A stretch of 64,000 nt of DNA from contig OY970334.1 of assembly GCA_963717445.1 (NCBI GenBank), forward strand, positions 965,798 to 1,029,797. The letters are read 5' to 3'. Both the position numbers and the translations under genes were made by a program. The stretch comes from an uncultured Bacteroidota bacterium. GTDB lineage: Bacteria; Bacteroidota; Ignavibacteria; UBA10030; UBA8401. Below the pieces are notes generated by a model, which did no database searches, had not been told where the DNA came from, and saw nothing but the letters and a program-made list of their open reading frames with translations. This document shows positions 1 to 64,000 of this stretch, one piece after another (position 1 is the stretch's first letter; each line of letters starts with the position of its first letter).

Positions 1-1140
1 ATTTCCGCTGCGATTTTAAACCCGATATGAATCAATTGCCGGAACGACGTGCTGTAGCGTGCGCACGATTGATCATGTTTCAGCGCCAGAACAAAATCGG
101 CACTCCCCCATTTGTTGACCTCGGCGGGAGATGGAAGCAGTTCTTTTCGAATATCAATCACCGTGAGATATGGTTTTGCCAGCTCCTCAAAGCGAAGATA
201 CGACTGAGCGTAAACCTCTTTCGCGATATTGAGGCCTTCACCACCGGACTTTGCAAGACCGATAACCTCTTCGAGCCACGTCGTCCCCGCAGTTTTCAAG
301 TGAATTCCGGCATCAAGTTTTTTAATCGTTTTGTTGATCACGGGGTAGATGGAGAATTTGTCGCTTCCCGAATGGATACTGATCTTGAGCGTCTCGGGCA
401 GCCCGAATTCTGTGACAGCGTGAGCGATGACCGCGACATCCTGTTCAAATTCTACGGCAAATTGTGCGACATTGCCGATGTAATCGACCCCTTTAAGAAA
501 TTGTCCCGTAAATTTCGGAGCGACGGTCTGCAAGGGTACCTCTTCTTTTGAGAGCGCGGCAAGGATAAAGAACAACTCGACCGGAGTCTGCGGAGTGTTT
601 GTTTCATCGGTCGATACTTCTGTGATGAAATTTTCTTTTCCCTTTCGGGAAGCGATATAGCGGTAGATATTCCCCGCTTCCTTCACGGCAGAGAGATATT
701 TCTTTCCCACGGACACAATGTTTTCTGTGGTTACGTCAATTCCATTTTTGAGGCCCGGGATTTTAAGTGTGCCGATAAATCTCCGGCAGTACTTTGTGAA
801 CTCGGCAAGATCCCCGGGATCGGGTTCATGTCCGATAAAATCGGCCACGTCCAGTGTGAAGTAATTACTGGGTGTGATGAACAGATCCACGGTGTTAATG
901 CCGATGTGGTCGGCGTCAACGTAATACGGCGACTTCCAACCCAACTTTTTCACTGCATGGTCAGCCTCCAAACGAGTGTTCTGGGGTTGCGTTCCAATGA
1001 GAGTATGTTCTCGATTGGACTTGTTCCAAACGGGGACAACATCCACTCCATGTTCGCGTGCCTTGACAAACGCAGAAAGTTGTGCTACACCCTGATGTCC
1101 GAAACGATCACCAATTCCGATCGAGTATTTTTCAATTTTC
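1..1140 (-). CDS. uxaE: Tagaturonate/fructuronate epimerase UxaE-like (5' part only; the gene runs off the window start)
   Basis: My own reverse-strand translation from ATG at 1140 gives MKIEKYSIGIGDRFGHQG...KISIHSGSDKFSIYP...LKTAGTTWLEEV...FRQLIHIG. These blocks match motifs I recall from Thermotoga UxaE (SLHSGSDKFSVYP, KTAGTSYLEAV, RQLIHV). It is not in the ORF track because there is no stop codon inside the window. The plus-strand ORFs 27..551 and 828..1145 are antisense to it. Confidence 0.5.
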
Positions 1141-1239
1141 ATTAACTTGCGTCCTTTTGTTTAATACATGGTCCTAACGTCTTCTATTTTTCACTCTCAG
1201 CTTGTCAAATGAGCTGTCATGCATTCGCGGGAATATCGC

Positions 1240-2325
1240 TCACCGCTTGATTCTCGCACTCCCTCCGCCCATGACATGCTTGATCTCTTCCATTGTCACC
1301 ATACTTGTATCTCCCCGTGTGCTCTGCAATAGCGCGCCATGTGCTGCGCCCATTTCAACGCATTCATGCGGCGGCATTCCATGAAGGAAACCATAAACAA
1401 ACCCGCTGCAGAAACCATCGCCGCCGCCGACCCGGTCCTCTATTTCGAGATGGGAAAACTTGCGCGATTCGTGGAATGCTCCGTCGTAATACATGATTGC
1501 GGACCAATTGTTGACGAGGCCGCTCACCACTTCACGGAGCGTCGTCCCGACAGCCTGGACGTTTGGAAATGTCTCGACCACTCTTTTTACCATCTTCTTA
1601 TAGCCTTCGACGGGAAGGGATTTTAAATGTTCGTCGGTCCCCTCAACGTTAAAACCGAGCACTTTTTGGAAATCCTCTTCATTGCCGATGAGTACGTCGA
1701 TGAACGGCACGAGCTTTTTTGTCTCTTCGATTGCTTTCTTGCTTGACCAAAGCTTGCTGCGGAAATTCAGATCGTAACTCACAACCGTCCCGGCTTCGTG
1801 TGCCGCTTTCATTGCCTCGCACGCAACTTCCGCACAACTGTCGCTCAGTGCAGTGAAGATTCCGCCGGTATGAAACCAACGCGCTTTTCGACTACTGAAA
1901 ATCCGTTTCCAATCAACGTCAGAAGGCTTCATGTGTGCGACAGCCGTATGGCCGCGGTCGTACATCGTTACGCTGGCGCGCACACCTATGCCAACCTCAG
2001 TAAAATTCAACCCGATCCGATCTGTACGCCCGGATCCGTCATAAGGGACCCAGACGACTTCGCTTACATCCATACCGCTTGCACGAGCGTGGTTCTTGAT
2101 AAAGGCACCCAGAGGATTATCGACGAGGCGGGAGATCCATCCCGTTCTCATTCCATATCGGGCAAGAGCGTACGCAACATTATATTCCCCGCCGCCGGCA
2201 TACGCCTCGAACACCGGCGTCAGCTCTATGCGCTGGTGACCGGGAGGGCTTAAACGAATCATGCACTCGCCGAGGGAGAGAAGGTCGAATTCTGTTTCCG
2301 ATGCTGAATGAATTTGCAATGCCAT
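1240..2325 (-). CDS. kdgK: 2-dehydro-3-deoxygluconokinase (PfkB family sugar kinase)
   Basis: PfkB/ribokinase-like sequence, including GGGDGFCSGFVYG and GAAHGAL near the C-terminus. An internal ATG (MALQIHSASE) was verified at 2323-2325; the track ORF is over-extended upstream. Confidence 0.75.
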   Translation of the reverse strand: MALQIHSASETEFDLLSLGECMIRLSPPGHQRIELTPVFEAYAGGGEYNVAYALARYGMRTGWISRLVDNPLGAFIKNHARASGMDVSEVVWVPYDGSGRTDRIGLNFTEVGIGVRASVTMYDRGHTAVAHMKPSDVDWKRIFSSRKARWFHTGGIFTALSDSCAEVACEAMKAAHEAGTVVSYDLNFRSKLWSSKKAIEETKKLVPFIDVLIGNEEDFQKVLGFNVEGTDEHLKSLPVEGYKKMVKRVVETFPNVQAVGTTLREVVSGLVNNWSAIMYYDGAFHESRKFSHLEIEDRVGGGDGFCSGFVYGFLHGMPPHECVEMGAAHGALLQSTRGDTSMVTMEEIKHVMGGGSARIKR

Positions 2326-2506
2326 TGTGTTATCCAAGATTATAAATGTGAAACAGGTGAAAAATCGCCTCTCGCCAAGTCGCCGGCGAAGCCGACCCTT
2401 CGGGAAAAAGCTCAAGAACTATTTTTTGAATCATTTTGCGATTTTGGGTGATCCATACTTTTGGAATTATCCGGAAACCTCGATATTTGATTCGCCGGCA
2501 CCTGCA

Positions 2507-3784
2507 TCATTTCAATCGATAGAGGAGTTGACCGGCGTTTTCGACGACCAGCAGGCCGCCGTTTTGTCTTGCTTTCCATTCGGGAACGTTGATCGAGCGG
2601 TAATCAGCGTAACCGAGGTTGACGGCTCGGCAAACTTCTTCGGGGATCGAAGTTGCAAGCGTAACGTTGATGCGTGGTAATTCCACCCCATTCTCGAAGG
2701 TACCGATACCCCGCACGTTCGTCGAATGAGCAAGGATGAGTTTCGAGGTTCCCGAAAACCGGTCCCACTGTCGAACGAAGTAGTCGCGGATATGATACCC
2801 GACTTTGCGAATTTCCTTGCCGTGCACGTGAGAAATTTCTTTGATATGAGGGGCGTAGATGATCACTTCTCCGCCGTCAGCAATGATCGGCTCGTGCTTG
2901 TACATTACTTTCCCGGCCACCCAAATGTCGTCATATATCGTTGGCGCAAGACCGAGGACCGTGTTATAAGCATGGTCGACATATCTGATATGAACTTTCG
3001 AAGAACAATCTGCCGCTTTCCCCCAAGCCTCTTCGGGCGAGCCGATAAAGAGGGACGTCACAGCGTGATCATCGACGACGAAAGCAAAACATATCCGAGG
3101 CACGGAAATCATTGAGGCAGATTTATCGATGACCCGCCGGACAGGAGTATCTTTCACGCCGTTGACAACCGGGTTTGTGATGAGAGCTCCGATCCAATGG
3201 AATGTTTGGATAATCTCTTCGCCACCGATTCCCGGGAAAAAATATTTGTTCCCTCCGGCGAAGCCGACCGTCTCATGTGGAACAACCGGACTAATGAGAA
3301 TGATCTGATCGTAATCAAAAATGCGTTTGTTGATGGTGATATCCACTGCGTCGGTGAACAATCCCTCGGAGAGCCCGGACATCTCCGAAGCCGAGATTCT
3401 CCCGATCGTCCTGAGCTGTGCCGGATCGTTGTGTGAATGATTGAAGAATTTTGTCTTTGTGTGTATGGATTTATATTCTTCAGCGGTGATCCCTACAAGG
3501 CGGAGAATAATCTCCATCTCCAGCGGACGATGTGTGCCGGTTGCTATGAGATAATCGAGGGCACTCACTTTGGGTTCGAGGATATGTCCAAGCGTTTTAA
3601 AAAATACGGGAAGTTCCGCATGCCGGGTGGTGTCCGGTATGATAACTAAGATACGCCGTCCGTTCAATTGAAGTGATGAGAGTGCTCGCTCACTGAGGCT
3701 GTAGATTTCTTCTTCCATTTTCTGACGCGGGATAGCTTCGTTCCCGATGATCATCATTCCGCTACACCTTTCCGATTTCAACAC
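2507..3784 (-). CDS. LarA-like (DUF2088) nickel-pincer-nucleotide-dependent 2-hydroxyacid racemase/epimerase homolog
   Basis: A ~415 aa protein with ATGTHRP, PHETVGFAGGNKYFFPGIGG and QTFHW blocks. Their spacing fits the LarA catalytic His / NPN-binding Lys / His arrangement. The true start may be the internal MMIIG (~3757). The track start overlaps the upstream dehydrogenase by 23 nt. Confidence 0.6.
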   Translation of the reverse strand: MLKSERCSGMMIIGNEAIPRQKMEEEIYSLSERALSSLQLNGRRILVIIPDTTRHAELPVFFKTLGHILEPKVSALDYLIATGTHRPLEMEIILRLVGITAEEYKSIHTKTKFFNHSHNDPAQLRTIGRISASEMSGLSEGLFTDAVDITINKRIFDYDQIILISPVVPHETVGFAGGNKYFFPGIGGEEIIQTFHWIGALITNPVVNGVKDTPVRRVIDKSASMISVPRICFAFVVDDHAVTSLFIGSPEEAWGKAADCSSKVHIRYVDHAYNTVLGLAPTIYDDIWVAGKVMYKHEPIIADGGEVIIYAPHIKEISHVHGKEIRKVGYHIRDYFVRQWDRFSGTSKLILAHSTNVRGIGTFENGVELPRINVTLATSIPEEVCRAVNLGYADYRSINVPEWKARQNGGLLVVENAGQLLYRLK

Positions 3785-4919
3785 GGAAACCGATTGTCCT
3801 GAGCGGCTGCTGGAGGGCCGTTAACGAAGAGGGCAATGTAACAACTGTGTTAAAAAATTCGCGCCTCATGCGGTATTCGGCCCGCAAGCCTGCAAAAAAC
3901 GATCGGCGTTCATCAGGCAACACATTCGCAATCAGACGCAATGCGCGGTCATCGCACTCAATATCATAGCATTGGCTCACAATTTTTCTTAACACTTCTT
4001 CATGGGATTCGGTGCCTTGCGGCACAATAACATGTTCAACCGCCGGTTTGGGCAGCGAATTCCCCTGCGTCCACGTTTCCGGCTGGCCGAAGAATTTGCA
4101 TGCGACCGAGTACATCATTTTCACCGCAGCAAGTTTTCCGTCGAATGAATATCCTGCGATATGTGAAGTGGCAATATCAACTTTCTCCATAAGATCGATA
4201 TCAATCAGCGGCTCCCCTTCCCACACATCAAGGAGCGCGCCTCCGAGGTGTTTGCATTCAATCGCTTCTTTCAGCGCCTCTCCATCTACAACGGCACCAC
4301 GTGCCGTATTAAACAGGATTGCTCCTTTTTTCATTTTATTGATACGTGTGCCGTCAAAGAGATGAAACGTTGGATCGCTCCCCGACTTTGTGAAAGGGAC
4401 ATGAAGAGTGATGAAATCCGCTTCCATCAATTTGTCCAGAGGTGCGTAGGAAGGATCCGCCGTCACGCGGGCAAGAGGAGGATCGTTCTGCAGCACATTC
4501 ATTCCCAACGCCCTCGCATTCCTGACGATCTTGCTTCCCACATTTCCAACACCAACCACGCCGAGAGCTTTCCCGGAGAGGGTGAACCCCTTCCGTTTTG
4601 CCAGCGTAAGAACTGCCGACGTGAAATACTCTGCAACTGAATTTGCATTCGAACCGGGCGCACTCGCAAAACCGATTCCCCGCAATCGGAGATATTCAAG
4701 ATCAACATGGTCCGTGCCGATCGTAGCCGTCCCGACAAATTTGACCTTGCTCCCATCGAGCAAATCTTTTGTCACCTTCGTTTCCGAACGAATAATGATC
4801 ATGTCGGCGTCGCGGAGAGTCTCCTTCGTAATTTCCTTAGTCCCTAATGCTTGAACTTCGCCGAATTGACGAAATGCTTCCCCAACGAGCGGGTTATTTT
4901 TATCTACGACTACGCGCAT
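3762..4919 (-). CDS. PdxB-family D-isomer-specific 2-hydroxyacid dehydrogenase (erythronate-4-phosphate dehydrogenase-like, with C-terminal dimerisation domain)
   Basis: Strong blocks in common with E. coli PdxB: KFVGTATIGTDHVD, GVVGVGNVG, LDVWEGEP, VDIATSHIAGYSFDGK. ATG (MRVVVDKNN) verified at 4917-4919. Confidence 0.7.
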   Translation of the reverse strand: MRVVVDKNNPLVGEAFRQFGEVQALGTKEITKETLRDADMIIIRSETKVTKDLLDGSKVKFVGTATIGTDHVDLEYLRLRGIGFASAPGSNANSVAEYFTSAVLTLAKRKGFTLSGKALGVVGVGNVGSKIVRNARALGMNVLQNDPPLARVTADPSYAPLDKLMEADFITLHVPFTKSGSDPTFHLFDGTRINKMKKGAILFNTARGAVVDGEALKEAIECKHLGGALLDVWEGEPLIDIDLMEKVDIATSHIAGYSFDGKLAAVKMMYSVACKFFGQPETWTQGNSLPKPAVEHVIVPQGTESHEEVLRKIVSQCYDIECDDRALRLIANVLPDERRSFFAGLRAEYRMRREFFNTVVTLPSSLTALQQPLRTIGFRVEIGKV

Positions 4920-4984
4920 GATACCTTCCAACTTACGACTTCTTACTGCATACCAACTACCCAACAACCGCTACGCAAAAAAGG

Positions 4985-5767
4985 TTAAATCGTCATACTT
5001 GTGAATCCGCCGTCGACCGGGACGACTGCGCCTGTAACAAATGAGGAGGCCTTTTCGGAGGCCAGCCAAAGAAGCGCACCCGACAATTCGTTGGGTTCTC
5101 CATATCTTGCCATCGGAGTATGGGAGAAAATCGATTTGCGCCGTTCTTCGGTCAGTATTTTGCGATTCTGTTCAGCGGGGAAAAAGCCGGGCATAATGGC
5201 ATTAACGCGAATCTTATGTTGTGCCCACTCCTTTGCTAGAAAACGGGTCATGTTGTTTACGCCCGCTTTCGAGATAGAATATGTGAAAACCCGGGATAAC
5301 GGCGGTCCCGAAGAAACCGACGAGATATTAATGATGCTCCCTCCGCTTTTCTGTTCGATCATTTGTTTGGCAAAAACACGGCACGAGAGAAAAACTCCCT
5401 TTAAGTTCGTGTCGAGAATGTTATTCCATTCTTCATCGGAGATATCAAAAACTGGGGTAGGTGAATTGACACCGGGTGCGTTGACAACGATATCAATTTT
5501 TCCCCAGAGGGAAACGATTGCATTCTTGCCTTTTTCAACGCCCGCTTCCGATGCGGTATCAACTTGGACAGCTTTTGCCGTCCCGCCCGCCTGCTCGATA
5601 GCCCGAACCACTTTCTCCGCACCGGCTGCGTTGTTATGGTAGCCGACTGCCACTTTCGAGGAAGCCTGTCCCAACGCTTGTGCCATGCTGCCTCCCAGAA
5701 CTCCGCTCCCCCCGATAACAACCGCAACCTTCCCCTCAAGGCTGAATAAATTATCTACATACGACAT
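4985..5767 (-). CDS. kduD: SDR oxidoreductase, KduD / gluconate-5-dehydrogenase-like
   Basis: FSLEGKVAVVIGGSG, NAPG, IINISS, YSISKAG, WAQHKIRVNAIMPG and VVPVDGG are collinear with E. coli KduD. The Rossmann TGxxxGxG and YxxxK motifs are present. Confidence 0.6.
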   Translation of the reverse strand: MSYVDNLFSLEGKVAVVIGGSGVLGGSMAQALGQASSKVAVGYHNNAAGAEKVVRAIEQAGGTAKAVQVDTASEAGVEKGKNAIVSLWGKIDIVVNAPGVNSPTPVFDISDEEWNNILDTNLKGVFLSCRVFAKQMIEQKSGGSIINISSVSSGPPLSRVFTYSISKAGVNNMTRFLAKEWAQHKIRVNAIMPGFFPAEQNRKILTEERRKSIFSHTPMARYGEPNELSGALLWLASEKASSFVTGAVVPVDGGFTSMTI

Positions 5768-5817
5768 ATGTTACTCTTTGAATATTGTGTTTATGTTTTT
5801 TTCGCCGTCCAATGAGC

Positions 5818-7089
5818 TCAAAGTTTAACCGGCTTGACGTTGGCGGTCAGTAGCGACATCAAGCCGAGGGCCAGCAAATACGCAGAGCCGCAAATGATAA
5901 AGAGTATCATATAGCTGCCTGTCGCTTGAACGATGTATCCAGCAGCCGTCAAGAAAATCATACCTCCCACAGAGCCGGCAAATGCGCCGAGTCCCACAAC
6001 TGAACCTACCACTTTTTTGGGGAACATATCTGACGCCGTTGTGAATATATTCGCCGACCATCCCTGGTGTGCGGCTGTCGCCAAACCAATGATCCCGACC
6101 GCCAGCCACATATTGGAAACGTTAGCGGCAACAACAACCGGGACAACGAGGAGCGCAAAAATCAACATGGTCACTCTTCGCGCTCTATTGACTGCCATTC
6201 CACGCTTGATCATTGCTCCGGAAAGATATCCACCGCCGATACTCCCTATACTTGTCATCGTATAAATAACAATGAGCGGCAAACCAATCCCGGAAAGCGT
6301 GATGCCGAAGTTGTTATTTAAATACAACCCCAACCAATAGAGATAGAACCACCACACCGGGTCGGTAAGAAACTTGCCGACCACGAATGCCCATGTCTGG
6401 CGATACTTGAGAAGCCGTAACCAAGGAACTTTCTCAGACGGTGAATCCGGTGGATCGCTGAGGATGTACGCCATCTCTTCTTGCGAAACTCTTTTCGCCG
6501 CTTCAGGCTTTTCATAAAATATGATCCACAAAACAAGCCAGACGAAACCGGTCGCACCGGTTGCAATAAATGCCGACTGCCAGCCGTACGTCACCGTCAA
6601 CCAGGGAACCACGGCAGGAGCCACAACCGCGCCGATGTTCGCCCCCGAATTAAAAATTCCGGTGGCCAGTGCCCGTTCTTTTTTCGGAAACCATTCTGCG
6701 GTCGCTTTGATCGCAGAAGGAAAATTCCCCGACTCACTCAGGCCGAGAAAAAAGCGAGCGACGCCAAAACCGAACACCGTGCTCGCGAGGGCATGTGCCA
6801 TTGCGGCAATGCTCCAGCCAGTGATCGAAATTGCATAGCCTATCTTTGTACCATATTTATCGACAAACCATCCGAAGACCCCAAGACCGATGGCATAGGC
6901 AGCTTGAAAGGCTGTTCCGATGTAGCCATACTCAATGGAACTCCAGCCGATTTCCTTTTGCAGTGTCGGCGCAAGGATACCGAGGATATTTCTGTCGAGA
7001 TAATTGATCGTCGTTGCAAAAAAAAGTAAACCGCATATCGTCCATCGATGTCGGCCGATATTCTGATTTACTTCTAATGTTCCGGTCAT
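5818..7089 (-). CDS. exuT: MFS transporter, hexuronate (ExuT)-like
   Basis: A 12-TM hydrophobic profile. The N-terminal RWTICGLLFFATTINYLDRNILGILAP block is typical of the ExuT/anion:cation symporter family. Location is inside the uronate operon. Confidence 0.65.
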   Translation of the reverse strand: MTGTLEVNQNIGRHRWTICGLLFFATTINYLDRNILGILAPTLQKEIGWSSIEYGYIGTAFQAAYAIGLGVFGWFVDKYGTKIGYAISITGWSIAAMAHALASTVFGFGVARFFLGLSESGNFPSAIKATAEWFPKKERALATGIFNSGANIGAVVAPAVVPWLTVTYGWQSAFIATGATGFVWLVLWIIFYEKPEAAKRVSQEEMAYILSDPPDSPSEKVPWLRLLKYRQTWAFVVGKFLTDPVWWFYLYWLGLYLNNNFGITLSGIGLPLIVIYTMTSIGSIGGGYLSGAMIKRGMAVNRARRVTMLIFALLVVPVVVAANVSNMWLAVGIIGLATAAHQGWSANIFTTASDMFPKKVVGSVVGLGAFAGSVGGMIFLTAAGYIVQATGSYMILFIICGSAYLLALGLMSLLTANVKPVKL

Positions 7090-7156
7090 GCGCGTTCTTC
7101 ATTTCCAGGGTGAAAGACATCTTCCACGAAGCTATCGGTCTATTATTCCTTCGGTC

Positions 7157-7990
7157 TTACAAAAGCTCTCTCATCGGCACGGCGTCCATATCCGAAAATT
7201 CCTGATTTTCTCCTCCCATCGCCCAGATGAACGAGTAGTTCCTTGTTCCCGCCGCTGAATGGATCGACCATGGGGGAGAAATGACGGCTTGTTGATTTCT
7301 CATAATCAGCGCCCTCGTTTCGTTCGGTTTGCCCATCAAGTGGACAACAAAAGACTCCTCATCAAGCCCAAAATAGAGGTAGACTTCCATCCTGCGCTGG
7401 TGCGTATGGCTCGGCATTGTATTCCATACGGAACCGTCGTTCAATGCTGTCAAGCCCATGACCAACTGGCTGCTTTTGATACCTTCGGGGTGGACGTATT
7501 TCGTTATCGTTCTGGCATTGGCATTATGGGACGATCCGAGGGGCGATTTCGTTGAGTCGTTGAAGCGTGCGTGGGCGACGGGATAGGCCGCATGCGAGGG
7601 GTACGAGACGAAATAAAACAATGACGGCTTATTCGGGTCGGCACTCGCGCATTCGATCTCCCGAACCCCTCTCCCGACATACAGCAGGTCTCTAAATGCC
7701 ATCGCGTAAGCTGTGCCGTCCACATATAATTTCCCATCCCCTCCGATATTGATGATGCCGACTTCGCGTCTCTCAGCAAAGAAATCCGCAGCCATCTCTT
7801 TCTTCGATGATTCCAATTTCAACCTCGTCGCCAACGGGACGGCAGATCCGACGATCACACGATCGACGTCCGAGTAGATCATCGTTACAACATTCGGCGC
7901 AAATAAGTTATCGATAACAAAGGACCGTCTAAGCTCAGCCGTTGTCATCCGTTGATACGCTTCATCGTTCGGTGCAAATCGTACTTCCAT
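7157..7990 (-). CDS. kduI: 5-dehydro-4-deoxy-D-glucuronate isomerase
   Basis: Collinear with E. coli KduI: NVVTMIYSDVDRVIVG, RREVGIINIGG, NTMPSHTHQRRMEVYLYF, AVISPPWSIHSAAGT, IWAMGGENQ. Confidence 0.85.
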   Translation of the reverse strand: MEVRFAPNDEAYQRMTTAELRRSFVIDNLFAPNVVTMIYSDVDRVIVGSAVPLATRLKLESSKKEMAADFFAERREVGIINIGGDGKLYVDGTAYAMAFRDLLYVGRGVREIECASADPNKPSLFYFVSYPSHAAYPVAHARFNDSTKSPLGSSHNANARTITKYVHPEGIKSSQLVMGLTALNDGSVWNTMPSHTHQRRMEVYLYFGLDEESFVVHLMGKPNETRALIMRNQQAVISPPWSIHSAAGTRNYSFIWAMGGENQEFSDMDAVPMRELL

Positions 7991-8135
7991 AATTATTCCA
8001 TATCATCTTTCAAGCGACCGCGATGGTTCCATCGTTCCGCCAAACAAACACTTAAGATACAAAAAATCACACTTTTTTGCTCTGTTACTCGCATCATAGA
8101 TATCGAACACAGTTTCCTTCCACAACATTATCCGA

Positions 8136-9545
8136 TCACGTAAATTCAAAATATTTTTTCGCATTGTTGTAACAGATGTCCTTCACAAACGCGCCGACAA
8201 GCCCGACATCGTCCGGGATAATTCCTTCGTCCATCTCCCGGCCAAGGATGTCGCATACCAGACGCCGGAAATACTCGTGCCTGGGATATGAGAGAAAACT
8301 GCGTGAGTCCGTGATCATCCCGACGAACTGGCTGAGTAATCCCATGTTGGAGAGGGCTTCGATTTGCCTTGTTATGCCATCTTTCTGATCGAGGAACCAC
8401 CATGCCGCGCCATATTGCATTTTACCCGGAACGGAACCGTCCTGGAAATTCCCGATCATGGTGGCGTACACTTCGTTATCGCGGGGGTTGACATTATAGA
8501 GGATGGTCTTTGCGAGCTTGCTTTCTTTATCGAGGCGGTCTAGGAGCTTTGCCATCGGCCGGGCGATTGGTTCGTCGCCAATTGAATCGAATCCCGTGTC
8601 GCGACCGAGTGTTCGCATCATTCGCGTATTGGTATTTCTCAATGCGCCGACGTGATATTGCTGAACCCATTTGTATTCACAATTTATGACTCCCAATTCA
8701 TACAGCATGGCCGACTTAAACGCTGCAACCTCGGCTGAATTCAGCGTTTTCTTCTGGAGCAATTTCTTGAAGATTGTTTTGATCTGAGCATCAGTATAGT
8801 CTTCCGCATATATCGTCTCCATACCATGGTCGGACGTTCTGCATCCATGGCGTGCGAAATAATCGAACCGTGAACGAAGGGCATCGAGAAATCGATCAAA
8901 CGATGTAATGTCGAGGTTTGCAGCGCGCGAAAGAGATTTCACATACCCGGCAAATGCCTTGCTGTCTTCAACCGCGAAAGCTTTATCCGGGCGAAATGCG
9001 GGGAACATCCGAGTGCTACCGGAGATTTTCGAATACTGTTCGTGATATTCGAGGGAGTCAATGGGATCATCGGTGGTGCACACCACTTCCACATTCATCT
9101 GTTTTAAAATCCCTTGTGCAAAGAATTGAGGCGTTGCAAGTTTTCGATTGCACTCATCCCAAATGCTCTTCGCGGTCATTGCGTCGAGCAAGCGATCGGA
9201 GATCCCGAACGGGCGCTTCAATTCCATGTGCGTCCAGTGGTAGAGGGGATTCCTGAGCGTCTTGGGAACGGTTTCAGCCCACTTTTGAAACTTGTCCCAA
9301 TCACCTGCGTCTCCTGTTACGAAGCGCTCGTTGACGCCGCTCGCCCTCATTGCGCGCCACTTGTAGTGGTCTCCGTTCAACCAGACTTGTGTCAAGTTCT
9401 CAAACTGCCTATTCTCGGCGATTTCTTTTGGAGAGAGATGACAATGATAATCGATAATCGGCATTGTTTCGGCGTAGTCGTGGTACAGCGTTTCTGCCCT
9501 TTTTGTCTTTAGAAGAAAATTTCTATGAACGAATTCTTTTTTCAT
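8136..9545 (-). CDS. uxaC: Glucuronate isomerase
   Basis: 469 aa. The N-terminal IIDYHCHLSPKEIAENRQFENLTQVWLNGDHYKWRAMRASGV block is the UxaC signature. Confidence 0.85.
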   Translation of the reverse strand: MKKEFVHRNFLLKTKRAETLYHDYAETMPIIDYHCHLSPKEIAENRQFENLTQVWLNGDHYKWRAMRASGVNERFVTGDAGDWDKFQKWAETVPKTLRNPLYHWTHMELKRPFGISDRLLDAMTAKSIWDECNRKLATPQFFAQGILKQMNVEVVCTTDDPIDSLEYHEQYSKISGSTRMFPAFRPDKAFAVEDSKAFAGYVKSLSRAANLDITSFDRFLDALRSRFDYFARHGCRTSDHGMETIYAEDYTDAQIKTIFKKLLQKKTLNSAEVAAFKSAMLYELGVINCEYKWVQQYHVGALRNTNTRMMRTLGRDTGFDSIGDEPIARPMAKLLDRLDKESKLAKTILYNVNPRDNEVYATMIGNFQDGSVPGKMQYGAAWWFLDQKDGITRQIEALSNMGLLSQFVGMITDSRSFLSYPRHEYFRRLVCDILGREMDEGIIPDDVGLVGAFVKDICYNNAKKYFEFT

Positions 9546-9588
9546 CGTAATGTCTTTCCATTTTGCCGCCCTGTATGACGGGGCAGAC

Positions 9589-10863
9589 TCAAAAAATTAC
9601 CCGGATTGGATTATTAAGTTCCTCTGCGATCGATTTGAGGTACGAACGAAATTCTTCGAGGCTCGTAATCCCGTTCTGTTCCTGCTGCCATGCGGCAGCA
9701 AAATAGTATGTCAATTTACCTCCGCGGGGGCGCAGGATGACAAGATAACTGACATTGTCGGCACGTCGTTCGATTTTCTCCGAACCTTTATAGAACACTG
9801 CAATTCCCATGTTGTCACCAGCACGGGATTGCTTCCCAAACAATCCGAAGTACTGCCAACCTTTGTCCGGTCGACCGGTCGACTCGACGAGCGTTGTGTT
9901 CTCATGTTTTGCGAGACCGGTGCAAAGGTTCGACGGATTTGGAGAAATCTGTTCCTTGCACATCGTCAACCGGCTCCCGGCAGTGATCGAATAACTCGAT
10001 ATAAGATTATATTTTTTCCCTGCGACATTCCAGCCATAATATACAGCCCGTACATCGGAACGAACGGGGCCGTTTGCGGCAATAATACAAAATACACTGT
10101 CGGTGCTCGAAACGGTGACGACATCCGTTCCGCTTTGCATCGCAAGAGAACCAATACCTAGCGATGTACCAACCTTGAAATTATCCATTCCCCAATACAA
10201 CATAGATTCGTACGATTCGTTGTTGTTGGCAACGAGATCGTGTACCCCCGCGGTGTTTAGTACCATGTCCGCCACCTTCTTACCGAAAATATCAGTCCGG
10301 TTGCGCTCGTCCAAATAAAATCGATATCCTATTTTATCCGACTCCCATGTGGGCCCCTCGTGCTGGAATAACCCGTCGTGGTCAACGTGAACTGCGGGCA
10401 CTCGGACCGAATCGATGCGAACAAACCTTCCTTTCGCGTACTTTCCGTTCACGAACTCATAGTCCACCTTGATCGACATATCCGCCTGGGTCCGTTTCCT
10501 GTACTCTTTCTTTGGCAGTGCGTGCGGCCCCCATCGCAAAACGATTAATTTCTGCTCGTTCGGCGCGAAATCAGTGACGAACGTGAGCAGGTCGGGGGAT
10601 CCATTGCGGTCGGTATCATCAAACTGGCTTGGTAGTTCAACTCCTCCCGAATAGACCGTGCATGAACGCGGGTCAAAAGTCGGAACCTCCTTCTCGATCG
10701 ACGCAACGTCAATTGATATTGCTTCATCAATCCGCGCAATTGCCAAGGTATTCGAAGCATGTACGACGAGAGAATCGGGCAATGGTCGATGTGCACCATC
10801 TTTTGCGTAAGCAGTGAAGAGCGACAAACAGAGAGCAAGGGTGAGGGCAACAAAGTATTTCAT
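9589..10863 (-). CDS. Secreted DUF4861-like protein, a family I recall being co-located with kduI/kduD in Bacteroidota pectin loci
   Basis: Signal peptide MKYFVALTLALCLSLFTAYA (ATG verified at 10861-10863). About 420 aa with no catalytic motif I recognise. The family call is from memory of genomic context. Confidence 0.4.
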   Translation of the reverse strand: MKYFVALTLALCLSLFTAYAKDGAHRPLPDSLVVHASNTLAIARIDEAISIDVASIEKEVPTFDPRSCTVYSGGVELPSQFDDTDRNGSPDLLTFVTDFAPNEQKLIVLRWGPHALPKKEYRKRTQADMSIKVDYEFVNGKYAKGRFVRIDSVRVPAVHVDHDGLFQHEGPTWESDKIGYRFYLDERNRTDIFGKKVADMVLNTAGVHDLVANNNESYESMLYWGMDNFKVGTSLGIGSLAMQSGTDVVTVSSTDSVFCIIAANGPVRSDVRAVYYGWNVAGKKYNLISSYSITAGSRLTMCKEQISPNPSNLCTGLAKHENTTLVESTGRPDKGWQYFGLFGKQSRAGDNMGIAVFYKGSEKIERRADNVSYLVILRPRGGKLTYYFAAAWQQEQNGITSLEEFRSYLKSIAEELNNPIRVIF

Positions 10864-11105
10864 TGTTTTCCTTTCGAATGCCAGTAAGAAAACCGGACAG
10901 TCAACCGGGGTTTCTCGATTCAAGAAGATGTCGGGCATCTTATCTCAAAAATTGTGCTCAGCTAAAAATTTACTCCGGTCAATTGATGAGATGATCGACA
11001 TCTCGCAAAATACTCTAACGCCATGCTCTTCGAGTGCCAGTCGAGACGACTGACACCCGAAGGAATCATGACCGTTTCAAAACGTTGAACAACTGAACGT
11101 GCAAT

Positions 11106-13130
11106 TTATTTCAACAGCATCATTTTCTTTATAAATATAACTCCCGGCGATGACAATCGGTAGAAATAAATTCCCGATGACATGCTCGACGCGTTGAAAT
11201 TCGCCGTATAGAAGCCCGGCTGCATCACCCCATTGACCAGCGTAGCAACCCTTCTTCCAAGAACATCGAAAATTTCCAGAGTGATTTGGGATGCCTTTGG
11301 AACAGCGTAAGCGATCTGGGTTGAGGGGTTGAACGGGTTCGGATAATTCTGCGCCAACGAGAATTCTTTCGGCAACAGTGATTGAGCATCCGCCACACCC
11401 GTCACCTTGTTTCCCTTGCCGCTGACGGCCACGGAATCCGGTGATCCGAGAGCGTCGTACACCAACTTGATATAGCCGGATTGGCTGCTCGTGTCGGCGG
11501 GTGTAAACGTGATGACGAGATATGCATTGGCTCCAGAGTTGACGGCCACCGATCCAGATGCGGCAGCAAATGCCGAGTTTGATGAAGTGACCGTAAAGTG
11601 GACAGTACCTGGCCCAACATTCGTAAGTTGAATGCTGTCCTTCTTCGATGAAAGAAGGTTCACAGTACCGAATTTAATCTCGTGTCCGGAGACCGTAACA
11701 GGGGTCGTTGTCAGGGTCGGTGTGCCCCAGCGTGGATCGCCAGCGACTATACCATCTGTCGTTGTCATGCTCGCGAGCAATGACGCAGTACCTGCGATAT
11801 TGCAATTCAAAGTATCGAAATAATACTCGACATGCCTCCGGTTGTAGTCATACGTCCAATGCCCCGGAGAATCTTTCGTGAAATTCGGATCGTTGCCATT
11901 TTTTTGTTTCCCATCGCCTCCGAGTGACCGAGGCTCATAGATCCAACGGATCATCTTTGTCATAAGTGGAGGAGTGTTGTTGAGCGTAATGGCGACCTGT
12001 TTGAAACCCTTGGTAGTGTCCTTACCCTGCGCGGCCAACGTTGTGTTCATCCCCCAGGTGAGCCATGGCCCTTCACTTTGATAATAAGGACCGTTCGGGA
12101 GAGGAAGATTTAACATGGCCTGACCTGAATCCGACACCGCATAGTAGTTGTTGGAAATGTTCCATTTTGCGGCGAGGTTTCGATTTGTCAGCACCCATGC
12201 CATTCTCGGCTGCAAGTTGACTGTATCAAGTTCGCCGGGATCGCTGAATTCGACTTGTCGAATGTATGCCGTATCAGCTCCGAGGGCGAAATGGTCGACA
12301 AGCAAGTTGTTCGTTATCTGGAGTATACCTGCGCCCGTCGAGTCAACCCTCCCGAGGGAGAGAAACCCATGGTACGAGACACTATTGACGATGGTGTTAT
12401 GATTAAAAATAAAGTTCTTAATCGGGCCGAGTGTTGACTGGTAATGCCTGACCACTCGGTCTTGCAGGTTGACGAACGTGCAGTTCTCGATATCGCACGT
12501 ATCGACAATATTGTTTCTTAGGTCGATCCCTTTGCCGGCTCCGAAATTGGACGTTCCCTCAAACCCCATGTCTGCGAAGATGGAGTTGGTCACCTTGACG
12601 ACATGCGGTTGTCCGTCTGTTCTAAGCAAATTACCATTGACGGACTTCAAGATGCAGCTATCAACGTAAATGCTGCCGCCGCTGCCGGAGGCGTTCAGGT
12701 CGATGAGACCTCCCTGCAGGTGGTCGAGGTTGGAATCGACCGGTTCGTAGTATCCCGTGATGATAATGTGCTTAAGATAAATAGCGCCACCTGCAAGATT
12801 TGCAAACTCTCCAGGGGGGTTTCCGTTTGTCCCCGGATACAGATAGACCGTAGGATCGTAGTGGCCGCTACTCCCGTACTCACAACGAAAACTGAGGGTC
12901 TTGTTTGCAAATGCAAGTTGCGCGTTGAGGAGATAGACTCCATCTTTCTTTAATACGTAGACGCGTGTTCCGCCCTGAAAAGCGGCGCTTGAGGTGTCCT
13001 GGAAAATCAGCGTGTTGAGATACTGATTTCCCGACCCCACGTAGTCCTGCAAGACTAAATCCTGAGCGAACAAAGCCATCGGAAGCATCAGAACCATCAA
13101 AGCAGGAAAAATGTAACTGAGCTTAAGCAT
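11106..13130 (-). CDS. Secreted right-handed beta-helix protein (pectate-lyase-like fold) with type A T9SS C-terminal sorting domain
   Basis: Signal peptide MLKLSYIFPALMVLMLPMALFAQ (ATG verified at 13128-13130). Repeated N/G/T-rich beta-helix turns. The C-terminus reads LAQNYPNPFNPSTQIAY...GIYFYRL...IKKMMLLK. Confidence 0.6.
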   Translation of the reverse strand: MLKLSYIFPALMVLMLPMALFAQDLVLQDYVGSGNQYLNTLIFQDTSSAAFQGGTRVYVLKKDGVYLLNAQLAFANKTLSFRCEYGSSGHYDPTVYLYPGTNGNPPGEFANLAGGAIYLKHIIITGYYEPVDSNLDHLQGGLIDLNASGSGGSIYVDSCILKSVNGNLLRTDGQPHVVKVTNSIFADMGFEGTSNFGAGKGIDLRNNIVDTCDIENCTFVNLQDRVVRHYQSTLGPIKNFIFNHNTIVNSVSYHGFLSLGRVDSTGAGILQITNNLLVDHFALGADTAYIRQVEFSDPGELDTVNLQPRMAWVLTNRNLAAKWNISNNYYAVSDSGQAMLNLPLPNGPYYQSEGPWLTWGMNTTLAAQGKDTTKGFKQVAITLNNTPPLMTKMIRWIYEPRSLGGDGKQKNGNDPNFTKDSPGHWTYDYNRRHVEYYFDTLNCNIAGTASLLASMTTTDGIVAGDPRWGTPTLTTTPVTVSGHEIKFGTVNLLSSKKDSIQLTNVGPGTVHFTVTSSNSAFAAASGSVAVNSGANAYLVITFTPADTSSQSGYIKLVYDALGSPDSVAVSGKGNKVTGVADAQSLLPKEFSLAQNYPNPFNPSTQIAYAVPKASQITLEIFDVLGRRVATLVNGVMQPGFYTANFNASSMSSGIYFYRLSSPGVIFIKKMMLLK

Positions 13131-13296
13131 AACATCCTCCTTGGTGTGACATGGAATAAATCGTGAGCTATGTGGAACCGAATTCATTTTAGCCAAATTG
13201 TTTCTACCTATGAACATCGAATATTGAACGATGCACTTTGAGCGATCACCTCCTCCCAGCAATGTTGAATTCAGTGAATACTTGCTATGGTTCGTT

Positions 13297-16200
13297 CTAC
13301 AACGAAACCCTCACTCCGAAGTCCACGGTTACGCCATACAGCTCGGCCGTGCGTGGAATCTGCCAAGAAGTAAAATTATCCTTGAACGACGTTGTCTCCT
13401 GGCGATTGGTGAGATTGTTGACATTGAGAATCAAAGAAAATTTTTCACTCAGTTTCTGCTTCAGCGCGAGATCCAATTTCGTAAATGGGTCGACATAGAC
13501 GTCTGCTTGGCCATCTTGAGAATATGATTGGATGTACTGGCCCTGGAAGAATACCGACACCCGTCCGGAAAATCCACCGATGTCATATCCGAGGGCTACG
13601 TTACCGTAGAAATTGGGCTGGCCTTCCGACTCTCTTTTCAGGTCTATCGCAACATGATGGAATACGCTTGAGATAACCGGATTATTGCGAACATATGTTG
13701 TCTCCGAGGTGGCGATTATTTGGCTTCCAATGATGTAGGTCTCGGATCTCGTGATCGATGCGTTGTACGACAGCGTAATATTGCTGAGGTAGCCGGGAAG
13801 GAAACCAAAATTTATCTGATGCTCGAATTCGAACCCCCATGCGTACGAGGTTTTATCCGAATTGTATGGCATGGTCAGGATATGAATTGAGCGCTGACTG
13901 ATGATTGAAGCGAACGGCGCTGTAGTCTGCCACGTCAACCCCATCTTTTGAAACAATGAATCAACCCCATCGATGCTCACGTTGTTCATCTCATGATAGA
14001 GATTGTCGATGACTTTGTAGAACCCGGAGACGGATATGAGACCGATCGTATTGCTGTACACCTGAGTGTTCAATTCGTAATTCCATGCTTTTGTATCCTT
14101 CAGATTAGGATTACCGAGATCGAATATCTCACCGCCGGCTCCGGAGATATTGAAAGAAGGGAGACGGAAATTAAAATCTGGTCTGGCCAACGCCTTGTAG
14201 GCAGCAGCCCGTATTGTCAAGAAATCTGTCGGCGTGACCGACATCTGAGCATTCGGAAGCCAGATGGTTTCAGAATAATGGGTCGTAGAATCCTGGAGCG
14301 GTTGAGGCGTGATCTGCTGTATCCCGATTGTCGAAATTGCACCGTCGGTGAATTTTGCGCCATAGTCGTCCGATTCTTGCTCAAGGCGTACACCGGCGAT
14401 CAGGGTCATCGCCTGACCAATGTTGAATGTGTTCATGAGATATCCTGCGCTTACTCTCTCCTGCACGTTGTAGTCGCCGAGCTCAGCCAGCGCACTCGGA
14501 CCGAATTCGGGGGAACCGCTCACTGTCGCATTTTTCACCAACTGGTACCAGAGTTTTAAAGCATCCACATTGATGAGGGGCGTCATCTTGTACAAACCGA
14601 GAAGGTTGCGGGACGGGGCCGGATAATCGACGAAATCCGATAACGAGGGAGACGAAGATGATCGATTGTAGTAATAGTTTGCAAAACGGCTCGATTCCAA
14701 CATTGTCGTGTCGACGCCGATCGTTGAAAACCCATGGAGGTAGTTGTTGTCATCGAGTTCTTCCTTATTCATCCATCGCGTTCCATCTCTGTACTTTGCT
14801 CCCATTTTCAAATCGCCTGAGAGCTGGTCAAACAATGAGTATGTTTTTGTGACGTTGACGTAAGCGGTTCTCTCTTTATCGAAGTTATTTTGCTGATAAT
14901 AGACAGAGGTAGAGCAAGCGGCGGCCGAAAAGTTATTGAGAGCATAAGGAATGATGTTAAGTTCCGGGTGGTCGTGGCCGGAAGGAACTCCTCCCGGAAC
15001 CACTCCCGGCGTTTCTGTAAACTTCATCGCGAAATCGTACGGATTGTCAACGCGCGATTCGGCGTACGAAGCGCTCCAGTCAACATCGAACCCGCCGAGA
15101 AAATTTTTCCCCTGCAGGGCGGCATTGTCGGTGCTCGTCGTGAGCTCAGTGTAACGGTAGTTATAGTCCCAGGAACCGCCTCCACCCGTAACACCTGGAT
15201 ACACCCGGTCATAGAGCATGATATTTCTGCCGGTGCTGCTGTAGAGTCCGGATAACTTTACCGATCCACTGTCGGGCGTGTTGACGTCGAAGATCGCTTG
15301 ACCGCCATTCCTCGTCCTCACCTCATCAGTGAAATCGACTGTAAAGGGAGCCATTTCGTAATCGACGTTCCACGGCGAAGTGGGATTGTTAATGGGCTTG
15401 TAGTACGCATAACTGTATGTGATATCCTCTTTGCTCCTAATCTTTCTCTCGGTATTGCCCTGTAGCTGCACACCGAGAACATCATCCAAAAACCTCTCGC
15501 CGTACCGACCAGTGATGTCGTACTGTCTCGCCGAATTCATTAGACGATTATAGTCCCCCATGAGATCAAAAACGATTTCCCGCTCCGAAGGAGCTTTCCG
15601 GGTCACCAGATTAATAGAGCCGGCGATCGCGTCTCCATCCTGGTCGGGTGTGAGGGTTTTGTGAAGCTCAATGCCAGCAAGTTCTCCCTGCGAGATGGTG
15701 CTGAGGTCAACATCTCTCGATGTGGAATCGGTCGACGGTATCTTTACTCCATCCACAGTAATGTTGCTGAATCTCGAGCTGAGGCCCCGAAGGACGACTT
15801 TGGTCGCTTCACCGCCCGATCGAATCAGCGAGACTCCCGGCAAGCGGCCAATCGCCTCAGCCGCATTCGCGTCGGGCAGCTCCTTGATCTTCTCTTCCGA
15901 AACGACATTGACAATGGTTTTGGAGGAAACCTGCTCATTAATTGCCGCAACTTGGCCGCGCATTTGCGCAGTGATCACGACCGCCTGCCTCTGCAGTATT
16001 ATCTGGCTGAGACGCACGTTCAACTGTACTTCGTTCTTCGTAGAGAAATCCACTTCGGCGTATTTCGTTTCGTATCCTATGCACGATACTTTAACCGTGA
16101 AGGAGCGATGCGGAATCGCAGTAATACGGTATTCTCCTTCGATATCCGTTGAAGAGCCGAGCGACGTCCCTTCGAGAATGACATTGATTCCGATGAGCTT

Positions 16201-16314
16201 CTCATTCGTCAGGGAATCCGTTACCACGCCCTGCAGCGTCGACTGCCCAAAAGCGACGAGAGGCATTAACGATAAAGCTAAGGCGATGAGCTTTAATGCG
16301 GGAAGTATTTTCAT
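13297..16314 (-). CDS. TonB-dependent outer-membrane receptor (CarboxypepD_reg + plug + barrel)
   Basis: Signal peptide MKILPALKLIALALSLMPLVAFGQ (ATG verified 16312-16314). Plug-domain blocks DANAAEAIGRLPGVSLIR and TKVVLRGLSS are present, followed by a ~800 aa barrel. No SusD-like gene follows it. Confidence 0.8.
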   Translation of the reverse strand: MKILPALKLIALALSLMPLVAFGQSTLQGVVTDSLTNEKLIGINVILEGTSLGSSTDIEGEYRITAIPHRSFTVKVSCIGYETKYAEVDFSTKNEVQLNVRLSQIILQRQAVVITAQMRGQVAAINEQVSSKTIVNVVSEEKIKELPDANAAEAIGRLPGVSLIRSGGEATKVVLRGLSSRFSNITVDGVKIPSTDSTSRDVDLSTISQGELAGIELHKTLTPDQDGDAIAGSINLVTRKAPSEREIVFDLMGDYNRLMNSARQYDITGRYGERFLDDVLGVQLQGNTERKIRSKEDITYSYAYYKPINNPTSPWNVDYEMAPFTVDFTDEVRTRNGGQAIFDVNTPDSGSVKLSGLYSSTGRNIMLYDRVYPGVTGGGGSWDYNYRYTELTTSTDNAALQGKNFLGGFDVDWSASYAESRVDNPYDFAMKFTETPGVVPGGVPSGHDHPELNIIPYALNNFSAAACSTSVYYQQNNFDKERTAYVNVTKTYSLFDQLSGDLKMGAKYRDGTRWMNKEELDDNNYLHGFSTIGVDTTMLESSRFANYYYNRSSSSPSLSDFVDYPAPSRNLLGLYKMTPLINVDALKLWYQLVKNATVSGSPEFGPSALAELGDYNVQERVSAGYLMNTFNIGQAMTLIAGVRLEQESDDYGAKFTDGAISTIGIQQITPQPLQDSTTHYSETIWLPNAQMSVTPTDFLTIRAAAYKALARPDFNFRLPSFNISGAGGEIFDLGNPNLKDTKAWNYELNTQVYSNTIGLISVSGFYKVIDNLYHEMNNVSIDGVDSLFQKMGLTWQTTAPFASIISQRSIHILTMPYNSDKTSYAWGFEFEHQINFGFLPGYLSNITLSYNASITRSETYIIGSQIIATSETTYVRNNPVISSVFHHVAIDLKRESEGQPNFYGNVALGYDIGGFSGRVSVFFQGQYIQSYSQDGQADVYVDPFTKLDLALKQKLSEKFSLILNVNNLTNRQETTSFKDNFTSWQIPRTAELYGVTVDFGVRVSL

Positions 16315-16406
16315 AGTGCTCTCCGTAAAAGTATTGGCGCCAATCTGTAGAGCGCCAACGATAAGGTGAATTGATGATAACTCTCCTCCTCGCCTCTTAT
16401 CTTCCA

Positions 16407-17963
16407 TCACTTCAAAAGAATCATTTTCTTTACTATCACGGTTTCGTTTGTCTCCAAACGATAGAAATAGATGCCGCTTGGAAAGTCACGGCTTGAAAAA
16501 ATCACTTCATGAACTCCCGCAACCTGACGTTCTTTTGCGAGCATTGCAACCTTTTGTCCCAACTCATTAAATACCTCGAGTGTTACATAACTGTTCACTG
16601 GCAACTGATAACTGATTATCGTGCTTGGATTGAACGGGTTGGGAAAATTCTGCGACAGAGATGGCGAACGGGGCGACATCATCTGCCGGTCGTTCGAGAC
16701 ACGAGTCACATAGTCCGATTCAAATGCGCCAAGATCGGGAGCGCTCCCGTTGAACGGCAACCCGACGTTGGTACCTGCATCGATCAGGTCGCTCCCCTCG
16801 GCAAGATGCATAAAAAGGATATCCGGCAAACTTCCATCCGGCTTGCGCGGCCCGGTAACTCCGGCAGTATCCAGACTCACAAAATCCGTGTCTGTCACTG
16901 AAAACGGAGGCAGCCAACTGTTCGTCGCCTGCACGGCGCTTGCCAGCACTGAAACCCCGCCCGTCCCCGCCGAGATACAGTTCTTGATCGTGAGGATTGA
17001 GCCGGTCTTCAGCGCTTCGTTGATGTGGTAATTTGTCCCGTTCCTGTAGCCGGTACAGTTCAGGAGCGTCATCGATCCTCGGTTGTTATTCTGGTCGAAT
17101 CCTTTCACGCGATTGTCGAAGGCGAGACAATTTATCAATGTCATGTTGTGGCGGAGACTATCGGCATTGGAGTTGTCGCCTCCACCCATTTTGAAGCCGT
17201 TGCCGTTGCCGACGCTCGCCGCACCGCTCTTGAGATATCCGTTGTGAAATGTCCAACACATTTCAAAGGTCGTGAAGACGCTGTCCGAGGGACGCAAATA
17301 TCCGTCGCAACCGTCATCTGAATTTTGCCAGGAGCGGCAGCCATAGAAATAATTGTTGGTACCCACGTCAAGCTTTGGAGCAAAACCATCGGCGTTTCCT
17401 TGGCTTGGGTCGGCATTATAGTAGGAATCGCAATTGATGACCCGGTTGTTCGAAGCTCCGCCCCCCAATTGGAGCCCGGTATCTTCGTTTTCGCTGAACG
17501 AACAGTTCTCGATAATATTGTTCGAGCCGCTGATGATCATGCCGTTATCGCCAGCCCTCCAAATATCGAACCCTTTGATGTACCAGTAATTCTTGCTAAG
17601 GTTGATGCCCCTGTTGCTGCCGGAAATCGCCATGGCGCTGAAATCAAGGAATGGCCGCTCCCCGGGATATGCAAAGAGATAGTACATTGCACTGCTTGTT
17701 CCGCTCTTCGGGGTATTGATAGTGCTCGTCAATGAGTATGTACCCCCGCGGACGTACACCGTATCCCCAGCATGCATAATGGACAAAGCTTTGGTGATCG
17801 TCTGCAATGGTGCGTCAATGGTGCCGGCACTCGTATCACTCCCCGAAATTGAAACGTAGAGTTGAGCCTCCATGATATTGAGCATCAGAAGCAAGGCAAT
17901 ACCGACAATAGCGGATCGGGTCGCCAGCAAACTCATCCCCGTTTTTCCACGCGTTGGTTTCAT
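16407..17963 (-). CDS. Pectate-lyase-like beta-helix protein (DUF1565 / PL9-like N-terminus) with type A T9SS C-terminal domain
   Basis: N-terminal TIDAPLQTITKALSIMHAGDTVYVRGGTYS is followed by beta-helix NxxxxN repeats. The C-terminus reads LSQNFPNPFNPSTIISY...GIYFYRL...VKKMILLK. It overlaps the downstream TonB receptor by 4 nt. Confidence 0.6.
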   Translation of the reverse strand: MKPTRGKTGMSLLATRSAIVGIALLLMLNIMEAQLYVSISGSDTSAGTIDAPLQTITKALSIMHAGDTVYVRGGTYSLTSTINTPKSGTSSAMYYLFAYPGERPFLDFSAMAISGSNRGINLSKNYWYIKGFDIWRAGDNGMIISGSNNIIENCSFSENEDTGLQLGGGASNNRVINCDSYYNADPSQGNADGFAPKLDVGTNNYFYGCRSWQNSDDGCDGYLRPSDSVFTTFEMCWTFHNGYLKSGAASVGNGNGFKMGGGDNSNADSLRHNMTLINCLAFDNRVKGFDQNNNRGSMTLLNCTGYRNGTNYHINEALKTGSILTIKNCISAGTGGVSVLASAVQATNSWLPPFSVTDTDFVSLDTAGVTGPRKPDGSLPDILFMHLAEGSDLIDAGTNVGLPFNGSAPDLGAFESDYVTRVSNDRQMMSPRSPSLSQNFPNPFNPSTIISYQLPVNSYVTLEVFNELGQKVAMLAKERQVAGVHEVIFSSRDFPSGIYFYRLETNETVIVKKMILLK

Positions 17964-18138
17964 CGAACAAATCCCTTTCGCTCTATCATAAAAAAGAATG
18001 CGCGTTGCATCCCGAACAGGTACATCTCGTGATATTCATTGCCATACTATTTCGCCAACGATATTTTAGATTTTTAGAATGACCAGAATTTCTTGTCAGG
18101 GACACACATCGAGTTGGCATAAAAAGCCATTTTTCCCT

Positions 18139-18165
18139 TAATCGTTTACTTTATCGGTAACGTAA
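18139..18165 (-). promoter_or_regulatory. Conserved upstream motif, copy 1 (TAATCGTTTACTTTATCGGTAACGTAA), ~175 bp upstream of the PL9-like / TonB receptor / beta-helix operon
   Basis: Direct sequence identity with the copies at 20623-20649 and 44742-44775. All three lie upstream of minus-strand transcription units for secreted pectinolytic or T9SS proteins. Confidence 0.45.
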
Positions 18166-18244
18166 TATCGTGCAAGAATCTCCTGCGCGTGCCCGGTTTC
18201 CGGACATAACCCCTATTATTGATGATTACACCAATACGACCCCG

Positions 18245-18283
18245 TCGCTCGCAAGAATTAGTTAGGTCAATTCTTGCGAGCGA
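18245..18283 (-). terminator. Perfect 15-bp stem / 9-nt loop hairpin downstream of the 18342..20516 gene
   Basis: TCGCTCGCAAGAATT-agttaggtc-AATTCTTGCGAGCGA lies 60 nt past the stop codon. Confidence 0.45.
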
Positions 18284-18341
18284 ACGTCGGGCGCAAACGA
18301 CTGTCTCGCACCCAGAAGCGACCGACCCGATAGTCGAGCTG

Positions 18342-20516
18342 CTACTTCATCAACATCATTTTTTTCACTTCATCTCTGCTCATCGAATGAAGCACATAAA
18401 AATAAGTCCCACTCGGGAGGTTTCTTGCGTCGAAGGTAACGGTGTAGATCTGGTTCGGCTGCGCGACTTGGCTGAACAAGGTTGCGACTTCCTGTCCAAC
18501 AACATTGTATATTTTCAGCGTCGTGCGTTCAGCATTCTTCGCCGCAAAGCTGAATTTCGTGCTCGGATTGAATGGATTAGGATAGTTCTGCGAAAGTGCA
18601 AAATCTTTTGCACTCAATGTCGTGGTTACCTCCACTGCATTGCTGTACGTAAACCTTCCGTCATGATCAATCTGTTTTAGGCGGTACGAATACGTACTTG
18701 CCGCTGAGTTTACATCGGAGAAACTATAACTATGCGCCACATTGGATGTCCCGGCACCATCGACAAATCCTATCTTCGCCCAAGAGCCATTACTATTTTT
18801 CTGGACTTCAAAGCCGCTGTTGTTGATTTCGGAGGCTGTTGTCCATGCCAATTCTACGTTGCGCCCATTTGCCGAACCGGTAAATGAAGTGAGCTCGACG
18901 GGAAGAACATATGTTAGGTTTTCATCTGCACCAATGTACGGATATGTGGCATTCCTTGTATCGCCATCAATATCTGTCGTAATTCCTGAAATTGGCGTGC
19001 CAATGTAGTTTGTATTTACAGCGCTTAAATTTAGATGCAGATCTTCTGAACCAGCCGTTGTACTGAGAAAATCAGTTGGAAATTGATGTGAATTTGGATC
19101 CATACTTGCGACAAAGCCACCTCCCGTGGTAGCACCTTGCAGATTACTCAATGTTTGATAATCTGTTGAGGCAGGACTAAAACTACTACCGGTACCTGCG
19201 GTATAGACCGTCCCACTCGCCGCACAATCAAAATTGTTGTAATTTGAAGCAGTAACGGTTCCATTATTGAAGTACGCGCAATAACTCTTCACGTTAGCGT
19301 TTGAATAGGTATTCTTTAGAATATTATTCTTCATTGTGACTGATGTTGGCGACCCGGTAAAGTAACAACAACCGTTGTTATAATAATAAGTACTAGTTGT
19401 CGTTGTAATGAACACAGAATTGAAATATACATTGTAAACTCCAACCCCATTAACATAGATACCCATAATACGAGTACTAGCAGTATAGCCCGGGGTGAGA
19501 CCACCGCCGTCACCAATTGCGTAAACCATATTGTTATATACCTTCATCACTTCTGAAGCGGTGTTGCACGAAAGGTACATACCCGCAGCATATGTGCTAG
19601 CGACCGTACTATTATTATTTATATCATGGAGTTTGTTATTGTATACATTGATAGTACCATAGCCATATCTTATATATATTGCATAGGCGTTTCTTGCAGT
19701 CGTGCCGCTATAAGTAGCATTTCTGACTTCACAACCAAAAATAGATAGCCCGGTTTGATATTGACCACTTATACCATAGACATCGGCATCAGCTGATCCC
19801 CCCCCGATATTATTCGACAATGCTGAACCTACCACACAATTTTCAACCGTGCAATTAGCGTCAAGAACTGTTGTCGCTTGACCTTTCAAATAAATGCCAT
19901 ACCAGCAATTTGCTACGGTAATGTTATTGTAGGTATTAGTGGAGTTGAGAGCGCTCGCATTGCCATTTGTCTGATTAACACCATAAGTGACGTTGGTATT
20001 GGAACTGCTTAATGTAACAGTGCAATTTTTTATTGTGTTATTTTGCGATCCAGTAGTGGCATTATTTGCAATATAGTACCCATATTCCATCAGTTGGGTC
20101 GCCCCAGAGTTTATTCCATTTTCCTGAAGATCTATCCCATCAAAGGTAATGTAGCTTACGCCGTTGATTTTTATGATATAGTCTGAAGTACCAGTACCTG
20201 TCCCGGCGGTTATGAGCGGGTTTGCCCCTGATCCTGTTTTCTTAAAAAGTATAGGATTCCCCGATGTTCCCGTTGCCGTAATATTTCCAGCAGTTGGTGA
20301 TCCAAAAGTTTCTGTCCAATTATCAGGGACATCAAATTCGACCCCACCACTTCCAACGCCAGAAGTATTTAATGCGGTGATTGCCGCAGCAATGCTTGTG
20401 TAATCACCACCACTACTCGCAATTGTTTTGATCCCAGTTAGTTGTGCGTTGGTGATTGATACTCCTATGCACAGAATCAGAACGATTGCAAAGAGAAAAT
20501 GCAACATTGTTTTCAT
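18342..20516 (-). CDS. Large secreted N/T/S/G/Y-rich beta-helix-like protein with type A T9SS C-terminal domain; unknown function
   Basis: It has a signal peptide. Near the C-terminus there is an LPVELTSFTGSANGRNVELAWTTASEINNSGFEVQ domain and then LSQNYPNPFNPSTKFSF...GTYFYVL...VKKMMLMK. The gene is markedly AT-rich, about 38-40% GC against ~52-58% for its neighbours by my eye estimate. Confidence 0.6.
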   Translation of the reverse strand: MKTMLHFLFAIVLILCIGVSITNAQLTGIKTIASSGGDYTSIAAAITALNTSGVGSGGVEFDVPDNWTETFGSPTAGNITATGTSGNPILFKKTGSGANPLITAGTGTGTSDYIIKINGVSYITFDGIDLQENGINSGATQLMEYGYYIANNATTGSQNNTIKNCTVTLSSSNTNVTYGVNQTNGNASALNSTNTYNNITVANCWYGIYLKGQATTVLDANCTVENCVVGSALSNNIGGGSADADVYGISGQYQTGLSIFGCEVRNATYSGTTARNAYAIYIRYGYGTINVYNNKLHDINNNSTVASTYAAGMYLSCNTASEVMKVYNNMVYAIGDGGGLTPGYTASTRIMGIYVNGVGVYNVYFNSVFITTTTSTYYYNNGCCYFTGSPTSVTMKNNILKNTYSNANVKSYCAYFNNGTVTASNYNNFDCAASGTVYTAGTGSSFSPASTDYQTLSNLQGATTGGGFVASMDPNSHQFPTDFLSTTAGSEDLHLNLSAVNTNYIGTPISGITTDIDGDTRNATYPYIGADENLTYVLPVELTSFTGSANGRNVELAWTTASEINNSGFEVQKNSNGSWAKIGFVDGAGTSNVAHSYSFSDVNSAASTYSYRLKQIDHDGRFTYSNAVEVTTTLSAKDFALSQNYPNPFNPSTKFSFAAKNAERTTLKIYNVVGQEVATLFSQVAQPNQIYTVTFDARNLPSGTYFYVLHSMSRDEVKKMMLMK

Positions 20517-20622
20517 AACAATCCTCCTTCGACTAAGTAAAAATATTGTTGATTAGCAAAACACTTTCGTAATTCCACACACTTCTTTTGCGATAACCTA
20601 AGATGCTCCAACTTCCTTTCCA

Positions 20623-20649
20623 TAATCGTTTACTTTACCGGTAACTTAA
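20623..20649 (-). promoter_or_regulatory. Conserved upstream motif, copy 2 (TAATCGTTTACTTTACCGGTAACTTAA), ~110 bp upstream of the low-GC T9SS protein gene
   Basis: A 22/23-nt match to copy 1. It sits between a terminator-like palindrome (20673-20693) and the start codon at 20516. Confidence 0.45.
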
Positions 20650-20670
20650 AATAGACAAACAAATATCACA

Positions 20671-20693
20671 CCGGTTCGACAATTGTCGAAACC
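20671..20693 (-). terminator. Near-perfect palindrome GGTTCGACAA|TTGTCGAA(A)CC immediately after the stop of the 1277-aa gene, followed on the transcribed strand by a T-rich tract
   Basis: Read directly. On the minus strand the hairpin is followed by ...TATTTGTTTGTCTATTTT. Confidence 0.45.
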
Positions 20694-23600
20694 TACTTAA
20701 GCAACATCATCTTCTTTACTGCAACAAAATCTCCAGCATGGATCCGGTAAAAATAGACCCCCGATGCTCGACCGTCCTGGGTGGAAAAGGTCACGGTGTA
20801 GCTCCCCGGCTGCTGCATCTTGTTGACAAGCGTCGCCACTTCCCGCCCCAGCACATCGTAGACAATAAGTGAAACCCTGCTCGCCTTCGGCAACTGATAA
20901 AATATCTTTGTCGAAGGGTTGAAGGGGTTGGGATAATTCTGCGCCAGGCTGTATTCTTTTGGAATGTTGGAAAGCTCGTCCTCGACCGACGTGATCGCGC
21001 CCAATTTCCCTATCGCGAAATAACCGAAGCTTGTTATGCCTGCACGAGAGAGTGTGTACGGTTGAGTAGTGAATTGATAGGAATAGATTCCCGTTCCAAC
21101 CTCAGCGGTATCCGGAAGGTGCACAATCAGATCATTTGTTGTCCGACTCGCTGCGAACGTCGTGTCCTCTTGCGACGCCATCCAGCCGAATTGAAGTGTC
21201 GCATTGCTGCCGCCCGGAGTCTTTTCGGTGATGTCCCATTTCAGCTTCACACGACCGTTGCCGCTCCTCGTCCCTCCGACAGAATCTGGAACAACGGACA
21301 CAGAAAAGGTGTCGACGGTCCCAGCATTCGTGATCCAGACGGGAGAATACGCAGCCGCAGTCCCGACGGGGAAAAGTGTTTGGGCCGCGCCGACTCCATA
21401 CCGTGTTACGCTTCCACCGCTGTCTGTCGCAATATACCGGAATGTCGATGCGCCGTTGATCGCGACTGCTGCCAGATTCTTCGATCCGACAAAAAATTTT
21501 CCTACGGTCAGCGCAAGAGTTCCGTTGACTGTCGTTTTTGAAGAAAGTCTCACCCCAAGTGTGTCGCTGATCGTGAGATTATTTACGGTATCCGGAAGAA
21601 GTACGCCGGTTTTTTGAGGAGCAAGGCCGTCGAAAGTATAGTTCGCGCTCTTGCTCAGCGTCTTCACACCCATGGTGGCCAGAGAACTGTCCAACCCGTT
21701 CACATGGCCCGATTCCAGCGTTGCCCCGGGCGAGAGCGTGAACGTTCCGGTTCCACCCAGCACGCTCGTGCCCATGGTGAGAGTTGTGCCGCCGCTGACT
21801 TCAAGCGGAAGTCCCCCTCCGCCGTATGTCACGTTCGAGAGCGTCAACGTCTGACTGCCGGCTTTTGCGAAGACAAGCTTCGCAAATCCGCCACGCGTGG
21901 TCAGCGTCGAATTGGCTGTCGTCGCATTAGAGAGAGAAAGATTCCCTGCGTATAAACACCAGACAGTGTTCCCGGATCCAGCCTGGTTCCCCTCGCTGAT
22001 TGAGAAATTGCCGCCGGTAACTGAAACGTTTCCGAAATGATACACGCTGTCGCTCGTAGCAAGGCTAGTTCCCTGCACTCCAAAATTACCCCCTTGCACA
22101 ATGACGTCGCCGTTAATCGTCAGCGCACTGTTAGAATTGCCGAAAAGGTACACTTGCCCGGTATTGGTATTAACCACTTTGAAATACCCGCCAAGAGTGT
22201 CTCCTCCAAAACCGAGAATCGTGTTCGCAGTTTGGTTGGGGCAATTCCATTCGACATTGTAGAAATTCTGATTTGTCCCGCCGGCGAACGAGGTCGCACC
22301 CCTGATCCCGCTGATACGTAGAAGCGATCCGTTGCTCCATGTTGCTGTCGGGATCGTGCCGCCGTTCTGAGCATGTTCATACATCCCACCGTTACCGACA
22401 ACAAGCGTAGCTCCGGTAGCGAGCGTTAGAGTTCCGGCGTTCACGAGAGAGCCGAGGACTGTAAGGTCCGTCCCCGTCCCGTCCGCGACAACGAGCGTTT
22501 TCGCCGAATCGATTTTCAGCGTTCCGCCCGTGTTCACCGTAATTTGATCCGCATACTCGCTGTCGGAGACGTCAACGGTGTGGCCGGTTTGAATAGAAAT
22601 GATACTATCGCTCGCACTCGGGGCGACCGGTGCCGGGTAAACCCAAATTGTTCCGTTGTTCCGCTCCCATGTGTTTACATCCGACCAAAGGCCCGACTGA
22701 TGCGAACGATAGTCTCCGTCTCCCGCAACGAACCCGGTAAAATTACCGACGGCAAAAGCACCGAATGCCGTGATGCCGCCGCGCGCAACGGTGTACGGCG
22801 CCGTGGCGAGCTGCGAGGTATAACTTCCTGTGCCGACTTGTGTCGTATCCGACAAGCGAAAGATTTTCGCATTCCCGGCGCGGTCCACAGAGAAGATCGG
22901 ATCTTCCAGAGAGGAAACCCAACCGAACTTTAGCGCGGCATTACTCCCGCCTTGAGTATTTTCAGCGATGTTCCATTCCACTTTTACTCTCCCCCCTCCA
23001 TTTTTTGTTCCCCCCAGAGTATCCAAAACTACACCAGCGGTGATTGTGTCGACCGTGCCTGTGTTTGTGATCCAGAACGGTGCGTACCCTCCCGATATGC
23101 CGACGGGGAAACCTATCTGCGAGGATCCAACACTGTTCACCCTGAGCGTACCGCCGCTGTCCGTCGCGACGTAACTGTTCGTAGATCCCCCCGCCGTAGA
23201 ATTTGCAATGATATTCTTTGTGCCGATTTCCAAAATGCCGTTGGTGAGCGTAAGTGTGCCGTTGATGGTATCGGACTTCGGGAGTGTGACACCTGCGGGA
23301 TTATTGATCGTGAGATTCTTGACAGTCGTCGGCATTAACGAGCCCATCACCTGCGCAGCCATCCCGTTGAATGTGTAGCTTGCTGCACTGCTAAGCGTCT
23401 TAACACCCGTATTTGAAAGCGTGCTGTCCAACCCTCCGGTGTGTCCAGATTCGAGCGTCGCCCCTGTGTCGAGAACAAAAGTCCCGGAGCCACCAAGAAC
23501 ACTTGTCCCCATAGTTAGCGTTGAAACCTTGCTGACTTCTACCGGGCAGCCGCCTGCAAACGCTACTCCAGAGAGGGTCATCGTCTGTTTGCCCGCCTTC

Positions 23601-24526
23601 GCGAAAACAAATTTCGCACCGGCTGCATTTGAGTTCTGAGTCGTTGCGTTTGACATCGAGAAATTGCCGTAGAGGTTCCAAACAGCCGTCCCGGTTCCTC
23701 CTTGGCTCCCGCGCGAGACTGAGAAGTTCGTGTAAGAGTTGTTTGCCGGATTTCCAGTGACAGTAATGTTGCCCGCCACATTGATGATAATAGTAGTTCC
23801 TGCATTGCTTGTACCGTTCGATGTAACGCCGACAAGCGCCGATGAGGTTGAGGCGCTACCATCGACGGTCAGATTGCCGCCGATGTTCACCGTATCCGAT
23901 ACGCCGGAGGCGTTGGGCGCGCACAATTGCCACCTCCCTGACCCAGTGTTCTGCACCGTGATGTTGCCGGCAATATTCAAAGTGCCCCCCGCTGTGTTCC
24001 ATCCGAGGTTCAAGTTACCAGACCATGAGGGGCAATTGACCGTCAAGTTGTAAAACGCCTGAGTCGCATTAAGTCCAGTTGTCGAACTCGTGATGCCGGT
24101 GATCAAACACGTTGAGCCCGTTTTCCACGTTGCCGTAGGAATACCTTGTCCGGAGTTTGACGGATGTGCAAACTCGTACGTTGCCCCGCTATCTACCGTT
24201 ATCGAGCCAGAGACCACGTTGATGTACGCCTGATCTTTTACGTATCCATTGACAACGATTGCCGATTTTCTGAGAGTGTCAGGATTTCCGGCAGTCAACG
24301 TCACTATGTGCCCGTCCTGGATTGTAATCGTGCCTGCATTACTATCCGGAGGAGCAACAGCCGCATTCCAGGCAGAACCATCAAAGGTCTGCCACGTCGC
24401 CGCGACATTCCAATTACCCGATCCCGAAGATCGAAAGTCTCCCGCGACTTGACCTAAAGCCGGCATCGCTGCACAAAGAATGACAACGAATGTCAATCCT
24501 GCCAGAAAAGTAAAATTCGTTTTCAT
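20693..24526 (-). CDS. 1277-aa secreted protein built from an internally duplicated ~550-600 aa module, with type A T9SS C-terminal domain; unknown function
   Basis: Module 1 starts GDFRSSGSGNWNVAATWQTFDGSAWNAA and module 2 starts GDGDYRSHQSGLWSDVNTWERNNGTIW. The two modules are collinear, for example KFVFAKAGKQTMTLSGV against KLVFAKAGSQTLTLSNV. The C-terminus reads LAQNYPNPFNPSTKIFY...GVYFYRI...VKKMMLLK. Confidence 0.65.
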   Translation of the reverse strand: MKTNFTFLAGLTFVVILCAAMPALGQVAGDFRSSGSGNWNVAATWQTFDGSAWNAAVAPPDSNAGTITIQDGHIVTLTAGNPDTLRKSAIVVNGYVKDQAYINVVSGSITVDSGATYEFAHPSNSGQGIPTATWKTGSTCLITGITSSTTGLNATQAFYNLTVNCPSWSGNLNLGWNTAGGTLNIAGNITVQNTGSGRWQLCAPNASGVSDTVNIGGNLTVDGSASTSSALVGVTSNGTSNAGTTIIINVAGNITVTGNPANNSYTNFSVSRGSQGGTGTAVWNLYGNFSMSNATTQNSNAAGAKFVFAKAGKQTMTLSGVAFAGGCPVEVSKVSTLTMGTSVLGGSGTFVLDTGATLESGHTGGLDSTLSNTGVKTLSSAASYTFNGMAAQVMGSLMPTTVKNLTINNPAGVTLPKSDTINGTLTLTNGILEIGTKNIIANSTAGGSTNSYVATDSGGTLRVNSVGSSQIGFPVGISGGYAPFWITNTGTVDTITAGVVLDTLGGTKNGGGRVKVEWNIAENTQGGSNAALKFGWVSSLEDPIFSVDRAGNAKIFRLSDTTQVGTGSYTSQLATAPYTVARGGITAFGAFAVGNFTGFVAGDGDYRSHQSGLWSDVNTWERNNGTIWVYPAPVAPSASDSIISIQTGHTVDVSDSEYADQITVNTGGTLKIDSAKTLVVADGTGTDLTVLGSLVNAGTLTLATGATLVVGNGGMYEHAQNGGTIPTATWSNGSLLRISGIRGATSFAGGTNQNFYNVEWNCPNQTANTILGFGGDTLGGYFKVVNTNTGQVYLFGNSNSALTINGDVIVQGGNFGVQGTSLATSDSVYHFGNVSVTGGNFSISEGNQAGSGNTVWCLYAGNLSLSNATTANSTLTTRGGFAKLVFAKAGSQTLTLSNVTYGGGGLPLEVSGGTTLTMGTSVLGGTGTFTLSPGATLESGHVNGLDSSLATMGVKTLSKSANYTFDGLAPQKTGVLLPDTVNNLTISDTLGVRLSSKTTVNGTLALTVGKFFVGSKNLAAVAINGASTFRYIATDSGGSVTRYGVGAAQTLFPVGTAAAYSPVWITNAGTVDTFSVSVVPDSVGGTRSGNGRVKLKWDITEKTPGGSNATLQFGWMASQEDTTFAASRTTNDLIVHLPDTAEVGTGIYSYQFTTQPYTLSRAGITSFGYFAIGKLGAITSVEDELSNIPKEYSLAQNYPNPFNPSTKIFYQLPKASRVSLIVYDVLGREVATLVNKMQQPGSYTVTFSTQDGRASGVYFYRIHAGDFVAVKKMMLLK

Positions 24527-24582
24527 GTCGATGCTCCTTCTTGTCTGGTGTGTGTTTTTTTGCGTTTTAAGTTCTAAGTTAT

Positions 24583-24645
24583 ACGTTTTACGTTTTACGC
24601 TTTACGTCTTACGTCTTACGTATAACATATAACGTACAACGTAAA
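24583..24645. repeat. In-phase heptanucleotide tandem array (ACGTNNN)x9
   Basis: Read directly: ACGTTTT ACGTTTT ACGCTTT ACGTCTT ACGTCTT ACGTATA ACATATA ACGTACA ACGTAAA. It ends 1 nt before the stop codon of the CE8 gene and lies upstream of the 1277-aa gene, whose start is at 24526. Confidence 0.85.
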
Positions 24646-24646
24646 A

Positions 24647-25933
24647 CTATCCAGTAGTAAAATGCCACGTCGGGCCTCGAAGCGTATCGGCCCCGTCAAT
24701 CTCGTCGATCCGCCAATAATATGTCGTATGTGCGCTAAGCCCCACAGCTTCGAATGAAGCAAGCTTCTGATTTTTCATGAACAACGGAGCTGCTTCCTTC
24801 CCGAAATAAACGTCGTGCGATTCTGCGTTCCGCGCCGGAATCCATCGCAGACTGACTTCCGTCCCTTCCACATCATAAGCTGCATCACGTGGAAATGGGA
24901 AAGCGACATTGGCAAGAACTGAGGGCATTTCTGCTTCAGGATTCCATCTGCTTCCGAACGTCCATTCTGCAGTTACTTGCGCAGGAGTCGGAGAACCCTC
25001 CGCAGTTGAAAGGTTGTCCTTGAACCAGGCAAAATCTCCCCCCTCGCGATGACAGTTGTAAAAGTAATGACGGGATCCCCAAACCCAAGGCACCAGGTTC
25101 GGAGAATTGAGCGGCGCATAGATCGGCTCGTCTGCCATGTTCCTTGAAAAAATGCAGTCAAGCAAATAGAATTGCGCGTCGCGGTGATGGCGACCCAACG
25201 GAAATCCGGGAACGCCGTCAAATTGAGAATACCTGATAACAAACTTCTGGTCCTTGTTTGAACTCCCGTCGTGCCAGATGCTCGCACTTAGGTTGTGGCC
25301 GTAAAACCGGCTATCGGTGATGTAACACCATCCACGAGGGCAGACAAAATCGACCCATCCCTCGAAGTAACAGTTTGCATGGTAGTACATACCTTCCGCG
25401 CGGTTCCACAAACTCATCGTGTCGCCGCCGTCGGCGATCACGTTGCAGTTCAGAAAAATTATGCGTGTCGCATTGAAGCCGCGAACTGCAAATTGGTGCT
25501 CGTGGTTACCGTAGAGACTTCCGTAATTGTTGTACACGGTAAGATTCGCCATGGTGATGTCCGTTACCCCATTTCCGATATTGACAACCGCCGAACCCCA
25601 ATCGGCACTGTCGAAACTTCCCTCACGATGGTTGTTGGGAATTTTCGTCCAATTCGCACGTAACTCCGCGTACACAATGCGGGTGCTGTCCCTCTCTTCG
25701 CCGACAAGGGCAATATTGCTTTTTGTTATAAAGAGCTTCTCCTTATAAATGCCTTTCTTAATGAGGATGATGATCAGCTGCTCGGCGTTTTGGGGGACCG
25801 AATTCAGCGCTTCCTGAATGGAGTGAAACTGACCTGTTCCGTCCTGCGCGACAACGATATCCGCACGTTCGGTGGCCGTTACATAAACGCGACCGGCAAA
25901 GAAAAAGAACACCGCTAGAAAAACTCGTTTCAT
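24647..25933 (-). CDS. Pectinesterase (carbohydrate esterase family 8)
   Basis: Signal peptide MKRVFLAVFFFFAG (ATG verified 25931-25933). Contains IVVAQDGTGQFHSIQEAL, the classic pectin methylesterase N-terminal block, then beta-helix repeats. Confidence 0.75.
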   Translation of the reverse strand: MKRVFLAVFFFFAGRVYVTATERADIVVAQDGTGQFHSIQEALNSVPQNAEQLIIILIKKGIYKEKLFITKSNIALVGEERDSTRIVYAELRANWTKIPNNHREGSFDSADWGSAVVNIGNGVTDITMANLTVYNNYGSLYGNHEHQFAVRGFNATRIIFLNCNVIADGGDTMSLWNRAEGMYYHANCYFEGWVDFVCPRGWCYITDSRFYGHNLSASIWHDGSSNKDQKFVIRYSQFDGVPGFPLGRHHRDAQFYLLDCIFSRNMADEPIYAPLNSPNLVPWVWGSRHYFYNCHREGGDFAWFKDNLSTAEGSPTPAQVTAEWTFGSRWNPEAEMPSVLANVAFPFPRDAAYDVEGTEVSLRWIPARNAESHDVYFGKEAAPLFMKNQKLASFEAVGLSAHTTYYWRIDEIDGADTLRGPTWHFTTG

Positions 25934-25945
25934 GTTCGCCGTCAT

Positions 25946-27802
25946 TTATCGGATGATGACTTCATCTTTTTTCACTTCCGGATCCAGCTCAACAGCCTGT
26001 TTCATTTTTGATAAGTCTGTTTCACTGATACCGATATTTTTCGTTTTACTTCCGCTTGCCTTTAGAAAAAGCTTTGCAGCCGGCGGAAATGAAATCTTCT
26101 TAAGTTGAACTGAATCGGCATTGTTTACGGTAAATGCCGGACCATTCGAAAATGACAACCGGACATTATTCATTTCGATATGTTCCGCATCCTGCAGCAA
26201 ACAACCTGTCGTAGAATTGATGGCGATGCCGTTTAGACGGACGTTCTTTACCGGCATTTCCGGCAACCCGCGAACGAACACTGCACCCCTTGCACCATCG
26301 CACGTAATATTTTGAATCTGAAAGTCGCGAAATTCCGGTGTGCGAATGACGTCCGGATTATTATCATTGTTTTGATCGTAGTACATATCGAAAAGAATCG
26401 CTTCGTTGACGATATCTTTCATCCGGATGCCGTCCACGTACACTTTTTCAACCACTCCACCTCGATCGCCAGCCGATTTGAAACGAAGACCGATATCGGT
26501 GCCGATGAACGTGCAGTTCTTGACTGAAATATTTCGTGCCCCGCCATACGACTCGGAACCGATCACGAACCCGCCATGGCCGTCGTAGACAATGCAGTCT
26601 GCAACAACGATGTTTTCGCATGCCGGGCTTCCAGAATTCGCATCGCTCGCCTTGCCCGGCTTCACACAGATAGCGTCATCCCCCACGCTCATCACTGTAT
26701 TGTAAAGGAGAAGGTTTCTGGTCGAGTTAATATCGATGGCGTCTGTGTTCTGCCCCCATGACGGGTTGTTCACGGTGACATTGCGGATGACAACCTCTTC
26801 ACATCGTGTCGGAGCCAGCGTCCATCCAGGCGCGTTAGTGAAGGTTGAACCGTCGAACAAGACTCGCTTGCAGTCATCCAACGCAACCATCACCGGCCGA
26901 AGGAATTCTCTTGCCCCTGCGATTTGCACCGGGGAAGGCTTCTTGTTGACTTTCTTCAAATCTTTCAGATAATCTTCTCCGTTCATCGCCTCTTTCGAAG
27001 GCCACCACATTTTTCCATCCGAAGTTACGGCCCCCCCCGATGCCACTAATTCTTTCCACTGCCGGTCCGTCAATTTCTCTTTCTTAACGGGATGCCAGTA
27101 CTGTCCGTTGCCGTCGATCAAACCTCTTCCGGTAATAGCAACATCGTGAAGACCGCTGCCATAGATCATCGGTACACATTTCTCCGAGATCTTCGGCCGT
27201 TTGAACATCGGATAGTCTTCGAACCGTTTGCTGAACAGAATCACGGCGCCACTGTCGAGATGAAATTCAATGTTGCTCTCCAATCTGATTGGGCCTGTAA
27301 GCCACATCCCCGGGGGGATCTCCACCACTCCACCCCCCTTAGCCAAACAGTGTTGAATCGTAGAAGCGATGGCGTCGGTATTCATGGTATTGCCGTCGCC
27401 GACTGCCCCAAAGTCCGTGATCGTAAGCCGGGTATTTGGAATGTCCGGAATTTCTATTTCCGGCATAGTGAAGGGAAGATTAGATGTATACGCCTTCACT
27501 GCAGGATCCGTCCCAGCGTCAATAGGACTTGGCACCGTGAAAAAAATCAAGACGATTATTGGAAGCCACCTCAACAATGCCTCGCTGGTTGCCCTTCGAC
27601 GCGTGGCACAAAACAACTGCGCCACTTGGTCAGAGTGAACAGATTCCTTGTTCATCCTGAGTAAGTGATCCTCGCCGAGTCGAGTCTTCGACCGCTCGAA
27701 GAGCGGGAGAACGCATCGAAGGATGGCTTTTCGTATTTTTGAGATGGCATCCGGTTTCATCAAAAGATTTCTTTTCATCGTAATTCCTTTTAGATGTGGC
27801 AC
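25946..27802 (-). CDS. Glycoside hydrolase family 28 (polygalacturonase-like)
   Basis: GH28 blocks NTDAIDI, GDDAICVK, GHGGFVIGSE and RFKS are present. The track start is a GTG and includes a ~100-aa N-terminal extension. The true start is probably an internal ATG before the hydrophobic segment WLPIIVLIFFTVP. Confidence 0.75.
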   Translation of the reverse strand: MPHLKGITMKRNLLMKPDAISKIRKAILRCVLPLFERSKTRLGEDHLLRMNKESVHSDQVAQLFCATRRRATSEALLRWLPIIVLIFFTVPSPIDAGTDPAVKAYTSNLPFTMPEIEIPDIPNTRLTITDFGAVGDGNTMNTDAIASTIQHCLAKGGGVVEIPPGMWLTGPIRLESNIEFHLDSGAVILFSKRFEDYPMFKRPKISEKCVPMIYGSGLHDVAITGRGLIDGNGQYWHPVKKEKLTDRQWKELVASGGAVTSDGKMWWPSKEAMNGEDYLKDLKKVNKKPSPVQIAGAREFLRPVMVALDDCKRVLFDGSTFTNAPGWTLAPTRCEEVVIRNVTVNNPSWGQNTDAIDINSTRNLLLYNTVMSVGDDAICVKPGKASDANSGSPACENIVVADCIVYDGHGGFVIGSESYGGARNISVKNCTFIGTDIGLRFKSAGDRGGVVEKVYVDGIRMKDIVNEAILFDMYYDQNNDNNPDVIRTPEFRDFQIQNITCDGARGAVFVRGLPEMPVKNVRLNGIAINSTTGCLLQDAEHIEMNNVRLSFSNGPAFTVNNADSVQLKKISFPPAAKLFLKASGSKTKNIGISETDLSKMKQAVELDPEVKKDEVIIR

Positions 27803-29334
27803 TATTCATCGCTCCTCACAGTTTTCGCATCCCGCAACAGCCAACGAAACAAATTCTCCGCTGCCTTATAGTTCTCGAACTCACCCGGTAATTTCCTGTT
27901 ACCATAGTATTCGTTGTAAAACCACGGGTCTCCGACCGCAACAACGCTTCCGTTCCCAAATTTCGAATAGCCGATGATCACGTCTCCTTTGTCTGCCAGA
28001 ATCGGCTCTGCATTTCCCGAGAGTTTCAATGTTGAAATCTCTTTGAGATAAATCTTGTTGACGCCGTTGAACATCGGATGCAATGGAAGATTGGCAAAAG
28101 CACCCATGTCGAAATTGTTTCCTTGAACTCGATTACGGCTATCTTCGTTGAAATGGATTCCAAATTGTTCCGCAAGCATATTGAGATGCTGGAATTCGGC
28201 GTTCCCTTTGTCGTTTCCAAACAAGAGAAGAATCCCTCCGTTGCGTACCCATTCAACGATGGCCCTCCTCGCCGATGCTTCGATATAGTTGGGATGAGCG
28301 CTCTCTAACGGAGTGTCCGGGTCGACAATCATGTAGATACTTGCACGCGACAAATTTTCCGGGGTCGGCTCGACCTCAAGAGTGTCGACATCGGCTCCCA
28401 ATTCCATAATCGTTTTTCCCAGCTCGGAAAACCCGGAGTTGGCCGTATCTTCCCATACATAGTGATAGCGAATAGGTAGGTTATCTGGACCGGCCTTCCT
28501 TTCATTGTTGAAGAAATAATCGAGGAGGACGAGCTTACCCTTCCCGACATCCGGCGAGAGGTCCGTCGTCAACAACATCGATTCAACCGAAAGATGGAGC
28601 TCCTTGATACCGTCAACGACCAAACTTGCAATCGTCTTCGCCCCCTCAAACGTGAAATGAGTATTATCCTGCTTACCATCCGGCAAGGCTTTGTATTTTC
28701 CGGGTGGAACCCAAAGAAAAAGGCTTTTCGATTTTTCGGGACCAAGATCGCCGATCAATGCAATGCTCTTAGCATCTAGGTCAATCAGCGGAACTTGTTC
28801 CTCCTTTGCGACTTGCCGAACAACTTCAGAATATTCTTTATGTGTCTCAAGCGCCTTGTTATCTCGATCAAATTTTCTTCGAGCGACAGGCGTGAGAAGA
28901 AGCGGGAGTGCGCCTTTCATTCGAGTCTCATGGACGAATTTTAGAAGATTATTCCTGTACTCGGTTTCGGGAGCTGCATATCTGGAAGTATCATTTTTCT
29001 TTTCGTCGTTATGTCCGAACTGGATGAAGACGTAATCACCCGGCTTAAGCTTGTCGAGAACAATTTGCCATCGTCCCTGATTGAGGAAACTCCTCGTGCT
29101 CCTCCCGTTCACCGCATGGTTCTCGATAGCCACACGGTGGTCGAAGAACATCGGAAATACCTGTCCCCATCCCCGTTCAGGGTTATCGACGAGCGGTTTG
29201 TCTGCCATCGTTGAGTCGCCCACGAGAAATATCCTTACAGCAGAACCGGAGAAGAGAAACCCGCACAGCACGACGGCACTCATGACGAGAACGGCGAAAC
29301 AGAAGAAAAGCTTTTCCGAGGTTCGATGTTTCAT
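27802..29334 (-). CDS. SGNH/GDSL hydrolase, rhamnogalacturonan acetylesterase-like (CE12), fused to a ~250-aa C-terminal domain of unclear function
   Basis: Signal peptide/TM, then IFLVGDSTMADK...GWGQ, the block I/II of an SGNH esterase. The C-terminal half has a GATase1-like / DUF4350-like appearance. ATG at 29334. Confidence 0.6.
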   Translation of the reverse strand: MKHRTSEKLFFCFAVLVMSAVVLCGFLFSGSAVRIFLVGDSTMADKPLVDNPERGWGQVFPMFFDHRVAIENHAVNGRSTRSFLNQGRWQIVLDKLKPGDYVFIQFGHNDEKKNDTSRYAAPETEYRNNLLKFVHETRMKGALPLLLTPVARRKFDRDNKALETHKEYSEVVRQVAKEEQVPLIDLDAKSIALIGDLGPEKSKSLFLWVPPGKYKALPDGKQDNTHFTFEGAKTIASLVVDGIKELHLSVESMLLTTDLSPDVGKGKLVLLDYFFNNERKAGPDNLPIRYHYVWEDTANSGFSELGKTIMELGADVDTLEVEPTPENLSRASIYMIVDPDTPLESAHPNYIEASARRAIVEWVRNGGILLLFGNDKGNAEFQHLNMLAEQFGIHFNEDSRNRVQGNNFDMGAFANLPLHPMFNGVNKIYLKEISTLKLSGNAEPILADKGDVIIGYSKFGNGSVVAVGDPWFYNEYYGNRKLPGEFENYKAAENLFRWLLRDAKTVRSDE

Positions 29335-29337
29335 GTA

Positions 29338-30405
29338 TTATTTAGCCTCAACAGCGATTTTTTTCTGTAGCGAGAGGGGGTTGCACGTTTCTCTCAGAGT
29401 TAAACTCGCGGGGATCACGATGTGACGTTCTTTTTGTTTTTCATGACTCTTGATGACGTTGAGAATCGTGCGAACCGCCGTTATACCGAGTTCCCGTGTC
29501 GGCTGGTTCACGCAACTCAAAGCGGGCGAAAGCAAATGACTCATATCACTGTCTCCGAAGCACATGATGTCGATATCATCAGGAATTTTCAGCGCCAGTT
29601 TTTTTGCCGCTTCGTAGACTCCGAGCGCCACAGGATATGTTGCGGCAAAAATGAATTCCGGCAGCGTCCCCTTGTCATAGAGTTGCATGAATCCGTCGTA
29701 GCCATCTTTTGTTCCGAAGCCGCCGGGGACTATCCACTCCTGGCGAATCGGAATATTATGGCTTTTCAGCGCCTCTTCGAACCCAAGGAGGCGATTCTTG
29801 CCGATATTGATCCATGGATTCCCACCCCCGATAAATCCGAGCTTCCGGTGGCCTGCGTTGACGATCGCATGTTCCACGGCGTTGCGCGTCCCCTGCCGGT
29901 CGTCAATCAGGACCGAGTCGAAACCAAAAAGCTTCGGCTCCGGCATGCGGTCGACAAAAAGGAGAGGAACGCCCATCTTCTTCACCCATTGAAAGATGTC
30001 GAGGTTTTTCGTTTCCTGGGAAATTGAGATGATGATTCCGTCGACCCTCATTGAGATGAGCGTCTCGATATGCTTCCTCTCCCGTTCTTCGTTTTCCTGC
30101 GAAACGGTTAAGATCGTTTCGTAATTATTCTCAAACGCGGTGTTGTACACCGCCTCGATCAGCGATCCGAAGAAAAAGTGTGCAATTTTCGGGACCACGA
30201 AGCCGAGCATGTTCGAACGGCGCGCCGAGAGATTGCGTGCCATATAGTTCGGGCTGTAGCCCAATTCTTTGGCGATGCGCCTTACTTTCTTGGCAGTCTC
30301 ATCGGAAATATCGGAGTGACCTCGCAAGGCCTTTGAGACCGTTACCCTTGAAACTTTGAGCTTCCTGGCTATATCATCCAATGTAACATGGGCACTGCGT
30401 TTCAC
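29338..30405 (-). CDS. LacI-family transcriptional regulator
   Basis: N-terminal HTH VTLDDIARKLKVSRVTVSKALRG followed by a periplasmic-binding-protein-like sugar-binding core. Confidence 0.85.
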   Translation of the reverse strand: MKRSAHVTLDDIARKLKVSRVTVSKALRGHSDISDETAKKVRRIAKELGYSPNYMARNLSARRSNMLGFVVPKIAHFFFGSLIEAVYNTAFENNYETILTVSQENEERERKHIETLISMRVDGIIISISQETKNLDIFQWVKKMGVPLLFVDRMPEPKLFGFDSVLIDDRQGTRNAVEHAIVNAGHRKLGFIGGGNPWINIGKNRLLGFEEALKSHNIPIRQEWIVPGGFGTKDGYDGFMQLYDKGTLPEFIFAATYPVALGVYEAAKKLALKIPDDIDIMCFGDSDMSHLLSPALSCVNQPTRELGITAVRTILNVIKSHEKQKERHIVIPASLTLRETCNPLSLQKKIAVEAK

Positions 30406-30447
30406 GTGTAGCCTCCTTTGAAATTAATCGTACGAGATGTGTAATAT

Positions 30448-31671
30448 TCATTTGCCTCCCCGGAGTGTACTGGGCGCTTGTCCTTTTTCGATTTCTATGG
30501 CGGCAAGAAGAAATGCGCCGATGCCCCGCAGGTCGTTTGTTCTCCTCGGCACGCCGGTATAATATTCATAGCTTCCGTTGCGGTACGGCTGATTTCCAAG
30601 TCCAACGCTCCCGCATACCTCATGCAAACCGATATCACCGTTCTCATCGGTCGTCGTGAAATGTTTCACTATCCCTTCAAAGGACTCCCGCGCCGCCGCG
30701 TAGAACTTCTTGTTTAGGTATCCTTTATTTGCACCTTTCGCAAAAACATAGGTGAACATTGCAGACGCCGACGCCTCCTGAAAATTTTTCGTTTTTCCCG
30801 GCTTATCAACTACTTGCCACCATAATTTTGAATCTGCATCGCGGAATGCCAGGATTGCGTCCGCCAATCGGCGGAGAATGCCGATCAGTTTTTCGCGTTG
30901 AGGATGATCCTCCGGAAAATAATCGAGCACATCCACCAGTCCCATCGCATACCAACCCATTGCACGTCCCCAAAAACTCGGCGAGGTACCGCTTTTGGGA
31001 TTTGCCCACCGTTGCTGTTTACTTTCATCCCAGCCATGGTAGAGAAGTCCGGTCGCAGAATCGCGGACATGCTTTTCCATCCAAATAAACTGATGTGCGA
31101 TATCATCAAAGTCCTCGGGCTCGTTGTAGTATGCTGCGTAGATTGCATAGAATGGTTCTGCCATGTAAAGACCGTCAAGCCACATCTGGTTTGGATAAAT
31201 TTTCTTGTGCCAGAACCCGCCTTCGTGAGTTCGCGGCTGTTCGCGGAGCTGCATCCGCAGCGCGTCGACAGCATTCTTGTACTTCTGCTCCCCAGTGCTT
31301 TTCTGAAGATAGAGCAATTGCCTTCCCGAAGCGATGAGATCAAGGCTGTAGTCTGTCATCGTATATGTTCTTATCCTGCCATCATCATCAAGGAAATAAT
31401 CGAGATTTTGTCGCATGCGGTCAAAATATTTTTTATTTCCCGTTGTCTGCCACATTTGATACAATGCCTCAAAAATCACCGCCTGGTCGTAATTCCATTT
31501 CAGTGTTCTTTTTTCCGGCACGGCAAATATCGTATCGGGATTTGCCGCAAGGAAACTTTCGGCAATTCTCACCGACCAGGGAACTGCACTTTTGTTCTCG
31601 CCGCCGGGTGCAAGACCCCCGCACAGCAGGAGAAACACAAATATCGAACGTATGGTCCTCTTTGACTTCAT
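30448..31671 (-). CDS. Unsaturated rhamnogalacturonyl / glucuronyl hydrolase (GH105, YteR-like)
   Basis: Signal peptide, then the YteR-like alpha6/alpha6 core: NYDQAVIFEALYQMW, WLDGLYMAEPFY, WGRAMGWYAMGLVDVLDY. Confidence 0.75.
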   Translation of the reverse strand: MKSKRTIRSIFVFLLLCGGLAPGGENKSAVPWSVRIAESFLAANPDTIFAVPEKRTLKWNYDQAVIFEALYQMWQTTGNKKYFDRMRQNLDYFLDDDGRIRTYTMTDYSLDLIASGRQLLYLQKSTGEQKYKNAVDALRMQLREQPRTHEGGFWHKKIYPNQMWLDGLYMAEPFYAIYAAYYNEPEDFDDIAHQFIWMEKHVRDSATGLLYHGWDESKQQRWANPKSGTSPSFWGRAMGWYAMGLVDVLDYFPEDHPQREKLIGILRRLADAILAFRDADSKLWWQVVDKPGKTKNFQEASASAMFTYVFAKGANKGYLNKKFYAAARESFEGIVKHFTTTDENGDIGLHEVCGSVGLGNQPYRNGSYEYYTGVPRRTNDLRGIGAFLLAAIEIEKGQAPSTLRGGK

Positions 31672-31676
31672 CTATA

Positions 31677-33446
31677 TTATCGCATGAGGAGAAGTTTGAT
31701 AGACTGCTCTTGACCGCCGGCATTTAGCCTGCAAATGTACACTCCACTTGCCCAGCGATCCGCTGAAACCAGCACGCTGTATTCGCCCGGACCGCGAACA
31801 CCCTGGTCGAGGAGGGAGATTTTCCTTCCGAGGATATCGAAAAACTCCAGTACTGCATGCATCGTTGCAGAGAGTCGATACCGGACTATTGTCGCAGGGT
31901 TAAATGGATTCGGATAATTTTGATACAGCTCAAAAGCGGCTGGAACCAAGCTTCGTCCGGCGGGCACAGCAGTTGGCGTGCCGGCCAGTTCGTTGAGATA
32001 TTCTTCGAGTTTGGTGTATCCGCTCGCGTCAACGATATTCCGGTCTAAAGGATCGTACGGGTTCAAGCCGTGTGCGATTTCCCATGTATCGGGCATGCCG
32101 TCATGATCAGAATCGGGCGGAGCAGGGAGCGAATTAAGCACCGGCCAGCCCCCGACATCGCTTTGGGAATCAATGATACCATGAGGAACGGTTGTATCAA
32201 GACCGTTGCTTATTTCATACGCATGAGTATGGCCGCTGTATGTTGCGGTCCGATGTGCAACTTCGTACACAATTCGGCTATCTATCGTGTCGCGCTTCGG
32301 GAGCGTGGCGCCCGCATTCGCTAACACGAGCGTATATGCATCCTGCGGCGAATTTGTTGTCACTTCGGGAAAAGGAAATGGAGTAAATGCTTGTGCGGTG
32401 CTCATCCTGAAACCGGAGTATTGCGGCGCAACCCCTTTCCAGTTGTCGTAGGTGACCGCTGTGTCCCCGTCAACATAATTTCCGGCGATGTAAAACGTAC
32501 CTGTTGAATCACCCGATCCGTATGGGTTAAAAATTCTGCTCTTCACATCGGCTTTCGTAGCGGGTCCGTATTTGTAATAATTGTTAACGATATTGATTTC
32601 GCTCTCCTCACCTCCATACGAACTGTTAAAGCCCCAGTTGTAAATCACGTTGTTCCGGAAATCGAGATTCTGCGAAGAGTCTGTGCCCGAGCCTGCCGGA
32701 GTTGGTCCGGAGAAGCGCGGGTTTCTGCTCGAGTGGTGAGCGAATAAATTGTGATGGTACGTCGAATTGAAACCTCCCCAAATTCCGCCGTAGCCGTGAG
32801 CTCCCTTTGGATCGTAACTATTATAAAGGCTTTCGCTGATAAGACACCACTGGATCGTGAGACTGTCATATCCGTAAAATGAAAGGGATTCGTCGAGACT
32901 CCAACTTGCAGAGCAATGGTCAACGATAATATCTTTCTTGTTGTGTGAAATTTGACTATACCCGTTGATCGCATCGTCAACAGGCTTGCCGGCTCCCTGA
33001 TCGCCGAACCGGGATCGGATGTATCGGATAATAACTTGATTCGCGCTGACGTTGAACGTGAAATTTCTCAGGCAGATTCCGTCTCCCGGAGCAGTCTGGC
33101 CGGCTACCGTGATTGAATCTTTCGTAATTTTCAAAGGCTCAACCAGTGCGATAGTGCCTGAAACGCGGAAGACAACGGTCCTCGCCCCGCTCTGATTGAT
33201 TGCCCATCGAAGTGTGCCGACAACGTTGGTGGCGGTCGTGTCGAGTAGCGTCGTTACTTCCAGCACTTTCCCGCCACGTCCGCCCCATGTGTACATTCCG
33301 CCCCCCTCCGCTCCGGGAAAGGCAAGTTGCTGCGGAAAGACCGATGGCACAGCAACGCACAACAGCATCACTGACGGCAACAAAATCCTGAACCTATTAC
33401 GACAAACCATGGTTTCCTTCATTTGAGAAACAAAGAGGTGCAACAC
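31677..33446 (-). CDS. Pectate lyase (PL1-like) with type A T9SS C-terminal domain
   Basis: AFPGAEGGGMYTWGGRGGKV...TLRWAIN...RTVVFRVSGTI...VAGQTAPGDGI is the PL1 N-terminal signature. The C-terminus reads LYQNYPNPFNPATIVRY...GVYICRL...IKLLLMR. The true start is probably an internal ATG (MKETMV or MVCRNRF, ~33410-33422). Confidence 0.75.
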   Translation of the reverse strand: MLHLFVSQMKETMVCRNRFRILLPSVMLLCVAVPSVFPQQLAFPGAEGGGMYTWGGRGGKVLEVTTLLDTTATNVVGTLRWAINQSGARTVVFRVSGTIALVEPLKITKDSITVAGQTAPGDGICLRNFTFNVSANQVIIRYIRSRFGDQGAGKPVDDAINGYSQISHNKKDIIVDHCSASWSLDESLSFYGYDSLTIQWCLISESLYNSYDPKGAHGYGGIWGGFNSTYHHNLFAHHSSRNPRFSGPTPAGSGTDSSQNLDFRNNVIYNWGFNSSYGGEESEINIVNNYYKYGPATKADVKSRIFNPYGSGDSTGTFYIAGNYVDGDTAVTYDNWKGVAPQYSGFRMSTAQAFTPFPFPEVTTNSPQDAYTLVLANAGATLPKRDTIDSRIVYEVAHRTATYSGHTHAYEISNGLDTTVPHGIIDSQSDVGGWPVLNSLPAPPDSDHDGMPDTWEIAHGLNPYDPLDRNIVDASGYTKLEEYLNELAGTPTAVPAGRSLVPAAFELYQNYPNPFNPATIVRYRLSATMHAVLEFFDILGRKISLLDQGVRGPGEYSVLVSADRWASGVYICRLNAGGQEQSIKLLLMR

Positions 33447-33465
33447 CTCTTCCTAGCTCATGATG

Positions 33466-34998
33466 TTACTTTACCAGCATCATGCGCTTGATATCAACCG
33501 AACTGCCGGCTTGAATTCTGCAAAGGTAAATTCCCGAGCTGAGCCTCGACGCATCGAACGACAAAGAATAAACTCCTGCACTTTCATAACCGGAGAACAA
33601 GGTCATTACCTCCTGCCCGAGAATATTGAAGACCTTCGCTGTAACAAAAGCAACTCGCGGAATGCCGTACGATATTTTTGTCGACGGGTTGAAGGGGTTA
33701 GGATAATTCTGGTCGACAAAAAATCTTTGCGGGAGCGACGCCCGATCCGCCGGAACGAGCGTGACCGGGATCTTCAAGATTCCCCCCCCGTATGAGATTG
33801 TCGCATTCGGGCCGAGTGTGAAAGGAATCGTATTGTCGAACTGGCCCGCCGTCAGAGTGAGAATCCCGTTGATGGTCGTTGCCTGAGAAAGCGTAACGCC
33901 CATTGCGTTATTGATCGTCAGGTTGTTGACTGTGGCAGGCATGAGCAATCCCGTCACCTGCGCCGAATCGCCATCAAACGTGTAATTGGCAGCACTGCTC
34001 AATATCTTTGCCCCTCCGTTGTTGAGGTTCCCCTCGAAACCTTTTGGAGATCCTGTGATCAATGTCCCGCCAGCTTCAAGCGTGAAACGAATATAGGCGC
34101 TTGCGCCGAAAGAGCTGGTATCCATATCGACGATCGCACCGTTTCGAATGTCGAAATAGATGTTCGACATTGAGCCGACTGAGCCGGCCTTGACAAACGA
34201 TTGCAATTTCGTTCCATTGATTATTAACGAGTCGGGTTTCGTCGAATCGGAATTTGTAGTAAATGTTCCACCGAGTGCGCCAATATTTCCTCCAACAAAC
34301 CAGTTACACGTAGCTCCGCTTCCATTCGCGAGCTGGAATTTTCCGTTTGAGATAATGCTGCCTTTGAGATTGACTACCACAGTGTCTATACCACTTGAAC
34401 CAGTCGCAGTAAGGTAGCCGGTTGAATCATCGATGACTATGTCGCCGTCAATAGTAACTGTCTCGAACGTTGGTGCAACTCCACTCGCTGTGAAACGGAA
34501 CGCTTGCGAGTTTGATTTCATAACCCTCACGGTTCCCCCGATTGTATTCCCGTTCATCGCAAGGTTTAATCCCGCACTCTGACCAGGGCAGTTCCATGTC
34601 AGGTTGTAGAAATTTTGATTGCCGTTTGAAGGTGCTTTGCTCGTGACGCTATCGATGAGGCAGGTCGAACCTGTGCCCCACGTTGCCTTGGGAAGCATGC
34701 CGCCGTTGATGTCATGCTCATAAATTCCATTGTTGCCGAATACGACCTTCGAAGAATCGAATGTGCCAATTCTTCCGCTGAACGATCTCAGCGTGCCTGT
34801 GATTGTGACAGGAACATCCAAATAGATGGAGTCAGTGCTCTGAATGGTGATCGTCCCCGAACCTGTCGGAACGTTTCCCCCTGTCCATGTCGCCGACGCG
34901 CTCCAGTTCCCGCCTCCCGTTCCGTTGCTTGTCTGCGCAACGCCGAAACCGTAGCAGAGGAGCAAGAGCATTCCTGCAATAAGTTGCGTTCGTTTCAT
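33466..34998 (-). CDS. Secreted protein, a single copy of the module duplicated in 20693..24526, with type A T9SS C-terminal domain
   Basis: NGTGGGNWSASATWTGGNVP...KATWGTGSTCLIDSVTS...QNFYNLTWNCPGQSAGLNL parallels ...ATWKTGSTCLITGITSS...QAFYNLTVNCPSWSGNLNL in the 1277-aa protein. The C-terminus reads VDQNYPNPFNPSTKISY...GIYLCRI...IKRMMLVK. Confidence 0.6.
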   Translation of the reverse strand: MKRTQLIAGMLLLLCYGFGVAQTSNGTGGGNWSASATWTGGNVPTGSGTITIQSTDSIYLDVPVTITGTLRSFSGRIGTFDSSKVVFGNNGIYEHDINGGMLPKATWGTGSTCLIDSVTSKAPSNGNQNFYNLTWNCPGQSAGLNLAMNGNTIGGTVRVMKSNSQAFRFTASGVAPTFETVTIDGDIVIDDSTGYLTATGSSGIDTVVVNLKGSIISNGKFQLANGSGATCNWFVGGNIGALGGTFTTNSDSTKPDSLIINGTKLQSFVKAGSVGSMSNIYFDIRNGAIVDMDTSSFGASAYIRFTLEAGGTLITGSPKGFEGNLNNGGAKILSSAANYTFDGDSAQVTGLLMPATVNNLTINNAMGVTLSQATTINGILTLTAGQFDNTIPFTLGPNATISYGGGILKIPVTLVPADRASLPQRFFVDQNYPNPFNPSTKISYGIPRVAFVTAKVFNILGQEVMTLFSGYESAGVYSLSFDASRLSSGIYLCRIQAGSSVDIKRMMLVK

Positions 34999-35086
34999 AA
35001 GATGTCTCCTTAAAAAGATTTCAAAAAAAATCGTTTTGTTTAGAGTGATTTTGCTCCGATATAAAAAATCATGCCGCGCATTTCCT

Positions 35087-36574
35087 TTACCAAGGAATGC
35101 CGTAGGAAAAATCGGCTACAATGGTATGCCGGATGTCTCCATTGATGCTGATGGCGTCCGCCCATGTATCGGTGTACTTCATGTTCGAATACTCATACGC
35201 GAGATTGACAGTCCCCCCAGCGATCATGACGCCGACGCCGAAAGAATAGACCGAATAGGTCACCGGTTCTCCTTCAAGAGGATTTCCTTCCGGCTCGTAC
35301 ACTTCGGCTTCTTCTCTAGCACCACCACGCAGCATAAGCCAGGAGAACGCAGAGAATTCAAACCCTGCGTGAAAAAGATTTGCCGACAACCACGGATTTG
35401 TCGTCGACCCTGTGGAATTGGTGAACGTCGTCGAAGCGTATGGTCGAATTTCATATCCCATACCGAGCAACAAGTTTTCCCTGAGAGCGATGGATATCCC
35501 GAGCGTACCGCGGAAGGGAATAACAGTTTTATCCTGGCCGCTGATGATCTCGGTCCTCGATGAGCCTGTAGTGTCAGTTTGAATTTCGGTATTGAATTTC
35601 CGCGTGATCGTTGTTGGAACTTTTGCCGAGAAGCCCAGGGTTACATAGCGGCTATGGTATAATCCGCTGAACGTGATTTCTTGGCCGCTGTAATCCAACG
35701 TCCCGGTGGAGATGACCCGGTTATAGATTGAATCCAGCCGGAAATACGAACTATAAAATATCAGCTTTCCCCGGTCGACTCGCGACTCAAAATCATTGCT
35801 GCTTCCGCTCAGAATCATTCCGCTCACGCCGATTGAAATCTTCTCGGAAAGCGCCGCGGAAAGAGCGAGGCCGTAGCCGTAAATCGAACCTACGCGCGAT
35901 TGGATATTCTGATACCATTGAACCGGTATCGCCAGTGAGTCGCTATTGTTGGCAGGAATAGTCAACGTACCGTTCTTCACGGAAAGTATGGATGGAGATA
36001 AAACATTGTTGTTCTGGAAATACCAGTCGAGGTCCGCATATTCGACCGAACCGATCCCTACGCCGAACTTCATTCCATTGAAAGTAAAGGGGAAGCCCGC
36101 AAAGCCCTGAACGGAAGGTATTTTCGACTTCGCATGAGACCAGTTTGGACCGATGTTGTCATACGGACGTTGAACCGTATCCCCCGCGTTGTACGTTGTT
36201 CCAGTATCGTACTTTGGGGTACTAATATAACCGGTCAATCCTTCCATAAGGAGGCTGAAGTTCGAGTAATATTTCAGGGGGGAGTATTGTTGCGTCTGCT
36301 CTTCACTCGACGAAAGTTGGTAATCACCGATTGAGACCTGAAGTCCCTGGAGCGACTGCAACGAAGCAGGATCGCTGAACATCAGACTGACATCGTTCCC
36401 TAGGCCGATAACGATGCCCCCGGCTCCGCGCGAAGCAGCCGACTGCGGGGTAAAATGGTCAAGCCCCTGAATCGTCAACGGCTGGCCGAAGCCCTGCGCA
36501 AAGATATTCGGCACAGCAAGGAATAACAGCAACAACATCTCGAAAAATAGGAATATCGAAAAGCATCGCTTCAT
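35087..36574 (-). CDS. Outer-membrane beta-barrel protein, FadL/PorV-like
   Basis: Signal peptide, then AASRGAGGIVIGLGNDVSLMFSDPASL, the FadL/PorV-type N-terminal motif. The rest alternates amphipathic strands and ends FSYGIPW. Its start codon shares a base with the stop of the upstream barrel gene. Confidence 0.45.
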   Translation of the reverse strand: MKRCFSIFLFFEMLLLLFLAVPNIFAQGFGQPLTIQGLDHFTPQSAASRGAGGIVIGLGNDVSLMFSDPASLQSLQGLQVSIGDYQLSSSEEQTQQYSPLKYYSNFSLLMEGLTGYISTPKYDTGTTYNAGDTVQRPYDNIGPNWSHAKSKIPSVQGFAGFPFTFNGMKFGVGIGSVEYADLDWYFQNNNVLSPSILSVKNGTLTIPANNSDSLAIPVQWYQNIQSRVGSIYGYGLALSAALSEKISIGVSGMILSGSSNDFESRVDRGKLIFYSSYFRLDSIYNRVISTGTLDYSGQEITFSGLYHSRYVTLGFSAKVPTTITRKFNTEIQTDTTGSSRTEIISGQDKTVIPFRGTLGISIALRENLLLGMGYEIRPYASTTFTNSTGSTTNPWLSANLFHAGFEFSAFSWLMLRGGAREEAEVYEPEGNPLEGEPVTYSVYSFGVGVMIAGGTVNLAYEYSNMKYTDTWADAISINGDIRHTIVADFSYGIPW

Positions 36575-37611
36575 TATATTTGCGCTCCCAGGCTGATGCG
36601 ATGAGCGCTTCCCAGATATGTCCCCATCGATCCGTAGCTGTAATCGAGAGAGAGTTTTACAGAACCAACAGCTTGCTTCACTCCACCACCGACCGTCAAT
36701 CCTTCATAATCGTAATTGAACTTATACCCTGCTCTCAGTGCAAAAACGCCGGCGAACTCATACTCCACTCCGAGGTGTTCTTGCTGTTCGTAATCATTCG
36801 GCTGGTAGAGGTCAAAGGCGACGCCAATACGATTCTCCTCGTCGGTAGCCAGCAATGCATCTTTTCCAATCAGGTCTGCTGCAACTCCCCACCGGAAGAG
36901 GAGAGGAACAGGGCTGGATTGTATTGCATACGTGACGTTCGGTCCAAAATTCTGAACGGACGCGCCGATTTGAACCGATCGAAAACCAGTGTTGTATCGA
37001 ATTCCAAAATCGTAGATCACTCCGCTGGCCCACGTTTTCACTTCCTCAAACGAACCCTGACTTACCTGGGCCAAAACCATCTGCCCATTGTATAAAGATT
37101 CATGAGCATATTTTACCGTCAACCCTGTTGAAAATTTGTCGGTGAGGCTTCGCGCATAGCTCAACCCCACAAGATAACTGAACGGGTGGAACGTGTTCCC
37201 GGTCAATCCCGGGTTGACTTCCTGATTGATATACGGACGCGTGGCAACAGCTTCATCAAATTCTCCATAATCAACGTATTGAATCTGGAGGCCGAGCGCG
37301 CCAAGATTCCCGATCGGTGTAGCGTATGACAACGCTCCCTGACGCGTATCAAAAATCCATTGGATAAAGGTCGACGAAAATTCCTGAGTTTCCACGAGCG
37401 CCAGACCGCTCGGGTTCCAAAAAACTGCGTCGGCCCCTGACGCCCAGACACTGTATGCGTCGCCTAATGCAGTTGCTCTCGCAACGGGCATCACTTCCAA
37501 AAATTGCATCGAAGTGCTTCCGACTTTTTGTGAGAATGCATTAGACGATAACATGGCTAAAGCGACAATCGGCAAGGAGTTTTTTATCATTCTGTTCATC
37601 GTTGCGATCAT
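36574..37611 (-). CDS. Outer-membrane beta-barrel protein, FadL/PorV/PorP-SprF-like; candidate partner of the adjacent type-B sorting-domain protein
   Basis: Signal peptide, then ARATALGDAYSVWASGADAVFWNPSGLA. About 345 aa and ends in an aromatic-rich strand. It lies 5 nt downstream of the type-B sorting-domain gene. Confidence 0.45.
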   Translation of the reverse strand: MIATMNRMIKNSLPIVALAMLSSNAFSQKVGSTSMQFLEVMPVARATALGDAYSVWASGADAVFWNPSGLALVETQEFSSTFIQWIFDTRQGALSYATPIGNLGALGLQIQYVDYGEFDEAVATRPYINQEVNPGLTGNTFHPFSYLVGLSYARSLTDKFSTGLTVKYAHESLYNGQMVLAQVSQGSFEEVKTWASGVIYDFGIRYNTGFRSVQIGASVQNFGPNVTYAIQSSPVPLLFRWGVAADLIGKDALLATDEENRIGVAFDLYQPNDYEQQEHLGVEYEFAGVFALRAGYKFNYDYEGLTVGGGVKQAVGSVKLSLDYSYGSMGTYLGSAHRISLGAQI

Positions 37612-37615
37612 CCGA

Positions 37616-39859
37616 TCAATGAATTATCACAAATTTACCATGCGCTCTCTCCCCGGTCGCTGCATCATCCACGGTAAAGAAGTAAACGCCGGAGGCCATC
37701 AGTTGATTATTCCTCGTGATCTGGAACCATTCCTGAGAATACCCTGACGTTGGCGGAGTATCATGCAGAATCGTCTGGACGAGCGCGCCGCTGTAAGAAA
37801 AAATTCTGATCGTACACTTTTGCGTCAGACCGAAAAATCCGATCATGTCGTTGAAGTCACCGTTGGTTGATGTTCCGACAGCGCCGTTTGTCACGATAAG
37901 CGGATTTGGAACAACCCACACTTTGCCGAGCGTTGTCGCTGCCGGACTTTGCGTGTTGTGCAATGTAAGATTCGTTACTCCGCTTCTCATCCCGAGCGCA
38001 TCGACCGAGTAGATAATATAGTACGCGTCTTCGCCGGCATTGCTATCGCGGTCATAGAGCAAGTAGGTGGAATCTCGCCAGTAGCGTGGATCTTTTTTCC
38101 CAACGCTGTCCATCAAAGTCCAGGGGCCAAGTGCGCTTATAGAACGATATGCCAGGTAATAGCTGAAAGGAGCATGCAGTTTCTGAGTCGTGAATGATTC
38201 CACCTCGTCTCCCCAGAGAATCCTGTTGACCCCGGCGCTTGTATTTTCTACTGTGAACACCGGTGCAGGCACCGGTATAGGAATCGAATTTGCGTACTGC
38301 CCGGTCTGGGGCGTGAACCGCGGATCGAATTGAACCGAATCATACTTCACCGGTTTGGCTGAACCCGTGTACATTTGTATCGCCCTGTCGGCCACATCTC
38401 TGATTGATACAACGCCGGGAGTGACATACCAGGGCAGTTCGTGAGTCTGAAGATATGTGCTTCCAATGACAGGAGGATTGCCGCCGGCAGACCCGTAGGT
38501 CAGTATGTTGTACCAGCTCGAGACGGGGTGAAAAACGTTCCCCGATGTCTCGACACCGCCTCCCATGTCGATGTAGACTGTATCACCGGCATCCCCTGCG
38601 CCATAACCCACTACCTCCGCAATTGTAAAGTGAAGATGTTCATTCGGTGGAAAAGTGTACGGCCCGAAAACATATCCGTGAACTACTGGTTGCTTCCAAC
38701 CAAGATTTGAGGATGGTTTAGCCCTTCCTTTCCAATACGCCCAGTCGTTTGCATTACCTGGGTAGAAACTTGTCGAATCCGCTGTCCCGCCGAATGCTTG
38801 AGTCTTGCGCGTAACAATATCGGTCCATGATTCTATCTTTGTGATATCGACATTCCGATTTTCGTAGCGATTGGTATATGGCTGTTTGAGCCGGTTCGTT
38901 TCATCCCACACGTAAGCACTGTCTGCCGCCGCTGGATAATTCGTCTGACCTCGCACAGCAAGATGATCATGATCATAGTACAATGGAAGGAAACCCACCG
39001 CCTGCGGCGAGTCCAACCCACCCCGATCACCGGGTTCGGACCAGAGGTCAAAAAAATCAGGGTCGGGTTTGCCGATTCTCTCTTGATTGTATGACATCCA
39101 ACGCTTCAAATCAAAGCGAGCGTACATATCCTTTGCTCGCATATCATTGCTTTCCGACCATTCGTTGTATAACCTCTCGTACCCGAACATCGAGGGGCAC
39201 AGTCCGTATCCCCATCCAACAAATGCATCGGTGATAGGGTCGGAGTTTGTGCTTACCAAATCGTATTCATAAATAATGAAACAGTTGTATCCCGGATAAC
39301 TCCATGCCCTGCTCGTTCGCGTCACTGAAATATTGAGGGGAGTGGTCCACGTCGCCACGATAATTTCCTCAGCCTCGTTGGGATTGTATGCCGGATTCAG
39401 TGATCCGTTTTCTAAGACCGGAAAATTTTCCGTGCGGGATATCGATCCTGGAAAACTGTAAACGCCCGCAACCGGAACCGTTTGACCGTCGCCCGCAGTC
39501 GCAATGGCACCACACGCGACAGTTTGGCGCGTTCCGTCAAGTGCCCCTGCAAGGTAAAGCCCGCCTCCCATGGAATTGTGCTGCCCCGCATATTCTCTTT
39601 TGTTGATGATGAGTCGGGAATTCGGCGGCCATTCCATCGATGAAAAACCGGCGGTCATTCCTGTTTGTCCGCCATCGAAAGCCCTTCCTAACTCACCGGT
39701 GTTATAGACAGTCTGATGAAGCATACTGCGGGTGTGAGTTTGGGGAGTCCGGTCTTGCGCACGCACAACCGAAACAAAGAGCGTCAGGAAAGCAAAAATC
39801 GTTGCTGATATTTTCATAGTCATGCCCTGCATCAGATTCCAGGCATACTCAAAATTCAA
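37616..39859 (-). CDS. 747-aa secreted protein of unknown function with type B T9SS C-terminal sorting domain
   Basis: Signal peptide MKISATIFAFLTLFVSVVRAQ. The C-terminus VVPNPLIVTNGAVGTSTNGDFNDMIGFFGL...CTIRIFSYSGALVQTIL...GVYFFTV fits the type B pattern PNxxxPNGDGxND...IFNRxG. No catalytic motif I recognise. The start overlaps the upstream TonB receptor by 11 nt. Confidence 0.55.
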   Translation of the reverse strand: MNFEYAWNLMQGMTMKISATIFAFLTLFVSVVRAQDRTPQTHTRSMLHQTVYNTGELGRAFDGGQTGMTAGFSSMEWPPNSRLIINKREYAGQHNSMGGGLYLAGALDGTRQTVACGAIATAGDGQTVPVAGVYSFPGSISRTENFPVLENGSLNPAYNPNEAEEIIVATWTTPLNISVTRTSRAWSYPGYNCFIIYEYDLVSTNSDPITDAFVGWGYGLCPSMFGYERLYNEWSESNDMRAKDMYARFDLKRWMSYNQERIGKPDPDFFDLWSEPGDRGGLDSPQAVGFLPLYYDHDHLAVRGQTNYPAAADSAYVWDETNRLKQPYTNRYENRNVDITKIESWTDIVTRKTQAFGGTADSTSFYPGNANDWAYWKGRAKPSSNLGWKQPVVHGYVFGPYTFPPNEHLHFTIAEVVGYGAGDAGDTVYIDMGGGVETSGNVFHPVSSWYNILTYGSAGGNPPVIGSTYLQTHELPWYVTPGVVSIRDVADRAIQMYTGSAKPVKYDSVQFDPRFTPQTGQYANSIPIPVPAPVFTVENTSAGVNRILWGDEVESFTTQKLHAPFSYYLAYRSISALGPWTLMDSVGKKDPRYWRDSTYLLYDRDSNAGEDAYYIIYSVDALGMRSGVTNLTLHNTQSPAATTLGKVWVVPNPLIVTNGAVGTSTNGDFNDMIGFFGLTQKCTIRIFSYSGALVQTILHDTPPTSGYSQEWFQITRNNQLMASGVYFFTVDDAATGERAHGKFVIIH

Positions 39860-42800
39860 GAATCAGTCCGAAATTATAGGACCGTGGTGAATTGTCATAA
39901 ATCAAAAACGACTGATCGACGGGGAACGAAGTGGCTTTTATCGAATTCGTCGCATTCCAATAGAGCACGCCGTGCTGCGGGTCGTTGATCGTATAGTTTT
40001 CGTACGGCTGAATATTTGGGTTCGTCTCTCCCGCATTCGTTGCTGCAAACAGGTAATCGTAATTAAGAATCTTGTCGTTGAAGACGTTGAACACCTCAAT
40101 GTAAATCGTTCCCTTCGTACCGAAGAAATCATCGATCGTTCTCGTCAATCGCAAATTTGTGTTATATTCCGCCGGCGTCCGAGCACCGTTAATAAGCGTG
40201 ACATCTTTGGAAGAAGTGTAGGGACGACCACTCCGGGCAAAAGAACTAAGAGAAAGGGTAAAATTTTCAAGCGGACGCCCGCCGAACATCTCCGGCCCAA
40301 ACTCCTGCGGCGTGGTGTATTCGAGTGTGATGATAAGATTGTTCGTCCTGTCGAAATCGAGAAGGATATCCCTGCTGGGAACGTCGGACAAATCCGTCGT
40401 CACCTCGCCGAGCGAATCTTTTCTGAAAATCGGCGGCGCGCCTGAAACTGTTGCGCTTTTGCCCGTCGCAACGCTATACTGATAGCCGATCGTTCCCGTA
40501 AAGTTTCCTTTTCTTTTTGCTAATGTTGCACGGAATCCTCTGATATCGGCATAGTCCCTATTGTAGTATGTGTTGTACGTAACTGCGCTTGTGACGTCGG
40601 TGAAGGTCGCCTGCTCGATAAGGTTTTTCACATCTTTGTAGTACCCGCTCACGTCGAGCGTGAACCCCTCCCCCAACCCTTGCATGACCCCGATATCGTA
40701 ACTGTTGGTCGTCTCGGGCTCGAGCCGGGGATTTCCCAGCGTGACAGGAGTATTGAATTGTGGTTGCACCGTTGTCGCAACGATGTATTGAAATGAAGGC
40801 CTTTGCATGAACGAGCCGTAGTTGAGATGAAAAACCGTGTTAACGGAAACGGGAAACGAAATGCCGGCCCGGGGTTGCAACCGTCCTATGAGGGGTGTTC
40901 TTGCTCTTTCGGCATCCACGATACTTCTCGCAACGACATGGCCGGAGTCGTTCACGATAGCGAACGGGTCGAACTCATTCACAAAGTAATCTTGGTTTGA
41001 ATTCCACATATCGAACCGCAAGCCGATGTTCGCAATCATCCCTTCAAATTCCATCTTGTCTTGGACATACAGTGCCCCTTCGACCGGCTTGGCAGAGTAA
41101 TTTGCTTGCTGGAGTGTGGAGCTGGTGTTGATATTGTCGTCAGCTTGGATTGAGTACGAATTGACCTGGATGCCGCCATTGAGCAGATGCGACTTCGTCA
41201 CTTGACTTGTGAGAGAAGCTTCGAAAGAGACTGTCAGCGTTTTCTCATCTCTGAAGTCGTCGTTTCCTTTCAGGTACGTGAAAAGGTCTGGCCCGGTTAC
41301 AGGAGCCGTGATGACTGTGTTTGTGTTTTCCGGATTCACGATGAGGGAATCGGGAAGTGAGCTAGGCCATGGAGTAGAACCGAGGTTCAGCTTTGTTGAA
41401 AGAGCATTCATTTTCAGTTCGTAAAACGTGCTGGGGCTAAGGGTTTTCGAGAAACGTGCCCCCATTTGCCCGTTCTCCGTTTCTTGATATTCGATGCCGA
41501 GCGTCCTATCCCACAACCAGTTGTAGAAGCCGAGGCCATCGGAACTCGGGAAAACATTTGTGTTGCCCATGGAATAGCCGCCACTGACGAGCAACACCGC
41601 ACCCCCTCCAAAATCGGTAGAGATGTTTCCCATGAACTGCCGGTCTACGTCAGGTTGCTGGGTTGGGAATTCCGGATTGACGACGTTTGAACGCATCGCA
41701 ACGAACATCGTCATCATATCGTTGAGCGGACCGCCCGAGCTTCCTTCCACAGAGTAATCGATGTTATTTCCATAGTCTTGGAAGAGGTCTCTTTTCATCT
41801 GCATACGCCAGAGCGTGTACGCTACTTGAAGCATCACGGCCGTATCCTGAGCGTAACGGTTTATAAGTCCCGAACCCATGCTTGAGATCAGCGGTTGGTT
41901 GCTGTTTTCAGGATCACCGGTCAACCAAAAATTCTTGTTGAGTAACTTTGAGAGATACGGATTGCCGGTCGTATCATAAACGCTTGGCCCAAAGGTCTTT
42001 CGCCCCGGCGCTCGAACCCGAGCCTCAACAGTCGTCCTCCATTTGTCCGGCTTTCCTTCCTTCATCGTGATATTGACAACTCCGGACTGGGCGTTTCCAT
42101 ACTGGGCCCCGAACCCGCTCGTGACAACTTCTACCTCCTCCACTGCGCTCAAGATGGGAATGAATGCCGATGTGGCGTCAAACGGGTTGACAATTCCCAT
42201 CCCTTGCAGTGTGTAATATTCTTCGCCGGTCCGACCGCCACGAAAATGGCCATCGGTAACATCGGCAGCGAGGCCGATGACATCTGTAACATCCCTCATC
42301 CCGGCAATTTGTTTCACATCATCGGTCCGGACAATTTCGCTCGTGGAAGTTTTTTCAGGTTGAACGTCGGGCCTCGTTGCAACCACTTCTACAACTCCTT
42401 GCGTCAGGGTTGTCGATGAGAGAGAGAAATCGACCGTCGTCGTTCTATCGGAGTTAATGATAACTCCATGCTCAAGCACCTTCTGGTAGCCGACGATTGA
42501 GGCCTCAACGTCATAGACGCCCGGAACTAAATTCAAAATAAAGTATGATCCATCGACATGTGTTGCCGCTCCCAATTTTGTGCCGACGATAACGACATTG
42601 CAGCCGATGAGCGGTTCCTTCGTATCGCGGTCGACAATAGTCCCTGAAAGTTTCCCGACAGTTTGGGCAGAAAGTGAACCGGCGGTGAAAATCAGAATGG
42701 CAATGATGCAGAGGAGAATCCGATTCTTCTCAAGGCCATAGCAACACCGACGGTAAATCATTAAACCATTGGCACGATGCATCGTTCGAACACCATCCAT

Positions 42801-42869
42801 GCTCATAGTTCGTTTTCTCCGGGGGGAGTCATTGTATCGTGACGGCTCCGTGGTTGATGTTCGGACCAT
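39849..42869 (-). CDS. TonB-dependent outer-membrane receptor (CarboxypepD_reg + plug + barrel)
   Basis: Signal peptide, then TVGKLSGTIVDRDTKEPLIGCNVVIVGTKLGAATHVDGSYFI (CarboxypepD_reg-like), a plug, and a long barrel ending ...NFGLILEF with a C-terminal aromatic. The track start is over-extended; the real start is probably MIYRR or MSMDG. Confidence 0.8.
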   Translation of the reverse strand: MVRTSTTEPSRYNDSPRRKRTMSMDGVRTMHRANGLMIYRRCCYGLEKNRILLCIIAILIFTAGSLSAQTVGKLSGTIVDRDTKEPLIGCNVVIVGTKLGAATHVDGSYFILNLVPGVYDVEASIVGYQKVLEHGVIINSDRTTTVDFSLSSTTLTQGVVEVVATRPDVQPEKTSTSEIVRTDDVKQIAGMRDVTDVIGLAADVTDGHFRGGRTGEEYYTLQGMGIVNPFDATSAFIPILSAVEEVEVVTSGFGAQYGNAQSGVVNITMKEGKPDKWRTTVEARVRAPGRKTFGPSVYDTTGNPYLSKLLNKNFWLTGDPENSNQPLISSMGSGLINRYAQDTAVMLQVAYTLWRMQMKRDLFQDYGNNIDYSVEGSSGGPLNDMMTMFVAMRSNVVNPEFPTQQPDVDRQFMGNISTDFGGGAVLLVSGGYSMGNTNVFPSSDGLGFYNWLWDRTLGIEYQETENGQMGARFSKTLSPSTFYELKMNALSTKLNLGSTPWPSSLPDSLIVNPENTNTVITAPVTGPDLFTYLKGNDDFRDEKTLTVSFEASLTSQVTKSHLLNGGIQVNSYSIQADDNINTSSTLQQANYSAKPVEGALYVQDKMEFEGMIANIGLRFDMWNSNQDYFVNEFDPFAIVNDSGHVVARSIVDAERARTPLIGRLQPRAGISFPVSVNTVFHLNYGSFMQRPSFQYIVATTVQPQFNTPVTLGNPRLEPETTNSYDIGVMQGLGEGFTLDVSGYYKDVKNLIEQATFTDVTSAVTYNTYYNRDYADIRGFRATLAKRKGNFTGTIGYQYSVATGKSATVSGAPPIFRKDSLGEVTTDLSDVPSRDILLDFDRTNNLIITLEYTTPQEFGPEMFGGRPLENFTLSLSSFARSGRPYTSSKDVTLINGARTPAEYNTNLRLTRTIDDFFGTKGTIYIEVFNVFNDKILNYDYLFAATNAGETNPNIQPYENYTINDPQHGVLYWNATNSIKATSFPVDQSFLIYDNSPRSYNFGLILEF

Positions 42870-44439
42870 ATTGTATATCTATGTTCGATTTTGACCCGGT
42901 CAAGTTCATCAGAATTACGTCTCTCGTTTTTCGTCCGTCGGCATAAACCATGGGCAATATTCCGCCGAACGTTTGCATACCGTTCACATTGATCTTTGAA
43001 CAATCAAGAATAGAAAGGAGCGGTCCCCATTCCGGCCGTACAGCAATGTTTCTGAACTCAATCATATCGGCATCACTACAGGCGATCCCTTTGGTCGAAA
43101 CGATAGCGATGCTGTCGAACGTGACATCCTCAACCGGCATTTCCGGTAGACCCAGAATTTCGATCGCTGCTTTCTTTCCGTACGAGCACGAAATATTCGA
43201 ATAATGAATGTCTCTGATTCTCGGTGTAGCGTTTGTCACCGCTTCGGCGGGAAGCCGGCTCCCTGTGTAGAGCATATTGATTCGGAGTGCCTCTTGCTGG
43301 ACAGTATCCGCAGAGAGGTTACGGAACCACATTTTTTCGACCGTCCCGCCGCGCCCTCGCGCAGTCTTGATTCGGACAATGCGTTCAGTTCCATGAAAAC
43401 GGCAATCAAAGGCATAAACGTTGCGAATGCCCCCCAACGTCTCGCTCCCGATGACGATACCTCCGTGTCCTTGTAGTCCTACACAATGACGTATGACGAC
43501 ATCCTCTGTCGGAACGTCCACGCGCATGCCATCTTTATCCCGCCCTGATTTAATCGCTATGCAATCGTCGCCCGTGCAGAATTCGCAATATTCAATCAAG
43601 ACATTCTTGCATGAAGAGGGATCGACACCATCGCCGTTCGGCGTGCGGCCGTATGGCCCATCCGTAATAATCTTCACTTTACGAACGATGATGTTCTCGC
43701 AGTATGTAGGAGTGATGGTCCAAAAAGCGCCGTAAAGAAATGTGACACCCTCGACCAGAATATTGCTGCAATTCATCGGCTGGAAAAATGCAGGCCGCAG
43801 AACTCTTCCGTCGGTTCCGTCAAACACCCGTTCTCGAATCGGCACATTCTTGTCGACCATCATCGCGAGTTCCTGTGAACCTTTCTTGGAATTCTTCCAA
43901 TTCCACCAAGGCTTTCCCTGGCCATTGAGGGTGCCCTCTCCCGTGATCGCAATGTTGGTTTTGTGATCGGCGTAGATGAAAGCGGAATATTTGTAGCATT
44001 CCGTGTCCTCATGTCGCGAGAATACAGCGGGCAGATAATCGTTCGGATCCTGACTAAAAAGAAGTTCAGCCCCCTTTGCAATGTAAAGGTCAACGTTGCT
44101 CTCCAGGTGAATGGCTCCCGTTAACCATCGCCCCGCTGGAACAACGACCCTTCCTCCCCCCGCTTTGGAAGCGGCGTTGATCGCTTTGCGAATTGCTTCC
44201 GTGTTTTTTACCACGCCCCCTTCCTTTGCACCAAATTCTCTGATATTGTAAATTCTATCCGCGAAAAAAGGGCGAGCAATTTGAGGCATTTCAAACGGAG
44301 CCTCAATGGGAAGGATTTGGTCGGGAGCGCCCGAGAGAAGAATTCCGGGCTGTTGGGCTAATGCTTGAACGAATCCGTAGAAGAAAAGCGAGGTCGCCAG
44401 ACGAGAGTGGAGATATTGTGTCCGGTGCAGAATCATCAT
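42829..44439 (-). CDS. Glycoside hydrolase family 28 (polygalacturonase / rhamnogalacturonase-like)
   Basis: NGDGVDP, GDDCIAIKSG, GHGGIVIGSE and RIKT are present. It has a signal peptide. Confidence 0.75.
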   Translation of the reverse strand: MMILHRTQYLHSRLATSLFFYGFVQALAQQPGILLSGAPDQILPIEAPFEMPQIARPFFADRIYNIREFGAKEGGVVKNTEAIRKAINAASKAGGGRVVVPAGRWLTGAIHLESNVDLYIAKGAELLFSQDPNDYLPAVFSRHEDTECYKYSAFIYADHKTNIAITGEGTLNGQGKPWWNWKNSKKGSQELAMMVDKNVPIRERVFDGTDGRVLRPAFFQPMNCSNILVEGVTFLYGAFWTITPTYCENIIVRKVKIITDGPYGRTPNGDGVDPSSCKNVLIEYCEFCTGDDCIAIKSGRDKDGMRVDVPTEDVVIRHCVGLQGHGGIVIGSETLGGIRNVYAFDCRFHGTERIVRIKTARGRGGTVEKMWFRNLSADTVQQEALRINMLYTGSRLPAEAVTNATPRIRDIHYSNISCSYGKKAAIEILGLPEMPVEDVTFDSIAIVSTKGIACSDADMIEFRNIAVRPEWGPLLSILDCSKINVNGMQTFGGILPMVYADGRKTRDVILMNLTGSKSNIDIQYGPNINHGAVTIQ

Positions 44440-44741
44440 TGATTGTCACTCTCACGCTGTACCAAGGTTCATTAGGCCTGTTGCTTAATGGTAAAAAATG
44501 AATCTTTATGATTTGCTTTGTGGGATCGGGACCCGCTCGTTGTGGAGATGAATGAGTCGCGCTTACATTACTATTATAGGCTGCCCCATATAGTAGCTAC
44601 TATGTTGAGAATTGTGATGTAGGCTGGAGCATCTCCCTATGAGCAATACAGAATGATTTTACTACGCTATGACTGCCGGACAACTCGCGAAAAAGAGAAT
44701 ATTGAGGGTTTCGATGAAAGTTTTGGAAATTATGGGCAAAC

Positions 44742-44784
44742 TTTACTTTATCGTTTACTTTACCGTTTACTTGCTTGGCAAGCA
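44742..44784 (-). promoter_or_regulatory. Conserved upstream motif, tandem degenerate copies (TTTACTTTATCG TTTACTTTACCG TTTACTTGC) followed by the palindrome TGCTTGGCAAGCA, ~300 bp upstream of the GH28 gene at the head of the 24.6-44.4 kb gene array
   Basis: Read directly from the sequence. It shares the ATCGTTTACTTTACCG core with copies 1 and 2. Confidence 0.4.
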
Positions 44785-45162
44785 TACAAAAGATTTTATT
44801 GTATGTCAAGTCTTTTTTTAAAAAATCACTTTTTTTATAGCTATCGGAAATCCACAGCGGGGACAACCGGACCCATGCAAACATGGATTGTTTTGAGGGG
44901 GCAAATCAATATGAGCTTGGTTTTTAACGCCCTAATGTCCATGTGATTTCGAGCGGGCATACTGCAGCACGATGAAAGAAGTGAACGATGACTGTCCAGA
45001 AGAAGCTTGAAGCCTTTCGACGTTCTCGACTTGAGGTGCGTTCAAATATCTATACTTCTTATCGTAATAGGATCAGTCATACCAAAAGCAATAATTTTAC
45101 ACGGCCATATTTCAATACATCCTCACAATGTCCACGCTCAAAAATGGTACTGTTCGAATGTA

Positions 45163-45804
45163 TTACTTCGTCGATGCATAATACCCGCACACCGTATTCA
45201 CCACGCATTCTTCGCATTTTGGATTTGTCGGACGGCAAATTTCCCGGCCGAGAAAAGAAAACGCCATCCCCGCATCATTCCAATTTTCCCGGGGGAGAAC
45301 TTCCATGAGCTGGTTCTCAATTTTTTTGGGGTCCGTTCCGGCTGCAACGCCGAGCCTCGGCGCGACACGAAGAACATGCAAGTCTACAATAATTCCTTCC
45401 GCTTCGCCTCCCGATTCACGGATGATGACGTTGGCGGACTTTCTTCCTATACCGGGAAGCGAAGTCAACGCATCCATTGTTGCCGGAATTTTATCGTCGC
45501 TGCCGACAGTTTTCGCAAGAGTCATGAGCCACTTCGTTTTGTTCGCAAAATTCCGGACTTTTCCGATGAATTTAATCAACTCATGAGATTTCGCTTTCGC
45601 GAGCTCTTTCATCGATGGGAATGCTTTAAACAACGCCGGCGCGAGTTCATTGATATGCTTATCGGAATCCTGCGCGGAAAGAATCACCATCACAAGCAAT
45701 TGGTAGCGGTTGTTGTAATCAAGCGGATGCTTTTTCCCTTTATATTTTTTAAAGAGAAGCTGAAGTGCGTCAGCCCAATTCACAATACGGGATTGTTTAG
45801 CCAT
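45163..45804 (-). CDS. nth: Endonuclease III (DNA glycosylase / AP lyase)
   Basis: HhH-GPD blocks LLVMVILSAQDSD and LPGIGRKSANVII, plus the C-terminal 4-Cys [4Fe-4S] cluster CxxxxxxCxxC...C. ATG verified at 45802-45804. Confidence 0.85.
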   Translation of the reverse strand: MAKQSRIVNWADALQLLFKKYKGKKHPLDYNNRYQLLVMVILSAQDSDKHINELAPALFKAFPSMKELAKAKSHELIKFIGKVRNFANKTKWLMTLAKTVGSDDKIPATMDALTSLPGIGRKSANVIIRESGGEAEGIIVDLHVLRVAPRLGVAAGTDPKKIENQLMEVLPRENWNDAGMAFSFLGREICRPTNPKCEECVVNTVCGYYASTK

Positions 45805-45885
45805 AACACGCGTTCCTTTCAAATGTTAATGAAATCTATTGGCCCCATTCTTCCCTTGAAGAGGAGGGATAAAGGGAGGGCTCCT

Positions 45886-48702
45886 TTATCCCGCCCATTG
45901 CGTTCCGCAAATATATTTGAAGGCACAGGTTCGGCATTCATGTTCAATATTCTTCGTCGGTTCAAATGGACGATCGATATTTGTAATCTCATCCAACAAT
46001 CCGAAAATGACTTTTTCAAGCAAGATAATTTTCTCGCCGACGGAGTCCGGTTCATCATACAGAGGCTCCTCGATCTTCTCGTCAATTTTCTGTTTACCGA
46101 GAAATAGGAACGCAGGGATGATCTCATGAACACGCATCCCAGCCGCTTTGGCATACAGCATCGCATACAAAGGAAGTTGGAAGGAACCGATAGACTCGCT
46201 CCACGAATCCCGCTCTTCCAGGCGGAGCTTCTTGAAATTTATTCTTGAATATTTTTCATTGCTTCCGGTTTTGTAATCTAGAATATAAACTTTTCCACCC
46301 CGCCGTTCCACACGATCTAATTTCCCTTCGAATTGATATCCGTTCATTGAAGACTCCAGCTTCAATTCAAGGTCAAGCAAAGTAACATTCTCTTTCAGTA
46401 CGGGGATTTGATAATAAATCAGGAAGTCCTTCACATGGGATGCGATTTGCTTCTTTAAAAGATAGATCGAGCCCAGAAGGTTGCTCCCATATTCTTTCGT
46501 AAAAAGTTCATCGATAGTCCGCTCAAGGGTGCTGACATTCAATGCATCTTTTTCCAGCTTTTTATTTCTCAATGTTCGAAAGTATCCAGCAAGAGCTGCA
46601 TGGACGAAAATTCCGACATCTGCCTGCTCCAATTCGCCGGAGACTTCTTCCCGTTCACGCAACTGTAATACGTATCCATAATAAAATCTCAATTGACACT
46701 TCAAATATGTATCCAACGCAGTTGCGTTAAACGAAAAATCTTTCAGGGATGAGACGATGCTTTCTGTTTTCGGAATTGCCGCGGGTAAAGCGTTTGCAAG
46801 CTGAATGCGGTAACGGAGGGTTTGAAGAACGCCGTTTGCGTCAACGGTCTTTTCCCGCTGTTCCTTTTCCCACAGCAGTTTTTCAACATACCTGCTTTTC
46901 TCTTTCTTCCCATCCTGGATGAAAAAGAAATGCACTTCCTTCGCGCCCTGCAGCAATACGCCGAAATAATATTCAGCCATTCGTTCCCTGTCCCGGTATG
47001 TCGACAATCCGAGCGTTTCACGCAGTTTCATCGGCAGGAGAACATCGTGTCCTTTATTGCCGGGAAGGATATCGTCATTGGCATCGAGAATAAAAACCCT
47101 GTCGAATTGCAGATTACGCGTTTCTAAAAATCCGAGCACCTGCAGTCCATGAAGGGGCGTTCCGGTAAACGGAACTTCCGCAGCAGCAACATAATTTCGA
47201 AGGAACGATACATACTCGATAAATTCATCGAACCGGCGATCGCACACCAACGACGTTGAAACGGCGTCAAGGCATTCGACCATCGCTTCCGCAAACGGAC
47301 GGAAAAATGGATGAAGCTGTGCCGTGCTGTGGACATTGATATAACTCAGAACACCTGTCGTTGTCGATGCGAACATTCCGATATTTTCCACCGTATCGAA
47401 CATACGCAATGTATTTGCGTGAATGGAAATTAAATGATCCTTCAACGACTCTGCCGGTACGCTTTCACCCATTCCCGCCATCCGCCTCGCAGCCCGCTCA
47501 AAAAGTGAAGCATTGCCCTCTAATTCTTCCAGCAAGAAAAATCCCGCCGAATGTTCCTTGAGAAACAATTCTTCAATGGTGTTGAAGAGGATGCGCGTGA
47601 TGTCCGAGCGCGAGCCATAGCGAATATTTTTTGTGTATGGATGAAGAACAAATTTCACATATTGGGAAACGGAATAGCGCCCTTCGTACTTCGAGATAAT
47701 CAATTCCATCAGTGTATCGAGAAAACCGTACACGGGCGTTCGAGTCAACGGATATCCGAGAGAAATATTGTATTCATTGTCCGGGATGAGTGCGAGGGTT
47801 TGGTGAAACACCGGAAAGAGTGTCTCCGCTGCCGGCAGTACGATTGCGGTGCGGTCGAACGAAAATCCATCTTGTTTTTTTAACTCATCGACCTTTTTGG
47901 TAAGGGCAAAAACCTGGCCGTGAGTATCGGCGCTTCGATAGAAAGAGAAAGAAGGCTGCGACAATGGCTGCAACGGCGCTTCCAGCGACAAACCGAGTTC
48001 TTTGAGCCGATTGCCGATGCCCGGGCCGTTCTGGAATATCTGTACAACATTATCGAGCGAGCTGAAATGCTTAACAATGATTTTTTCAGAAGTCGTGAAG
48101 GCAAAAAATCCTGCAAAAATAATCTTCGAGCGATCGCTGAAATCAATCGTCGCAATGTTCGTAGCAACAGCCCGGTATTTCATCGAGCGGGTAGTAAAAT
48201 TTCTATCGTCAGCGAGAGAGTAGAATTGTTCGTAAAAAGTGAGAAGTGAGGTGAGCCCGCTGAAGGTAATTCCGGAAAGCGCATCCCGGACCCTCGACAA
48301 AGGGATGTTTGCGATCCACAGCTCTTCCAACTCGCCGAAGATTTTCACCCCGAGCGGCAAAAACGAATCGAACGAGGTGAAATGATCTCCACCGATTCGC
48401 TCGGTGTCGGCTAAATAAATCTCATGGAGTACCGCTGCAGCATCCAACGCCTCCAATGTTCTTTCGGAGAATTTCAACTTGTCCCGGTAAAGAACGTCGA
48501 TAAAATTATCAATCGAGAAAATCCTTGGCGGAATAAAACTTCCACCCACCCTCTGCGCCAGTTTCTTGCGAAGTGCGTGAGCAGGCCGTTTTCCCGGAAA
48601 TACGATAATGTTCTCCGAAAAATCCCGGCCCGTCTGAGTGAGAAGGGGAACAATTTCGTCGATCAAATTCTTCTGAGCCGAAACAAGAGAAACCACGCTC
48701 AT
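45886..48702 (-). CDS. addB: AddB/RexB-type helicase-nuclease subunit (PD-(D/E)XK nuclease, no functional Walker A)
   Basis: About 940 aa. The C-terminal nuclease has an Fe-S Cys cluster (...ECRTCAFKYICGTQW). There is no GxGKT motif. It is immediately downstream of the UvrD-like addA gene. Confidence 0.6.
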   Translation of the reverse strand: MSVVSLVSAQKNLIDEIVPLLTQTGRDFSENIIVFPGKRPAHALRKKLAQRVGGSFIPPRIFSIDNFIDVLYRDKLKFSERTLEALDAAAVLHEIYLADTERIGGDHFTSFDSFLPLGVKIFGELEELWIANIPLSRVRDALSGITFSGLTSLLTFYEQFYSLADDRNFTTRSMKYRAVATNIATIDFSDRSKIIFAGFFAFTTSEKIIVKHFSSLDNVVQIFQNGPGIGNRLKELGLSLEAPLQPLSQPSFSFYRSADTHGQVFALTKKVDELKKQDGFSFDRTAIVLPAAETLFPVFHQTLALIPDNEYNISLGYPLTRTPVYGFLDTLMELIISKYEGRYSVSQYVKFVLHPYTKNIRYGSRSDITRILFNTIEELFLKEHSAGFFLLEELEGNASLFERAARRMAGMGESVPAESLKDHLISIHANTLRMFDTVENIGMFASTTTGVLSYINVHSTAQLHPFFRPFAEAMVECLDAVSTSLVCDRRFDEFIEYVSFLRNYVAAAEVPFTGTPLHGLQVLGFLETRNLQFDRVFILDANDDILPGNKGHDVLLPMKLRETLGLSTYRDRERMAEYYFGVLLQGAKEVHFFFIQDGKKEKSRYVEKLLWEKEQREKTVDANGVLQTLRYRIQLANALPAAIPKTESIVSSLKDFSFNATALDTYLKCQLRFYYGYVLQLREREEVSGELEQADVGIFVHAALAGYFRTLRNKKLEKDALNVSTLERTIDELFTKEYGSNLLGSIYLLKKQIASHVKDFLIYYQIPVLKENVTLLDLELKLESSMNGYQFEGKLDRVERRGGKVYILDYKTGSNEKYSRINFKKLRLEERDSWSESIGSFQLPLYAMLYAKAAGMRVHEIIPAFLFLGKQKIDEKIEEPLYDEPDSVGEKIILLEKVIFGLLDEITNIDRPFEPTKNIEHECRTCAFKYICGTQWAG

Positions 48703-51700
48703 GAAACGCTCCTCGTTTTTTTCAAATCGACGTATGCAATACATCCCCCCACTTCCTTGGCGGGGTAGATTTCTTTCAGTATGAGCATGTAATTTCGAAC
48801 CTGAATAATATAATCGCTTTCGGTTTCGTCCCCGCCGGTTTTGAAATCGACAACCGTTACACTCTTCGGATCGATAACAATTCTATCCGCCCGGTACAGT
48901 GCGCCCTCCCGGTTTGTGAGATCTTGTTCGAGCAGCACGACTCTCCCTTCTTTGCGGATGAAGCACTCGTGTAGATTGGGTTCTTCCAAAAATCGGCAAA
49001 TCAATTTTTTTACCTCCTCAATTGAATCCGGGGCGGGCATTTCATGGCTGACCCCTACAACTGCAGCGTCCACTTGCACTTCGAGGTCGTCGTTGAGAAA
49101 CTCAATGGTCGAAAAGACACGATGGATGAAATCGCCCCTCTTCGCTTCCTGCCTGCCGACGCTCTCATACGTTTGCACCAAAAGAGGTTTTCTTATGGTA
49201 TGGTGAAACGGCAAGAAGAGGTTTTCCTCTTGAACATCGCTCACAATGACCGGGGGTTTTGAAGCGGGTTCATATCCCTTTTGAGGAAGAAATTTGGTGG
49301 GTTCTTTACGCTCTTTCTTATAAACCCCGACAACATACATTTCATTTTCAGCTCTCGTAAAGGCAACATACAGTTTGTTAAATGTATCCACTGTTTCCTT
49401 GAATTGCTCTTCCTTCAATAATACTCTGACCTGCTCAACGTTATCAGCGATCTTCTTGTTCACTTTCAAGATCGATACGGCATCTTCATCTTCACGCAGC
49501 AAAAAACTTTTTCCCCGGGGGATGCTATCATAAAGCAAAACAATCACAACGGGGAATTCCATTCCTTTCGCCTTATGGATAGTCATCACCTGCAAAGCAT
49601 CAATGTCTTTGGGGACGTCGATCTTCCAGACATCGTCGTTGGTGTCATCCTCGGAATATTCAAGAAAGTTTTTTGTGGTGTTTGCTCCCCGTTGTTCGAA
49701 CGCTCGTATCACTTCAAGCAGTTTTACCAAAGACGCTTCTTCATCGGGCGATGTGTAAAATACGTTAAAAATTTTGTATGCCTCCGATACCAAATCATAC
49801 AGAGGAAGATATCCCACAACATTGAAGAGATGCTCAAAATATTCATTCCACACTTTTTGGAAACGATCCCGAAATGCCGTATAGAGCGGATCGCGGCCCC
49901 GTATCCTTGCGTTAACAATGAATTGCGCAATCTCATTTCGGGCTGCGCCGCCTCTTCGTTTCGCCATGACGTTATTGAACACATCCCCGAGAATAAACGT
50001 TGCGAAGGAGAGATCGTCAACGGGGGAATCAAGAAACCGGAGCAGTGCAATAAACTCACCGGCGCTCTTTCGGCGCCTCACGTCAAGCGTGCTGTGCGAA
50101 ATGATCGGGATTCTTTGCTCGTTGAGCCATCCGCTCACTTCGATAACATTGTTGTTGTTCGGCGTAAGAATCGCGATTTCGTTAAAACGGTATCCGCGAG
50201 CATGGCAGTCATCGACGATGCTCAGCAGCTTAAGTTTTTCGGGTGGATCGACTCCGTCTTCTTGAACAACATCGACCTCGACGTATCCTTTGCCGGTATG
50301 GTCCGGAGTGACATGTTGTTCATACGTCGACAGTCCGCTCGCTGCCGCTTCATCGCGAAAACCTTCGCCGGGGATGATCGTGTGAAATACATCTTTAGTG
50401 AACGTAACGATCTTTTCCAGACTTCGATAATTCAGGTCGAGCGAATTCACCTCGTGATGAGCCGAGGGAAACGGGTTCACTTCCGTCAATTGCTTCATAA
50501 TTCTCCAATCGGCATCGCGGAAACCGTAGATCGATTGCTTCGTATCCCCGACAACAAAAAGGCTCCCTCCCTTGGAGAGCGATTCTTCAATCAACGGGAA
50601 TAAATTCCTCCATTGGATTTGCGACGTATCCTGGAACTCATCGATGAGATAATGATAAATCGTTTCGCCGATCTTAAAATATATTTCCGGCACACTCTCA
50701 ACGTTGAGATGCCCGGCGAGTGTCCGATTGACGTCATCGATGAAGACCTGGCCGTTTTGTTTCTTCAATTTCTCGATCGTTTGCTGGAGCAGCGTGTAGG
50801 TCTCGGCATACGGCTGATAATACGATTCAACATACTGAAGAAAAAATTGACCGAGAAGCTCGTTCAATTGCCGGTGTTCGTTGTCAATTTCCCCGATCCA
50901 TCGTTCGTACGCTGCCGTTTCGGCCTTCCCTTTCGGCTTATTGACTGGACTTGCCCGTTGCTTTCTCTCGATCAACGCATGAATGTTATCTGTCCGAATC
51001 AATTCAAGGTCATCGGCAAAGAGGCTGCCGACAGCCAGCCCGGATTTTTTTATCTCCGCTTGGACCTTTAGCGCTTGGGCTTTGATTCGTTCTCGAAGGG
51101 AGAACAGCGTCGATGATGAACTGTTTGAGCTGAGAGGTTTCGTCTGTGCGGCGACGGCTTTATATATTTTTTTAACCTCGCCGGTAAGATGTCCGTACGG
51201 ATTCCACAAAAAAGTACTTTCCCCTCTTCTGCTTTCCGATATCAGTTCGACGATTTTTTCAACAACCCGCGCTTGGCCGGAATTTTCCTTTACCTCCTTC
51301 GAAAAAATGTCGAATGCCTGGTCAAAAAAACTGTCGGCACTCATGAGAATCTCAAAATCGGGGTGATAGCCGTACTCAAGCGACGATGATTTAAAAACAG
51401 TTGACATGAAACTGTCGACTGTTTTTACTTGAAAATCGGAGTAGTTGTCAAGAATTCCATCGATCAATCGACTTGCTTTCAATTCGATATCCGCACGATC
51501 CATCGAAATAAGGTTGCCCAGTTCGCGCAGCGTCTTTTCATCTCCAAATGACGCGAGCTTCAGCAGCGTGAGAATCCGCTGCTTCATCTCCGCGGCAGCG
51601 TTATTGGTGAAGGTTATCGCAAGAACACTTTGGAGGGCATTGTGACGGGTTTTGTCCGACAATAAAATTTGTACATACCGGTGTGTGAGCGCATACGTTT

Positions 51701-51779
51701 TCCCCGCCCCCGCAGATGCAGTCAATACAGTTGCCGATGGCAAAAGAATGTCGGTTTCCTTGTTAATGCCGGAAGGCAT
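48699..51779 (-). CDS. addA: AddA/RexA-type UvrD-family helicase with C-terminal nuclease
   Basis: Walker A TASAGAGKTYALT and the UvrD motif AITFTNNAAAEMKQRI. The C-terminus has a RecB-like nuclease (DFKTGG...YxxQ). Confidence 0.7.
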   Translation of the reverse strand: MPSGINKETDILLPSATVLTASAGAGKTYALTHRYVQILLSDKTRHNALQSVLAITFTNNAAAEMKQRILTLLKLASFGDEKTLRELGNLISMDRADIELKASRLIDGILDNYSDFQVKTVDSFMSTVFKSSSLEYGYHPDFEILMSADSFFDQAFDIFSKEVKENSGQARVVEKIVELISESRRGESTFLWNPYGHLTGEVKKIYKAVAAQTKPLSSNSSSSTLFSLRERIKAQALKVQAEIKKSGLAVGSLFADDLELIRTDNIHALIERKQRASPVNKPKGKAETAAYERWIGEIDNEHRQLNELLGQFFLQYVESYYQPYAETYTLLQQTIEKLKKQNGQVFIDDVNRTLAGHLNVESVPEIYFKIGETIYHYLIDEFQDTSQIQWRNLFPLIEESLSKGGSLFVVGDTKQSIYGFRDADWRIMKQLTEVNPFPSAHHEVNSLDLNYRSLEKIVTFTKDVFHTIIPGEGFRDEAAASGLSTYEQHVTPDHTGKGYVEVDVVQEDGVDPPEKLKLLSIVDDCHARGYRFNEIAILTPNNNNVIEVSGWLNEQRIPIISHSTLDVRRRKSAGEFIALLRFLDSPVDDLSFATFILGDVFNNVMAKRRGGAARNEIAQFIVNARIRGRDPLYTAFRDRFQKVWNEYFEHLFNVVGYLPLYDLVSEAYKIFNVFYTSPDEEASLVKLLEVIRAFEQRGANTTKNFLEYSEDDTNDDVWKIDVPKDIDALQVMTIHKAKGMEFPVVIVLLYDSIPRGKSFLLREDEDAVSILKVNKKIADNVEQVRVLLKEEQFKETVDTFNKLYVAFTRAENEMYVVGVYKKERKEPTKFLPQKGYEPASKPPVIVSDVQEENLFLPFHHTIRKPLLVQTYESVGRQEAKRGDFIHRVFSTIEFLNDDLEVQVDAAVVGVSHEMPAPDSIEEVKKLICRFLEEPNLHECFIRKEGRVVLLEQDLTNREGALYRADRIVIDPKSVTVVDFKTGGDETESDYIIQVRNYMLILKEIYPAKEVGGCIAYVDLKKTRSVS

Positions 51780-51939
51780 AGCACCCTGCTTGAAATGAGA
51801 CCTTCATCTTCAAAGTTTCTAAAACAAAATATCCAAACTTCGGACAGTTTGGACATTCAACAAAAACTATGCGGACGCTGGATCAATTTTCTTCAATGAG
51901 CCGAAGAGATGGATCGATGGATTTGCACTCGGATGAGAG

Positions 51940-52356
51940 TCAAATTGAATATTTTGCCACGATCCACTCGGGGATAACTTCCGCCCTCCCCGTTTTCTGA
52001 TTCACCATCGTATAATGAACATAGCCATCGCATGAAAGCTTGTTGTTTTCTTTTTTAACGATTTCGAATCGCACCTTCACACCGTCCTTAAGGACTTCTT
52101 CGATCCACGTTCGGACAATAATCTTTTCCCCCAGTCCCAGGGGGCGTTTGTGTTCGACATGAGTGGTATTCACAACCCAGCTGTAACCGAGCGCAATGAA
52201 TTCTGCCATATTCATTTTGTAGCAGCGTTCCATCTGATCATATCGGGCCGCAAGGACGTAATCCAAATATCTCGTGTTGTGGACGTGTTGGTTCATGTCG
52301 ATGTCGTCCGGGCGAACCTGGAGCTCGGTTTCAAATTTAGAATGCTGGAGAGCCAT
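51940..52356 (-). CDS. Acyl-CoA thioesterase, hotdog fold (YbgC / 4HBT-like)
   Basis: About 138 aa. ATG verified at 52354-52356. The protein begins MALQHSKFETELQVRPDDIDMNQHVHNTRYLDYV, the 4HBT catalytic region. Confidence 0.65.
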   Translation of the reverse strand: MALQHSKFETELQVRPDDIDMNQHVHNTRYLDYVLAARYDQMERCYKMNMAEFIALGYSWVVNTTHVEHKRPLGLGEKIIVRTWIEEVLKDGVKVRFEIVKKENNKLSCDGYVHYTMVNQKTGRAEVIPEWIVAKYSI

Positions 52357-52612
52357 GGAGTTCCTTGTGCAAACACGATACGAACAATTCGGAGGAAAAT
52401 CAATCCGTCGGACATATCCACGAAGCTCACGAACAAACACGAAGAGAATATGATTAAAGGATGTTATCTATTAGACCCTCTAGGCGAAAAAATTATAAAC
52501 CGCATAATACAGATTTAACCCTTCGTGTTTCTTCGTGTCCTTAGTGGAAGACAAAAAAAGCTCCGGTTGATTGCGGCGCTCCGGAGCTTTCATTGTAAAA
52601 AACAAATGGAAA

Positions 52613-55600
52613 CTAATGTTTGTCCGGATACGGTGGAGGTGGAGGCAGTTTTGCCGGATGTGTTTTCATCTGGTCAAGAATAACTTCAATTGCCTTGTTG
52701 AGCTGTTCGTCGATTCCAGCGTATTCCTTTGCCGGATCATTATCGACAACAATATCCGGGTCTACGCCATGTCCTTCCATAATCCATTTTTTCCCTTCGA
52801 TATCGTAACGGGAGAATTCCGGCTTGTTCAGGAACCCGCCGTCCAGGAAAGGGAGCGAACCGCGAATGCCGACTACTCCTCCCCACGAACGTTTGCCGAC
52901 AATTGGACCGATCTTATATTGTTTGAAGCGATATGCGACAATATCACCGTCGGAAGCAGAGAATTCATCGAGAAGCAATACCTTCGGACCGACCATCGTT
53001 CCGCTCGGGTCTGCACTGAAGGAGGTATTTCGCGCAATATCGATCATTGCGATTTCCCGATGCAATCGTTCGATGATCATCGGCGAAACGAAGCCGCCGC
53101 CGTTGCCGCGTACGTCGACGATGAGCGCTTCTTTCGTCAACTGGGGATAATAGTACTTGACGAACTCGTCCAAGCCGTGGAATCCCATATCGGGAATATG
53201 AACGTAGCCGACTCTTCCGTTCGTCGCTTTTGAAACTTTCTCGATGTTCGACTGCACCCAATTAAAGTAGTACAGTTCATGCTCGTCGCCGGTCGGTACG
53301 ACAACTGTTTCGTGGCTCCCTTCTTCCTTCGGTTCATCGTTCAATGTCAGGGTGACTTGCTTGCCGACGGTCCCGACGAGAGATTCATAAATATTGTTCA
53401 TCTCATTCGTCGGCTTGCCGTTCACTGCAAGAATATATTCCCCCTCTTTAGCGTTGACACCGATTTCAGTGAGAGGAGAGCGAAGGGTATTATCCCAATT
53501 TTGTCCACGAAGGATTTTCACAATGCGATAGTATTGTGAAACCGGATCGCGTTCGATTTTTGCACCAAGCAGGCCGGTCTTAATCCGTTCAGCATGCGGC
53601 ATTTCTCCTCCGCCCACGTATGTATGCCCGGTGCTCAATTCGCCGATCATTTCCCCAAGAATATATGTCAAATCGGCGCGGTGGTTCACGTACGCAACCA
53701 ACGGCTCATAATTCTTGCGGACATTTTCCCAGTCAACACCGCTCATGTTGGGGGCGAAATAGAAATCCCGCATCTGCCGCCATGCTTCGTGGAAGATTTG
53801 GTTCCATTCCGCGTGATGGTCGACCTTCACTTTCATGTCCGAGAGATTTAGCTTCTCCTTTATTTCGATTTTGGAGGTCGGCAAATCGATAATCGCGTAG
53901 GAGCCTTCCTGTCCAACGAGCATCTTTTTCCCGTCGGCAGAAATCTCGAATCCGTTAAAATCCCCAAGCTCGTTCTCTTTCAATTTTTCAAAATCAAAAA
54001 AGAGCAATTTAGATTTCTCATCCTTGCTGCCGTTGCGGATATAATAGAGCTTGTCTCCTACCGATTGTAAGTTGCGATAATTGGCGGCCGAGATCGGCAA
54101 TCCTGCGATGCGCTGTTGCAAACCGTCAAGATCCACTTTGATCGTTGGTTTTGATTCTTCTTTTTCATCTTTCTTCTTGTCCGGCCTATCGGATTCTTTG
54201 CTGACCTCTTTAATGTTCACTTCATCGCTCTTCGGCTCGAATGGAGATTTTGTCTCCTTTGAAAGTGTGACAAAATAAATCTTTGCCATATCGGTATAGA
54301 TATGCTCCAGCTCGGTTTGGCTCAGTGTCGGATTAAAACTTCTATCCGAAATAAAGAAAAGAAATTTTCCGTCGGAACTAAATTCAGGAGAATACGACGA
54401 ATACCATCCGTCAGTAACGGCGTACGATTCTTTCTTTTCGAGCGAATAGAGATAAATATTGGTCATCGATGAGTCTTCTGCTTTTGCATAAGCAATCCAT
54501 TTGCTGTCCGGAGACCATGCATAGTCCGAGAACTCCCAAGCCGTAGCCTGCGCTACTGTGGTTATTTTCTTCGATTCGACCTCCACGTACTGCAGGCGCA
54601 ATTTCTTGTCGGCCCACATGATTTTTTTGCTGTCCGGAGACCAATATCCCTGATATTTGTACGTATCGCCGTTCTTGGTCAATTGCGTTCCCGGTGCACT
54701 CCCGTCCTGAGGCATGATATAAATCTCATCTTCGCCGGATGCGTCCGAGATGTAAGTAATCCACTTACCGTCGGGCGACCATTTGGAATTGCGCTCATGA
54801 ACACCGGATGTGTTCGTCAGGTTACGTGTGTTCCCGTACTTGACCGGCACGGTGAAAATTTCTCCCCTTGCCCCGAAAAGAGCCCTGTTGCCGTCGGGAG
54901 AGATTTCGTAATTCGTAATATTCTTACTTACATCGACAACGTTCGCCCGGCCGATGGCAAAGTCTTCATCAATATAAATTGTTACCTTCTCTGTTTTTTC
55001 TGTCGCGAGGTCAAAACGATAAATGTATCCCCCGTTTTCAAAAACTATAGCGCTATCCCCGAGCGAAGGGAATTTCACATCGAACTCAACAAAGTTTGTC
55101 AATTGCTTTGTTTCTTTGGATGTCAGGTCGTAGGCATAGAGATTCATGCGCTTGTTTTCATCGCGGTCCGACACAAAATAGATTTTGTTCCCGCTCCACA
55201 TCGGAATAATATCTTGCGCCGGATTATTGGTGAGGTCAGTCGTTTGCTTCGTGTCAAAGTCATACAACCATACATCGTCTGCCTGACCGCCGCGATATCG
55301 CTTCCACGTCCGGAACTCCCTAAATATTCTATTATAAACCATTTTCTTTCCATCCGGAGAAAAAGAACAGAACCCACCGCGGGGTAAGGGAAGTTGTTGA
55401 GGCAAACCGCCGTTGATGGAAGTTATGAAAAGTTGTCCCTTGAAATCATTCGGCTCGTTCATTCGAGAACGAAACACGATATGCGAACTATCTTTCCATG
55501 TCATCACGATATTATTCGGACCCATGCGGTCAGAAACATCGTCACGGTCGAGGGTTGCGGTAAATGTGAGCCGTTTCGGAACGCCTCCTTCTGCCGGCAT

Positions 55601-55888
55601 GAGATAGACCTCGGTATTGCCGTCATATTGTCCAGTGAAAGCGATCCATTTGCCGTCGGGCGAAAAGCGGGCAAACATCTCGTATCCTATGTCGCTGGTT
55701 AACTTGCGCGCAACGCCCCCAGTCGATGAAACAGTATATAAATCACCGGCGTAACTAAAAACAATCTTGTCACCGTGTATCGCAGGAAACCTCAATAAAC
55801 GCGCCTCCTGTTGGGTGAACGCCATAGAAGACACCGAAAGGACGAGAGAGAGCAAAAAGATGAGCCTTTTCATAGATAAAACCTTCAT
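52613..55888 (-). CDS. Tricorn-protease-like multidomain peptidase (beta-propellers + PDZ + S41 peptidase)
   Basis: 1091 aa. Has a signal peptide and repeated PD40 / WD-like propeller blades (FSPDGKWIAF, SPDGNRALF, SPDSKKIMW). The C-terminal S41 region includes GYVHIPDM...VDVRGNGGG. Confidence 0.75.
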   Translation of the reverse strand: MKVLSMKRLIFLLSLVLSVSSMAFTQQEARLLRFPAIHGDKIVFSYAGDLYTVSSTGGVARKLTSDIGYEMFARFSPDGKWIAFTGQYDGNTEVYLMPAEGGVPKRLTFTATLDRDDVSDRMGPNNIVMTWKDSSHIVFRSRMNEPNDFKGQLFITSINGGLPQQLPLPRGGFCSFSPDGKKMVYNRIFREFRTWKRYRGGQADDVWLYDFDTKQTTDLTNNPAQDIIPMWSGNKIYFVSDRDENKRMNLYAYDLTSKETKQLTNFVEFDVKFPSLGDSAIVFENGGYIYRFDLATEKTEKVTIYIDEDFAIGRANVVDVSKNITNYEISPDGNRALFGARGEIFTVPVKYGNTRNLTNTSGVHERNSKWSPDGKWITYISDASGEDEIYIMPQDGSAPGTQLTKNGDTYKYQGYWSPDSKKIMWADKKLRLQYVEVESKKITTVAQATAWEFSDYAWSPDSKWIAYAKAEDSSMTNIYLYSLEKKESYAVTDGWYSSYSPEFSSDGKFLFFISDRSFNPTLSQTELEHIYTDMAKIYFVTLSKETKSPFEPKSDEVNIKEVSKESDRPDKKKDEKEESKPTIKVDLDGLQQRIAGLPISAANYRNLQSVGDKLYYIRNGSKDEKSKLLFFDFEKLKENELGDFNGFEISADGKKMLVGQEGSYAIIDLPTSKIEIKEKLNLSDMKVKVDHHAEWNQIFHEAWRQMRDFYFAPNMSGVDWENVRKNYEPLVAYVNHRADLTYILGEMIGELSTGHTYVGGGEMPHAERIKTGLLGAKIERDPVSQYYRIVKILRGQNWDNTLRSPLTEIGVNAKEGEYILAVNGKPTNEMNNIYESLVGTVGKQVTLTLNDEPKEEGSHETVVVPTGDEHELYYFNWVQSNIEKVSKATNGRVGYVHIPDMGFHGLDEFVKYYYPQLTKEALIVDVRGNGGGFVSPMIIERLHREIAMIDIARNTSFSADPSGTMVGPKVLLLDEFSASDGDIVAYRFKQYKIGPIVGKRSWGGVVGIRGSLPFLDGGFLNKPEFSRYDIEGKKWIMEGHGVDPDIVVDNDPAKEYAGIDEQLNKAIEVILDQMKTHPAKLPPPPPYPDKH

Positions 55889-56248
55889 GATGGTGAACGA
55901 TAGTTGTGAGGCAACGTGTATACGGTGCGAGTGGGGAAAAGTTACATCAAATATTGGCGGACGACTTCATATGCTGCCGTATGGTATACTGTGATATTCT
56001 TCCAAAATATACTGTTCAAAAAAGTGTGGTGCAAATCTGCCTTTGCTCTATTATATTAAAGCACTGAACAATATTCTTACGCGCAGGCGCTGGCAAAGCC
56101 GTCACTTCAGAAAAAGCCGCCAATGTTTCATTCGTAATCTGTTCTACGCCTTGGCGACTTTGCGTGAATCAAACTTTCCGGATTTTTCAGAATGCTCATG
56201 ATGTACCTCTTTGCAAATTTCATTTTTGTCCTCACAAATTGAAAAGAC

Positions 56249-58069
56249 ATGATGATTCGCAATTTTATTTTAGCTCTATTCATTCTCCTGTCTGAGTTTT
56301 TCCTTTCCGATGCCGGATACTCCGCGTTTATCCATCCCGCAGACTCATTATTCCTTCGCGTTGTCGTTCCAGACAGCGACACGATTGTAACAACCGCATC
56401 GCGGCAGAGGGTTTCTGCTTCTACTCTTCCTACCGCAAGGGCATTCATTAACGGCAAAGAAACCAAGGTATATGCCAGCGGTGCTTTTTGCGGTATCGTC
56501 AATGTCCCGGTAGGTTCAACAACACTTCGGCTTGTCGCTCAGTCGGCAAACGGCGATTCCGTTTTCCAAAATTTTGTTGTGCAGAGGCCTGAGCCTCCCA
56601 AGACTTCGCCACGCGAACCCATATCCATGGACACTATCATGATGGAGCCGTCGCAGGATATATGGCTGGGCAAGGATGACGTTCTTGAAGTAAAATTCAA
56701 AGGCAGCCCGGGATACAAAGCTTTTTTTGACATTGCCGGTGTTGAGTCGGGCATTCCGATGACTGAGCTTCAGCCGGCAAAAGCGGGCGGGCTTGCCGGA
56801 ATCTACATCGGAAGCTACAAAGTGAAAGAAGATGATGAAGCGAAAGAAGTGCAGGTGAGATTTCGTATTCCAAAGAATTTTTTCACGAGTGAAAAGGCAT
56901 ACTCAAAAGGAAAAGTCTCAATTATACCGAAAGAGCTTCCCCGTGTCGCCGAGGTCGTCGGCCGGCGGCCATTCTTCAATGCCGGTATGGGAAGCGACCG
57001 CCTCGGCGGGGCGAAATTGGGCTTTCTTCGAGCCGGCGTTCGCGTCGTGGTCACGGGAAAAGTCGGAGACCAATACCGAGTGAGGCTCGGTGATGAAATG
57101 GAAGCATGGCTGCCTGAAGATTTCGCCCAACTCCTGCCGTTCGAAACGCCGCGTCCCCGTTCACTCATTGGCGCATTGACGGTGTCGGGCAATGACAAGG
57201 AAGATGTTATTACGGTTTCATTGGATGAGCGTCTTCCGTACCTAAGCCAGCAACTCGTCGATCCTGCGGCCATCGTCGTCGATATTTTCGGCGCTACGTC
57301 CAATACAAATTGGATCACGCACCAATTGTCCGGAAGCGGAATAAAGAACGTAACGTGGAGCCAGGTGGCAGCCGGGCAATATCGCCTCACCATCATGTTG
57401 AAATATCAACAGCATTGGGGCTACGATATTAGTTATGATAACGGGTCGATCATGCGCATTAGTGTACGTCGACCGCCGATTATTTCCTCGCCCGACTCCG
57501 CGCTCAATGGATTGACCATCGCGGTTGATGCCGGGCATGGAGGGGAAAATGACGGCGCACTTGGTTCAACGGGAAAAAAAGAAAAAGAGATAACGCTCTC
57601 GATCGCCCAGCACCTCGATTCACTCCTGAGAACAAAAGGAGTAAACGTGATTATGACGAGAACAAACGATGAGACCATATCGATGGCGGATCGGACGGAT
57701 AAAATTCTCAACTCCGGTGCACAATTGTTAGTCAGTATCCACGCCAATTCCGCCGGCAATTCGGCCGACCCGGAACTCTTAAAGGGAACAAGCGCATACT
57801 ACCGTCATATCGGTTTTCAACCGCTGGCAAACATCGTTTACGGTAAAATGCTTGAGTTGGGACTGGATCAGTTCGGAGTGGTAGGAAGTTTTAATTTTAC
57901 GCTTAACGCCCCGACCCAGCTTCCGAACGTCCTGGTAGAAACAGCCTTCATGTCAAACCCGGAAGATGAAATGCTGCTCCTCGACGATAATTTTAGAGCT
58001 CGTATCGCCGTTCAAATTGCAAAGGGACTTGAAGAGTTCGTCACAACGTATGCCGAAAGGAAAAAATAA
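56249..58069 (+). CDS. N-acetylmuramoyl-L-alanine amidase (Amidase_3, AmiC-like, with N-terminal AMIN-like domains)
   Basis: Signal peptide. The C-terminal Amidase_3 domain includes TIAVDAGHGGENDGALG, LVSIHANS and ETAFMSNPED. Confidence 0.8.
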   Translation: MMIRNFILALFILLSEFFLSDAGYSAFIHPADSLFLRVVVPDSDTIVTTASRQRVSASTLPTARAFINGKETKVYASGAFCGIVNVPVGSTTLRLVAQSANGDSVFQNFVVQRPEPPKTSPREPISMDTIMMEPSQDIWLGKDDVLEVKFKGSPGYKAFFDIAGVESGIPMTELQPAKAGGLAGIYIGSYKVKEDDEAKEVQVRFRIPKNFFTSEKAYSKGKVSIIPKELPRVAEVVGRRPFFNAGMGSDRLGGAKLGFLRAGVRVVVTGKVGDQYRVRLGDEMEAWLPEDFAQLLPFETPRPRSLIGALTVSGNDKEDVITVSLDERLPYLSQQLVDPAAIVVDIFGATSNTNWITHQLSGSGIKNVTWSQVAAGQYRLTIMLKYQQHWGYDISYDNGSIMRISVRRPPIISSPDSALNGLTIAVDAGHGGENDGALGSTGKKEKEITLSIAQHLDSLLRTKGVNVIMTRTNDETISMADRTDKILNSGAQLLVSIHANSAGNSADPELLKGTSAYYRHIGFQPLANIVYGKMLELGLDQFGVVGSFNFTLNAPTQLPNVLVETAFMSNPEDEMLLLDDNFRARIAVQIAKGLEEFVTTYAERKK

Positions 58070-58437
58070 TAACCAAAGTCGTCTCCATTGTCATCGCTTT
58101 GGCACACCAACAACCATTTATTTCAGGTCAAGGCGTGGCAGATATCGGTAGTGCTCAAGTTTGGTAAGGTGACGGACACCTTTCCGATTTGCCTTGCCAA
58201 ATATTTTGGAACAATGTGATTTTTGGAGTGAGGTGTCCGGCACCTCATGCGAGTACGCAAAATTGACCACTGCTCAGATATCTCTTCCCTTGAAACCCAC
58301 ACTAAAAATTCTTACCTTATCAACATACGATTACCGCGAACAAGCGCACTACAGCTTCTGCTGCACCCTCCCACCCATGGCACGTATGATTGGGATCGCC
58401 AAGGAATGAAAATCTTCTTATTGCATAGGACGCCACC

Positions 58438-60087
58438 ATGAACATCGTCCCGAGCCGTCTGGCTCAAAAACTTATCCTCTCCCTTACAATCATCGTTATT
58501 ATCGTAGCCGGCGTCTCCGGATTTCTCAATGTAAAAACGCAGGAACGCCAGCTTCTTGACGCGATGGTTCTAGGCGCCGACCAGCTTTCCAATGGAATTA
58601 CAAGCGCAACGTGGCATGCCATGCTGGCCGATGATCGCGAGGCGGCATACGAGGTAATGCAAACAATCGCGACCAAGCAGGGTATCGATAGAATTCGTAT
58701 TTTCAACCGAGACGGAAAAATAATGTTTTCGACAAGGCATGAGGAGAACGAACAGGTGGAAAAAAACGCCGAACCCTGTTCACCGTGCCATACCACATTG
58801 CACCCATTGTCAAAAGTCGACATTCCCTCACGCGCCAGAATTTTCGATAACCCGGACGGGAGCCGGAGACTCACGATGATCACCCCGATCTATAACGAAC
58901 CATCGTGCAGTCAAGGAGTCTGCCATGCACATCCGGCTGAAACAAAAGTGCTCGGAGTACTTGACGTCGCCCTTGACCTTGACCGCGTCGACAAAGAAGT
59001 CGCCAATGTGAGAAACAGCGTTTTTGCCGTCACCGGAGTTGAAATCCTGTTGATTGCCCTTTTCATCATCTTTTTTACCCGCAACTTCGTCGATATTCCG
59101 ATCCGAAAACTTATCGATGGCACGCGCGCTGTGAGCGCGATGAACCTCGATCAACCTATCGACATTAAGGCAAGCGAAGAATTGTCTGTCCTGGCCAAGT
59201 CATTTAACACGATGCGCGAGCGGTTGAAGCGATCGATCGACGAGAATGTGCAATTTACTCAAAGCCTCGAAACAAAAGTCGACGAGCGAACCGCACAATT
59301 GAAGGCTGCCCATCAAAAATTATTGCAAAGCGACCGGCTGGCATCTCTCGGCCAGCTCTCGGCCAGTGTAGCGCACGAAATCAACAACCCGCTCTCCGGC
59401 GTGCTCAACCTGTCAATGCTGATGCAGCGTATTCTGAAAGACAACGGCATCCCGCCGGATCGAATCGAAGAATTCCGCAAATATCTTTCACAAGTAGTCA
59501 ATGAGACATCGCGGGTCGGACACATCGTTTCCGATTTACTTGCGTTCTCCCGCAGATCGAAACCGCAAAGCAGTATTGCCGACCTGAACGGTATCGTCAA
59601 GACAACGCTCGCGCTTATTTCTCATAAACTAAAGTTGATGAACGTCGAAACCGAGCTTACGCTTGAACAACAACTTCCTGCCGTTCAGTGCGACGGATCT
59701 CAGATGCAGCAGGTCGTCCTCAACCTCGTGATGAACGGCGCTGAAGCAACACTGAGCAAGGGCGGCGGAAAAGTTTCAATCAACACACGGTCCGTCCCAA
59801 AAGAGAATTCTGTAATTCTCGAAGTACAAGATACCGGAGACGGTATTTCGCCGGAAAATCTGTCGAAAATTTTCGACCCGTTTTTTACGACAAAAGGCGA
59901 AGGCAAAGGAGTCGGACTCGGTCTGGCCGTTGTGTACGGAATCGTGGAAGCTCATCGCGGAGACATCGAGGTGAAAAGTAAACCCGGTGAAGGAACAACA
60001 TTCATCGTTACTCTTCCACTGTTGAATGAAGAACGACCCCAGATTCCGGGCACTGTGGCGACTTCGGAAATGGAACGCATGGGGTGA
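58438..60087 (+). CDS. Sensor histidine kinase (2 TM, periplasmic domain with CxxCH, HAMP, HisKA, HATPase_c)
   Basis: TM1 is at residues ~13-31 and TM2 at ~193-213. HisKA H-box [13 protein letters not shown]-, G1- and G2-boxes are present ([26 protein letters not shown]). The periplasmic loop carries C114-S-P-C-H118 and C157-x4-C-H163. Confidence 0.8.
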
Positions 60088-60665
60088 ACTACATTTACCT
60101 CGCCCCAATCGGCGCGGTCAACGGTGAGATACTTACTGCGCTGGAAACACCATTGTGGCACGCTTTCGGGTTTGAAGTTCGAAGAATGGCCACACTCGAA
60201 GAACCATCATACGCGTTCGATGCGCAGCGCAATCAGTATAGCTCAACAATGATCCTTCGCGACCTCGTGCGGCGATGCCCGGAGGACGCCATACGCGTTC
60301 TCGGTGTCACAGAAAATGACCTTTATATTCCAATGCTCAGCTTTATCTACGGTCAGGCACAATTACGGGGCACCGTTTCGATTATCTCGCTAGCCCGTTT
60401 GCGTCAAGAATTTTACACTTTACCGGCAAATGGTGCACTGTTGCTAGGTAGAGTCGCAAAAGAGGCACTCCACGAAATAGGACATACGTTTGGTTTGATT
60501 CACTGTCTCGACAAAGGATGCCCAATGTCACTTGCGACGAATATTCATCAACTCGACCTCAAGGGAATAAATTTTTGTGCAAGTTGTTCAATTTTAATAC
60601 GGGAGAATATTACTATGATAAGCAATCAAACTCCGATTCGCAGCCGCTCGGAGGATAAACCATGA
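60084..60665 (+). CDS. amzA: Archaemetzincin-like zinc metallopeptidase (peptidase family M54)
   Basis: HEIGHTFGLIHCLDKGCPM-x16-CASC matches the archaemetzincin signature HExxHxxGx3Cx4CxMx17CxxC almost exactly. There is a 4-nt ATGA overlap with the kinase stop, and another with the response regulator start. Confidence 0.75.
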   Translation: MNYIYLAPIGAVNGEILTALETPLWHAFGFEVRRMATLEEPSYAFDAQRNQYSSTMILRDLVRRCPEDAIRVLGVTENDLYIPMLSFIYGQAQLRGTVSIISLARLRQEFYTLPANGALLLGRVAKEALHEIGHTFGLIHCLDKGCPMSLATNIHQLDLKGINFCASCSILIRENITMISNQTPIRSRSEDKP

Positions 60666-62020
60666 AGCCGCAGTGGGAAATTCTAGTTGTCGACGATGAA
60701 GAGGTGATGCGTGAATCGCTCGCAGCCTGGCTGCGGGAAGACGGCTATGGCGTGGAGACCGCATCGTCAGGCCGAGAGGCAATTGAAAAAGCCGGTGGAA
60801 AAGATTTTGCCATCTATTTCATCGACCTGAAGATGCCGGGAGGGATCGACGGCATCGAAACGATGATGGAGATCCGCAAGATGCATACAGAAGCGCCGAT
60901 CATCATCATTACCGCTTATGCAACGGTGGATACTGCCATTACGGCGATGAAAGAGGGGGCACAAGAGTACATCGTCAAGCCGTGCAACCCGGAAGAGATT
61001 TCACTGCTCGTGAGCCGCATCATCAAAGTAAAGAACCTTCAGCGGGAAAATACTATTCTCAGGAAGAAATTAACACGGCAATACAGTTTTCAGGACATCA
61101 TCAGCAAAAGCCCGAAGATGCACGAAATTTTTCAACTCGTTCAGGAAATTGCGAGCCTCCGGAGTACGGTGCTCATCGAAGGAGAAAGCGGTACCGGCAA
61201 GGAATTGATTGCGCGCGCGATCCATTTCTCCGGCGATCGGGCGGCGAAGCCGTTCATCGGCGTCTCGTGTGCTGCGCTGGCAGAAACGCTTCTCGAATCG
61301 GAATTATTCGGCCATGAGAAAGGCTCCTTCACCGGCGCAACTTCTCAAAAAAAGGGAAAGTTCGAGATGGCAGGGGGGGGAACCATTTTTCTGGACGAGA
61401 TCGGAGACATCTCGGCGAAATTGCAGATGGACCTTCTCCGCGTCCTGCAAGAACGGAGTTTTTACCGTGTCGGCGGCTCGGAAGAAATTCAGGTTGACGT
61501 TCGCGTTATTGCTGCAACGAACACCAGTCTCCAGGAAGCGGTCGCTTCGGCAACATTTCGCGATGACCTTTTCTACCGGTTGAACGTCATCAATATTCAT
61601 ATTCCTCCTCTTCGCGAACGGCGTGAAGACATCCCCCTGCTCGCCCACCACTTTATCGAGCGGCTCTCGCATGAATTGGGAAAAGAGGTCGGGGACGTGA
61701 CCGAGGGGGCGTTGAAGGTTTTGCTCGACTATAATTGGCCCGGCAACGTCCGCGAGCTAGAAAACGCGGTCGAACGAGGGATCGTAACATGCAGAACACG
61801 CATTCTCACAGAAGATGATTTTGGATTCCTGAATCACGGCAACGGAGAGAAAAAAAAATGGACGGTGCCGGACAATATATCTCTCGAAGAAATGGAGAAA
61901 CAATTAGTCACGGCAACCCTTCAACGAACAAAAGGGAACATCAAAGAGGCGGCCGAAGTCCTTGGTATCGATCGTTCAACGCTGTACGAGAAGATTAAGA
62001 AATACAATATCCTACGGTAG
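60662..62020 (+). CDS. Sigma-54-dependent response regulator (REC + AAA+ + Fis-type HTH; NtrC/AtoC family)
   Basis: The REC domain has the phospho-acceptor DLKMPG. The AAA+ domain has GESGTGKE, the GAFTGA-type loop EKGSFTGA, and DEIGDIS. The C-terminal HTH reads AAEVLGIDRSTLYEKIKKY. Confidence 0.85.
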   Translation: MKPQWEILVVDDEEVMRESLAAWLREDGYGVETASSGREAIEKAGGKDFAIYFIDLKMPGGIDGIETMMEIRKMHTEAPIIIITAYATVDTAITAMKEGAQEYIVKPCNPEEISLLVSRIIKVKNLQRENTILRKKLTRQYSFQDIISKSPKMHEIFQLVQEIASLRSTVLIEGESGTGKELIARAIHFSGDRAAKPFIGVSCAALAETLLESELFGHEKGSFTGATSQKKGKFEMAGGGTIFLDEIGDISAKLQMDLLRVLQERSFYRVGGSEEIQVDVRVIAATNTSLQEAVASATFRDDLFYRLNVINIHIPPLRERREDIPLLAHHFIERLSHELGKEVGDVTEGALKVLLDYNWPGNVRELENAVERGIVTCRTRILTEDDFGFLNHGNGEKKKWTVPDNISLEEMEKQLVTATLQRTKGNIKEAAEVLGIDRSTLYEKIKKYNILR

Positions 62021-62132
62021 AAAAGCTGAGGGTGTAATGAAAAAGGCTTTTGCGTTGCGTGAGTTACTGTAACATTCATGTTAGGAAATCTGGTAGTGAC
62101 CTAGTTTGGATGATAGGCTTGATTGAGTTATC

Positions 62133-62200
62133 CTTCTTTCTCTGAAGCCAGAGAAAGAAGCAAAGTCCCGCTGTGCGGGATCCCGCCTTTCATATTTTTG
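62133..62200 (+). terminator. Tandem hairpins (12-bp perfect stem CTTCTTTCTCTG-aagc-CAGAGAAAGAAG, then TCCCGC-tgt-GCGGGA) followed by TTTCATATTTTT; candidate terminator of the kinase / metzincin / response-regulator operon
   Basis: Read directly. It lies 113 nt after the response regulator stop. Confidence 0.4.
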
Positions 62201-62541
62201 GAAAGCGGGAAGAGCTTCTCGGAATCGGAACGCTTGCGATGCCTCCCACCACACATGCCGGAGGAAACGGCTCCCACAGGCCTTCTCCACATGCCTGCCG
62301 TTTTCTCAACGCCCGCATCGCCCCCTACGCGCATTGCCGCCGATTCCGAGAGCTCGACACCTGCAATTTTTGAAATATATCGAAATCGTCGGTTGCGAGT
62401 GTGGGAAGGATTCAATCGAAGGGTTTCAATTTCGGTGCTCAAGCACAATTCTAAAATATTCAACAATCTTGACGAACCGAAATTGATGGCATGTGCGGAT
62501 GGGATTGAATCCGCGCGTTACGATCTCGAGAGATTTCTTTG

Positions 62542-62570
62542 GTTACTTTCTTTCTCGGAAAGAAAGTAAC
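62542..62570. repeat. Perfect palindrome GTTACTTTCTTTC-tcg-GAAAGAAAGTAAC (13-bp arms), related in sequence to the 62133-62160 hairpin
   Basis: Read directly. It lies ~290 bp upstream of the IS110 transposase ATG. Confidence 0.6.
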
Positions 62571-62857
62571 ATTGTCAATCCAACACGGTTATCGGACTGA
62601 GTCACGCCGGCTTTCTTCCTTCTCAAAATAAGTCTCTACCGTAAATCCCCCTCTGCTGCGGGAGGACGTATATCGGAGCGAGGGGAATAAATAATCCTCA
62701 CCGCAAGCGGCGAATTATTAGTCATGCCCGCCCAAAGGCATCCAGATTGTGGATTCTGGCTTTCGCCAGACCTTATGTTTAAAAAGAAGAAGCCTCAACA
62801 TTGTTTTGTATATTTGAGTTGTCGAAAAACAAACACACAAACAATGCGAGGCTTCTT

Positions 62858-63931
62858 ATGCAACCCAAATGTAGTGAAGTAGATTTTAGGGGTCAAGATA
62901 TCTATGTCGGTATCGATGTTGGAAAGAGAAGTTGGAAAGTCTGCATCGTGACTGAATACGTAGAACATAGGGTCTTTACTCAACCGCCCACCCCAGCGAT
63001 GTTGGCAAATTATCTTCATCGAACATTTCCAGGTGCCAGATACCATAGTGCGTATGAGGCAGGATTTTCCGGTTTTTGGGCGCACGAGGAACTCCAAGCG
63101 CTCGGAATCGACTCTCGGGTCGTTAACCCGGCCGACGTGCCGACAACGCAGAAGGAGAAATCCTTTAAGACCGATAGGATCGATGCCCGTAAACTTGCCC
63201 GGTCCTTACGCAGTGGTGAACTGAGACCGATTTATGTTCCACCGAAGGAGGCGCAAACATACCGGTCATTAGCCCGACTGCGGAGCGTGTTGGTTCGTGA
63301 TCAAACTCGTTGTAAAAATCAGATCACATCCCTGTTGCATTATTATGGAGTACCAATCGACGAGTTATGCATTCGGACGCACTGGTCAAGGGCGTATCTT
63401 CGTGTGCTTGAGACTACTTCCCTCCACACCGAGCAAGGCACAATGGCATTGCGTATTCTTCTAAGTCGATACTATGCTATTAGAACCCAGGTCTTGGCGC
63501 TCACAAAAGAGATTCGAACCTTGGCACACGAAGAGCCTTTTCGGGAATCTATCCGGGTCTTAGTGACTGTTCCCGGCATCAGTGTCATCACCGCCATGGT
63601 CTTGCTCACGGAACTCATCGATATCAATCGGTTTGCTTCGCTTGATCACCTTGCCAGTTATTGTGGCTTGGTTCCTGGTGAACGCTCCAGCGGCGAACGG
63701 GAAATCATCACCGGTATTACCCGGCGACGAAACCCCTTCCTACGCGCGATGCTTATTGAATCGGCGTGGTGCGCCGTACGCCATGACCCCGCATTGTTGG
63801 CAAAGTTTGGCTCATTAAGCAAACGCATGAACAAGAATCGAGCGATCGTTCGTATTGCACGGAAACTCTTGAACCGAATTCGTTTTGTGCTCGTGCACCA
63901 CACAGAGTATCAACGATCTTTGGCAGCGTAA
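62858..63931 (+). CDS. IS110-family transposase / recombinase (DEDD RuvC-like + Tnp domain)
   Basis: YVGIDVGKRSW N-terminus, KTDRIDA, and a C-terminal ASYCGLVPGERSSG block. ATG at 62858-62860; the track start at 62801 is a non-ATG extension. Confidence 0.8.
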   Translation: MQPKCSEVDFRGQDIYVGIDVGKRSWKVCIVTEYVEHRVFTQPPTPAMLANYLHRTFPGARYHSAYEAGFSGFWAHEELQALGIDSRVVNPADVPTTQKEKSFKTDRIDARKLARSLRSGELRPIYVPPKEAQTYRSLARLRSVLVRDQTRCKNQITSLLHYYGVPIDELCIRTHWSRAYLRVLETTSLHTEQGTMALRILLSRYYAIRTQVLALTKEIRTLAHEEPFRESIRVLVTVPGISVITAMVLLTELIDINRFASLDHLASYCGLVPGERSSGEREIITGITRRRNPFLRAMLIESAWCAVRHDPALLAKFGSLSKRMNKNRAIVRIARKLLNRIRFVLVHHTEYQRSLAA

Positions 63932-64000
63932 AACTGATATTCACAGTGCTCCGTTGGCATCATCACGGGGCGAGCGCTATGTCATTCCTGCAGCATCAGG

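Follow-up and report, generated by a model that had tools for sequence, protein, structure and literature searches.

A recurrent two-domain module in T9SS-targeted proteins of an Ignavibacteria pectin locus, with a possible part in glycan capture

Introduction

In Bacteroides PULs, the surface glycan-binding proteins (SusE/F-type) are lipoproteins with an Ig-like/β-sandwich build, and work together with SusC/SusD. β-structures of another kind recur among surface and pectin-active proteins: the right-handed β-helix is the fold of the PL1, PL3, PL9, GH28 and CE8 enzymes, with an Asp triad in GH28, an Arg/Lys base and Ca2+-binding acids in the lyases, and Asp/Asp/Gln/Arg in CE8, whilst the β-helical stalks of autotransporter passengers hold their heads away from the outer membrane. 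In the eukaryotic protein TMEM2, the G8 region forms the start of a right-handed β-helix, followed by a β-sandwich without known relatives, and no catalytic activity has been shown (PMC10206443). As for cargo of the T9SS, the PorV and PorQ barrels retain the uncleaved C-terminal sorting domains (CTDs) of PorU and PorZ (PMC10202324).

Uncultured Ignavibacteria-type Bacteroidota and KSB1 bacteria contribute to the turnover of plant polymers in soils, sediments and digesters, but their way of capturing and importing polysaccharides is not understood; the loci that we examined contain no SusD-like gene. Here, we analyse a 64,000-nt stretch of DNA from one such uncultured bacterium (the window), in which a sequence-only reading had pointed to a duplicated module in T9SS cargo proteins.

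Results

The internal duplication of the 1277-aa protein, as translated from the window, is real: aa 36-596 and aa 611-1176 align with 45% identity (270/594 columns, E=7e-136), which bears out the two collinear, roughly half-identical halves that the sequence-only reading had described. The similarity it saw in the nucleotides is detectable but weak (65-67% identity over 193-261 nt), and the peptides of two antisense ORFs that it called near-identical share 52% identity over 67 aa, merely mirroring the homology of the sense strand. The exact protein is absent from the assembly index; an ortholog (P0133) shares the N-C-N-C-CTD layout and is 68% identical across 1279 columns. The duplication is old, as each half has ~70% identity to its own counterpart in a homologous protein, with the two halves separately conserved. 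We also considered an artefact of assembly or a collapsed repeat, and dismissed it in view of this separate conservation, the low identity of the halves at the DNA level, and the recurrence of the layout in independent clusters. The features of the locus are collected in Table 1.

Table 1. Coordinates of the N- and C-domain genes and of the adjoining outer-membrane cassette in the window
Feature	Position	Strand	Basis
1277-aa gene: putative signal peptide, N1, C1, N2, C2, T9SS CTD	20693..24526	-	ORF, self-alignment, ortholog P0133
Putative Sec signal peptide, aa 1-26, MKTNFTFLAGLTFVVILCAAMPALGQ	24449..24526	-	hydrophobic core then ALG-Q in translation
N copy 1, aa 36-425	23252..24421	-	phmmer/tblastn mapping; row of N alignment A3
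C copy 1, aa 426-596	22739..23251	-	52% identity to C copy 2, E=3e-55; row of alignments A2 and A5
N copy 2, aa 611-1003, predicted β-solenoid	21518..22696	-	AF2 model of aa 597-1185
C copy 2, aa 1004-1176, predicted β-sandwich	20999..21517	-	AF2 model; invariant positions in A5
Type A T9SS C-terminal sorting domain, aa 1198-1277	20696..20935	-	PF18962 E=1.8e-6; TIGR04183 E=4.7e-10
510-aa gene: putative signal peptide, N (33835..34935), short linker, T9SS CTD (33469..33705), no C	33466..34998	-	ORF, alignments, HMMs
Four-gene cassette immediately upstream of the 510-aa gene	35087..42869	-	Pfam and NCBIfam, order conserved
TonB-receptor-like, 1006 aa	39849..42869	-	cassette member
747-aa protein, weak PorZ-like C-terminus	37616..39859	-	cassette member
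PorV/PorQ-family barrel, 345 aa	36574..37611	-	NF033709, 6h3i_F
495-aa protein, no family assigned	35087..36574	-	cassette member

What had been taken for one module is instead two domains, an N domain of ~390 aa and a C domain of ~170 aa, which are separable and independently shuffled. In alignment, the 510-aa protein covers no more than the opening ~390 aa of either repeat (35% identity, E=1e-41 to 7e-45), and domain mapping across the window found no C domain in it; as a supposed third copy of the module with a sorting domain, it has the N and CTD parts but not the C part, and the window as a whole contains three N and two C copies, no more, rather than three full modules. The peptide blocks quoted as conserved are present, although the 510-aa protein has NWSASATW in place of a literal NWxxAxTW. 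Orthologs of the 510-aa protein occur in loci L007-L012 (68-79% identity). A neighbouring 724-aa T9SS protein was also considered as a homologue of the module and set aside, its alignment covering the CTD alone.

The AlphaFold2 model of aa 597-1185 gives an N domain with many short strands throughout (pLDDT 92.0, pTM 0.89), predicted to form a β-solenoid. A separate model of C copy 2 (pLDDT 89.6, pTM 0.86) predicts a β-sandwich, for which Foldseek found no significant match in the PDB. The only Foldseek neighbours of the N model are generic right-handed β-helix proteins, and these are weak (TM≤0.27): the top PDB matches are Ag43, the TibA self-association domains, Hbp, EspP, IgA1 protease and pertactin (E≥1.4e-3, TM 0.15-0.25). 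N has no significant Pfam, NCBIfam or PDB counterpart by sequence, profile or Foldseek, profiles of N and C gave only chance-level matches to PDB sequences, and the N-domain proteins of the window matched nothing but the CTD in Pfam and NCBIfam, even at E≤1; searching a word-indexed database with the C profile added nothing, as mostly short fragments were recovered. Neither the domain family nor the cassette described below is mentioned in the literature that we searched. By these comparisons, N and C are previously undescribed domains without a family-database entry. The suggestion of a new family devoid of known CAZyme motifs stands, as neither domain matches Pfam, NCBIfam or the PDB, and N matches no CAZyme family; a profile match to a characterised CBM or enzyme family, which that suggestion had named as the finding that would speak against it, was looked for and none was found.

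The N family comprises at least 4,904 clusters at 50% identity. Its members carry from one to eight or more N domains, after which a T9SS sorting domain usually comes (it is the last domain in 76 of 130 representatives). The architectures are N-CTD, which is the commonest, N-C-CTD, N-N-CTD, N-N-C-CTD, N-C-N-C-CTD, and arrays of up to eight or more N, the largest protein being 7481 aa long. Giant multi-copy proteins with Ig-like/ASH, FG-GAP, fn3 and InlB-B-repeat domains are also among them.

Across 20 diverse N domains, including those of the 1277-aa protein (alignment A3), no D, E, K, R or H reaches 90% conservation, let alone invariance; columns average 47% identity in the N and 59% in the C alignments. 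About half of N is S/T/N/G/Q, with few charges, and its conserved Trp, Asn, Ser and Gln may simply be core ladders of a β-helix. N is neutral to acidic in a charge/pI comparison, a weak trend without a basic signature, and therefore gives no electrostatic hint of pectate binding. The stand-alone N-CTD subfamily does conserve three basic residues, namely R in SRGSQ (29/30), R in GxxRWQ (27/30) and K in FVFAK (26/30), but the second repeat of the 1277-aa protein has SEGNQ for SRGSQ, and the 510-aa copy, a divergent member, lacks all three; no acidic cluster for Ca2+ or acid/base catalysis was found in the 30 stand-alone proteins. The invariant positions of C (D, D, R, W, E, W, E, Y, R in alignment A5) have what looks like a composition typical of ligand-binding sandwiches.

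The 1277-aa and 510-aa proteins each end in a type A CTD, in line with the T9SS targeting that the sequence-only reading had proposed, scoring above the curated cut-offs that define T9SS type A cargo: 39.3 and 38.5 bits for TIGR04183 (cut-off 23), and 28.6 and 35.7 bits for PF18962 (cut-off 27). Both translations begin, by eye, with a typical hydrophobic N-terminus, and no lipobox cysteine follows the putative signal peptide in the N-terminal sequence. Of the T9SS machinery, a PorV/PorQ-family protein is encoded in the window; the core genes (SprA/Sov, PorK-N, PorU) lie outside it. The N-domain proteins would be displayed at the cell surface.

The surroundings are indeed those of a pectin locus, with genes for CE8, two GH28, GH105, a PelZ-like lyase, PL9, an SGNH esterase, KduI, UxaC and DUF4861, and in the loci overall N is tightly linked to polysaccharide-degradation genes. 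This link is not specific to pectin: N-C stands behind a GH10 xylanase domain in three proteins (P0170, P0191, P0205), behind GH43 plus an F5/8 type C (CBM32-like) domain in three loci (L035, L038, L043), and co-occurs with CE8 as a third type of catalytic domain. Within these fusion proteins, the module comes after the glycoside hydrolase or esterase domain and before the sorting domain, and a CBM6-bearing GH43 is encoded in a neighbouring gene.

Upstream of the 510-aa gene lies a four-gene outer-membrane cassette (Table 1), whose barrel, to judge by its matches to NF033709 (E=4e-63) and to the PorV structure 6h3i_F (E=1.2e-6), is a genuine PorV/PorQ-family protein. Loci were collected with the 510-aa protein as query, leaving out L047-L083 (half of the returns), which matched the CTD only. 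Among the 45 N-bearing loci, the PorV-like gene is found in 31, the 495-aa protein in 28, and the TonB-like and 747-aa proteins in 25 each, alongside GH105 (23), GH28 (20), CE8 (15) and PL9 (14). In every cassette-bearing locus (28/28), the next gene set after the cassette on its strand includes an N gene, at a distance of 150-430 nt in 27 cases; this statistic is conditional on the presence of N because the loci were gathered with N-domain queries. The window contains no SusD-like gene. We posit that the PorV/PorQ-like barrel encoded in the locus could tether the N proteins.

Discussion

How does this module compare with described systems? One point of contact is the G8 domain (PF10162), known from TMEM2, CEMIP and PKHD1. 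In one relative (P0163), the N-terminal cap (GxWSxxxTW...P...I.I..G..V), exactly at the start of the N domain, matches positions 1-44 of the 124 in the G8 model (E=1.3e-6, 28.7 bits), and weak matches occur in 3 of the 20 aligned N domains (E≥0.0024). However, only the first third of the model is matched by these relatives, and the three window copies stay below the gathering score, with no G8 match even at E≤1. The overall layout of TMEM2, a helix and then a sandwich, is that predicted for N plus C, although 8C6I is not among the Foldseek or profile matches of N; moreover, G8 proteins have inserted lectin-like domains that N lacks, and belong to a eukaryotic membrane context rather than to bacterial T9SS cargo. 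With the SusE/F-type proteins, the N proteins share a position directly downstream of outer-membrane importer genes and, often, their occurrence as diverged paralogs, yet they come without SusD, are type A CTD cargo, have a β-solenoid as their predicted main domain, and have a PorV/PorQ barrel in their cassette. Lastly, N-C takes the slot in multimodular enzymes that CBMs take on GH10 and GH43 (CBM6, CBM32/F5_F8 type C), and co-occurs with F5/8 type C, but no CBM model or structure is matched by N or C. We know of no CBM family with a β-helix fold.

Considering this context and these architectures, we give an even chance to the reading that N-C proteins are a non-catalytic, surface-displayed module with a role in glycan capture or another accessory role. 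The 1277-aa protein would be exported by Sec, pass through the T9SS by way of its sorting domain, and display two tandem copies of a rigid N-C unit on the cell surface. This unit would be a general-purpose accessory of plant-polysaccharide systems in uncultured Bacteroidota of the Ignavibacteria type and in KSB1, with the stand-alone N-CTD form of the 510-aa type as the fixed fifth gene behind the TonB-receptor/PorV-PorQ-type cassette. The module would most likely capture or hold polysaccharide beside the enzymes and the importer without cutting it. In function it would then correspond to the surface glycan-binding proteins of Bacteroides PULs, with the T9SS route in place of a lipid anchor as its means of tethering. 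Binding by N or C would fit their context and architecture, although structure-based comparison with CBMs and lectins gave no match and no binding site. A bolder version, which we regard as doubtful, is that N, with or without C, founds a carbohydrate-binding family of β-helix fold and also forms, with the cassette, a SusD-independent capture and import machine in which CTDs dock on the PorV/PorQ paralog. In any case, two unannotated domains are now defined, which serve as markers for surface proteins in systems for pectin, xylan and arabinan, and N-CTD is tied to a fixed five-gene outer-membrane unit; if binding is true, CAZyme annotation gains a new accessory-module family, and SusD-independent, T9SS-coupled glycan capture a testable model.

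Could the module instead be a passive stalk, a rigid rod that holds catalytic or binding heads off the outer membrane and has no ligand of its own? The best fold matches of N are autotransporter passenger and stalk helices, one relative weakly matches the AIDA 'probable stalk' family of Pfam (E=0.022), and the composition and the tandem N arrays of giant proteins would suit a rod; the enzyme fusions, with the module between catalytic part and membrane-proximal CTD, fit a stalk equally well. The likeness to Ag43, pertactin and SPATE stalks is, as modelled, that of repetitive surface-exposed β-helices able to carry functional heads, whereas N proteins are secreted by the T9SS, have no translocator β-barrel and show no sequence similarity to them. 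Against a stalk, the commonest form, N-CTD, has nothing to hold up, it is this headless form that is fixed behind the cassette, the 1277-aa protein likewise has no head domain, and conservation of both domains is high for a spacer. We thus think a mere stalk unlikely; were it true, the module would be a useful annotation marker and no more.

The predicted helix also invites the thought of a novel pectin-active lyase, hydrolase or esterase, as the sequence-only reading had allowed, and indeed the weak fold matches of N fall in the class of the pectin-lyase-fold enzymes, N genes lie among genes of these very families, stand-alone copies occur in pectin loci, and their subfamily keeps its two R and one K. 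Yet comparisons by HMM, profile and fold tie N to no CAZyme family, and N has no conserved catalytic Asp/Arg/Lys set and no Ca2+ site, and is found appended beside true catalytic domains of three specificities, in up to eight or more repeats per protein. Because no acidic or basic residue is invariant in N, and with the subfamily's basic residues missing from the 510-aa copy, we consider an enzyme very improbable. There is slightly more to be said for a self-associating adhesin, which would promote cell-cell or cell-particle adhesion and biofilm on plant debris in the manner of Ag43, without specific sugar recognition: the Ag43 and TibA self-association domains head the PDB matches, and the companion domains of the giant relatives are typical of adhesins. 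This, too, seems improbable, as the fold matches are weak, and both the fixed operon place behind a TonB-type importer among enzymes and the enzyme fusions point to the handling of substrate rather than to aggregation.

Two domains that travel separately

Residues 1-610 and 611-1277 of the 1277-aa protein form a single collinear BLASTP alignment, with 270 of 594 columns identical (45%) and E=7e-136, far beyond chance; the internal duplication proposed in the sequence-only reading is therefore real. At the DNA level the likeness of the halves is weak (65-67% identity across 193-261 nt only), and the antisense peptides that had been called near-identical share 52% identity over 67 aa, a mere mirror of the sense-strand homology. 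As for the 510-aa protein, read as a third copy of the module, it matches each repeat across its first ~390 residues only (35-36% identity, E=1e-41 and 7e-45), and the 1277-aa protein once more across the C-terminal sorting domain, the second part of the repeat being absent. By tblastn, the window holds exactly three copies of the first part (N, ~390 aa) and exactly two of the second (C, ~170 aa), so the threefold occurrence claimed for the module stands for N and not for C.

Indeed, when the parts were mapped onto 120 database relatives, what had been described as one module resolved into two domains that move independently. The commonest architecture is N followed directly by a type A T9SS C-terminal sorting domain (N-CTD, ~520 aa), to which the 510-aa gene of the window belongs, and N-C-CTD, N-N-CTD, N-N-C-CTD, N-X-CTD and N-C-N-C-CTD also occur, the last as separate clusters (P0131, P0133 and P0144). 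Repeats 1 and 2 of the window share 71% and 69% identity, respectively, with their counterparts in P0133, versus only 44-49% between sister repeats; it follows that the duplication is old and that each half has been maintained. Of the 130 best representatives, 76 have the sorting domain at their end and 26 contain C, and N reaches 8 or more copies per protein, with protein lengths of up to 7,481 aa. The two window proteins each open with what reads as a typical signal peptide and end in a type A sorting domain scoring above curated thresholds, which supports their predicted targeting to the T9SS.

Outside the window, many relatives of ~745 and ~975 aa (P0051, P0081, P0084, P0088 and others) carry an extra ~250-280 aa between N and the sorting domain, a stretch unlike C and without a match in Pfam. 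On L001, the closest long contig (78% identity), the ortholog of the 1277-aa protein is called as ORFs of 536, 208 and 461 aa, a split that probably stems from assembly frameshifts.

Features of the window and of related loci
Feature	Location	Strand	Description
724-aa T9SS cargo protein	18342..20516	-	immediately downstream of 1277-aa gene
1277-aa protein gene	20693..24526	-	ORF
510-aa SGNH/GDSL esterase-DUF4350 fusion	27802..29334	-	fusion kept in L001, L007-L011
589-aa T9SS cargo protein	31677..33446	-	NCBIfam pectate lyase PelZ E=5e-35, below equivalog cut-off
510-aa protein gene	33466..34998	-	ORF; N-CTD
Five-gene unit	33466..42869	-	TonB-receptor-like 1006 aa, 747 aa, PorV/PorQ 345 aa, 495 aa, N-CTD gene
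TonB-receptor-like barrel			sub-threshold TonB matches, CarboxypepD_reg N-terminus
747-aa protein	37616..39859	-	last ~110 residues weakly PorZ-C-terminus-like (NF052228, E=1e-4)
PorV/PorQ-family barrel			genuine member; NF033709 E=4e-63; F. johnsoniae PorV 6h3i_F E=1.2e-6
495-aa protein			fourth cassette member; unassigned
PD-(D/E)XK nuclease + UvrD-type helicase-nuclease pair	45886..51779	-	AddAB-like; just past upstream GH28 gene
Ortholog of 1277-aa protein	L001:10001-13823		three ORFs
GH43 - F5/8 type C - N - C - CTD	L035:8027-11986, L038:8066-11986, L043:8036-11989		KSB1 and Ignavibacteriota MAGs

A large family outside the known ones

Searches of Pfam and NCBIfam, even at E<=1, returned nothing except the sorting domain, and phmmer and profile searches of PDB sequences gave chance-level matches only. 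The AlphaFold2 model of repeat 2 (N+C; pLDDT 92.0, pTM 0.89, from a 58-sequence alignment) shows many short strands and, after them, a sandwich built of longer ones, and had no Foldseek match in the PDB at E<=1e-3; its best matches were generic right-handed beta-helix proteins, including Ag43, phage tailspikes and autotransporter passengers (TM 0.15-0.25), and BFVD gave matches of the same kind. For C alone (predicted model: pLDDT 89.6, pTM 0.86), the best PDB match had E=0.085 and no CBM was among the matches. The claim that the repeat belongs to no known family thus withstood the Pfam, NCBIfam, PDB sequence and Foldseek searches, and our literature search found no description of the N/C family or of the outer-membrane cassette described below.

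The sole recurrent link is to G8: in the relative P0163, positions 1-44 of the G8 model match at the exact start of N (E=1.3e-6), with weak matches in 3 of 20 aligned N domains and none in the window copies. In TMEM2, a G8 region starts a right-handed beta-helix with an orphan beta-sandwich after it, and activity could not be demonstrated (PMC10206443); this is a useful architectural parallel, not membership. The closest known things to N/C are the G8-capped helix of TMEM2/CEMIP-type proteins, whose cap is partly similar in N relatives only; pectin-lyase-fold enzymes, which N may resemble in fold class alone, their catalytic features being absent from it; SusE/F-type SGBPs, alike only in position and presumed role; and autotransporter stalks, to which the N+C model bears a weak predicted fold similarity.

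Run exhaustively as an HMM over 1.84 billion cluster representatives, the N profile matched 4,904 proteins at E<=1e-3, 3,155 at E<=1e-10 and 1,071 at E<=1e-30. From source names and a genome scan, the hosts are uncultured Bacteroidota (Ignavibacteria/Melioribacter-type), KSB1, Calditrichaceae, Rhodothermales and Paludibacter MAGs. We regard N/C as a very large and unannotated family of accessory domains, borne by the T9SS surface proteins of polysaccharide systems, with a plausible but putative binding role.

Enzyme fusions and the question of catalysis

On wider sampling, the repeat proves not to be pectin-specific, as N-C stands behind GH10 and behind GH43-F5/8 type C, and CE8 co-occurs with it. 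Pfam domains in 33 representatives with unassigned regions included GH10 in 4, F5/8 type C in 2, and GH43 and CE8 in 1 each, alongside Ig-like/ASH, fn3, FG-GAP and InlB-B-repeat domains, and the order GH10-N-C-CTD was confirmed residue by residue in three clusters. A subset of loci with neither the cassette nor pectin genes encodes ~1310-aa proteins in which GH43 and F5/8 type C precede N, C and the sorting domain, their genes adjoining those for GH43-CBM6, GH51-like, GH30-like and SASA esterase proteins. The neighbourhoods in L035, L038 and L043 are of arabinan/hemicellulose type and lack the outer-membrane cassette.

Could N itself be an enzyme? An alignment of 20 diverse N domains has G, W, P, Y, S, Q, F and V as its invariant residues, and no acidic, basic or histidine position conserved at >=90%. 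Among 30 stand-alone N-CTD proteins, the R of SRGSQ (29/30), the R of GxxRWQ (27/30) and the K of FVFAK (26/30) are largely kept; no acidic cluster is conserved in these 30, and the 510-aa copy of the window lacks all three basic residues. This makes a lyase, hydrolase or esterase centre unlikely, and likewise the pectin-active enzyme put forward earlier, judging by the lack of conserved catalytic-type residues in N. The C domain is more conserved (59% mean column identity), and its invariant D, D, R, W, E, W, E, Y and R would be compatible with a ligand site or a structural cap alike.

A conserved outer-membrane cassette

In every sampled locus with the 495-aa gene (28/28), an N gene follows it on the same strand, within 150-430 nt in 27 of the 28; this makes the 510-aa gene number five in a fixed unit, whose gene order is common to these 28 loci from different MAG lineages. 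Among the 45 loci holding an N domain – these counts and the 28/28 being alike conditional on N-based sampling – we found the PorV-like gene in 31, the 495-aa gene in 28, the TonB-receptor-like and 747-aa genes in 25 each, GH105 in 23, GH28 in 20, CE8 in 15 and PL9 in 14. The five-gene unit contains no SusD-like gene, and may be an undescribed T9SS-linked glycan import cassette. The 747-aa protein has no Pfam or PDB match; its C-terminus hints at an uncleaved sorting domain that could dock on the neighbouring PorV/PorQ-like barrel in the manner of PorZ on PorQ.

Display and binding, or a passive stalk?

The 1277-aa protein has two predicted rigid N-C units, a putative signal peptide and a sorting domain, and no catalytic signature; N-C occupies an accessory position in real enzymes, and the N-CTD gene is fixed behind an importer-type cassette. 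We infer T9SS export and surface display of the N proteins, which would then bind or hold polysaccharide close to the enzymes and to the TonB-type importer, perhaps as functional analogues of PUL surface glycan-binding proteins. The main rival is that N-C is a passive stalk, in keeping with the autotransporter-like fold matches and the membrane-proximal position of the module in the fusions; against it, headless N-CTD proteins are abundant and their synteny is fixed. Since N domains are neutral to acidic, net charge is no help in choosing between binding and stalk. One could speculate that the locus-encoded PorV/PorQ paralog tethers one or both of the N-CTD and 747-aa proteins at the importer, because PorV and PorQ barrels hold the uncleaved sorting domains of PorU and PorZ, and a review raises the possibility of specific substrates being kept by cognate PorV-like barrels (PMC10202324).

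The pectin locus and its neighbours

The window is a pectin locus on a single strand, with degradative enzymes (CE8, two GH28, GH105, a PelZ-like lyase and a PL9, both with CTD, and an SGNH esterase), sugar-acid metabolism and associated genes (KduI, UxaC, DUF4861), and regulation and transport (LacI, an MFS transporter, a TonB receptor); relatives on long contigs also lie in pectin/galacturonate loci (6/6). The gene for the 589-aa protein adjoins the N-CTD gene in 14 loci; it has no Pfam lyase match and, from its sequence, is probably a divergent PL1-type lyase. The 724-aa protein contains repeats that are Asn-rich and beta-helix-like, and the sorting domain is its only recognised domain; homology to N or C was rejected, as the CTD alone aligns. 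With a GC of 0.43, its region is richer in AT than the 1277-aa gene (0.54). Lastly, the AddAB-like pair marks the end of the carbohydrate locus.

Follow-up and report, generated by a model that had tools for sequence, protein, structure and literature searches.

A degenerate heptanucleotide repeat with a predicted intercistronic hairpin between a pectinesterase gene and a T9SS protein gene in an uncultured Bacteroidota bacterium

This locus raises the question of how a run of 7-nt repeats came to occupy the gap between two genes, and whether it does anything for the transcript in which it would lie. Nine in-phase units of the form ACGTNNN had been noticed between the stop codon of a pectinesterase (CE8) gene and the start of a gene for a 1277-aa protein, with a drift from T-rich to A-rich units that seemed to make the run self-complementary. 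All of this is borne out in the window (the whole 64,000-nt stretch of DNA that was analysed): the nine units lie at exactly 24583-24645 on the plus strand, their position is non-coding, and the sense RNA is predicted to fold back on itself. The array is in fact longer, with 12 units, three further in-phase units (GCGTTTT AAGTTCT AAGTTAT, 24562-24582, plus strand) standing ahead of the nine. The reading that we favour, with a probability of about 0.5, is that of a heptanucleotide SSR which slippage shaped into a quasi-palindrome and which may act as an intercistronic mRNA hairpin affecting processing or stability.

The array and the genes on either side

Both genes are on the minus strand, and the array fills most of the 120-nt gap from the CE8 stop codon to the start of the 1277-aa gene. 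The features concerned are as follows.

24647..25945, minus strand: upstream gene, pectinesterase (CE8, PF01095), with its TAG stop codon at 24647-24649 (domain scan)
24563..24646, minus strand (sense-strand register): heptanucleotide array of 12 in-phase units (unit reading, TRF, pattern and self-match scans)
24540..24562, minus strand: A/C-rich unpaired linker CAAAAAAACACACACCAGACAAG, from the hairpin to the ribosome-binding site (sequence and predicted fold)
24534..24539, minus strand: Shine-Dalgarno sequence AAGGAG of the 1277-aa gene, not sequestered by the predicted hairpin
20693..24526, minus strand: downstream gene, 1277-aa protein (ORF and domain scan)

In the sense direction the gap reads TAG, the 12 units, CAAAAAAACACACACCAGACAAG, AAGGAG, CATCGAC and ATG, the ATG being at 24526 and the array ending 36 nt upstream of it; the CCAGAC part of the linker is kept in most orthologues. 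The array itself starts on the sense (minus) strand with TTTTACG TTGTACG TTATATG TTATACG and goes on with TAAGACG TAAGACG TAAAGCG TAAAACG TAAAACG TATAACT TAGAACT TAAAACG, that is, four U/G-rich units followed by eight A/C-rich units which are roughly their reverse complements.

TRF reported a period of 7 at 24558-24621 (9.1 copies, 84% matches) and a second time at 24618-24647 (4.3 copies), with 82-84% matches over both calls. The three-unit ACGT pattern ACGTNNNACGTNNNACGT, with at most one mismatch, matched eight times in the 64-kb window against 0.13 expected, all of the matches being within the array, and a count of eight was reached in none of 100 shuffles. In the period-7 self-match scan (49 nt) the array scored 42/49 and the runner-up site in the window 26, while for periods of 4 to 12 the best score away from the array was 23-27. 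The heptad array is the sole strongly periodic tract in the 64-kb window; a TRF match at 16587-16616 (ATAACTG x4) was rejected as a second array, since it is coding sequence for a T9SS C-terminal domain. As in heptanucleotide LSSRs, the units are thus in tandem, of constant length and above chance. They are not perfect: the 12 units comprise nine different sequences, and at most two neighbouring units are identical. The array is therefore a degenerate SSR, decayed or diversified.

The Logan assembly contig L171 is identical to the window over 3366 nt (100%), including the gap sequence, which argues against an assembly artefact, although L171 probably comes from the same sample. It was found by a search with the database version of the CE8 protein (P0123, 428 aa; MGA9407836.1 of a Bacteroidota MAG), which starts four codons later than the 432-aa CE8 ORF of the window, for which no exact protein match was found. 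By the relatives of its CE8 protein, the organism belongs with uncultured Bacteroidota/Ignavibacteriota MAGs of fen, peat and soil. In the 1277-aa protein, the sole domain recognised was a T9SS type A C-terminal sorting domain, and no relative was found in the PDB.

From about 55.9 kb down to 1.2 kb, every gene is on the minus strand. Before the gap there is a tightly packed co-directional run (GH88, LacI-family regulator, GDSL esterase, GH28 and CE8) with spacers ranging from a 1-nt overlap up to 42 nt; the 120-nt gap then follows, and the gene after the 1277-aa gene codes for a 724-aa T9SS protein. A promoter and terminator scan of 24000-25200 gave no sigma-70-like promoter match in the gap and no terminator match in the region scanned. 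A 21-nt motif, GTTACCG[GA]TAAAGTAAACGAT, is present at 18141-18161, 20625-20645 and 44750-44770 (zero expected by chance), in three long gaps that resemble operon starts, and is missing from the heptad gap. Canonical terminators with a GC stem and a T-run are present elsewhere in the window, for example in the gaps 52441-52612 and 51780-51939. Given a gap without promoter match, terminator match or 21-nt motif, the presence of canonical terminators elsewhere and the close packing of the genes, we infer that CE8 and the 1277-aa gene are probably co-transcribed, the array being intercistronic in a long pectin operon.

Predicted folding of the array

The minus-strand transcript is predicted to fold into a single imperfect stem-loop of about 32 pairs (MFE -33.9 kcal/mol), with the following parts, all from RNA folding.

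24618..24648, minus strand: 5' arm, U/G-rich units, beginning inside the CE8 stop codon
24601..24617, minus strand: apical part (ACGU/ACGU mini-stem and loop), mostly the two TAAGACG units
24570..24600, minus strand: 3' arm, A/C-rich units

The stem would start at the second base of the stop codon, with single mismatches about every 7 nt, and the surplus of units in the 3' arm over the 5' arm makes alternative registers shifted by 7 nt possible. The Shine-Dalgarno sequence and the start codon of the 1277-aa gene are unpaired, about 30 nt downstream of the predicted stem.

Compared with dinucleotide shuffles the fold has a z of -4.45, a value on which we do not rely because the periodicity inflates it; in practical terms, z-scores of this kind overstate structure in periodic sequence. 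When the order of the 12 units was permuted, the mean was -28.0 kcal/mol against -31.8 kcal/mol observed, and 7.6% of the permutations folded at least as well; when the columns of the array were shuffled, 1.6% folded as well as the real sequence. For six other arrays, four orthologous and two independent, 0.6-9% of the unit-order permutations folded at least as well. The folding energy of the window array thus comes mostly from the composition of its units and their periodicity rather than from their arrangement. Rfam gave no match at gathering thresholds in the whole window, and a permissive scan of the gap returned only generic miRNA-precursor hairpin models, all of them sub-threshold.

The antisense strand has an MFE of -30.6 kcal/mol. 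The advantage that G-U pairs give to one strand is inconsistent among the arrays, the window and L030 favouring the sense strand and L117 and L153 the antisense strand, and in the absence of a consistent strand bias pairing at the RNA level is indistinguishable from pairing at the DNA level.

A stable predicted stem-loop directly after a stop codon, in a gap that is among the longer ones inside the operon, brings to mind an intrinsic terminator or attenuator that ends the CE8 transcript, and the original prediction had listed a terminator or antiterminator structure among its possibilities. The hairpin stood up, but what follows it does not suit a terminator: the stem is AU-rich rather than GC-rich, an A-run, AAAACGCAAAAAAA, comes after it rather than a U-run, and the scan found no terminator here in a genome that uses canonical GC-stem and T-run terminators. 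Moreover, the 1277-aa gene would then need a new start of transcription, for which the gap has neither a promoter nor an operator motif, and no alternative antiterminator fold was found. We consider termination or attenuation at this site very improbable.

Orthologous arrays and covariation between the arms

The corresponding gaps of relatives were collected from genome and metagenome collections, at least three close relatives coming from the metagenome scan. Counting the window, a heptad array is present in the same gap in seven species-level lineages, in register and with a different sequence in each, the number of units ranging from about 7 to 13.

Window (= L171): 12-unit array, 24563..24646, minus strand
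L001: 5' arm the same as in the window; without the two TAAGACG units; with (TAAAACC)x4
L161: AAGTTAT AAGTTTT AAGTTAT ACGCTAT / ACTTAAA x3 ACGTAAA ACGTGAA ACATAAA (sense; the slash marks the arm boundary)
L030 (= L082), 5' arm: AAGTAAT AAGTTAT AAGTCTT AAGTTAT AGGTTAT ACGTTAT (sense)
L030 (= L082), 3' arm: ACATAAG ACTTAAA ACTTGAG ATTTAGA ACTTAAG ... (sense)
L117: 11 units; 5' arm mainly with AAGT core, 3' arm mainly with CTTA core
L175: about 10 units; 5' arm AAGTGAT/AAGTTTT, 3' arm ACTTAAG
L176: AGGTTAT ACGTTAT ATGTTAT / ACGTAAA ACATAAA ACTTAAA x2 (sense)

The window and L001 differ by the two TAAGACG units and the (TAAAACC)x4 block, a change of copy number in whole units between relatives, which is the signature of slippage in LSSRs; runs of three to four perfect units are found in L001 and L161. 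The stop codon and the 5' arm form a 37-nt run that is identical in the window and L001, the second longest such run in a 4.1-kb alignment with 79.8% identity. The array is present in seven of the eight lineages of a clade in which the CE8 genes are about 80-92% identical. The exception, the L081 type (L081 and eleven further loci, with one variable gap position only), is nested inside the array clade beside L175 in a neighbour-joining tree of CE8 3' ends, and it has a different, GC-rich palindromic insert at the site of the array. The outgroups L162 and L002 have no array.

These comparisons bear on a second possibility raised by the original prediction, slipped-strand phase variation, in which frequent gain and loss of heptads would switch or grade the T9SS surface protein within populations. 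The precedent is the 5'-UTR of Haemophilus influenzae hmw1A, where (AUCUUUC)n makes up the left half of the stem in a long hairpin whose cleavage by RNase III raises expression of the adhesin; the hmw tracts comprise 11-63 highly conserved heptamers that vary strongly in length from strain to strain, and their right arm is a G-rich non-repeat sequence (PMC12721329). Here too a heptanucleotide repeat lies immediately upstream of the gene for a large secreted or surface protein, unit length and hairpin are the same in kind, and whole units differ between species, with short perfect runs in two of them. However, a long perfect tract is missing, the window units being degenerate (84% matches in TRF), and no promoter with a spacing that the array might change was detected. 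As to variation in length, the one informative pair, L030 and L082 (99.5% identity), has 21 differences in 4642 positions, yet its arrays are free of indels; nor does the window differ from L171, though these two are probably from the same sample. Slippage between species therefore survives from the earlier claim, while the expected difference in copy number between strains did not appear in the one same-species pair, and we regard a contingency locus at this gap as quite improbable.

In contrast to what the window alone would suggest, the ACGT core is found throughout only in the window and L001. In L161, L030, L117 and L175 most 5'-arm units have an AAGT core and most 3'-arm units an ACTT core; the cores of L176 are mixed. 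The features that the orthologues share are the period and the ability of one arm to pair with the other, not ACGT, and the half-sites for a bZIP-like, ACGT-binding regulator that had been proposed lose their anchor in four of the orthologues. ACGT as a restriction/methylation or bZIP-like site was rejected for the same reason, the core not being conserved.

The base that varies in the core of one arm pairs with the base that varies in the other, UANG in the 5' arm facing CNUA in the 3' arm. The window and L001 have UA[C]G:C[G]UA (C-G or U-G pair), L161, L030, L117 and L175 have UA[A]G:C[U]UA (A-U or G-U pair), and L176 has UA[U]G:C[A]UA (U-A pair). A striking "ACGT" anchor can thus be the lineage-specific state of a covarying base pair, which is of practical interest for reading such repeats. 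Of the seven positions of the 5'-arm unit, five are kept across species (U-A-N-G-U-U-N).

Each of the seven orthologous arrays is predicted to form a stem-loop, placed at the stop codon or within about 12 nt of it, the hairpins of L117 and L175 being weak (z about -0.6 to -1.0). A MAFFT alignment of the seven sequences gave a 20-pair consensus helix with RNAalifold, in which 89.3% of the cells are paired, against 82.1 +/- 1.7 in shuffles (reached in 0/500), and in five of the pairs both partners have changed. With the partner shifted by 1-3 columns, 24-47% of the cells are paired, while slides of 7, 14 or 21 columns leave 80-85% of the cells paired; since both arms are periodic and slides of 7 nt keep the pairing, several registers of the stem are possible. 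The covariation may reflect very few events, because the units in one array are copies of each other, and template switching in quasi-palindromes could yield it without selection. We take the evidence for complementarity, drawn from sequence comparison, to be moderately strong; it is consistent, and it is compatible both with selection on an RNA stem and with template switching at the DNA level.

The same comparison weighs on the idea of a periodic platform for protein binding, in which anchors spaced by 7 nt would contact an oligomeric RNA-binding protein or a DNA-binding regulator, the LacI-family protein being a candidate. The five kept positions of the unit, the regular spacing over more than 80 nt and the LacI-family gene in the same operon would suit it, and candidate RNA-binding proteins have been suggested for the TAACTGA heptamer repeats (PMC4679880). 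Yet four orthologues have AAGT/ACTT in place of ACGT/ACG and a fifth has mixed cores, and the variable base changes together with the opposite arm, a pattern that base pairing would give and base-specific contacts with a protein would not. LacI-type operators within single units were rejected, since the units are not palindromic around CG, and the 21-nt motif with its palindrome TTACCGGTAA appears to be a better candidate operator than the array units. No other such array was found near genes of the locus in the 64-kb window. Among the seven neighbouring proteins that were scanned, none showed a HutP- or TRAP-like domain. Such a platform is, in our view, improbable.

Period-7 arrays elsewhere and comparison with known systems

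A TRF survey of related loci (1.6 Mb, with pectin loci over-represented) reported 25 arrays of period 7 (at least 4 copies, score at least 40), against 1 of period 8, 2 of 14, 1 of 20 and 2 of 21, and none of 5, 6 or 9-12; the self-match scan of related loci picked out 12 sites with a period of 7 and no site with a period of 5, 6 or 8-11. Most of the period-7 arrays lie in short gaps between co-directional genes, directly after a stop or before a start codon, and their units are unrelated. One-armed arrays, which form no hairpin, are common in related genomes (L057, L065, L067, L085, L114 and L139), so that the period itself needs no hairpin function. Two-armed arrays were found in L039 (2495-2566; a Calditrichaceae MAG), between a T9SS-domain gene and the gene downstream of it, in L153 (9875-9959), between an ORF of about 1000 aa and the next co-directional ORF, and in L134 (about 16870-16935). 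The independent arrays of L039 and L153 fold better than 91-98% of their unit-order permutations.

The excess of period 7 agrees with what has been reported more widely. Among the long SSRs of prokaryotes, those with heptanucleotide units form the most abundant class, for which slippage of the polymerase has been proposed as the cause (Mrazek et al. 2007, as summarised in PMC4679880), and passages of PMC4679880 and PMC4692102 describe heptamer-repeat assemblages in intergenic regions of Bacteroidetes that are missing from close relatives.

This excess also speaks for a neutral by-product, a self-perpetuating heptanucleotide microsatellite and quasi-palindrome that slippage and intrastrand template switching would keep periodic and self-complementary, with no effect on the expression of either gene. 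Unrelated one- and two-armed arrays in the gaps of relatives, with a period that is almost exclusively 7, point to a mutational bias; the hairpin energy is only modestly more favourable than that of the unit-order permutations; the G-U pairs are without strand bias; and the array is dispensable in the L081 type and missing in both outgroups. What speaks against neutrality, and for the mRNA hairpin, is that the array persists in the seven lineages at a coding divergence where neutral sequence should decay, that the 5' arm, with its 37-nt identical run on the 79.8% background, is as conserved as the best-conserved coding segments, and that the array-less lineage has another palindrome at the same site. 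The arms also remain complementary through three types of Watson-Crick pair. We therefore see the neutral explanation as unlikely on balance, though one to be taken seriously.

Under the mRNA-hairpin reading, replication slippage in whole 7-nt units would have grown and reshuffled a repeat inside the intercistronic spacer. In the operon mRNA, the U/G-rich units would come first, at the CE8 stop codon, with the A/C-rich units next, giving an imperfect AU-rich stem-loop of about 30 bp which may form in the transcript or in single-stranded DNA and in several registers 7 nt apart. The hairpin would neither terminate transcription nor occlude the ribosome-binding site; instead, its double-stranded RNA would determine how stable the CE8 side of the transcript is relative to the side of the T9SS protein, or how the two are processed, plausibly as a substrate of RNase III, by analogy with the hmw heptamer hairpin, or as a REP-like barrier to 3' exonucleases. 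Changes in the number of units would tune the hairpin on an evolutionary time scale and not as a rapid switch. That slippage generated the array, and that the stem folds in vivo and serves RNase III processing or stability, we infer.

Taken alone, the array carries little weight, as one more heptanucleotide repeat of an uncultured soil or peat bacterium, and the recurrence of two-armed heptad hairpins in this group is possibly of more interest than the single case. One could go further and suppose that such register-degenerate hairpins are a recurrent functional class of intercistronic elements in polysaccharide-utilisation operons of Bacteroidota, Ignavibacteriota and Calditrichota, that they are processed as double-stranded RNA (for example by RNase III), and that the number and register of the heptads set the ratio of the flanking genes. 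Slippage would then be an evolutionary rheostat for operon stoichiometry; we think this rather unlikely. If the mRNA-hairpin reading holds, it would at least mean that 7-nt repeats prone to slippage can give rise to structured RNA inside operons and preserve it there.

With respect to known systems, HutP recognises UAG-N4 repeats, with a period of 7 nt, and TRAP recognises spaced GAG/UAG triplets. In both cases the RNA sites are reportedly periodic triplets bound by ring-shaped oligomers, the work being said to be that of Kumarevel and colleagues in 2005 and of Antson and colleagues in 1999. The array is like these sites in having regularly spaced short anchors on an RNA predicted to form a hairpin, with the 7-nt period of HutP. 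It is unlike them in that the anchor base varies among orthologues together with the opposite arm, so that there is no invariant triplet, and in that no gene for a cognate protein was recognised nearby and there is no terminator to antiterminate.

REP-type palindromes are reported to lie between cistrons, as in E. coli malE-malF, a case attributed to Newbury and colleagues in 1987. The array resembles malE-malF in being an imperfect palindrome that separates co-directional genes for sugar utilisation, a few nucleotides from the upstream stop codon, and in the role proposed for it, differential stability of mRNA within an operon. In contrast, REPs are dispersed in many copies, conserved in sequence and not made of short tandem units, while the 64-kb window has one copy of the array, with no second one found there.

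Cyanobacterial STRR heptamers are a further example of 7-nt repeats. The array is closest in kind to the 7-nt LSSRs (Mrazek et al. 2007 via PMC4679880; the TAACTGA repeats of Beggiatoaceae, Cyanobacteria and Bacteroidetes, MacGregor 2015), with which it shares tandem intergenic units of 7 nt, a position that in many cases is immediately ahead of a start codon or immediately behind a stop codon, a dominance of period 7 over other non-triplet periods, and a copy number that differs between close relatives, some of which have no array. Unlike the TAACTGA repeats, direct repeats for which reportedly no particular RNA structure was predicted, the units here are degenerate (TTATACG/TAAAACG or AAGTTAT/ACTTAAA) and arranged in two blocks, one the reverse complement of the other, hence the predicted hairpin.

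The nearest functional analogue appears to be the heptamer hairpin of the hmw 5'-UTR. As in hmw1A and hmw2A, (ATCTTTC)n in their case, a heptanucleotide repeat stands upstream of the gene for a very large secreted or surface protein, and here by prediction it likewise forms an arm of a long, stable and imperfect RNA hairpin that leaves the start codon free and, with about 30 bp, could plausibly serve as a double-stranded RNA substrate. The differences are that both arms consist of repeats, that the units are degenerate and without length variation in one same-species pair, and that the array lies between two cistrons, while the hmw repeats are downstream of a mapped promoter. Should the mRNA-hairpin reading hold, the recently shown link between SSR, hairpin and RNase III would reach beyond H. 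influenzae to a distant phylum and to the spacers between cistrons. Heptanucleotide LSSRs and an SSR hairpin cut by RNase III are thus already known, and what is new here is the combination of two repeat arms, degenerate units and an intercistronic position.

Gap between the CE8 pectinesterase and T9SS-protein genes

In the linker that separates the heptad array from the Shine-Dalgarno sequence (window 24540-24562), a C/A-rich block, CACAGACCAGAC, is conserved, its window version being ACACACCAGAC, and it is kept at orthologous positions in five related loci with an orthologous array (L030, L117, L161, L175 and L176). This conservation suggests that the T9SS-protein gene has a conserved, unstructured 5′ leader. 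The L030 MAG contig carries a masked stretch of Ns within its CE8 gene (L030:4311-4410), which lowers its apparent identity and distorts its branch in the CE8 tree.

The closest array-less lineage has a gap of 165 nt at this place (L081:2764-2931), containing a GC-rich palindromic insert, GGGAAAAGGACGTTTCCC, followed by CCCTCCCCCGCGCG...GGGAGGG. Gaps identical to it occur in L163-L170 and L172-L174, and a single position varies (GGGAGGG or GGGAAGG) in L081 and the eleven further loci. Possibly the insert is a small element, mobile or REP-like, which has taken the place of the heptad array.

A 21-nt motif and structured intergenic regions

A conserved 21-nt motif, GTTACCG[GA]TAAAGTAAACGAT, with the palindrome TTACCGGTAA inside it, was found at three sites in the window, where 0 would be expected by chance. 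All three lie in long gaps that precede apparent operon starts. Two related loci carry the motif as well.

Sites of the 21-nt motif
window 18141-18161, minus strand
window 20625-20645, minus strand
window 44750-44770, minus strand
L001:9245-9265, array-bearing relative
L081:6834-6854, array-less relative

The motif may serve as a promoter or an operator, perhaps one for the LacI-family regulator encoded at window 29338-30405. In the array-less outgroup L002, a sequence related to the motif lies between the CE8 and T9SS-protein genes, the position of the heptad array in the window.

Two long intergenic regions of the window are strongly structured, 17964-18341 (378 nt, with a perfect 15-bp stem, GCTCGCAAGAATTGA...TAATTCTTGCGAGC) and 44440-45162 (723 nt); neither matched Rfam. 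Canonical intrinsic terminators with a GC-rich stem and a T-run (for example AAAGCTCCGG...CCGGAGCTTTTTTTG) are found at window 52441-52612 and 51780-51939, with the minus strand as sense, and show what this genome's termination signals look like.

Period-7 repeats between and within genes

Among loci L001-L176 (1.6 Mb in total, a sample biased to pectin loci), tandem arrays of at least 4 copies fell almost exclusively at period 7, numbering 25 there and one at period 8, with none at periods 5, 6 or 9-12. The period-7 arrays mostly occupy short gaps of co-directional genes, directly after a stop codon or before a start codon, with G/T-rich units placed preferentially after stop codons and A/C-rich units before start codons. 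Among these arrays are several two-armed palindromes, the units of which are unrelated to those of the window.

Examples of period-7 arrays in related loci
L039:2495-2566
L153:9875-9959
L134:16870-16935 and 17374-17490
L057:6514-6570
L065:895-941
L067:4827-4857
L085:19800-19837
L114:2875-2940
L139:7286-7322
L151:15118-15150

Period-7 nucleotide repeats are also present within coding sequence, at the start of the T9SS C-terminal sorting domain, just after NPFNP.T.

Coding period-7 repeats
window 16587-16616, in minus-strand gene 16407-17963
L017:3105-3137, relative
L039:2233-2263, relative
L110:5537-5568, relative

These approximate (ATCAGTT)n repeats encode the peptide ISYQL(S/P)V. Reverse-complemented, their unit gives the TAACTGA heptamer that MacGregor (2015) described; that paper also noted the LSVISYQ translation. 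Some of the Bacteroidetes "TAACTGA repeats" in the literature may be coding sequence of the T9SS C-terminal sorting domain.

Follow-up and report, generated by a model that had tools for sequence, protein, structure and literature searches.

The 64,000-nucleotide stretch of DNA analysed here (the window) carries a minus-strand locus that we read, with a probability of roughly 55% for the reading as a whole, as a pectin (polygalacturonate) utilisation locus, in which a four-gene set (a TonB-dependent receptor, a 747-aa ORF referred to as P747, and two outer-membrane barrels) forms an outer-membrane uptake core that is not built from SusC and SusD. In the model that fits best, P747 would be a T9SS-tethered, receptor-associated surface protein, analogous to SusCD and mechanistically different from it. 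The features concerned are listed below (positions in the window).

42829..44439, minus strand: opening gene of the block, a galacturonidase/polygalacturonase of family GH28 (130.9 bits with Pfam Glyco_hydro_28; 332.8 bits with NCBIfam alpha-D-galacturonidase, short of the equivalog cutoff)
39849..42869, minus strand: TonB-dependent receptor, 1006 aa, with N-terminal CarboxypepD_reg (CarbopepD_reg_2, 50.7 bits)
37616..39859, minus strand: P747, secreted non-lipoprotein (signal peptide; AlphaFold model; more than 600 full-length homologues)
38300..39754, minus strand: P747 N-terminal domain, galactose-mutarotase-like beta-supersandwich, about residues 36-520
37946..38299, minus strand: P747 FN3-like domain, about residues 521-638 (approximate boundaries)
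37619..37945, minus strand: P747 variant T9SS C-terminal domain (CTD), residues 639-747
36574..37611, minus strand: PorV/PorQ-family barrel, 345 aa, proposed dedicated carrier/anchor of P747 (NF033709, 213.9 bits)
35087..36574, minus strand: B495, FadL-fold outer-membrane barrel, 495 aa (assigned by fold)
33466..34998, minus strand: 510-aa protein, N-terminal domain of no assigned family, canonical type A CTD (TIGR04183, 38.5 bits; cutoff 23)
31677..33446, minus strand: pectate lyase with canonical type A CTD (PDB 9buj pectate lyase, E 4.9e-69; TIGR04183, 28.7 bits)
30448-31671, minus strand: GH88 unsaturated galacturonyl hydrolase, conserved at the block end
29338-30405, minus strand: LacI-family regulator, conserved at the block end

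The four core ORFs lie where the first-pass annotation had placed them, all on the minus strand. The GH28 and receptor ORFs overlap by 41 nt, which probably reflects an over-extended receptor start; the true start is likely Met37 (about 42761), yielding the signal peptide ...ILLCIIAILIFTAGSLSA/Q. The 11-nt overlap previously described between the receptor and P747 requires a TTG start at 39859; the likely start is instead the ATG at 39817, favoured by the homologue consensus and by the signal peptide MKISATIFAFLTLFVSVVRA/Q (cleavage ...MKISATIFAFLTLFVSVVRA/QD), which leaves a 31-nt gap and probably gives a protein of 733 aa. The spacer between P747 and the PorV-like gene measured 4 nt (formerly given as 5 nt), and the sharing of one base by the stop of the PorV-like gene and the start of B495 was found as described (TAATG at 36574). 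When the 33-46 kb interval was scanned for promoters and terminators, the counts equalled the shuffled expectation, and thus carry no information on the operon limits.

The arrangement of the block is more than chance, being kept in 79 orthologous loci of several FCB lineages (Ignavibacteria, Calditrichia, KSB1, Rhodothermales, and unclassified Bacteroidota MAGs). Among the loci with enough flanking sequence, the order was colinear, with the receptor upstream in 69 of 70, the PorV-like gene directly downstream of P747 in 67 of 67, and the FadL-like gene downstream in 62 of 62; in most of the 79 loci the gene for the 510-aa type A CTD protein, for which no PDB relative was found, lies directly 3' of the FadL-like gene. 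The cultured Roseithermus sacchariphilus also bears the block (CP030158, about 1.614-1.637 Mb). A paralogous four-gene block (L078) is found within a locus of PL17/heparinase-type, GntR, SDR, and MFS genes that resembles one for alginate or another polyuronate; the same MAG has a pectin copy as well (L076), and two single MAGs have two copies of the module each.

The 1006-aa protein belongs to the TonB-dependent receptor superfamily by partial profile matches, namely over residues 532-798 to TonB-hemin (72.8 bits), and to the plug regions of several receptor models. The window receptor itself scored no match to the Plug and barrel models of Pfam; among its homologues, those at 47% identity (L078) and at 25-39% identity (L083, L085, and L089) match PF07715 (Plug) and PF00593 (TonB_dep_Rec_b-barrel). 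It is outside the SusC family: the SusC/RagA model (TIGR04056) gave 37.3 bits (cutoff 368.25), and the match was confined to residues 73-186 in the N-terminal extension. A second receptor in the window (13297-16410) is followed by a gene for a canonical-tail protein, without a PorV-like gene; by pairwise comparison, the two receptors are similar in the N-terminal extension only, and the 718-aa protein after the second one is unrelated to P747.

P747 had been described as having no recognisable catalytic or SusD fold, and this holds: no catalytic or SusD family was matched in Pfam or NCBIfam, and no catalytic match was obtained among PDB sequences. Its full-length homologues have 52-92% identity. 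The structure of P747 alone was predicted with AlphaFold as all-beta (pLDDT 86.9, pTM 0.87). It is not of the SusD/RagB type, having no SusD-family match, a beta-supersandwich followed by FN3 and a beta-sandwich tail, and a signal peptide without cysteine.

The tail of P747 (VVPNPL, an insertion of about 17 aa, then CTIRIFSYSG...ASGVYFFTV...GKFVIIH) was assigned to type B in the first-pass annotation, with anchoring by PorP/SprF-type partners. This assignment fails, since Pfam CHU_C (PF13585) gave 14.9 bits (E 0.03; cutoff 27), and TIGR04131 was absent from P747 and from the family members (0/36), against 26/36 for TIGR04183 (E<=0.01) and 34/36 for the PorZ C-terminus; PF18962 matched 5/36. 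Several homologues are labelled 'T9SS type A sorting domain-containing protein' by NCBI, a profile of the P747-family tails matches all six canonical type A CTDs of the window (E 1e-10 to 5e-15), and the sole PDB sequence match of the tail is the PorZ CTD (5m11). Note that the window P747 itself had no match to the type A models (TIGR04183 and PF18962) at E<=0.1, and this sub-threshold tail counts against the best-fitting model. Relative to the canonical type A reference motifs (NYPNPFNP ... GVYFYRL ... KKxxLxK), the family tails differ systematically in PNP[LFY] with a 15-25-aa insertion, in CTIRIY, and in the GKFxII[HKR] end. Judged from these profile and motif comparisons, the P747 tail belongs to a distinct, divergent subclass that is homologous both to type A CTDs and to PorZ-like ones. 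A type B cargo would be consistent with the sub-threshold CHU_C matches in P747 and, at a best E of 2e-4, in 14 of the 36 relatives, with the superficial resemblance of the post-PNP insertion to the type B 'PNxFTPNGDGxND' region, and with the precomputed PF11751 (PorP_SprF) matches beside PorV in a few PorV-like orthologues; against the tail results above, and against a barrel that passes the PorV/PorQ model without a PorP_SprF match, it is very improbable.

Both downstream genes encode FadL/PorV-fold barrels, as proposed earlier. The 345-aa barrel is a member of the PorV/PorQ family (NF033709, cutoff 90, model positions 1-325 of 326; Pfam PorV, 37.5 bits, cutoff 27), and forms a separate subfamily because it scores below the equivalog cutoffs of both PorV (NF033710, 77.2 vs 250) and PorQ (NF033711, 83.7 vs 220). 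The search for a PorP/SprF partner (PF11751) was negative for either window barrel at E<=0.1. Since the barrel is of the PorV/PorQ family, the precedent is PorZ-PorQ or PorU-PorV, rather than SprB-SprF. The matches listed in the homologue search with the PorV-like protein were all close (63-100% identity). Pairwise comparison detected no sequence similarity between the 345-aa and 495-aa barrels, which are therefore not recent duplicates, and among the loci covered, B495 was confined to the module's pectin/alginate subfamily. Thus, of the receptor, T9SS-tailed protein, and anchors that the first-pass annotation had brought together, one conserved module of receptor, non-catalytic tailed protein, and barrels stands, and the type B and PorP/SprF specifics do not.

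The class of tail changes with the gene neighbourhood. Three paralogues of the N-terminal domain outside the blocks (L061, P0019/L088, and P0070) bear a canonical type A tail (PF18962 above cutoff, ending in ...KKLLLLK), and have no receptor or PorV-like gene among their neighbours. In the same loci, conservation was 56% for the P747 tail vs 56% and 39% for canonical tails; the P747 tail is conserved no more than these, and so gives no independent conservation support for tail retention. The barrels might instead be diffusion channels that act independently and admit oligogalacturonides or hydrophobic compounds, with P747 an ordinary cargo of the general PorV/PorU and the linkage due to co-regulation only; dedicated porins such as KdgM in the pectin loci of other bacteria count in favour of this. 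However, the variant tail always has a PorV-like neighbour and paralogues without one have the canonical tail, characterised PorV/PorQ family members bind T9SS tails (PMC10202324), and the receptor, tailed protein, and PorV-like barrel co-diverge while adjacent in unrelated contexts, as described in the next paragraph; we consider independent channels improbable.

The wider superfamily comprises 877 50%-identity clusters in the library at E<=1e-10. The aligned distant full-length members have 20-30% mutual identity and share their N-terminal motifs as well as the FN3 domain and variant tail. In every distant locus sampled (L081-L087, L089, and L090), the protein is flanked by a CarboxypepD_reg/Plug receptor on one side and a PorV-like barrel on the other. 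These barrels have 27-33% identity with that of the window (E 1e-29 to 1e-46), and the gene contexts are otherwise unrelated (that of L087, PhoD/phosphodiesterase, is non-carbohydrate). Receptor, tailed protein, and PorV-like barrel co-diverge to about 25-33% identity and remain adjacent.

The same data bear on the possibility that P747 is a surface enzyme of a new polyuronate-active family (lyase, esterase, or similar), the products of which are merely imported by the receptor. Mean column identity across phylum-level lineages is 53-59%, and dozens of Arg, Glu, Asp, His, Trp, and Tyr positions are invariant, many of them in the N-terminal domain; the close family is found in two polyuronate loci (pectin and alginate-type), the free-standing paralogues with ordinary tails are expected for an autonomous enzyme, and several lyase and hydrolase families contain mutarotase-like sandwiches. 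Against an enzyme, P747 has no catalytic-domain match in Pfam, NCBIfam, or PDB sequences, and distant members sit between the receptor and the PorV-like barrel in non-carbohydrate contexts too (for example L087), which a receptor accessory fits better. We therefore regard an enzymatic P747 as rather unlikely. The very high conservation of the N-terminal domain with its many invariant charged residues, and likewise the free-standing ordinary-tail paralogues, fit an enzyme too and count against the best-fitting model.

In the preferred model, that of a tethered receptor accessory, the variant tail of P747 would be recognised by the adjacent PorV/PorQ-like barrel as its cognate carrier, and not by the general PorV; T9SS substrates are recognised at the translocon by cognate carrier proteins (PMC10994853). 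The tail would then be kept uncleaved on the PorV-like barrel, as the PorU tail is on PorV and the PorZ tail on PorQ; the latter tail is retained and bound, and cognate PorV-like barrels have been proposed to shield tails from cleavage (PMC10202324). Such retention would tether the beta-supersandwich and FN3 ectodomain at the cell surface next to the TonB-dependent receptor, where it may capture polyuronate chains or oligomers released by the T9SS-secreted pectate lyases and pass them to the receptor. A physical complex with receptor-P747 and tail-barrel contacts is suggested by gene order and co-divergence. The FadL-fold barrel is probably an extra structural subunit, like BamG on BamA, and not a fatty-acid channel; FadL-family proteins are transporters as a rule, which counts against a structural role for B495. 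BamG itself is a FadL-family barrel with the role of a structural pillar, which keeps a surface protein in place above a second barrel (PMC12611786).

More tentatively, variant CTDs held permanently by their own PorV/PorQ-like barrels may equip a large family of TonB-dependent transporters with accessory or 'lid' proteins tethered through T9SS, a general SusD-independent mode of nutrient capture across the FCB superphylum (hundreds of 50%-identity clusters) that would be reused for pectin, alginate-type, and non-carbohydrate substrates, sometimes with a BamG-like FadL fourth subunit. In classical Bacteroidota, glycan uptake is explained by SusC/SusD; to our knowledge, the coupling of surface capture to TonB import is largely unknown in Ignavibacteria, Calditrichia, KSB1, Rhodothermales, and related soil and sediment lineages. 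In the searchable literature, the coverage of which excludes subscription-only papers, no published description of the module was found, and it is apparently an undescribed and widespread alternative to the SusC/SusD capture pair. The idea that these lineages are entirely without SusD was rejected, since Melioribacter roseus (Ignavibacteria) has a SusCDE operon (PMC3534657); with SusCD in at least one member of Ignavibacteria, the module comes in addition to that pair and does not replace it throughout the lineage. If the model is true, T9SS cargo sorting and TonB-dependent uptake, which are usually studied apart, become linked, a new cognate tail/carrier pair is added to the T9SS repertoire, and the combination of receptor, variant-tail protein, and PorV-like gene may serve as a signature for uptake loci where SusD-based prediction fails.

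Compared with SusC/SusD (RagA/RagB), the module likewise has a long CarboxypepD_reg TonB receptor whose gene directly precedes that of a surface accessory protein, lies within a CAZyme locus that is substrate-specific and has a regulator of its own, and is reused across substrates. Unlike that pair, its receptor in the window fails the SusC/RagA model (37 bits vs 368), P747 is all-beta (supersandwich, FN3, and T9SS tail) whereas SusD is an alpha-helical TPR lipoprotein, the Sec type I signal peptide of P747 has no lipobox, so that the surface would be reached through T9SS (predicted) and not by lipoprotein export, and one or two FadL/PorV-fold barrels are added. The non-SusD lids of Bacteroides (BtuG, XusB, HmuY, DUF4249, DUF4625, and DUF4876) also have genes adjoining non-SusC TonB-dependent transporters, are conserved across families, and are predicted or shown to lie on the outer face (Price et al., bioRxiv 10.1101/2023.03.17.533168, in which T9SS and PorV are unmentioned); however, all are lipoproteins, whereas the tether of P747 would be a T9SS tail with a dedicated barrel.

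BamG (PDB 9n2d_B), the FadL-family BAM subunit of Bacteroidota, differs from B495, which is only 16% identical to it, is encoded in catabolic loci, and gives no sign of BAM association. In SprB-SprF, as in the module, the cargo gene adjoins that of its own FadL/PorV-like carrier barrel, which anchors the cargo at the surface (according to Gorasia et al. 2022, as cited in PMC10202324); the two systems differ in tail class and in barrel family, and P747 is linked to a transporter and not to gliding adhesion. In PorZ-PorQ and PorU-PorV, an uncleaved type A-like CTD keeps the protein on a PorV-family barrel, as is proposed for P747. Outside the tail, P747 is unrelated to PorZ or PorU, and the pair of P747 and its PorV-like barrel is not secretion machinery, because its genes accompany that of a TonB receptor in nutrient loci, in two copies per MAG in two MAGs; the tail itself has its best curated and PDB match in that of PorZ.

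Five ORFs are tightly packed on the minus strand of the window (35087-44439) and are listed here in gene order.

42829-44439, minus: GH28 enzyme
39849-42869, minus: 1006-aa TonB-dependent receptor with an N-terminal CarboxypepD_reg domain
37616-39859, minus: P747, a 747-aa protein with a T9SS tail
36574-37611, minus: PorV-like barrel, 345 aa
35087-36574, minus: B495, a 495-aa FadL-fold barrel

The last four genes are called the block, and the receptor, P747 and PorV-like barrel together the triad. The 11-nt overlap between receptor and P747 in the first-pass annotation requires a TTG start at 39859, whereas the consensus of 120 homologues (start at 'MK...', then a signal peptide) favours the ATG at 39817, which gives the signal peptide MKISATIFAFLTLFVSVVRA/QD and a 31-nt spacer between the two genes. 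Since this signal peptide is without a cysteine, P747 is no lipoprotein. Between P747 and the PorV-like gene lie 4 nt instead of the 5 nt previously given, and the stop/start base said to be shared by the two barrel genes is real (TAATG junction). That the receptor ORF reaches far 5', into the GH28 gene, probably also reflects the longest-ORF rule; matches to divergent receptor homologues start at about residues 46-68. Note that neither the Pfam Plug model nor the TonB_dep_Rec barrel model matched the receptor at E<=0.1, whereas its homologues matched both; thus, HMM-based annotation could under-call this receptor class.

Downstream of the block are further pectin genes, the first of which encodes a 510-aa protein; these include a pectate lyase with a canonical tail, that is, an ordinary type A T9SS C-terminal domain (PDB match 9buj, E 5e-69), GH88, a LacI regulator, a GDSL esterase, a second GH28 and a pectinesterase, and still further downstream the pectin/uronate genes PL9, DUF4861, UxaC, KduI and an MFS transporter. 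Given these pectin and uronate genes, the block belongs to a regulon for pectin/galacturonate that spans about 40 kb. The same regulon has a second receptor/cargo pair further downstream (11106-16410, minus), in which a 718-aa Ig-like protein (HYDIN/ASH, choice-of-anchor D-like) with a canonical type A tail comes after a Xanthomonas/Caulobacter-type receptor (TIGR01782, 341.9 bits); this Ig-like protein is unrelated to P747, and no PorV-like gene was found 3' of its gene in the window. On the other side of the block, about 1.4 kb of lower G+C (~0.45) without a convincing gene (44440-45885) separates the GH28 start from an AddB-like nuclease gene; it holds only weak overlapping ORFs (45163-45822, minus; 45007-46107, plus) and presumably the block's promoter and operator. 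The upstream neighbours (45886-51779 and 52613-55888, minus) are unrelated to the finding and comprise an AddAB-like pair (PD-(D/E)XK nuclease, 952 aa; UvrD-type helicase-nuclease, 1026 aa) and a Tricorn-like S41 protease of 1091 aa.

When each species was represented by one genome, a relative was found in 218 species, and the best 79 loci were studied; they span Ignavibacteria, Calditrichia, KSB1, Rhodothermales (including the cultured Roseithermus sacchariphilus) and unclassified Bacteroidota MAGs. With tblastn, and counting the loci whose flanks were long enough, a receptor homologue was found directly upstream in 69/70, a PorV-like homologue directly downstream in 67/67, and a B495 homologue downstream in 62/62. 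Other pectin genes lie within the flanks of most of the best 79 loci, and none in those of a divergent subgroup of three (L067, L078 and L079). There, a paralogous full four-gene block occurs (L078, 7133-14772, Ignavibacteriaceae MAG, CAZOMY010000011.1; also L079 and L067), and in L078 the neighbours are a GntR regulator, a heparinase II/III-type lyase (Hepar_II_III_N), a PL17-like lyase, an SDR and an MFS transporter, so that it looks like an alginate-type or other polyuronate locus; one MAG carries both the L078 copy and a pectin copy (L076). The 510-aa gene is immediately 3' of the FadL-like gene in most of the best 79 loci and is therefore a possible fifth conserved member. Its product in the window (33466-34998, minus) combines a canonical type A tail with an N-terminal domain without a match in Pfam, NCBIfam or PDB, and may be such a member or an unrecognised pectin-active enzyme.

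P747 outside its tail matched no family in Pfam or NCBIfam. Its predicted model (pLDDT 86.9, pTM 0.87) has three parts, a beta-rich N-terminal domain of ~490 residues, an FN3-like domain plus a beta-sandwich at the C-terminus, and contains neither a catalytic (alpha/alpha)6 barrel nor a beta-helix, in agreement with the first-pass statement that no catalytic fold is recognisable. The family is large (>600 homologues) and very conserved (52-92% identity over the full length among the 120 homologues listed), with many invariant Arg, Glu, Asp, Trp and Tyr residues. P747 could be a new surface enzyme for polyuronates, a reading that fits this high conservation and the autonomous paralogues described below; against it speak the absence of similarity to any catalytic domain and the occurrence of distant members in non-carbohydrate contexts.

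It was earlier proposed that P747 is type B cargo with a PorP/SprF-family partner; type B cargo has adjacent PorP/SprF carriers (PMC10202324). The curated models contradict both parts. The tail scored 14.9 bits with CHU_C (cutoff 27), which was sub-threshold in 14/36 relatives, and TIGR04131 matched none of the 36, whereas the type A model TIGR04183 matched 26 and the PorZ model, over its C-terminal part, 34; several homologues are named 'T9SS type A sorting domain-containing protein' by NCBI. Among PDB sequences, the family profile matched the PorZ tail (5m11) alone, and a profile of the last 106 columns matched six of six canonical type A tails in the window (E 1e-10 to 5e-15). Canonical tails read ...QNYPNPFNPST...ASGVYFYRL...KKMMLLK, and the tail of the P747 family reads VVPNP[LFY], a 15-25-residue insertion, RIxFxxL...CTIRI[FY]...ASGVYFF.V.D...GKFxII[HKR]; as judged from these sequences, the latter is a distinct subclass, called here the variant tail. 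As for the partner, the 345-aa protein matched NCBIfam NF033709 'PorV/PorQ family protein' (213.9 bits, cutoff 90) and was above threshold with Pfam PorV, was well under the equivalog cutoffs for PorV (77 vs 250) and PorQ (84 vs 220), and did not match PorP_SprF in the Pfam search. It is thus assigned by HMM as a PorV/PorQ-family paralogue, not PorP/SprF, and the description 'FadL/PorV-like barrels' was correct.

Three paralogues of the P747 N-terminal domain outside any block serve as a natural control.

L061, 10010-12232: free-standing ORF, 52% identity
L088, 212-2389: free-standing paralogue P0019, 63% identity
P0070: free-standing paralogue

None of the three has a receptor or PorV-like neighbour, and all three have a canonical type A tail passing Pfam PF18962; a Tricorn-like protease is also present near the L061 paralogue. 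The second receptor of the window fits here too, its cargo having a canonical tail and no PorV-like gene after it. Thus, no case examined had the variant tail without the dedicated PorV-like barrel, or the barrel without the tail. The two barrels could be independent channels, but this linkage of tail class to barrel argues against it.

An exhaustive profile search over 1.84 billion representatives gave 64 clusters at E<=1e-30, 877 at E<=1e-10 and 3568 at E<=1e-3, and many 600-800-aa proteins matched chiefly over the FN3 and tail part. A joint alignment of 55 sequences (18% mean identity) has in common the N-terminal motifs RGxLW, AWSxPxxDDFII and GPYxLxPGD, the FN3 motif and the variant tail. 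For nine distant proteins looked up, the gene lies between a receptor (CarboxypepD_reg/Plug TonB, ~960-1050 aa) and a PorV-like barrel (313-359 aa) wherever the contig allowed; tblastn with the window proteins gave 23-39% identity for the receptor and 27-33% for the PorV-like barrel (E 1e-29 to 1e-46), and the three components diverge together. Neighbouring genes at these loci are not pectin-related (e.g., PhoD, phosphodiesterase and LacI in L087). In two loci from a marine TARA metagenome (L081, 6351-7721; L082, 6244-7614), a GWxTD-domain protein (PF20094) replaces the FadL-like barrel after the PorV-like barrel, so the fourth subunit is variable; with the neighbours conserved and the fourth gene varying, the core is therefore the triad.

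The best-supported model is tail retention and tethering, for which we infer retention, a physical complex and ligand binding. P747 would be exported by the T9SS, and its own PorV/PorQ-like carrier would capture the variant tail and retain it, tethering a probable glycan-binding ectodomain beside the receptor, and B495 would be an extra structural subunit in the polyuronate subfamily. Three precedents come from known biology. At the translocon, a T9SS substrate is recognised by its cognate carrier and extracted in complex with it (PMC10994853). PorZ retains its tail, through which it is attached to PorQ, PorU is bound to PorV, and cognate PorV-like barrels are thought to shield tails from cleavage (PMC10202324). 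In BamG, a FadL-family barrel acts as a structural pillar, with a surface protein held over the neighbouring barrel (PMC12611786). The lineages concerned are not devoid of SusD, as Melioribacter has SusCDE (PMC3534657). Being widespread, modular and open to direct testing, the module is of substantial interest. In the literature (subscription-only sources excluded), no account was found in which a TonB receptor is linked to T9SS cargo and a PorV-like barrel. The module is not categorically new but a variation on two known themes, the accessory proteins of TonB-dependent transporters and anchoring by a cognate T9SS carrier; its functional parallels would be SusCD and the lids, lipoproteins in all cases, that serve non-SusC transporters (bioRxiv 10.1101/2023.03.17.533168).

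Follow-up and report, generated by a model that had tools for sequence, protein, structure and literature searches.

A bacterial archaemetzincin gene associated with a histidine kinase and a sigma-54 activator: a candidate three-component signalling module

In some bacteria, the gene for a cytoplasmic HExxH zinc protease lies beside that of the regulator which the protease cleaves, resulting in an irreversible transcriptional switch, as in ImmA-ImmR, IrrE(PprI)-DdrO, and BlaR1-BlaI. These proteases belong to the families M78/COG2856 and M56, their cleavage reactions have been demonstrated, their substrates are repressors and no histidine kinase is involved. Archaemetzincins (M54) are present in archaea, bacteria and vertebrates (human AMZ1/AMZ2), with no physiological substrate or role known so far. 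The family includes archaeal and eukaryotic members (PMC4681839), for which neither a physiological role nor a link to two-component systems has been reported (PMC3427221; PMC4681839). Archaeal AmzA is inactive in standard assays and has occluded clefts (PMC3427221), while casein is degraded by AMZ-tk (PMC4681839). The only characterised bacterial relative is CarG of Myxococcus xanthus, which acts non-proteolytically; its gene is translationally coupled to carD, the protein forms a tight complex with the transcription factor CarD, and its motif reads HQxxH, with the catalytic Glu replaced and a Glu in place of the Gly (PMC8156234). A first-pass annotation of the locus described here stated that two-component pairs are normally adjacent, with no protease between them; as a rule against any intervening gene, this has a known sigma-54 exception in qseE-qseG-qseF (PMC6075780; PMC8745638). 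The middle product of that operon, QseG, governs which state the two-component system is in (PMC6075780; PMC12691602; PMC8745638).

Here, we describe a locus in which an archaemetzincin gene lies between the genes of a histidine kinase (HK) and an NtrC-type response regulator (RR) (Table 1). The locus is part of the window, the whole stretch of 64,000 nucleotides of an uncultured Bacteroidota bacterium that was analysed. All three reading frames annotated before are present on the same strand. Two ATGA overlaps had been reported; the second is indeed ATGA and the first is likewise an overlap of 4 nt, but its letters are GTGA. The GTG start of the M54 gene is backed by homologues that align from residue 1 and by a beta-strand at residues 3-9 of the structural model. 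The two hairpins behind the regulator gene would likely mark the end of the transcription unit; the hairpin scan flagged 62166-62180 for the minus strand only. Stoichiometric co-expression of the three proteins, as put forward in the first-pass annotation, is an inference from the gene overlaps.

Table 1. Positions of the genes and sequence elements of the locus in the window.
Feature	Position	Strand	Description
Possible degenerate sigma-54 promoter	58378..58394	+	TGGCACGTATGATTGGG, 60 nt upstream of HK ATG
Histidine kinase (HK) ORF	58438..60087	+	549 aa; HAMP/HisKA kinase
Periplasmic sensor domain (predicted)	58540..59022	+	aa ~35-195; C114-x2-C117-H118, C157-x4-C162-H163, M62
Junction 1	60084..60087	+	GTGA: M54 GTG start at 60084 overlaps HK TGA stop (60085-60087)
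Archaemetzincin (M54) ORF	60084..60665	+	193 aa
Catalytic and structural zinc motif	60471..60587	+	H130-E131-x2-H134-x2-G137-x2-H140-C141-x4-C146-x-M148-x16-C165-x2-C168
Junction 2	60662..60665	+	ATGA: RR ATG 60662-60664 overlaps M54 TGA 60663-60665
NtrC-type sigma-54 activator (RR) ORF	60662..62020	+	452 aa
Two hairpins	62133..62180	.	just 3' of RR stop: CTTCTTTCTCT...AGAGAAAGAAG and TCCCGC-TGT-GCGGGA

Family models, motif and predicted fold all identify the middle gene product as a bona fide archaemetzincin, in agreement with the first-pass annotation. The HMM search proposed there passes the cut-offs of both Pfam PF07998 (86.8 bits, cut-off 24.4) and NCBIfam NF033823 (152.2 bits, cut-off 145; residues 4-169 of 193 aligned), with the zinc and Cys ligands all present, and the signature noted before, HEIGHTFGLIHC-LDKG-CPM-x16-CASC, is present from H130 to C168. 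The extended motif HExxHxxGxxHC-x4-CxM-x16/17-CxxC is thereby complete, with three His zinc ligands, the catalytic Glu, the Met-turn and four Cys. These residues are unchanged in 37/37 homologues, and the motif is intact in 44/44 genes of the gene order found here (type A, HK-M54-RR), 36/37 genes of a second order (type B, HK-RR-M54), 4/5 genes not linked to such a pair and 39/40 metagenomic copies. Among linked genome copies, HExxHxxGxxH is kept in 81/81 and the full motif with Met-turn and Cys4 in 80/81. Catalytic and Cys4 motifs are therefore under selection for their chemistry. The sequence profile matches PDB entry 2x7m (1.9e-38) as well as 3zvs, 4axq, and 3lmc, and the AF2 model (pLDDT 90.4) has a predicted metzincin fold that matches the solved AmzA structures (Foldseek 3zvs, E = 7.8e-17, TM (target) 0.91, rmsd 2.0 A; also 2x7m, 3lmc, and 4axq). 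Because the 193-aa protein contains no signal peptide or transmembrane segment, nor a lipobox, it is predicted to be cytoplasmic; its N-terminus is modelled as a buried beta-strand of the AmzA fold. The identical protein is carried in NCBI as 'archaemetzincin family Zn-dependent metalloprotease [Bacteroidota bacterium]'.

The arrangement is not unique to this genome. A linkage survey covered 82 archaemetzincin genes in 80 species-representative genomes, and 77 of these genes adjoin this kinase/activator pair, in one of the two gene orders; two genomes carry both modules in tandem. The triad is found in more than 10 bacterial phyla, including Acidobacteriota, Bacteroidota, Ignavibacteriota, Myxococcota, Desulfobacterota, Gemmatimonadota, WOR-3, Cloacimonadota, and Kryptoniota. 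The triad, conserved across phyla, is not an incidental insertion, and the refuting condition named in the first-pass annotation, a gene order unique to this genome, clearly does not hold. An overlap of 4 nt by itself is commonplace in operons, but the conservation of such overlaps exceeds chance: in type A loci the kinase and M54 genes overlap by 4 nt in 31/40 cases and the M54 and regulator genes in 25/44, most of the others having gaps of 0-12 nt, while the gaps between regulator and M54 gene in type B are mostly -4 to +33 nt. In the M54 tree, the linked copies form one derived group, divided into type A and type B just as the kinases and regulators are, and the unlinked copies branch beside archaeal proteins. 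Pairwise M54 distances correlate with those of kinase and regulator (r = 0.64-0.90), and mirror-tree analysis singles out neither of the two as partner. Apparent fusions of M54 with the kinase or the regulator proved to be frameshift artefacts.

These data bear on the simplest explanation, namely that the archaemetzincin is a housekeeping peptidase and a mere operon passenger, unrelated to the signalling pair. The unlinked copies of Chloroflexota, Armatimonadota, and Zixibacteria do sit among housekeeping genes (NTPase_1, thiolase, FBPase, TldD), some relatives of the kinase/regulator pair have no M54 gene, and the family is a large one, with 4288 clusters at E <= 1e-3, its archaeal and eukaryotic members having no such two-component partner (PMC4681839). 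However, incidental passengers are not retained with a linkage of 77/82 over more than 10 phyla, with adjacency surviving the rearrangement of the gene order, overlaps kept and clades that match those of kinase and regulator, which makes this explanation very improbable. We favour, tentatively, the reading that the triad is an ancient, widely distributed three-component signalling module. No paper linking archaemetzincins to two-component systems or describing the triad was found in the literature searched, and the first-pass annotation was not aware of such a system either.

Within such a module the archaemetzincin is an accessory and dispensable for the relay, because 13/57 (~23%) of the informative close relatives encode the kinase followed by the regulator with no M54 gene within about 5 kb. 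The M54-less pairs fall in at least three lineages on the regulator tree, and 6/8 of those placed on it form one clade. No regulator residue is conserved alongside M54 but missing from each of the three lineages that lack it. On the side of the protease, Q93/L94, beside the predicted strand 90-92, are specific to the linked clade.

The kinase consists of a first transmembrane segment, a periplasmic domain, a second transmembrane segment, HAMP (PF00672, 33.9 bits), HisKA (PF00512, 50.3 bits), and HATPase_c (PF02518, 99.2 bits), and in its model long helices at 6-63 and 182-214 flank the periplasmic domain. It stays under every NCBIfam equivalog cut-off (best AtoS, 238 bits vs 646), and its orthologues in type A loci are 54-70% identical. 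The CxxCH and Cx4CH motifs are kept in nearly all kinases of either gene order, and M62 is invariant. In Foldseek, the AF2 model of the sensor (pLDDT 85) hits the extracellular domain of WalK as well as 3b42 (E = 2.5e-5, rmsd 13.5 A), which is the periplasmic sensor of the Geobacter chemotaxis protein GSU0935, and the domain matches PF21563 weakly (30 bits, cut-off 27), with no single stretch passing alone. The sensor is probably a dihaem-c PAS/Cache-like domain, haem attachment being suggested by the motifs. Judged by sequence, these kinases form an apparently undescribed family, unnamed and widely distributed, whose members are probably dihaem sensors of the periplasm.

The response regulator has a REC, AAA+, and Fis-type HTH architecture (Response_reg PF00072, 101.9 bits; Sigma54_activat PF00158, 234.7; AAA_lid_14 PF25601, 87.7; HTH_8 PF02954, 61.3), with D11/D12/D55 in the REC domain, the Walker A motif GESGTGKE and a GSFTGA loop, a variant of GAFTGA. 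Orthologues in type A loci are 68-83% identical, and all NCBIfam equivalog cut-offs are missed (best AtoC, 489 bits vs 714); going by its sequence, the protein belongs to an unnamed NtrC-type subfamily. The search for sigma-54 promoters advised in the first-pass annotation had a divided outcome. Scored against the 11 positions of TGGCAC-N5-TTGCW, no site reaching the threshold of 9/11 lies near the triad in the window. The element upstream of the kinase gene scores below it, as it has a perfect -24 TGGCAC and its -12 GC is missing or shifted, and it is possibly a sigma-54 promoter. Relatives show an enrichment of sites in front of module genes (10/36 sites in 3.3% of the sequence, p = 2e-7), namely kinase, GcvH-like and FeS genes, with 8 of the 10 preceding the kinase, and in four relatives (L009, L112, L118, and L162) a 10/11 match lies 5' of the kinase gene.

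The module usually adjoins a Qrc/Hmc-like quinone-linked redox complex and a GcvH-like protein. The neighbour genes in relatives reach the cut-off for QrcD (570 bits, cut-off 570) and stay under it for QrcC (350, cut-off 400) and QrcB (216, cut-off 440). The window contains neither the redox cluster nor a GcvH-like gene. This neighbourhood allows a different role for the archaemetzincin, as a peptidase that matures or turns over a regulon product, such as the Cys-rich GcvH-like protein or a Qrc/Hmc-like subunit. It would then have no contact with kinase or activator and ride in the regulator operon only to be present when the regulon is used. GcvH-like (45) and NrfD-type (41) genes indeed rank next in conservation among the neighbours across the ~83 loci compared, in both gene orders, and type B loci carry FeS-NrfD-GcvHL-HK-RR-M54 all on one strand. 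Type A loci without M54 also lack a nearby GcvH-like gene (0/6 vs 27/50 of those with M54; Fisher p = 0.024), but this test is uncorrected for phylogeny and most M54-less pairs come from the single clade mentioned above. Moreover, the type A M54 gene is always in the regulator operon and never in the structural redox operon, which is convergent on the other strand, and 23/50 M54-positive type A loci, the window included, have no GcvH-like gene within 2.5 kb. We consider such a maturation peptidase unlikely.

A third possibility is that the archaemetzincin is a zinc-bound cofactor that, like CarG, modulates the activator or the kinase without proteolysis, for example with the Cys4 zinc as redox or zinc input. 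CarG lacks protease activity and acts solely by partnering a transcription factor (PMC8156234; PMC3427221), and archaeal AmzA shows no activity in vitro, its active sites being occluded (PMC3427221). The window protein also aligns over its full length with NF033824 ('Myxo_non_zincin', probably the CarG model; E = 2e-31). It was rejected as a CarG-type protein, with 109 bits against a cut-off of 250, E131 and G137 kept (HEIGHTFGLIH) as in all linked copies examined, and no CarD_CdnL_TRCF/HMGA neighbour. Nor does NF033824 favour the linked clade (88-109 bits, vs 115-139 for unlinked bacterial and 95-97 for archaeal copies), and the near-complete conservation of HExxHxxGxxH and of the extended motif in linked and metagenomic copies is hard to explain without catalysis. 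A purely non-proteolytic cofactor is thus quite unlikely.

In the signalling module that we favour, the membrane kinase would sense the periplasm through its PAS-like domain with two c-type-haem motifs, the input probably being redox state or a haem ligand, and would phosphorylate the NtrC-type activator, which with sigma-54 would turn on its own operon and the adjacent quinone-linked redox module (Qrc-/Hmc-like, with the GcvH-like protein). The archaemetzincin would be a dedicated accessory of the pair, translated from the shared message at comparably low levels. Most likely it would dock onto the activator, possibly onto the cytoplasmic part of the kinase, as CarG does onto CarD, and then reset or lock the output by limited proteolysis through its intact metzincin site. 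A proteolytic layer in the pathway, as first proposed from the sequence, is plausible. Docking with proteolysis is favoured because of linkage, tight junctions, catalytic conservation, mirrored trees, the place of M54 in the regulator operon, the clade-specific Q93/L94, sigma-54 enrichment and the CarG-CarD precedent. It is disfavoured because of the M54-less pairs, the absence of a regulator residue tracking M54, mirror trees without a clear partner, artefactual fusions, inactive AmzA (PMC3427221), non-proteolytic CarG and a window without a strong sigma-54 site or redox cluster. On balance, the explanation as a whole, from haem binding and regulon to contact and cleavage, comes somewhat short of an even chance. 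The stronger claim that linked archaemetzincins are active regulators which cleave the activator or kinase of a haem-sensing pair, as an irreversible step over a periplasm-to-quinone redox module, is possible but rather doubtful.

The recurrent triad is a first testable clue to the role of archaemetzincins. An M54 clade tied to one signalling pair in so many phyla leaves few candidate partners: the activator, the kinase, the GcvH-like protein and Qrc-like subunits. Should the protease act on the relay, it would represent a new mode of control over sigma-54 activators, and cleavage of activator or kinase would give the archaemetzincin family its first physiological function and substrate, and make this the first two-component system to include a metzincin of its own. 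The pairing of a Qrc/Hmc-like complex with a GcvH-like protein in Acidobacteriota, Bacteroidota, Ignavibacteriota, and relatives appears undescribed as well; it bears on how soil, peat and sediment bacteria respire anaerobically. Finally, the linked clade offers a wider context for CarG, which its literature likens only to archaeal and metazoan metzincins.

Several known systems resemble the triad and its neighbourhood in part. The predicted kinase sensor shares CxxCH with the haem-c PAS-like sensors of Geobacter (GSU0582/GSU0935; PDB 3b42), but has two haem motifs (CxxCH and Cx4CH) instead of one and is part of a kinase, not of a chemoreceptor. The Qrc-like operon resembles the Desulfovibrio Qrc menaquinone reductase complex in its QrcD, QrcC, and QrcB matches, but has an extra GcvH-like gene and occurs in phyla that do not reduce sulfate. 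By analogy, the triad may operate the protease-regulator switch of ImmA-ImmR-type pairs. AmzA of Methanopyrus kandleri and Archaeoglobus fulgidus, AMZ-tk and human AMZ1/AMZ2 belong to the same MEROPS family M54 by HMM, motif and fold; AmzA-type archaemetzincins are likewise small single-domain cytoplasmic proteins with, judged by the motif residues, the same catalytic zinc and Cys4 structural zinc sites, whereas the bacterial clade described here, with its own Q93/L94, is embedded in a kinase/sigma-54 activator operon. QseE-QseG-QseF (GlrK-YfhG-GlrR) of Enterobacteriaceae shows the same order of kinase, accessory and sigma-54 regulator (PMC6075780; PMC8745638), but QseG, a lipoprotein of the outer membrane, is no enzyme and makes its contact with the kinase in the periplasm, whereas the window protein is a predicted cytoplasmic zinc metalloprotease. 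CarG, which is restricted to Cystobacterineae (PMC9304148), is archaemetzincin-like with the same layout of His and Cys motifs, and its gene lies directly 3' of and coupled to that of a transcription factor, as in the order HK-RR-M54, the two proteins acting as one unit (PMC8156234). In contrast to CarG, with its HQxxH and lack of protease activity, the window protein keeps E131, and where CarD is an HMGA-type RNAP-binding protein at ECF-sigma promoters, the neighbour of this archaemetzincin is a sigma-54 activator.

The middle gene of the triad is an archaemetzincin (M54) family member, and every testable feature agrees with this assignment. In the HMM check that the first-pass annotation had suggested, its product passes both M54 models, with 86.8 bits against Peptidase_M54 (cut-off 24.4) and 152.2 bits against NF033823 (cut-off 145), and the zinc motif is complete (H130-E-x2-H-x2-G-x2-H-C-x4-C-x-M-x16-C-x2-C168). 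A profile of its homologues matches solved archaemetzincins (2x7m at 1.9e-38; also 3zvs, 4axq, and 3lmc), and the AlphaFold model (pLDDT 90.4) superimposes on 3zvs with a TM-score of 0.91 and an rmsd of 2.0 A. NCBI already holds an identical protein, annotated as archaemetzincin of a Bacteroidota MAG, so the gene itself is not new and novelty lies at most in its context. The boundaries of the three open reading frames, all on one strand, agree exactly with the earlier reading. This had also described ATGA overlaps at both junctions, which is correct for the second; the first is likewise a 4-nt overlap but reads GTGA, the GTG start of the protease gene at 60084 lying over the kinase stop TGA at 60085-60087. 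The GTG start is right, since the alignment of homologues begins at residue 1 and the first beta-strand of the model spans residues 3-9. The histidine kinase (HK) and the response regulator (RR) score under every NCBIfam equivalog cut-off, with AtoS/AtoC as top matches, and belong to an unnamed subfamily.

Features of the module in the window and in loci of its relatives (L handles). GcvHL, GcvH-like protein.
Feature	Position	Strand	Evidence or remark
HK ORF, 549 aa	58438-60087	+	ORF read; HAMP + HisKA + HATPase_c (Pfam, NCBIfam)
M54 ORF, 193 aa	60084-60665	+	Peptidase_M54 (Pfam), NF033823 'archmetzin'
RR ORF, 452 aa	60662-62020	+	Response_reg + Sigma54_activat + AAA_lid_14 + HTH_8 (Pfam, NCBIfam)
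Degenerate sigma-54 element TGGCACGTATGATTGGG	58378-58394	+	Perfect -24 (TGGCAC), 60 nt upstream of kinase start; no correctly spaced -12 GC
IS110 transposase (DEDD_Tnp_IS110 + Transposase_20)	62801-63931	+	0.8 kb downstream of RR; position of the convergent GcvHL/qrc-like operon of relatives
Qrc-like/GcvHL operon	Downstream of module, L013-L015, L018, L036, L038	-	ORF clustering
Hmc/HybB-like/GcvHL operon	Upstream of module, L055, L058, L070, L071, L077, L084	+	ORF clustering

The first-pass annotation had allowed that the gene order might be unique to this genome, but the triad is clearly conserved elsewhere. Distant homologues in a Terriglobia MAG, a Bacteroidota MAG, and an untitled metagenome contig have the order HK-M54-RR in all three cases. 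From a scan of one genome per GTDB species the 80 best loci of at least 294 confirmed matches were kept, in which the three proteins of the window were located by BLAST and starts were refined. These loci hold 82 M54 genes, 40 in the order of the window (type A), 37 in the order HK-RR-M54 (type B), and 5 not linked to an HK/RR pair, one of which (L057), at the edge of a contig, is probably type B. Because these 80 loci are those most closely related to the query in a family of 4288 clusters at E <= 1e-3 (131 at E <= 1e-30), linkage is stated here for one bacterial clade and not for all archaemetzincins. By record title the carriers are Acidobacteriota (several classes), Bacteroidota, Ignavibacteriota, Kryptoniota, Gemmatimonadota, Myxococcales, Desulfobacterota-type lineages, Thermodesulfobacteriota, WOR-3, Cloacimonadota, and Limnocylindrales. 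The 4-nt overlap recurs in type A between HK and M54 (31/40 loci) and between M54 and RR (25/44), while the gaps between RR and M54 in type B mostly range from -4 to +33 nt. In two Bacteroidota MAGs a type B module is directly followed by a type A module (L018:789-5089, L024:817-7926); in the latter, a 4-nt overlap of the first protease stop with the second kinase start joins six signalling genes into one apparent operon. Apparent Rosetta-stone fusions (HATPase_c-M54 and AAA_lid-M54; P0121, P0178, P0196) were discarded as frameshifted assemblies with long garbled out-of-frame stretches, an artefact to which the 4-nt overlaps make the module prone in error-containing assemblies. The conservation of the module is well established, and the mechanism discussed below is offered as a hypothesis.

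The three genes have also diversified together. In a neighbour-joining M54 tree, rooted with two archaeal AmzA sequences and built without bootstraps, unlinked bacterial copies (Zixibacteria, Chloroflexota, Armatimonadota) branch beside the archaeal proteins, and the linked copies form a derived group that is split largely into type A and type B. The partners show the same split, with RR identities to the window of 68-83% in type A versus 44-54% in type B, and HK identities of 54-70% in most type A loci (39-43% in a divergent minority) versus 35-43% in type B. Within each type, M54 pairwise distances track those of HK and RR (r = 0.64-0.90). The shared split and the correlated distances indicate that HK, M54, and RR have long travelled together, through one rearrangement, and the reading of the protease as an incidental passenger is unlikely. 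Mirror-tree analysis did not single out the M54 partner: HK and RR both correlated strongly with M54, and partial correlations gave conflicting answers for type A and type B. The unlinked M54 genes (L044, L060, L076, L083) adjoin housekeeping genes, namely NTPase_1 (THEP1-like), thiolase/ChsH2-like, class V FBPase, and TldD.

When metagenome contigs were searched from the kinase sensor domain, not from the protease, M54 followed the kinase in 44 of 57 informative loci; in the other 13 the kinase led straight to the regulator and no M54 was found on either strand of the locus (L093, L103, L109, L120, L129, L132, L134, L157, and others). These pairs are as similar to those of the window as the M54-bearing ones (kinase 62-67%, regulator 69-85% identity), and lie in at least three places of the RR tree, so the protease is best described as a frequent accessory (~77% of loci) that is dispensable and has been lost repeatedly. 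A search for regulator residues conserved only in the presence of M54 gave three differing columns, none of them in all three M54-less lineages.

In its periplasmic part (window 58540-59022, residues ~35-195), the kinase has a CxxCH (C114/C117/H118) and a Cx4CH (C157/C162/H163), both invariant, with a near-invariant H165 after the latter; M62 is invariant too. Both motifs and M62 are common to type A and type B kinases of many phyla (L001-L086). The natural reading of these motifs, from which haem attachment is inferred, is a putative dihaem periplasmic redox or ligand sensor. The predicted structure (pLDDT 85) shows two long helices flanking a PAS/Cache-like domain, and Foldseek matched it to the extracellular domain of WalK and to the periplasmic sensor domain of the Geobacter chemotaxis protein GSU0935 (3b42), a c-haem-containing PAS-like sensor. 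The domain matches PF21563 weakly and a sequence search of the PDB gave no match; it probably represents a dihaem-c sensor family without a solved structure or a name.

All open reading frames flanking the module were clustered. The commonest neighbour after the triad is a GcvH-like protein of ~275 aa with a Cys-rich N-terminal part (45 loci), followed by an NrfD-type membrane subunit (41 loci), a 4Fe-4S subunit (22 loci), and a TAT-signal molybdopterin-like subunit. In type A these neighbours are convergent to the triad and reach 570 bits against QrcD (cut-off 570), while staying under the curated cut-offs for QrcC (350, cut-off 400) and QrcB (216, cut-off 440). The NrfD subunit of type B resembles HmcC/HybB, and all genes lie on one strand in the order FeS-NrfD-GcvHL-HK-RR-M54. 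A GcvH-like partner of Qrc/Hmc-like complexes seems to be undescribed, and nothing relevant was found in the literature on qrc, sigma-54, and GcvH. Sigma-54 sites that match at least 10/11 positions of TGGCAC-N5-TTGCW (near-consensus sites) are enriched from -300 to +30 of module gene starts, where 10/36 sites fall in 3.3% of the sequence (p = 2e-7). Autoregulation is suggested by the position of eight of these ten ahead of the kinase gene. A 10/11 site lies upstream of the kinase gene in several relatives (L112, L118, and L162 among them), and when scored by ORF starts near-consensus sites also occur ahead of GcvH-like genes (L032, L041, L043, L057, L071).

The window is atypical among its relatives in redox genes, promoter, and IS110 element. 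The sigma-54 promoter search that the first-pass annotation had recommended yielded no site of at least 9/11 near the triad, and there are no Qrc or GcvH-like genes anywhere in the 64 kb; the missing redox operon may have been displaced, or may lie beyond the end of the window. Upstream (52613-58069), the - strand encodes a tricorn-like S41 protease of 1091 aa with PD40 repeats, and the + strand a 606-aa N-acetylmuramoyl-L-alanine amidase with an AMIN domain. These are preceded by genes for TonB-dependent receptors, a T9SS-tail protein, and an AddAB-like helicase/nuclease pair, a gene context that is typical of the Bacteroidota group and is not conserved beside the module elsewhere.

The M54 protein has no signal peptide, so within its reach are only the cytoplasmic part of the kinase, the activator, and other cytoplasmic proteins. 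Maturation of the GcvH-like or Qrc-like proteins by M54, a rival reading, is weakly favoured by the joint absence of M54 and the GcvH-like gene: no such gene was found beside the six M54-less pairs with enough flanking sequence (p = 0.024, loci counted without phylogenetic correction). A role in which M54 acts on the signalling proteins, not on regulon products, is favoured, since in type A the protease is kept in the regulator operon while the structural operon lies on the other strand, nearly half of the M54-positive type A loci (including the window) have no GcvH-like gene within 2.5 kb, and in either gene order the genes of protease and activator are neighbours with tight junctions. The complete zinc motif is retained by 44/44 copies of type A, 36/37 of type B, and 39/40 from metagenomes, and linked M54s carry the clade-specific residues Q93 (99%) and L94 (88%), encoded at window 60360-60365, which differ in 4/4 unlinked bacterial sequences compared; Q93 differs in 2/2 archaeal ones as well. 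In the model both are placed in a loop into the predicted strand 90-92, near the active site; metzincins bind their substrate by the strand bordering the cleft. For the signalling role, we favour the view that M54 would bind its partner as CarG, the archaemetzincin-like partner of CarD in Myxococcus xanthus, binds its own, and would then cleave it, because the linked clade keeps every catalytic residue together with Q93/L94. The gene pairs ImmA-ImmR, IrrE-DdrO, and BlaR1-BlaI are functional analogues of such cleavage. A purely non-catalytic cofactor is a further rival reading; standard assays detected no activity of archaeal AmzA (PMC3427221).

In papers naming archaemetzincin, COG1913, PF07998, or AmzA, no link to two-component systems was found. 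The close precedent is CarG-CarD of M. xanthus, where an archaemetzincin-like gene is also coupled to a transcription-factor gene: carG follows carD in translational coupling, and its product, a zinc protein, binds the transcription factor CarD in a tight complex and lacks protease activity because its catalytic Glu is Gln (PMC8156234; PMC3427221). The M54 protein of the window is not a CarG, as it scores 109 bits (cut-off 250), keeps the Glu, and has a different partner. Descent of CarG from the linked clade was not supported, as a CarG-like model scores unlinked bacterial sequences higher (115-139 bits) than linked ones (88-109). The x16 spacing is not diagnostic as a bacterial or CarG hallmark, since M. 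kandleri AmzA also has it by the same regular expression. As late as 2022, the CarG literature still regarded the motif as characteristic of metzincins from archaea and metazoans only (PMC9304148). The layout kinase, accessory protein, sigma-54 regulator is shared with qseE-qseG-qseF, in which the accessory QseG is a periplasm-facing lipoprotein, unlike the metzincin of the module (PMC6075780; PMC12691602; PMC8745638). We rate the module as a two-component system with an accessory third component, which is here a metzincin.
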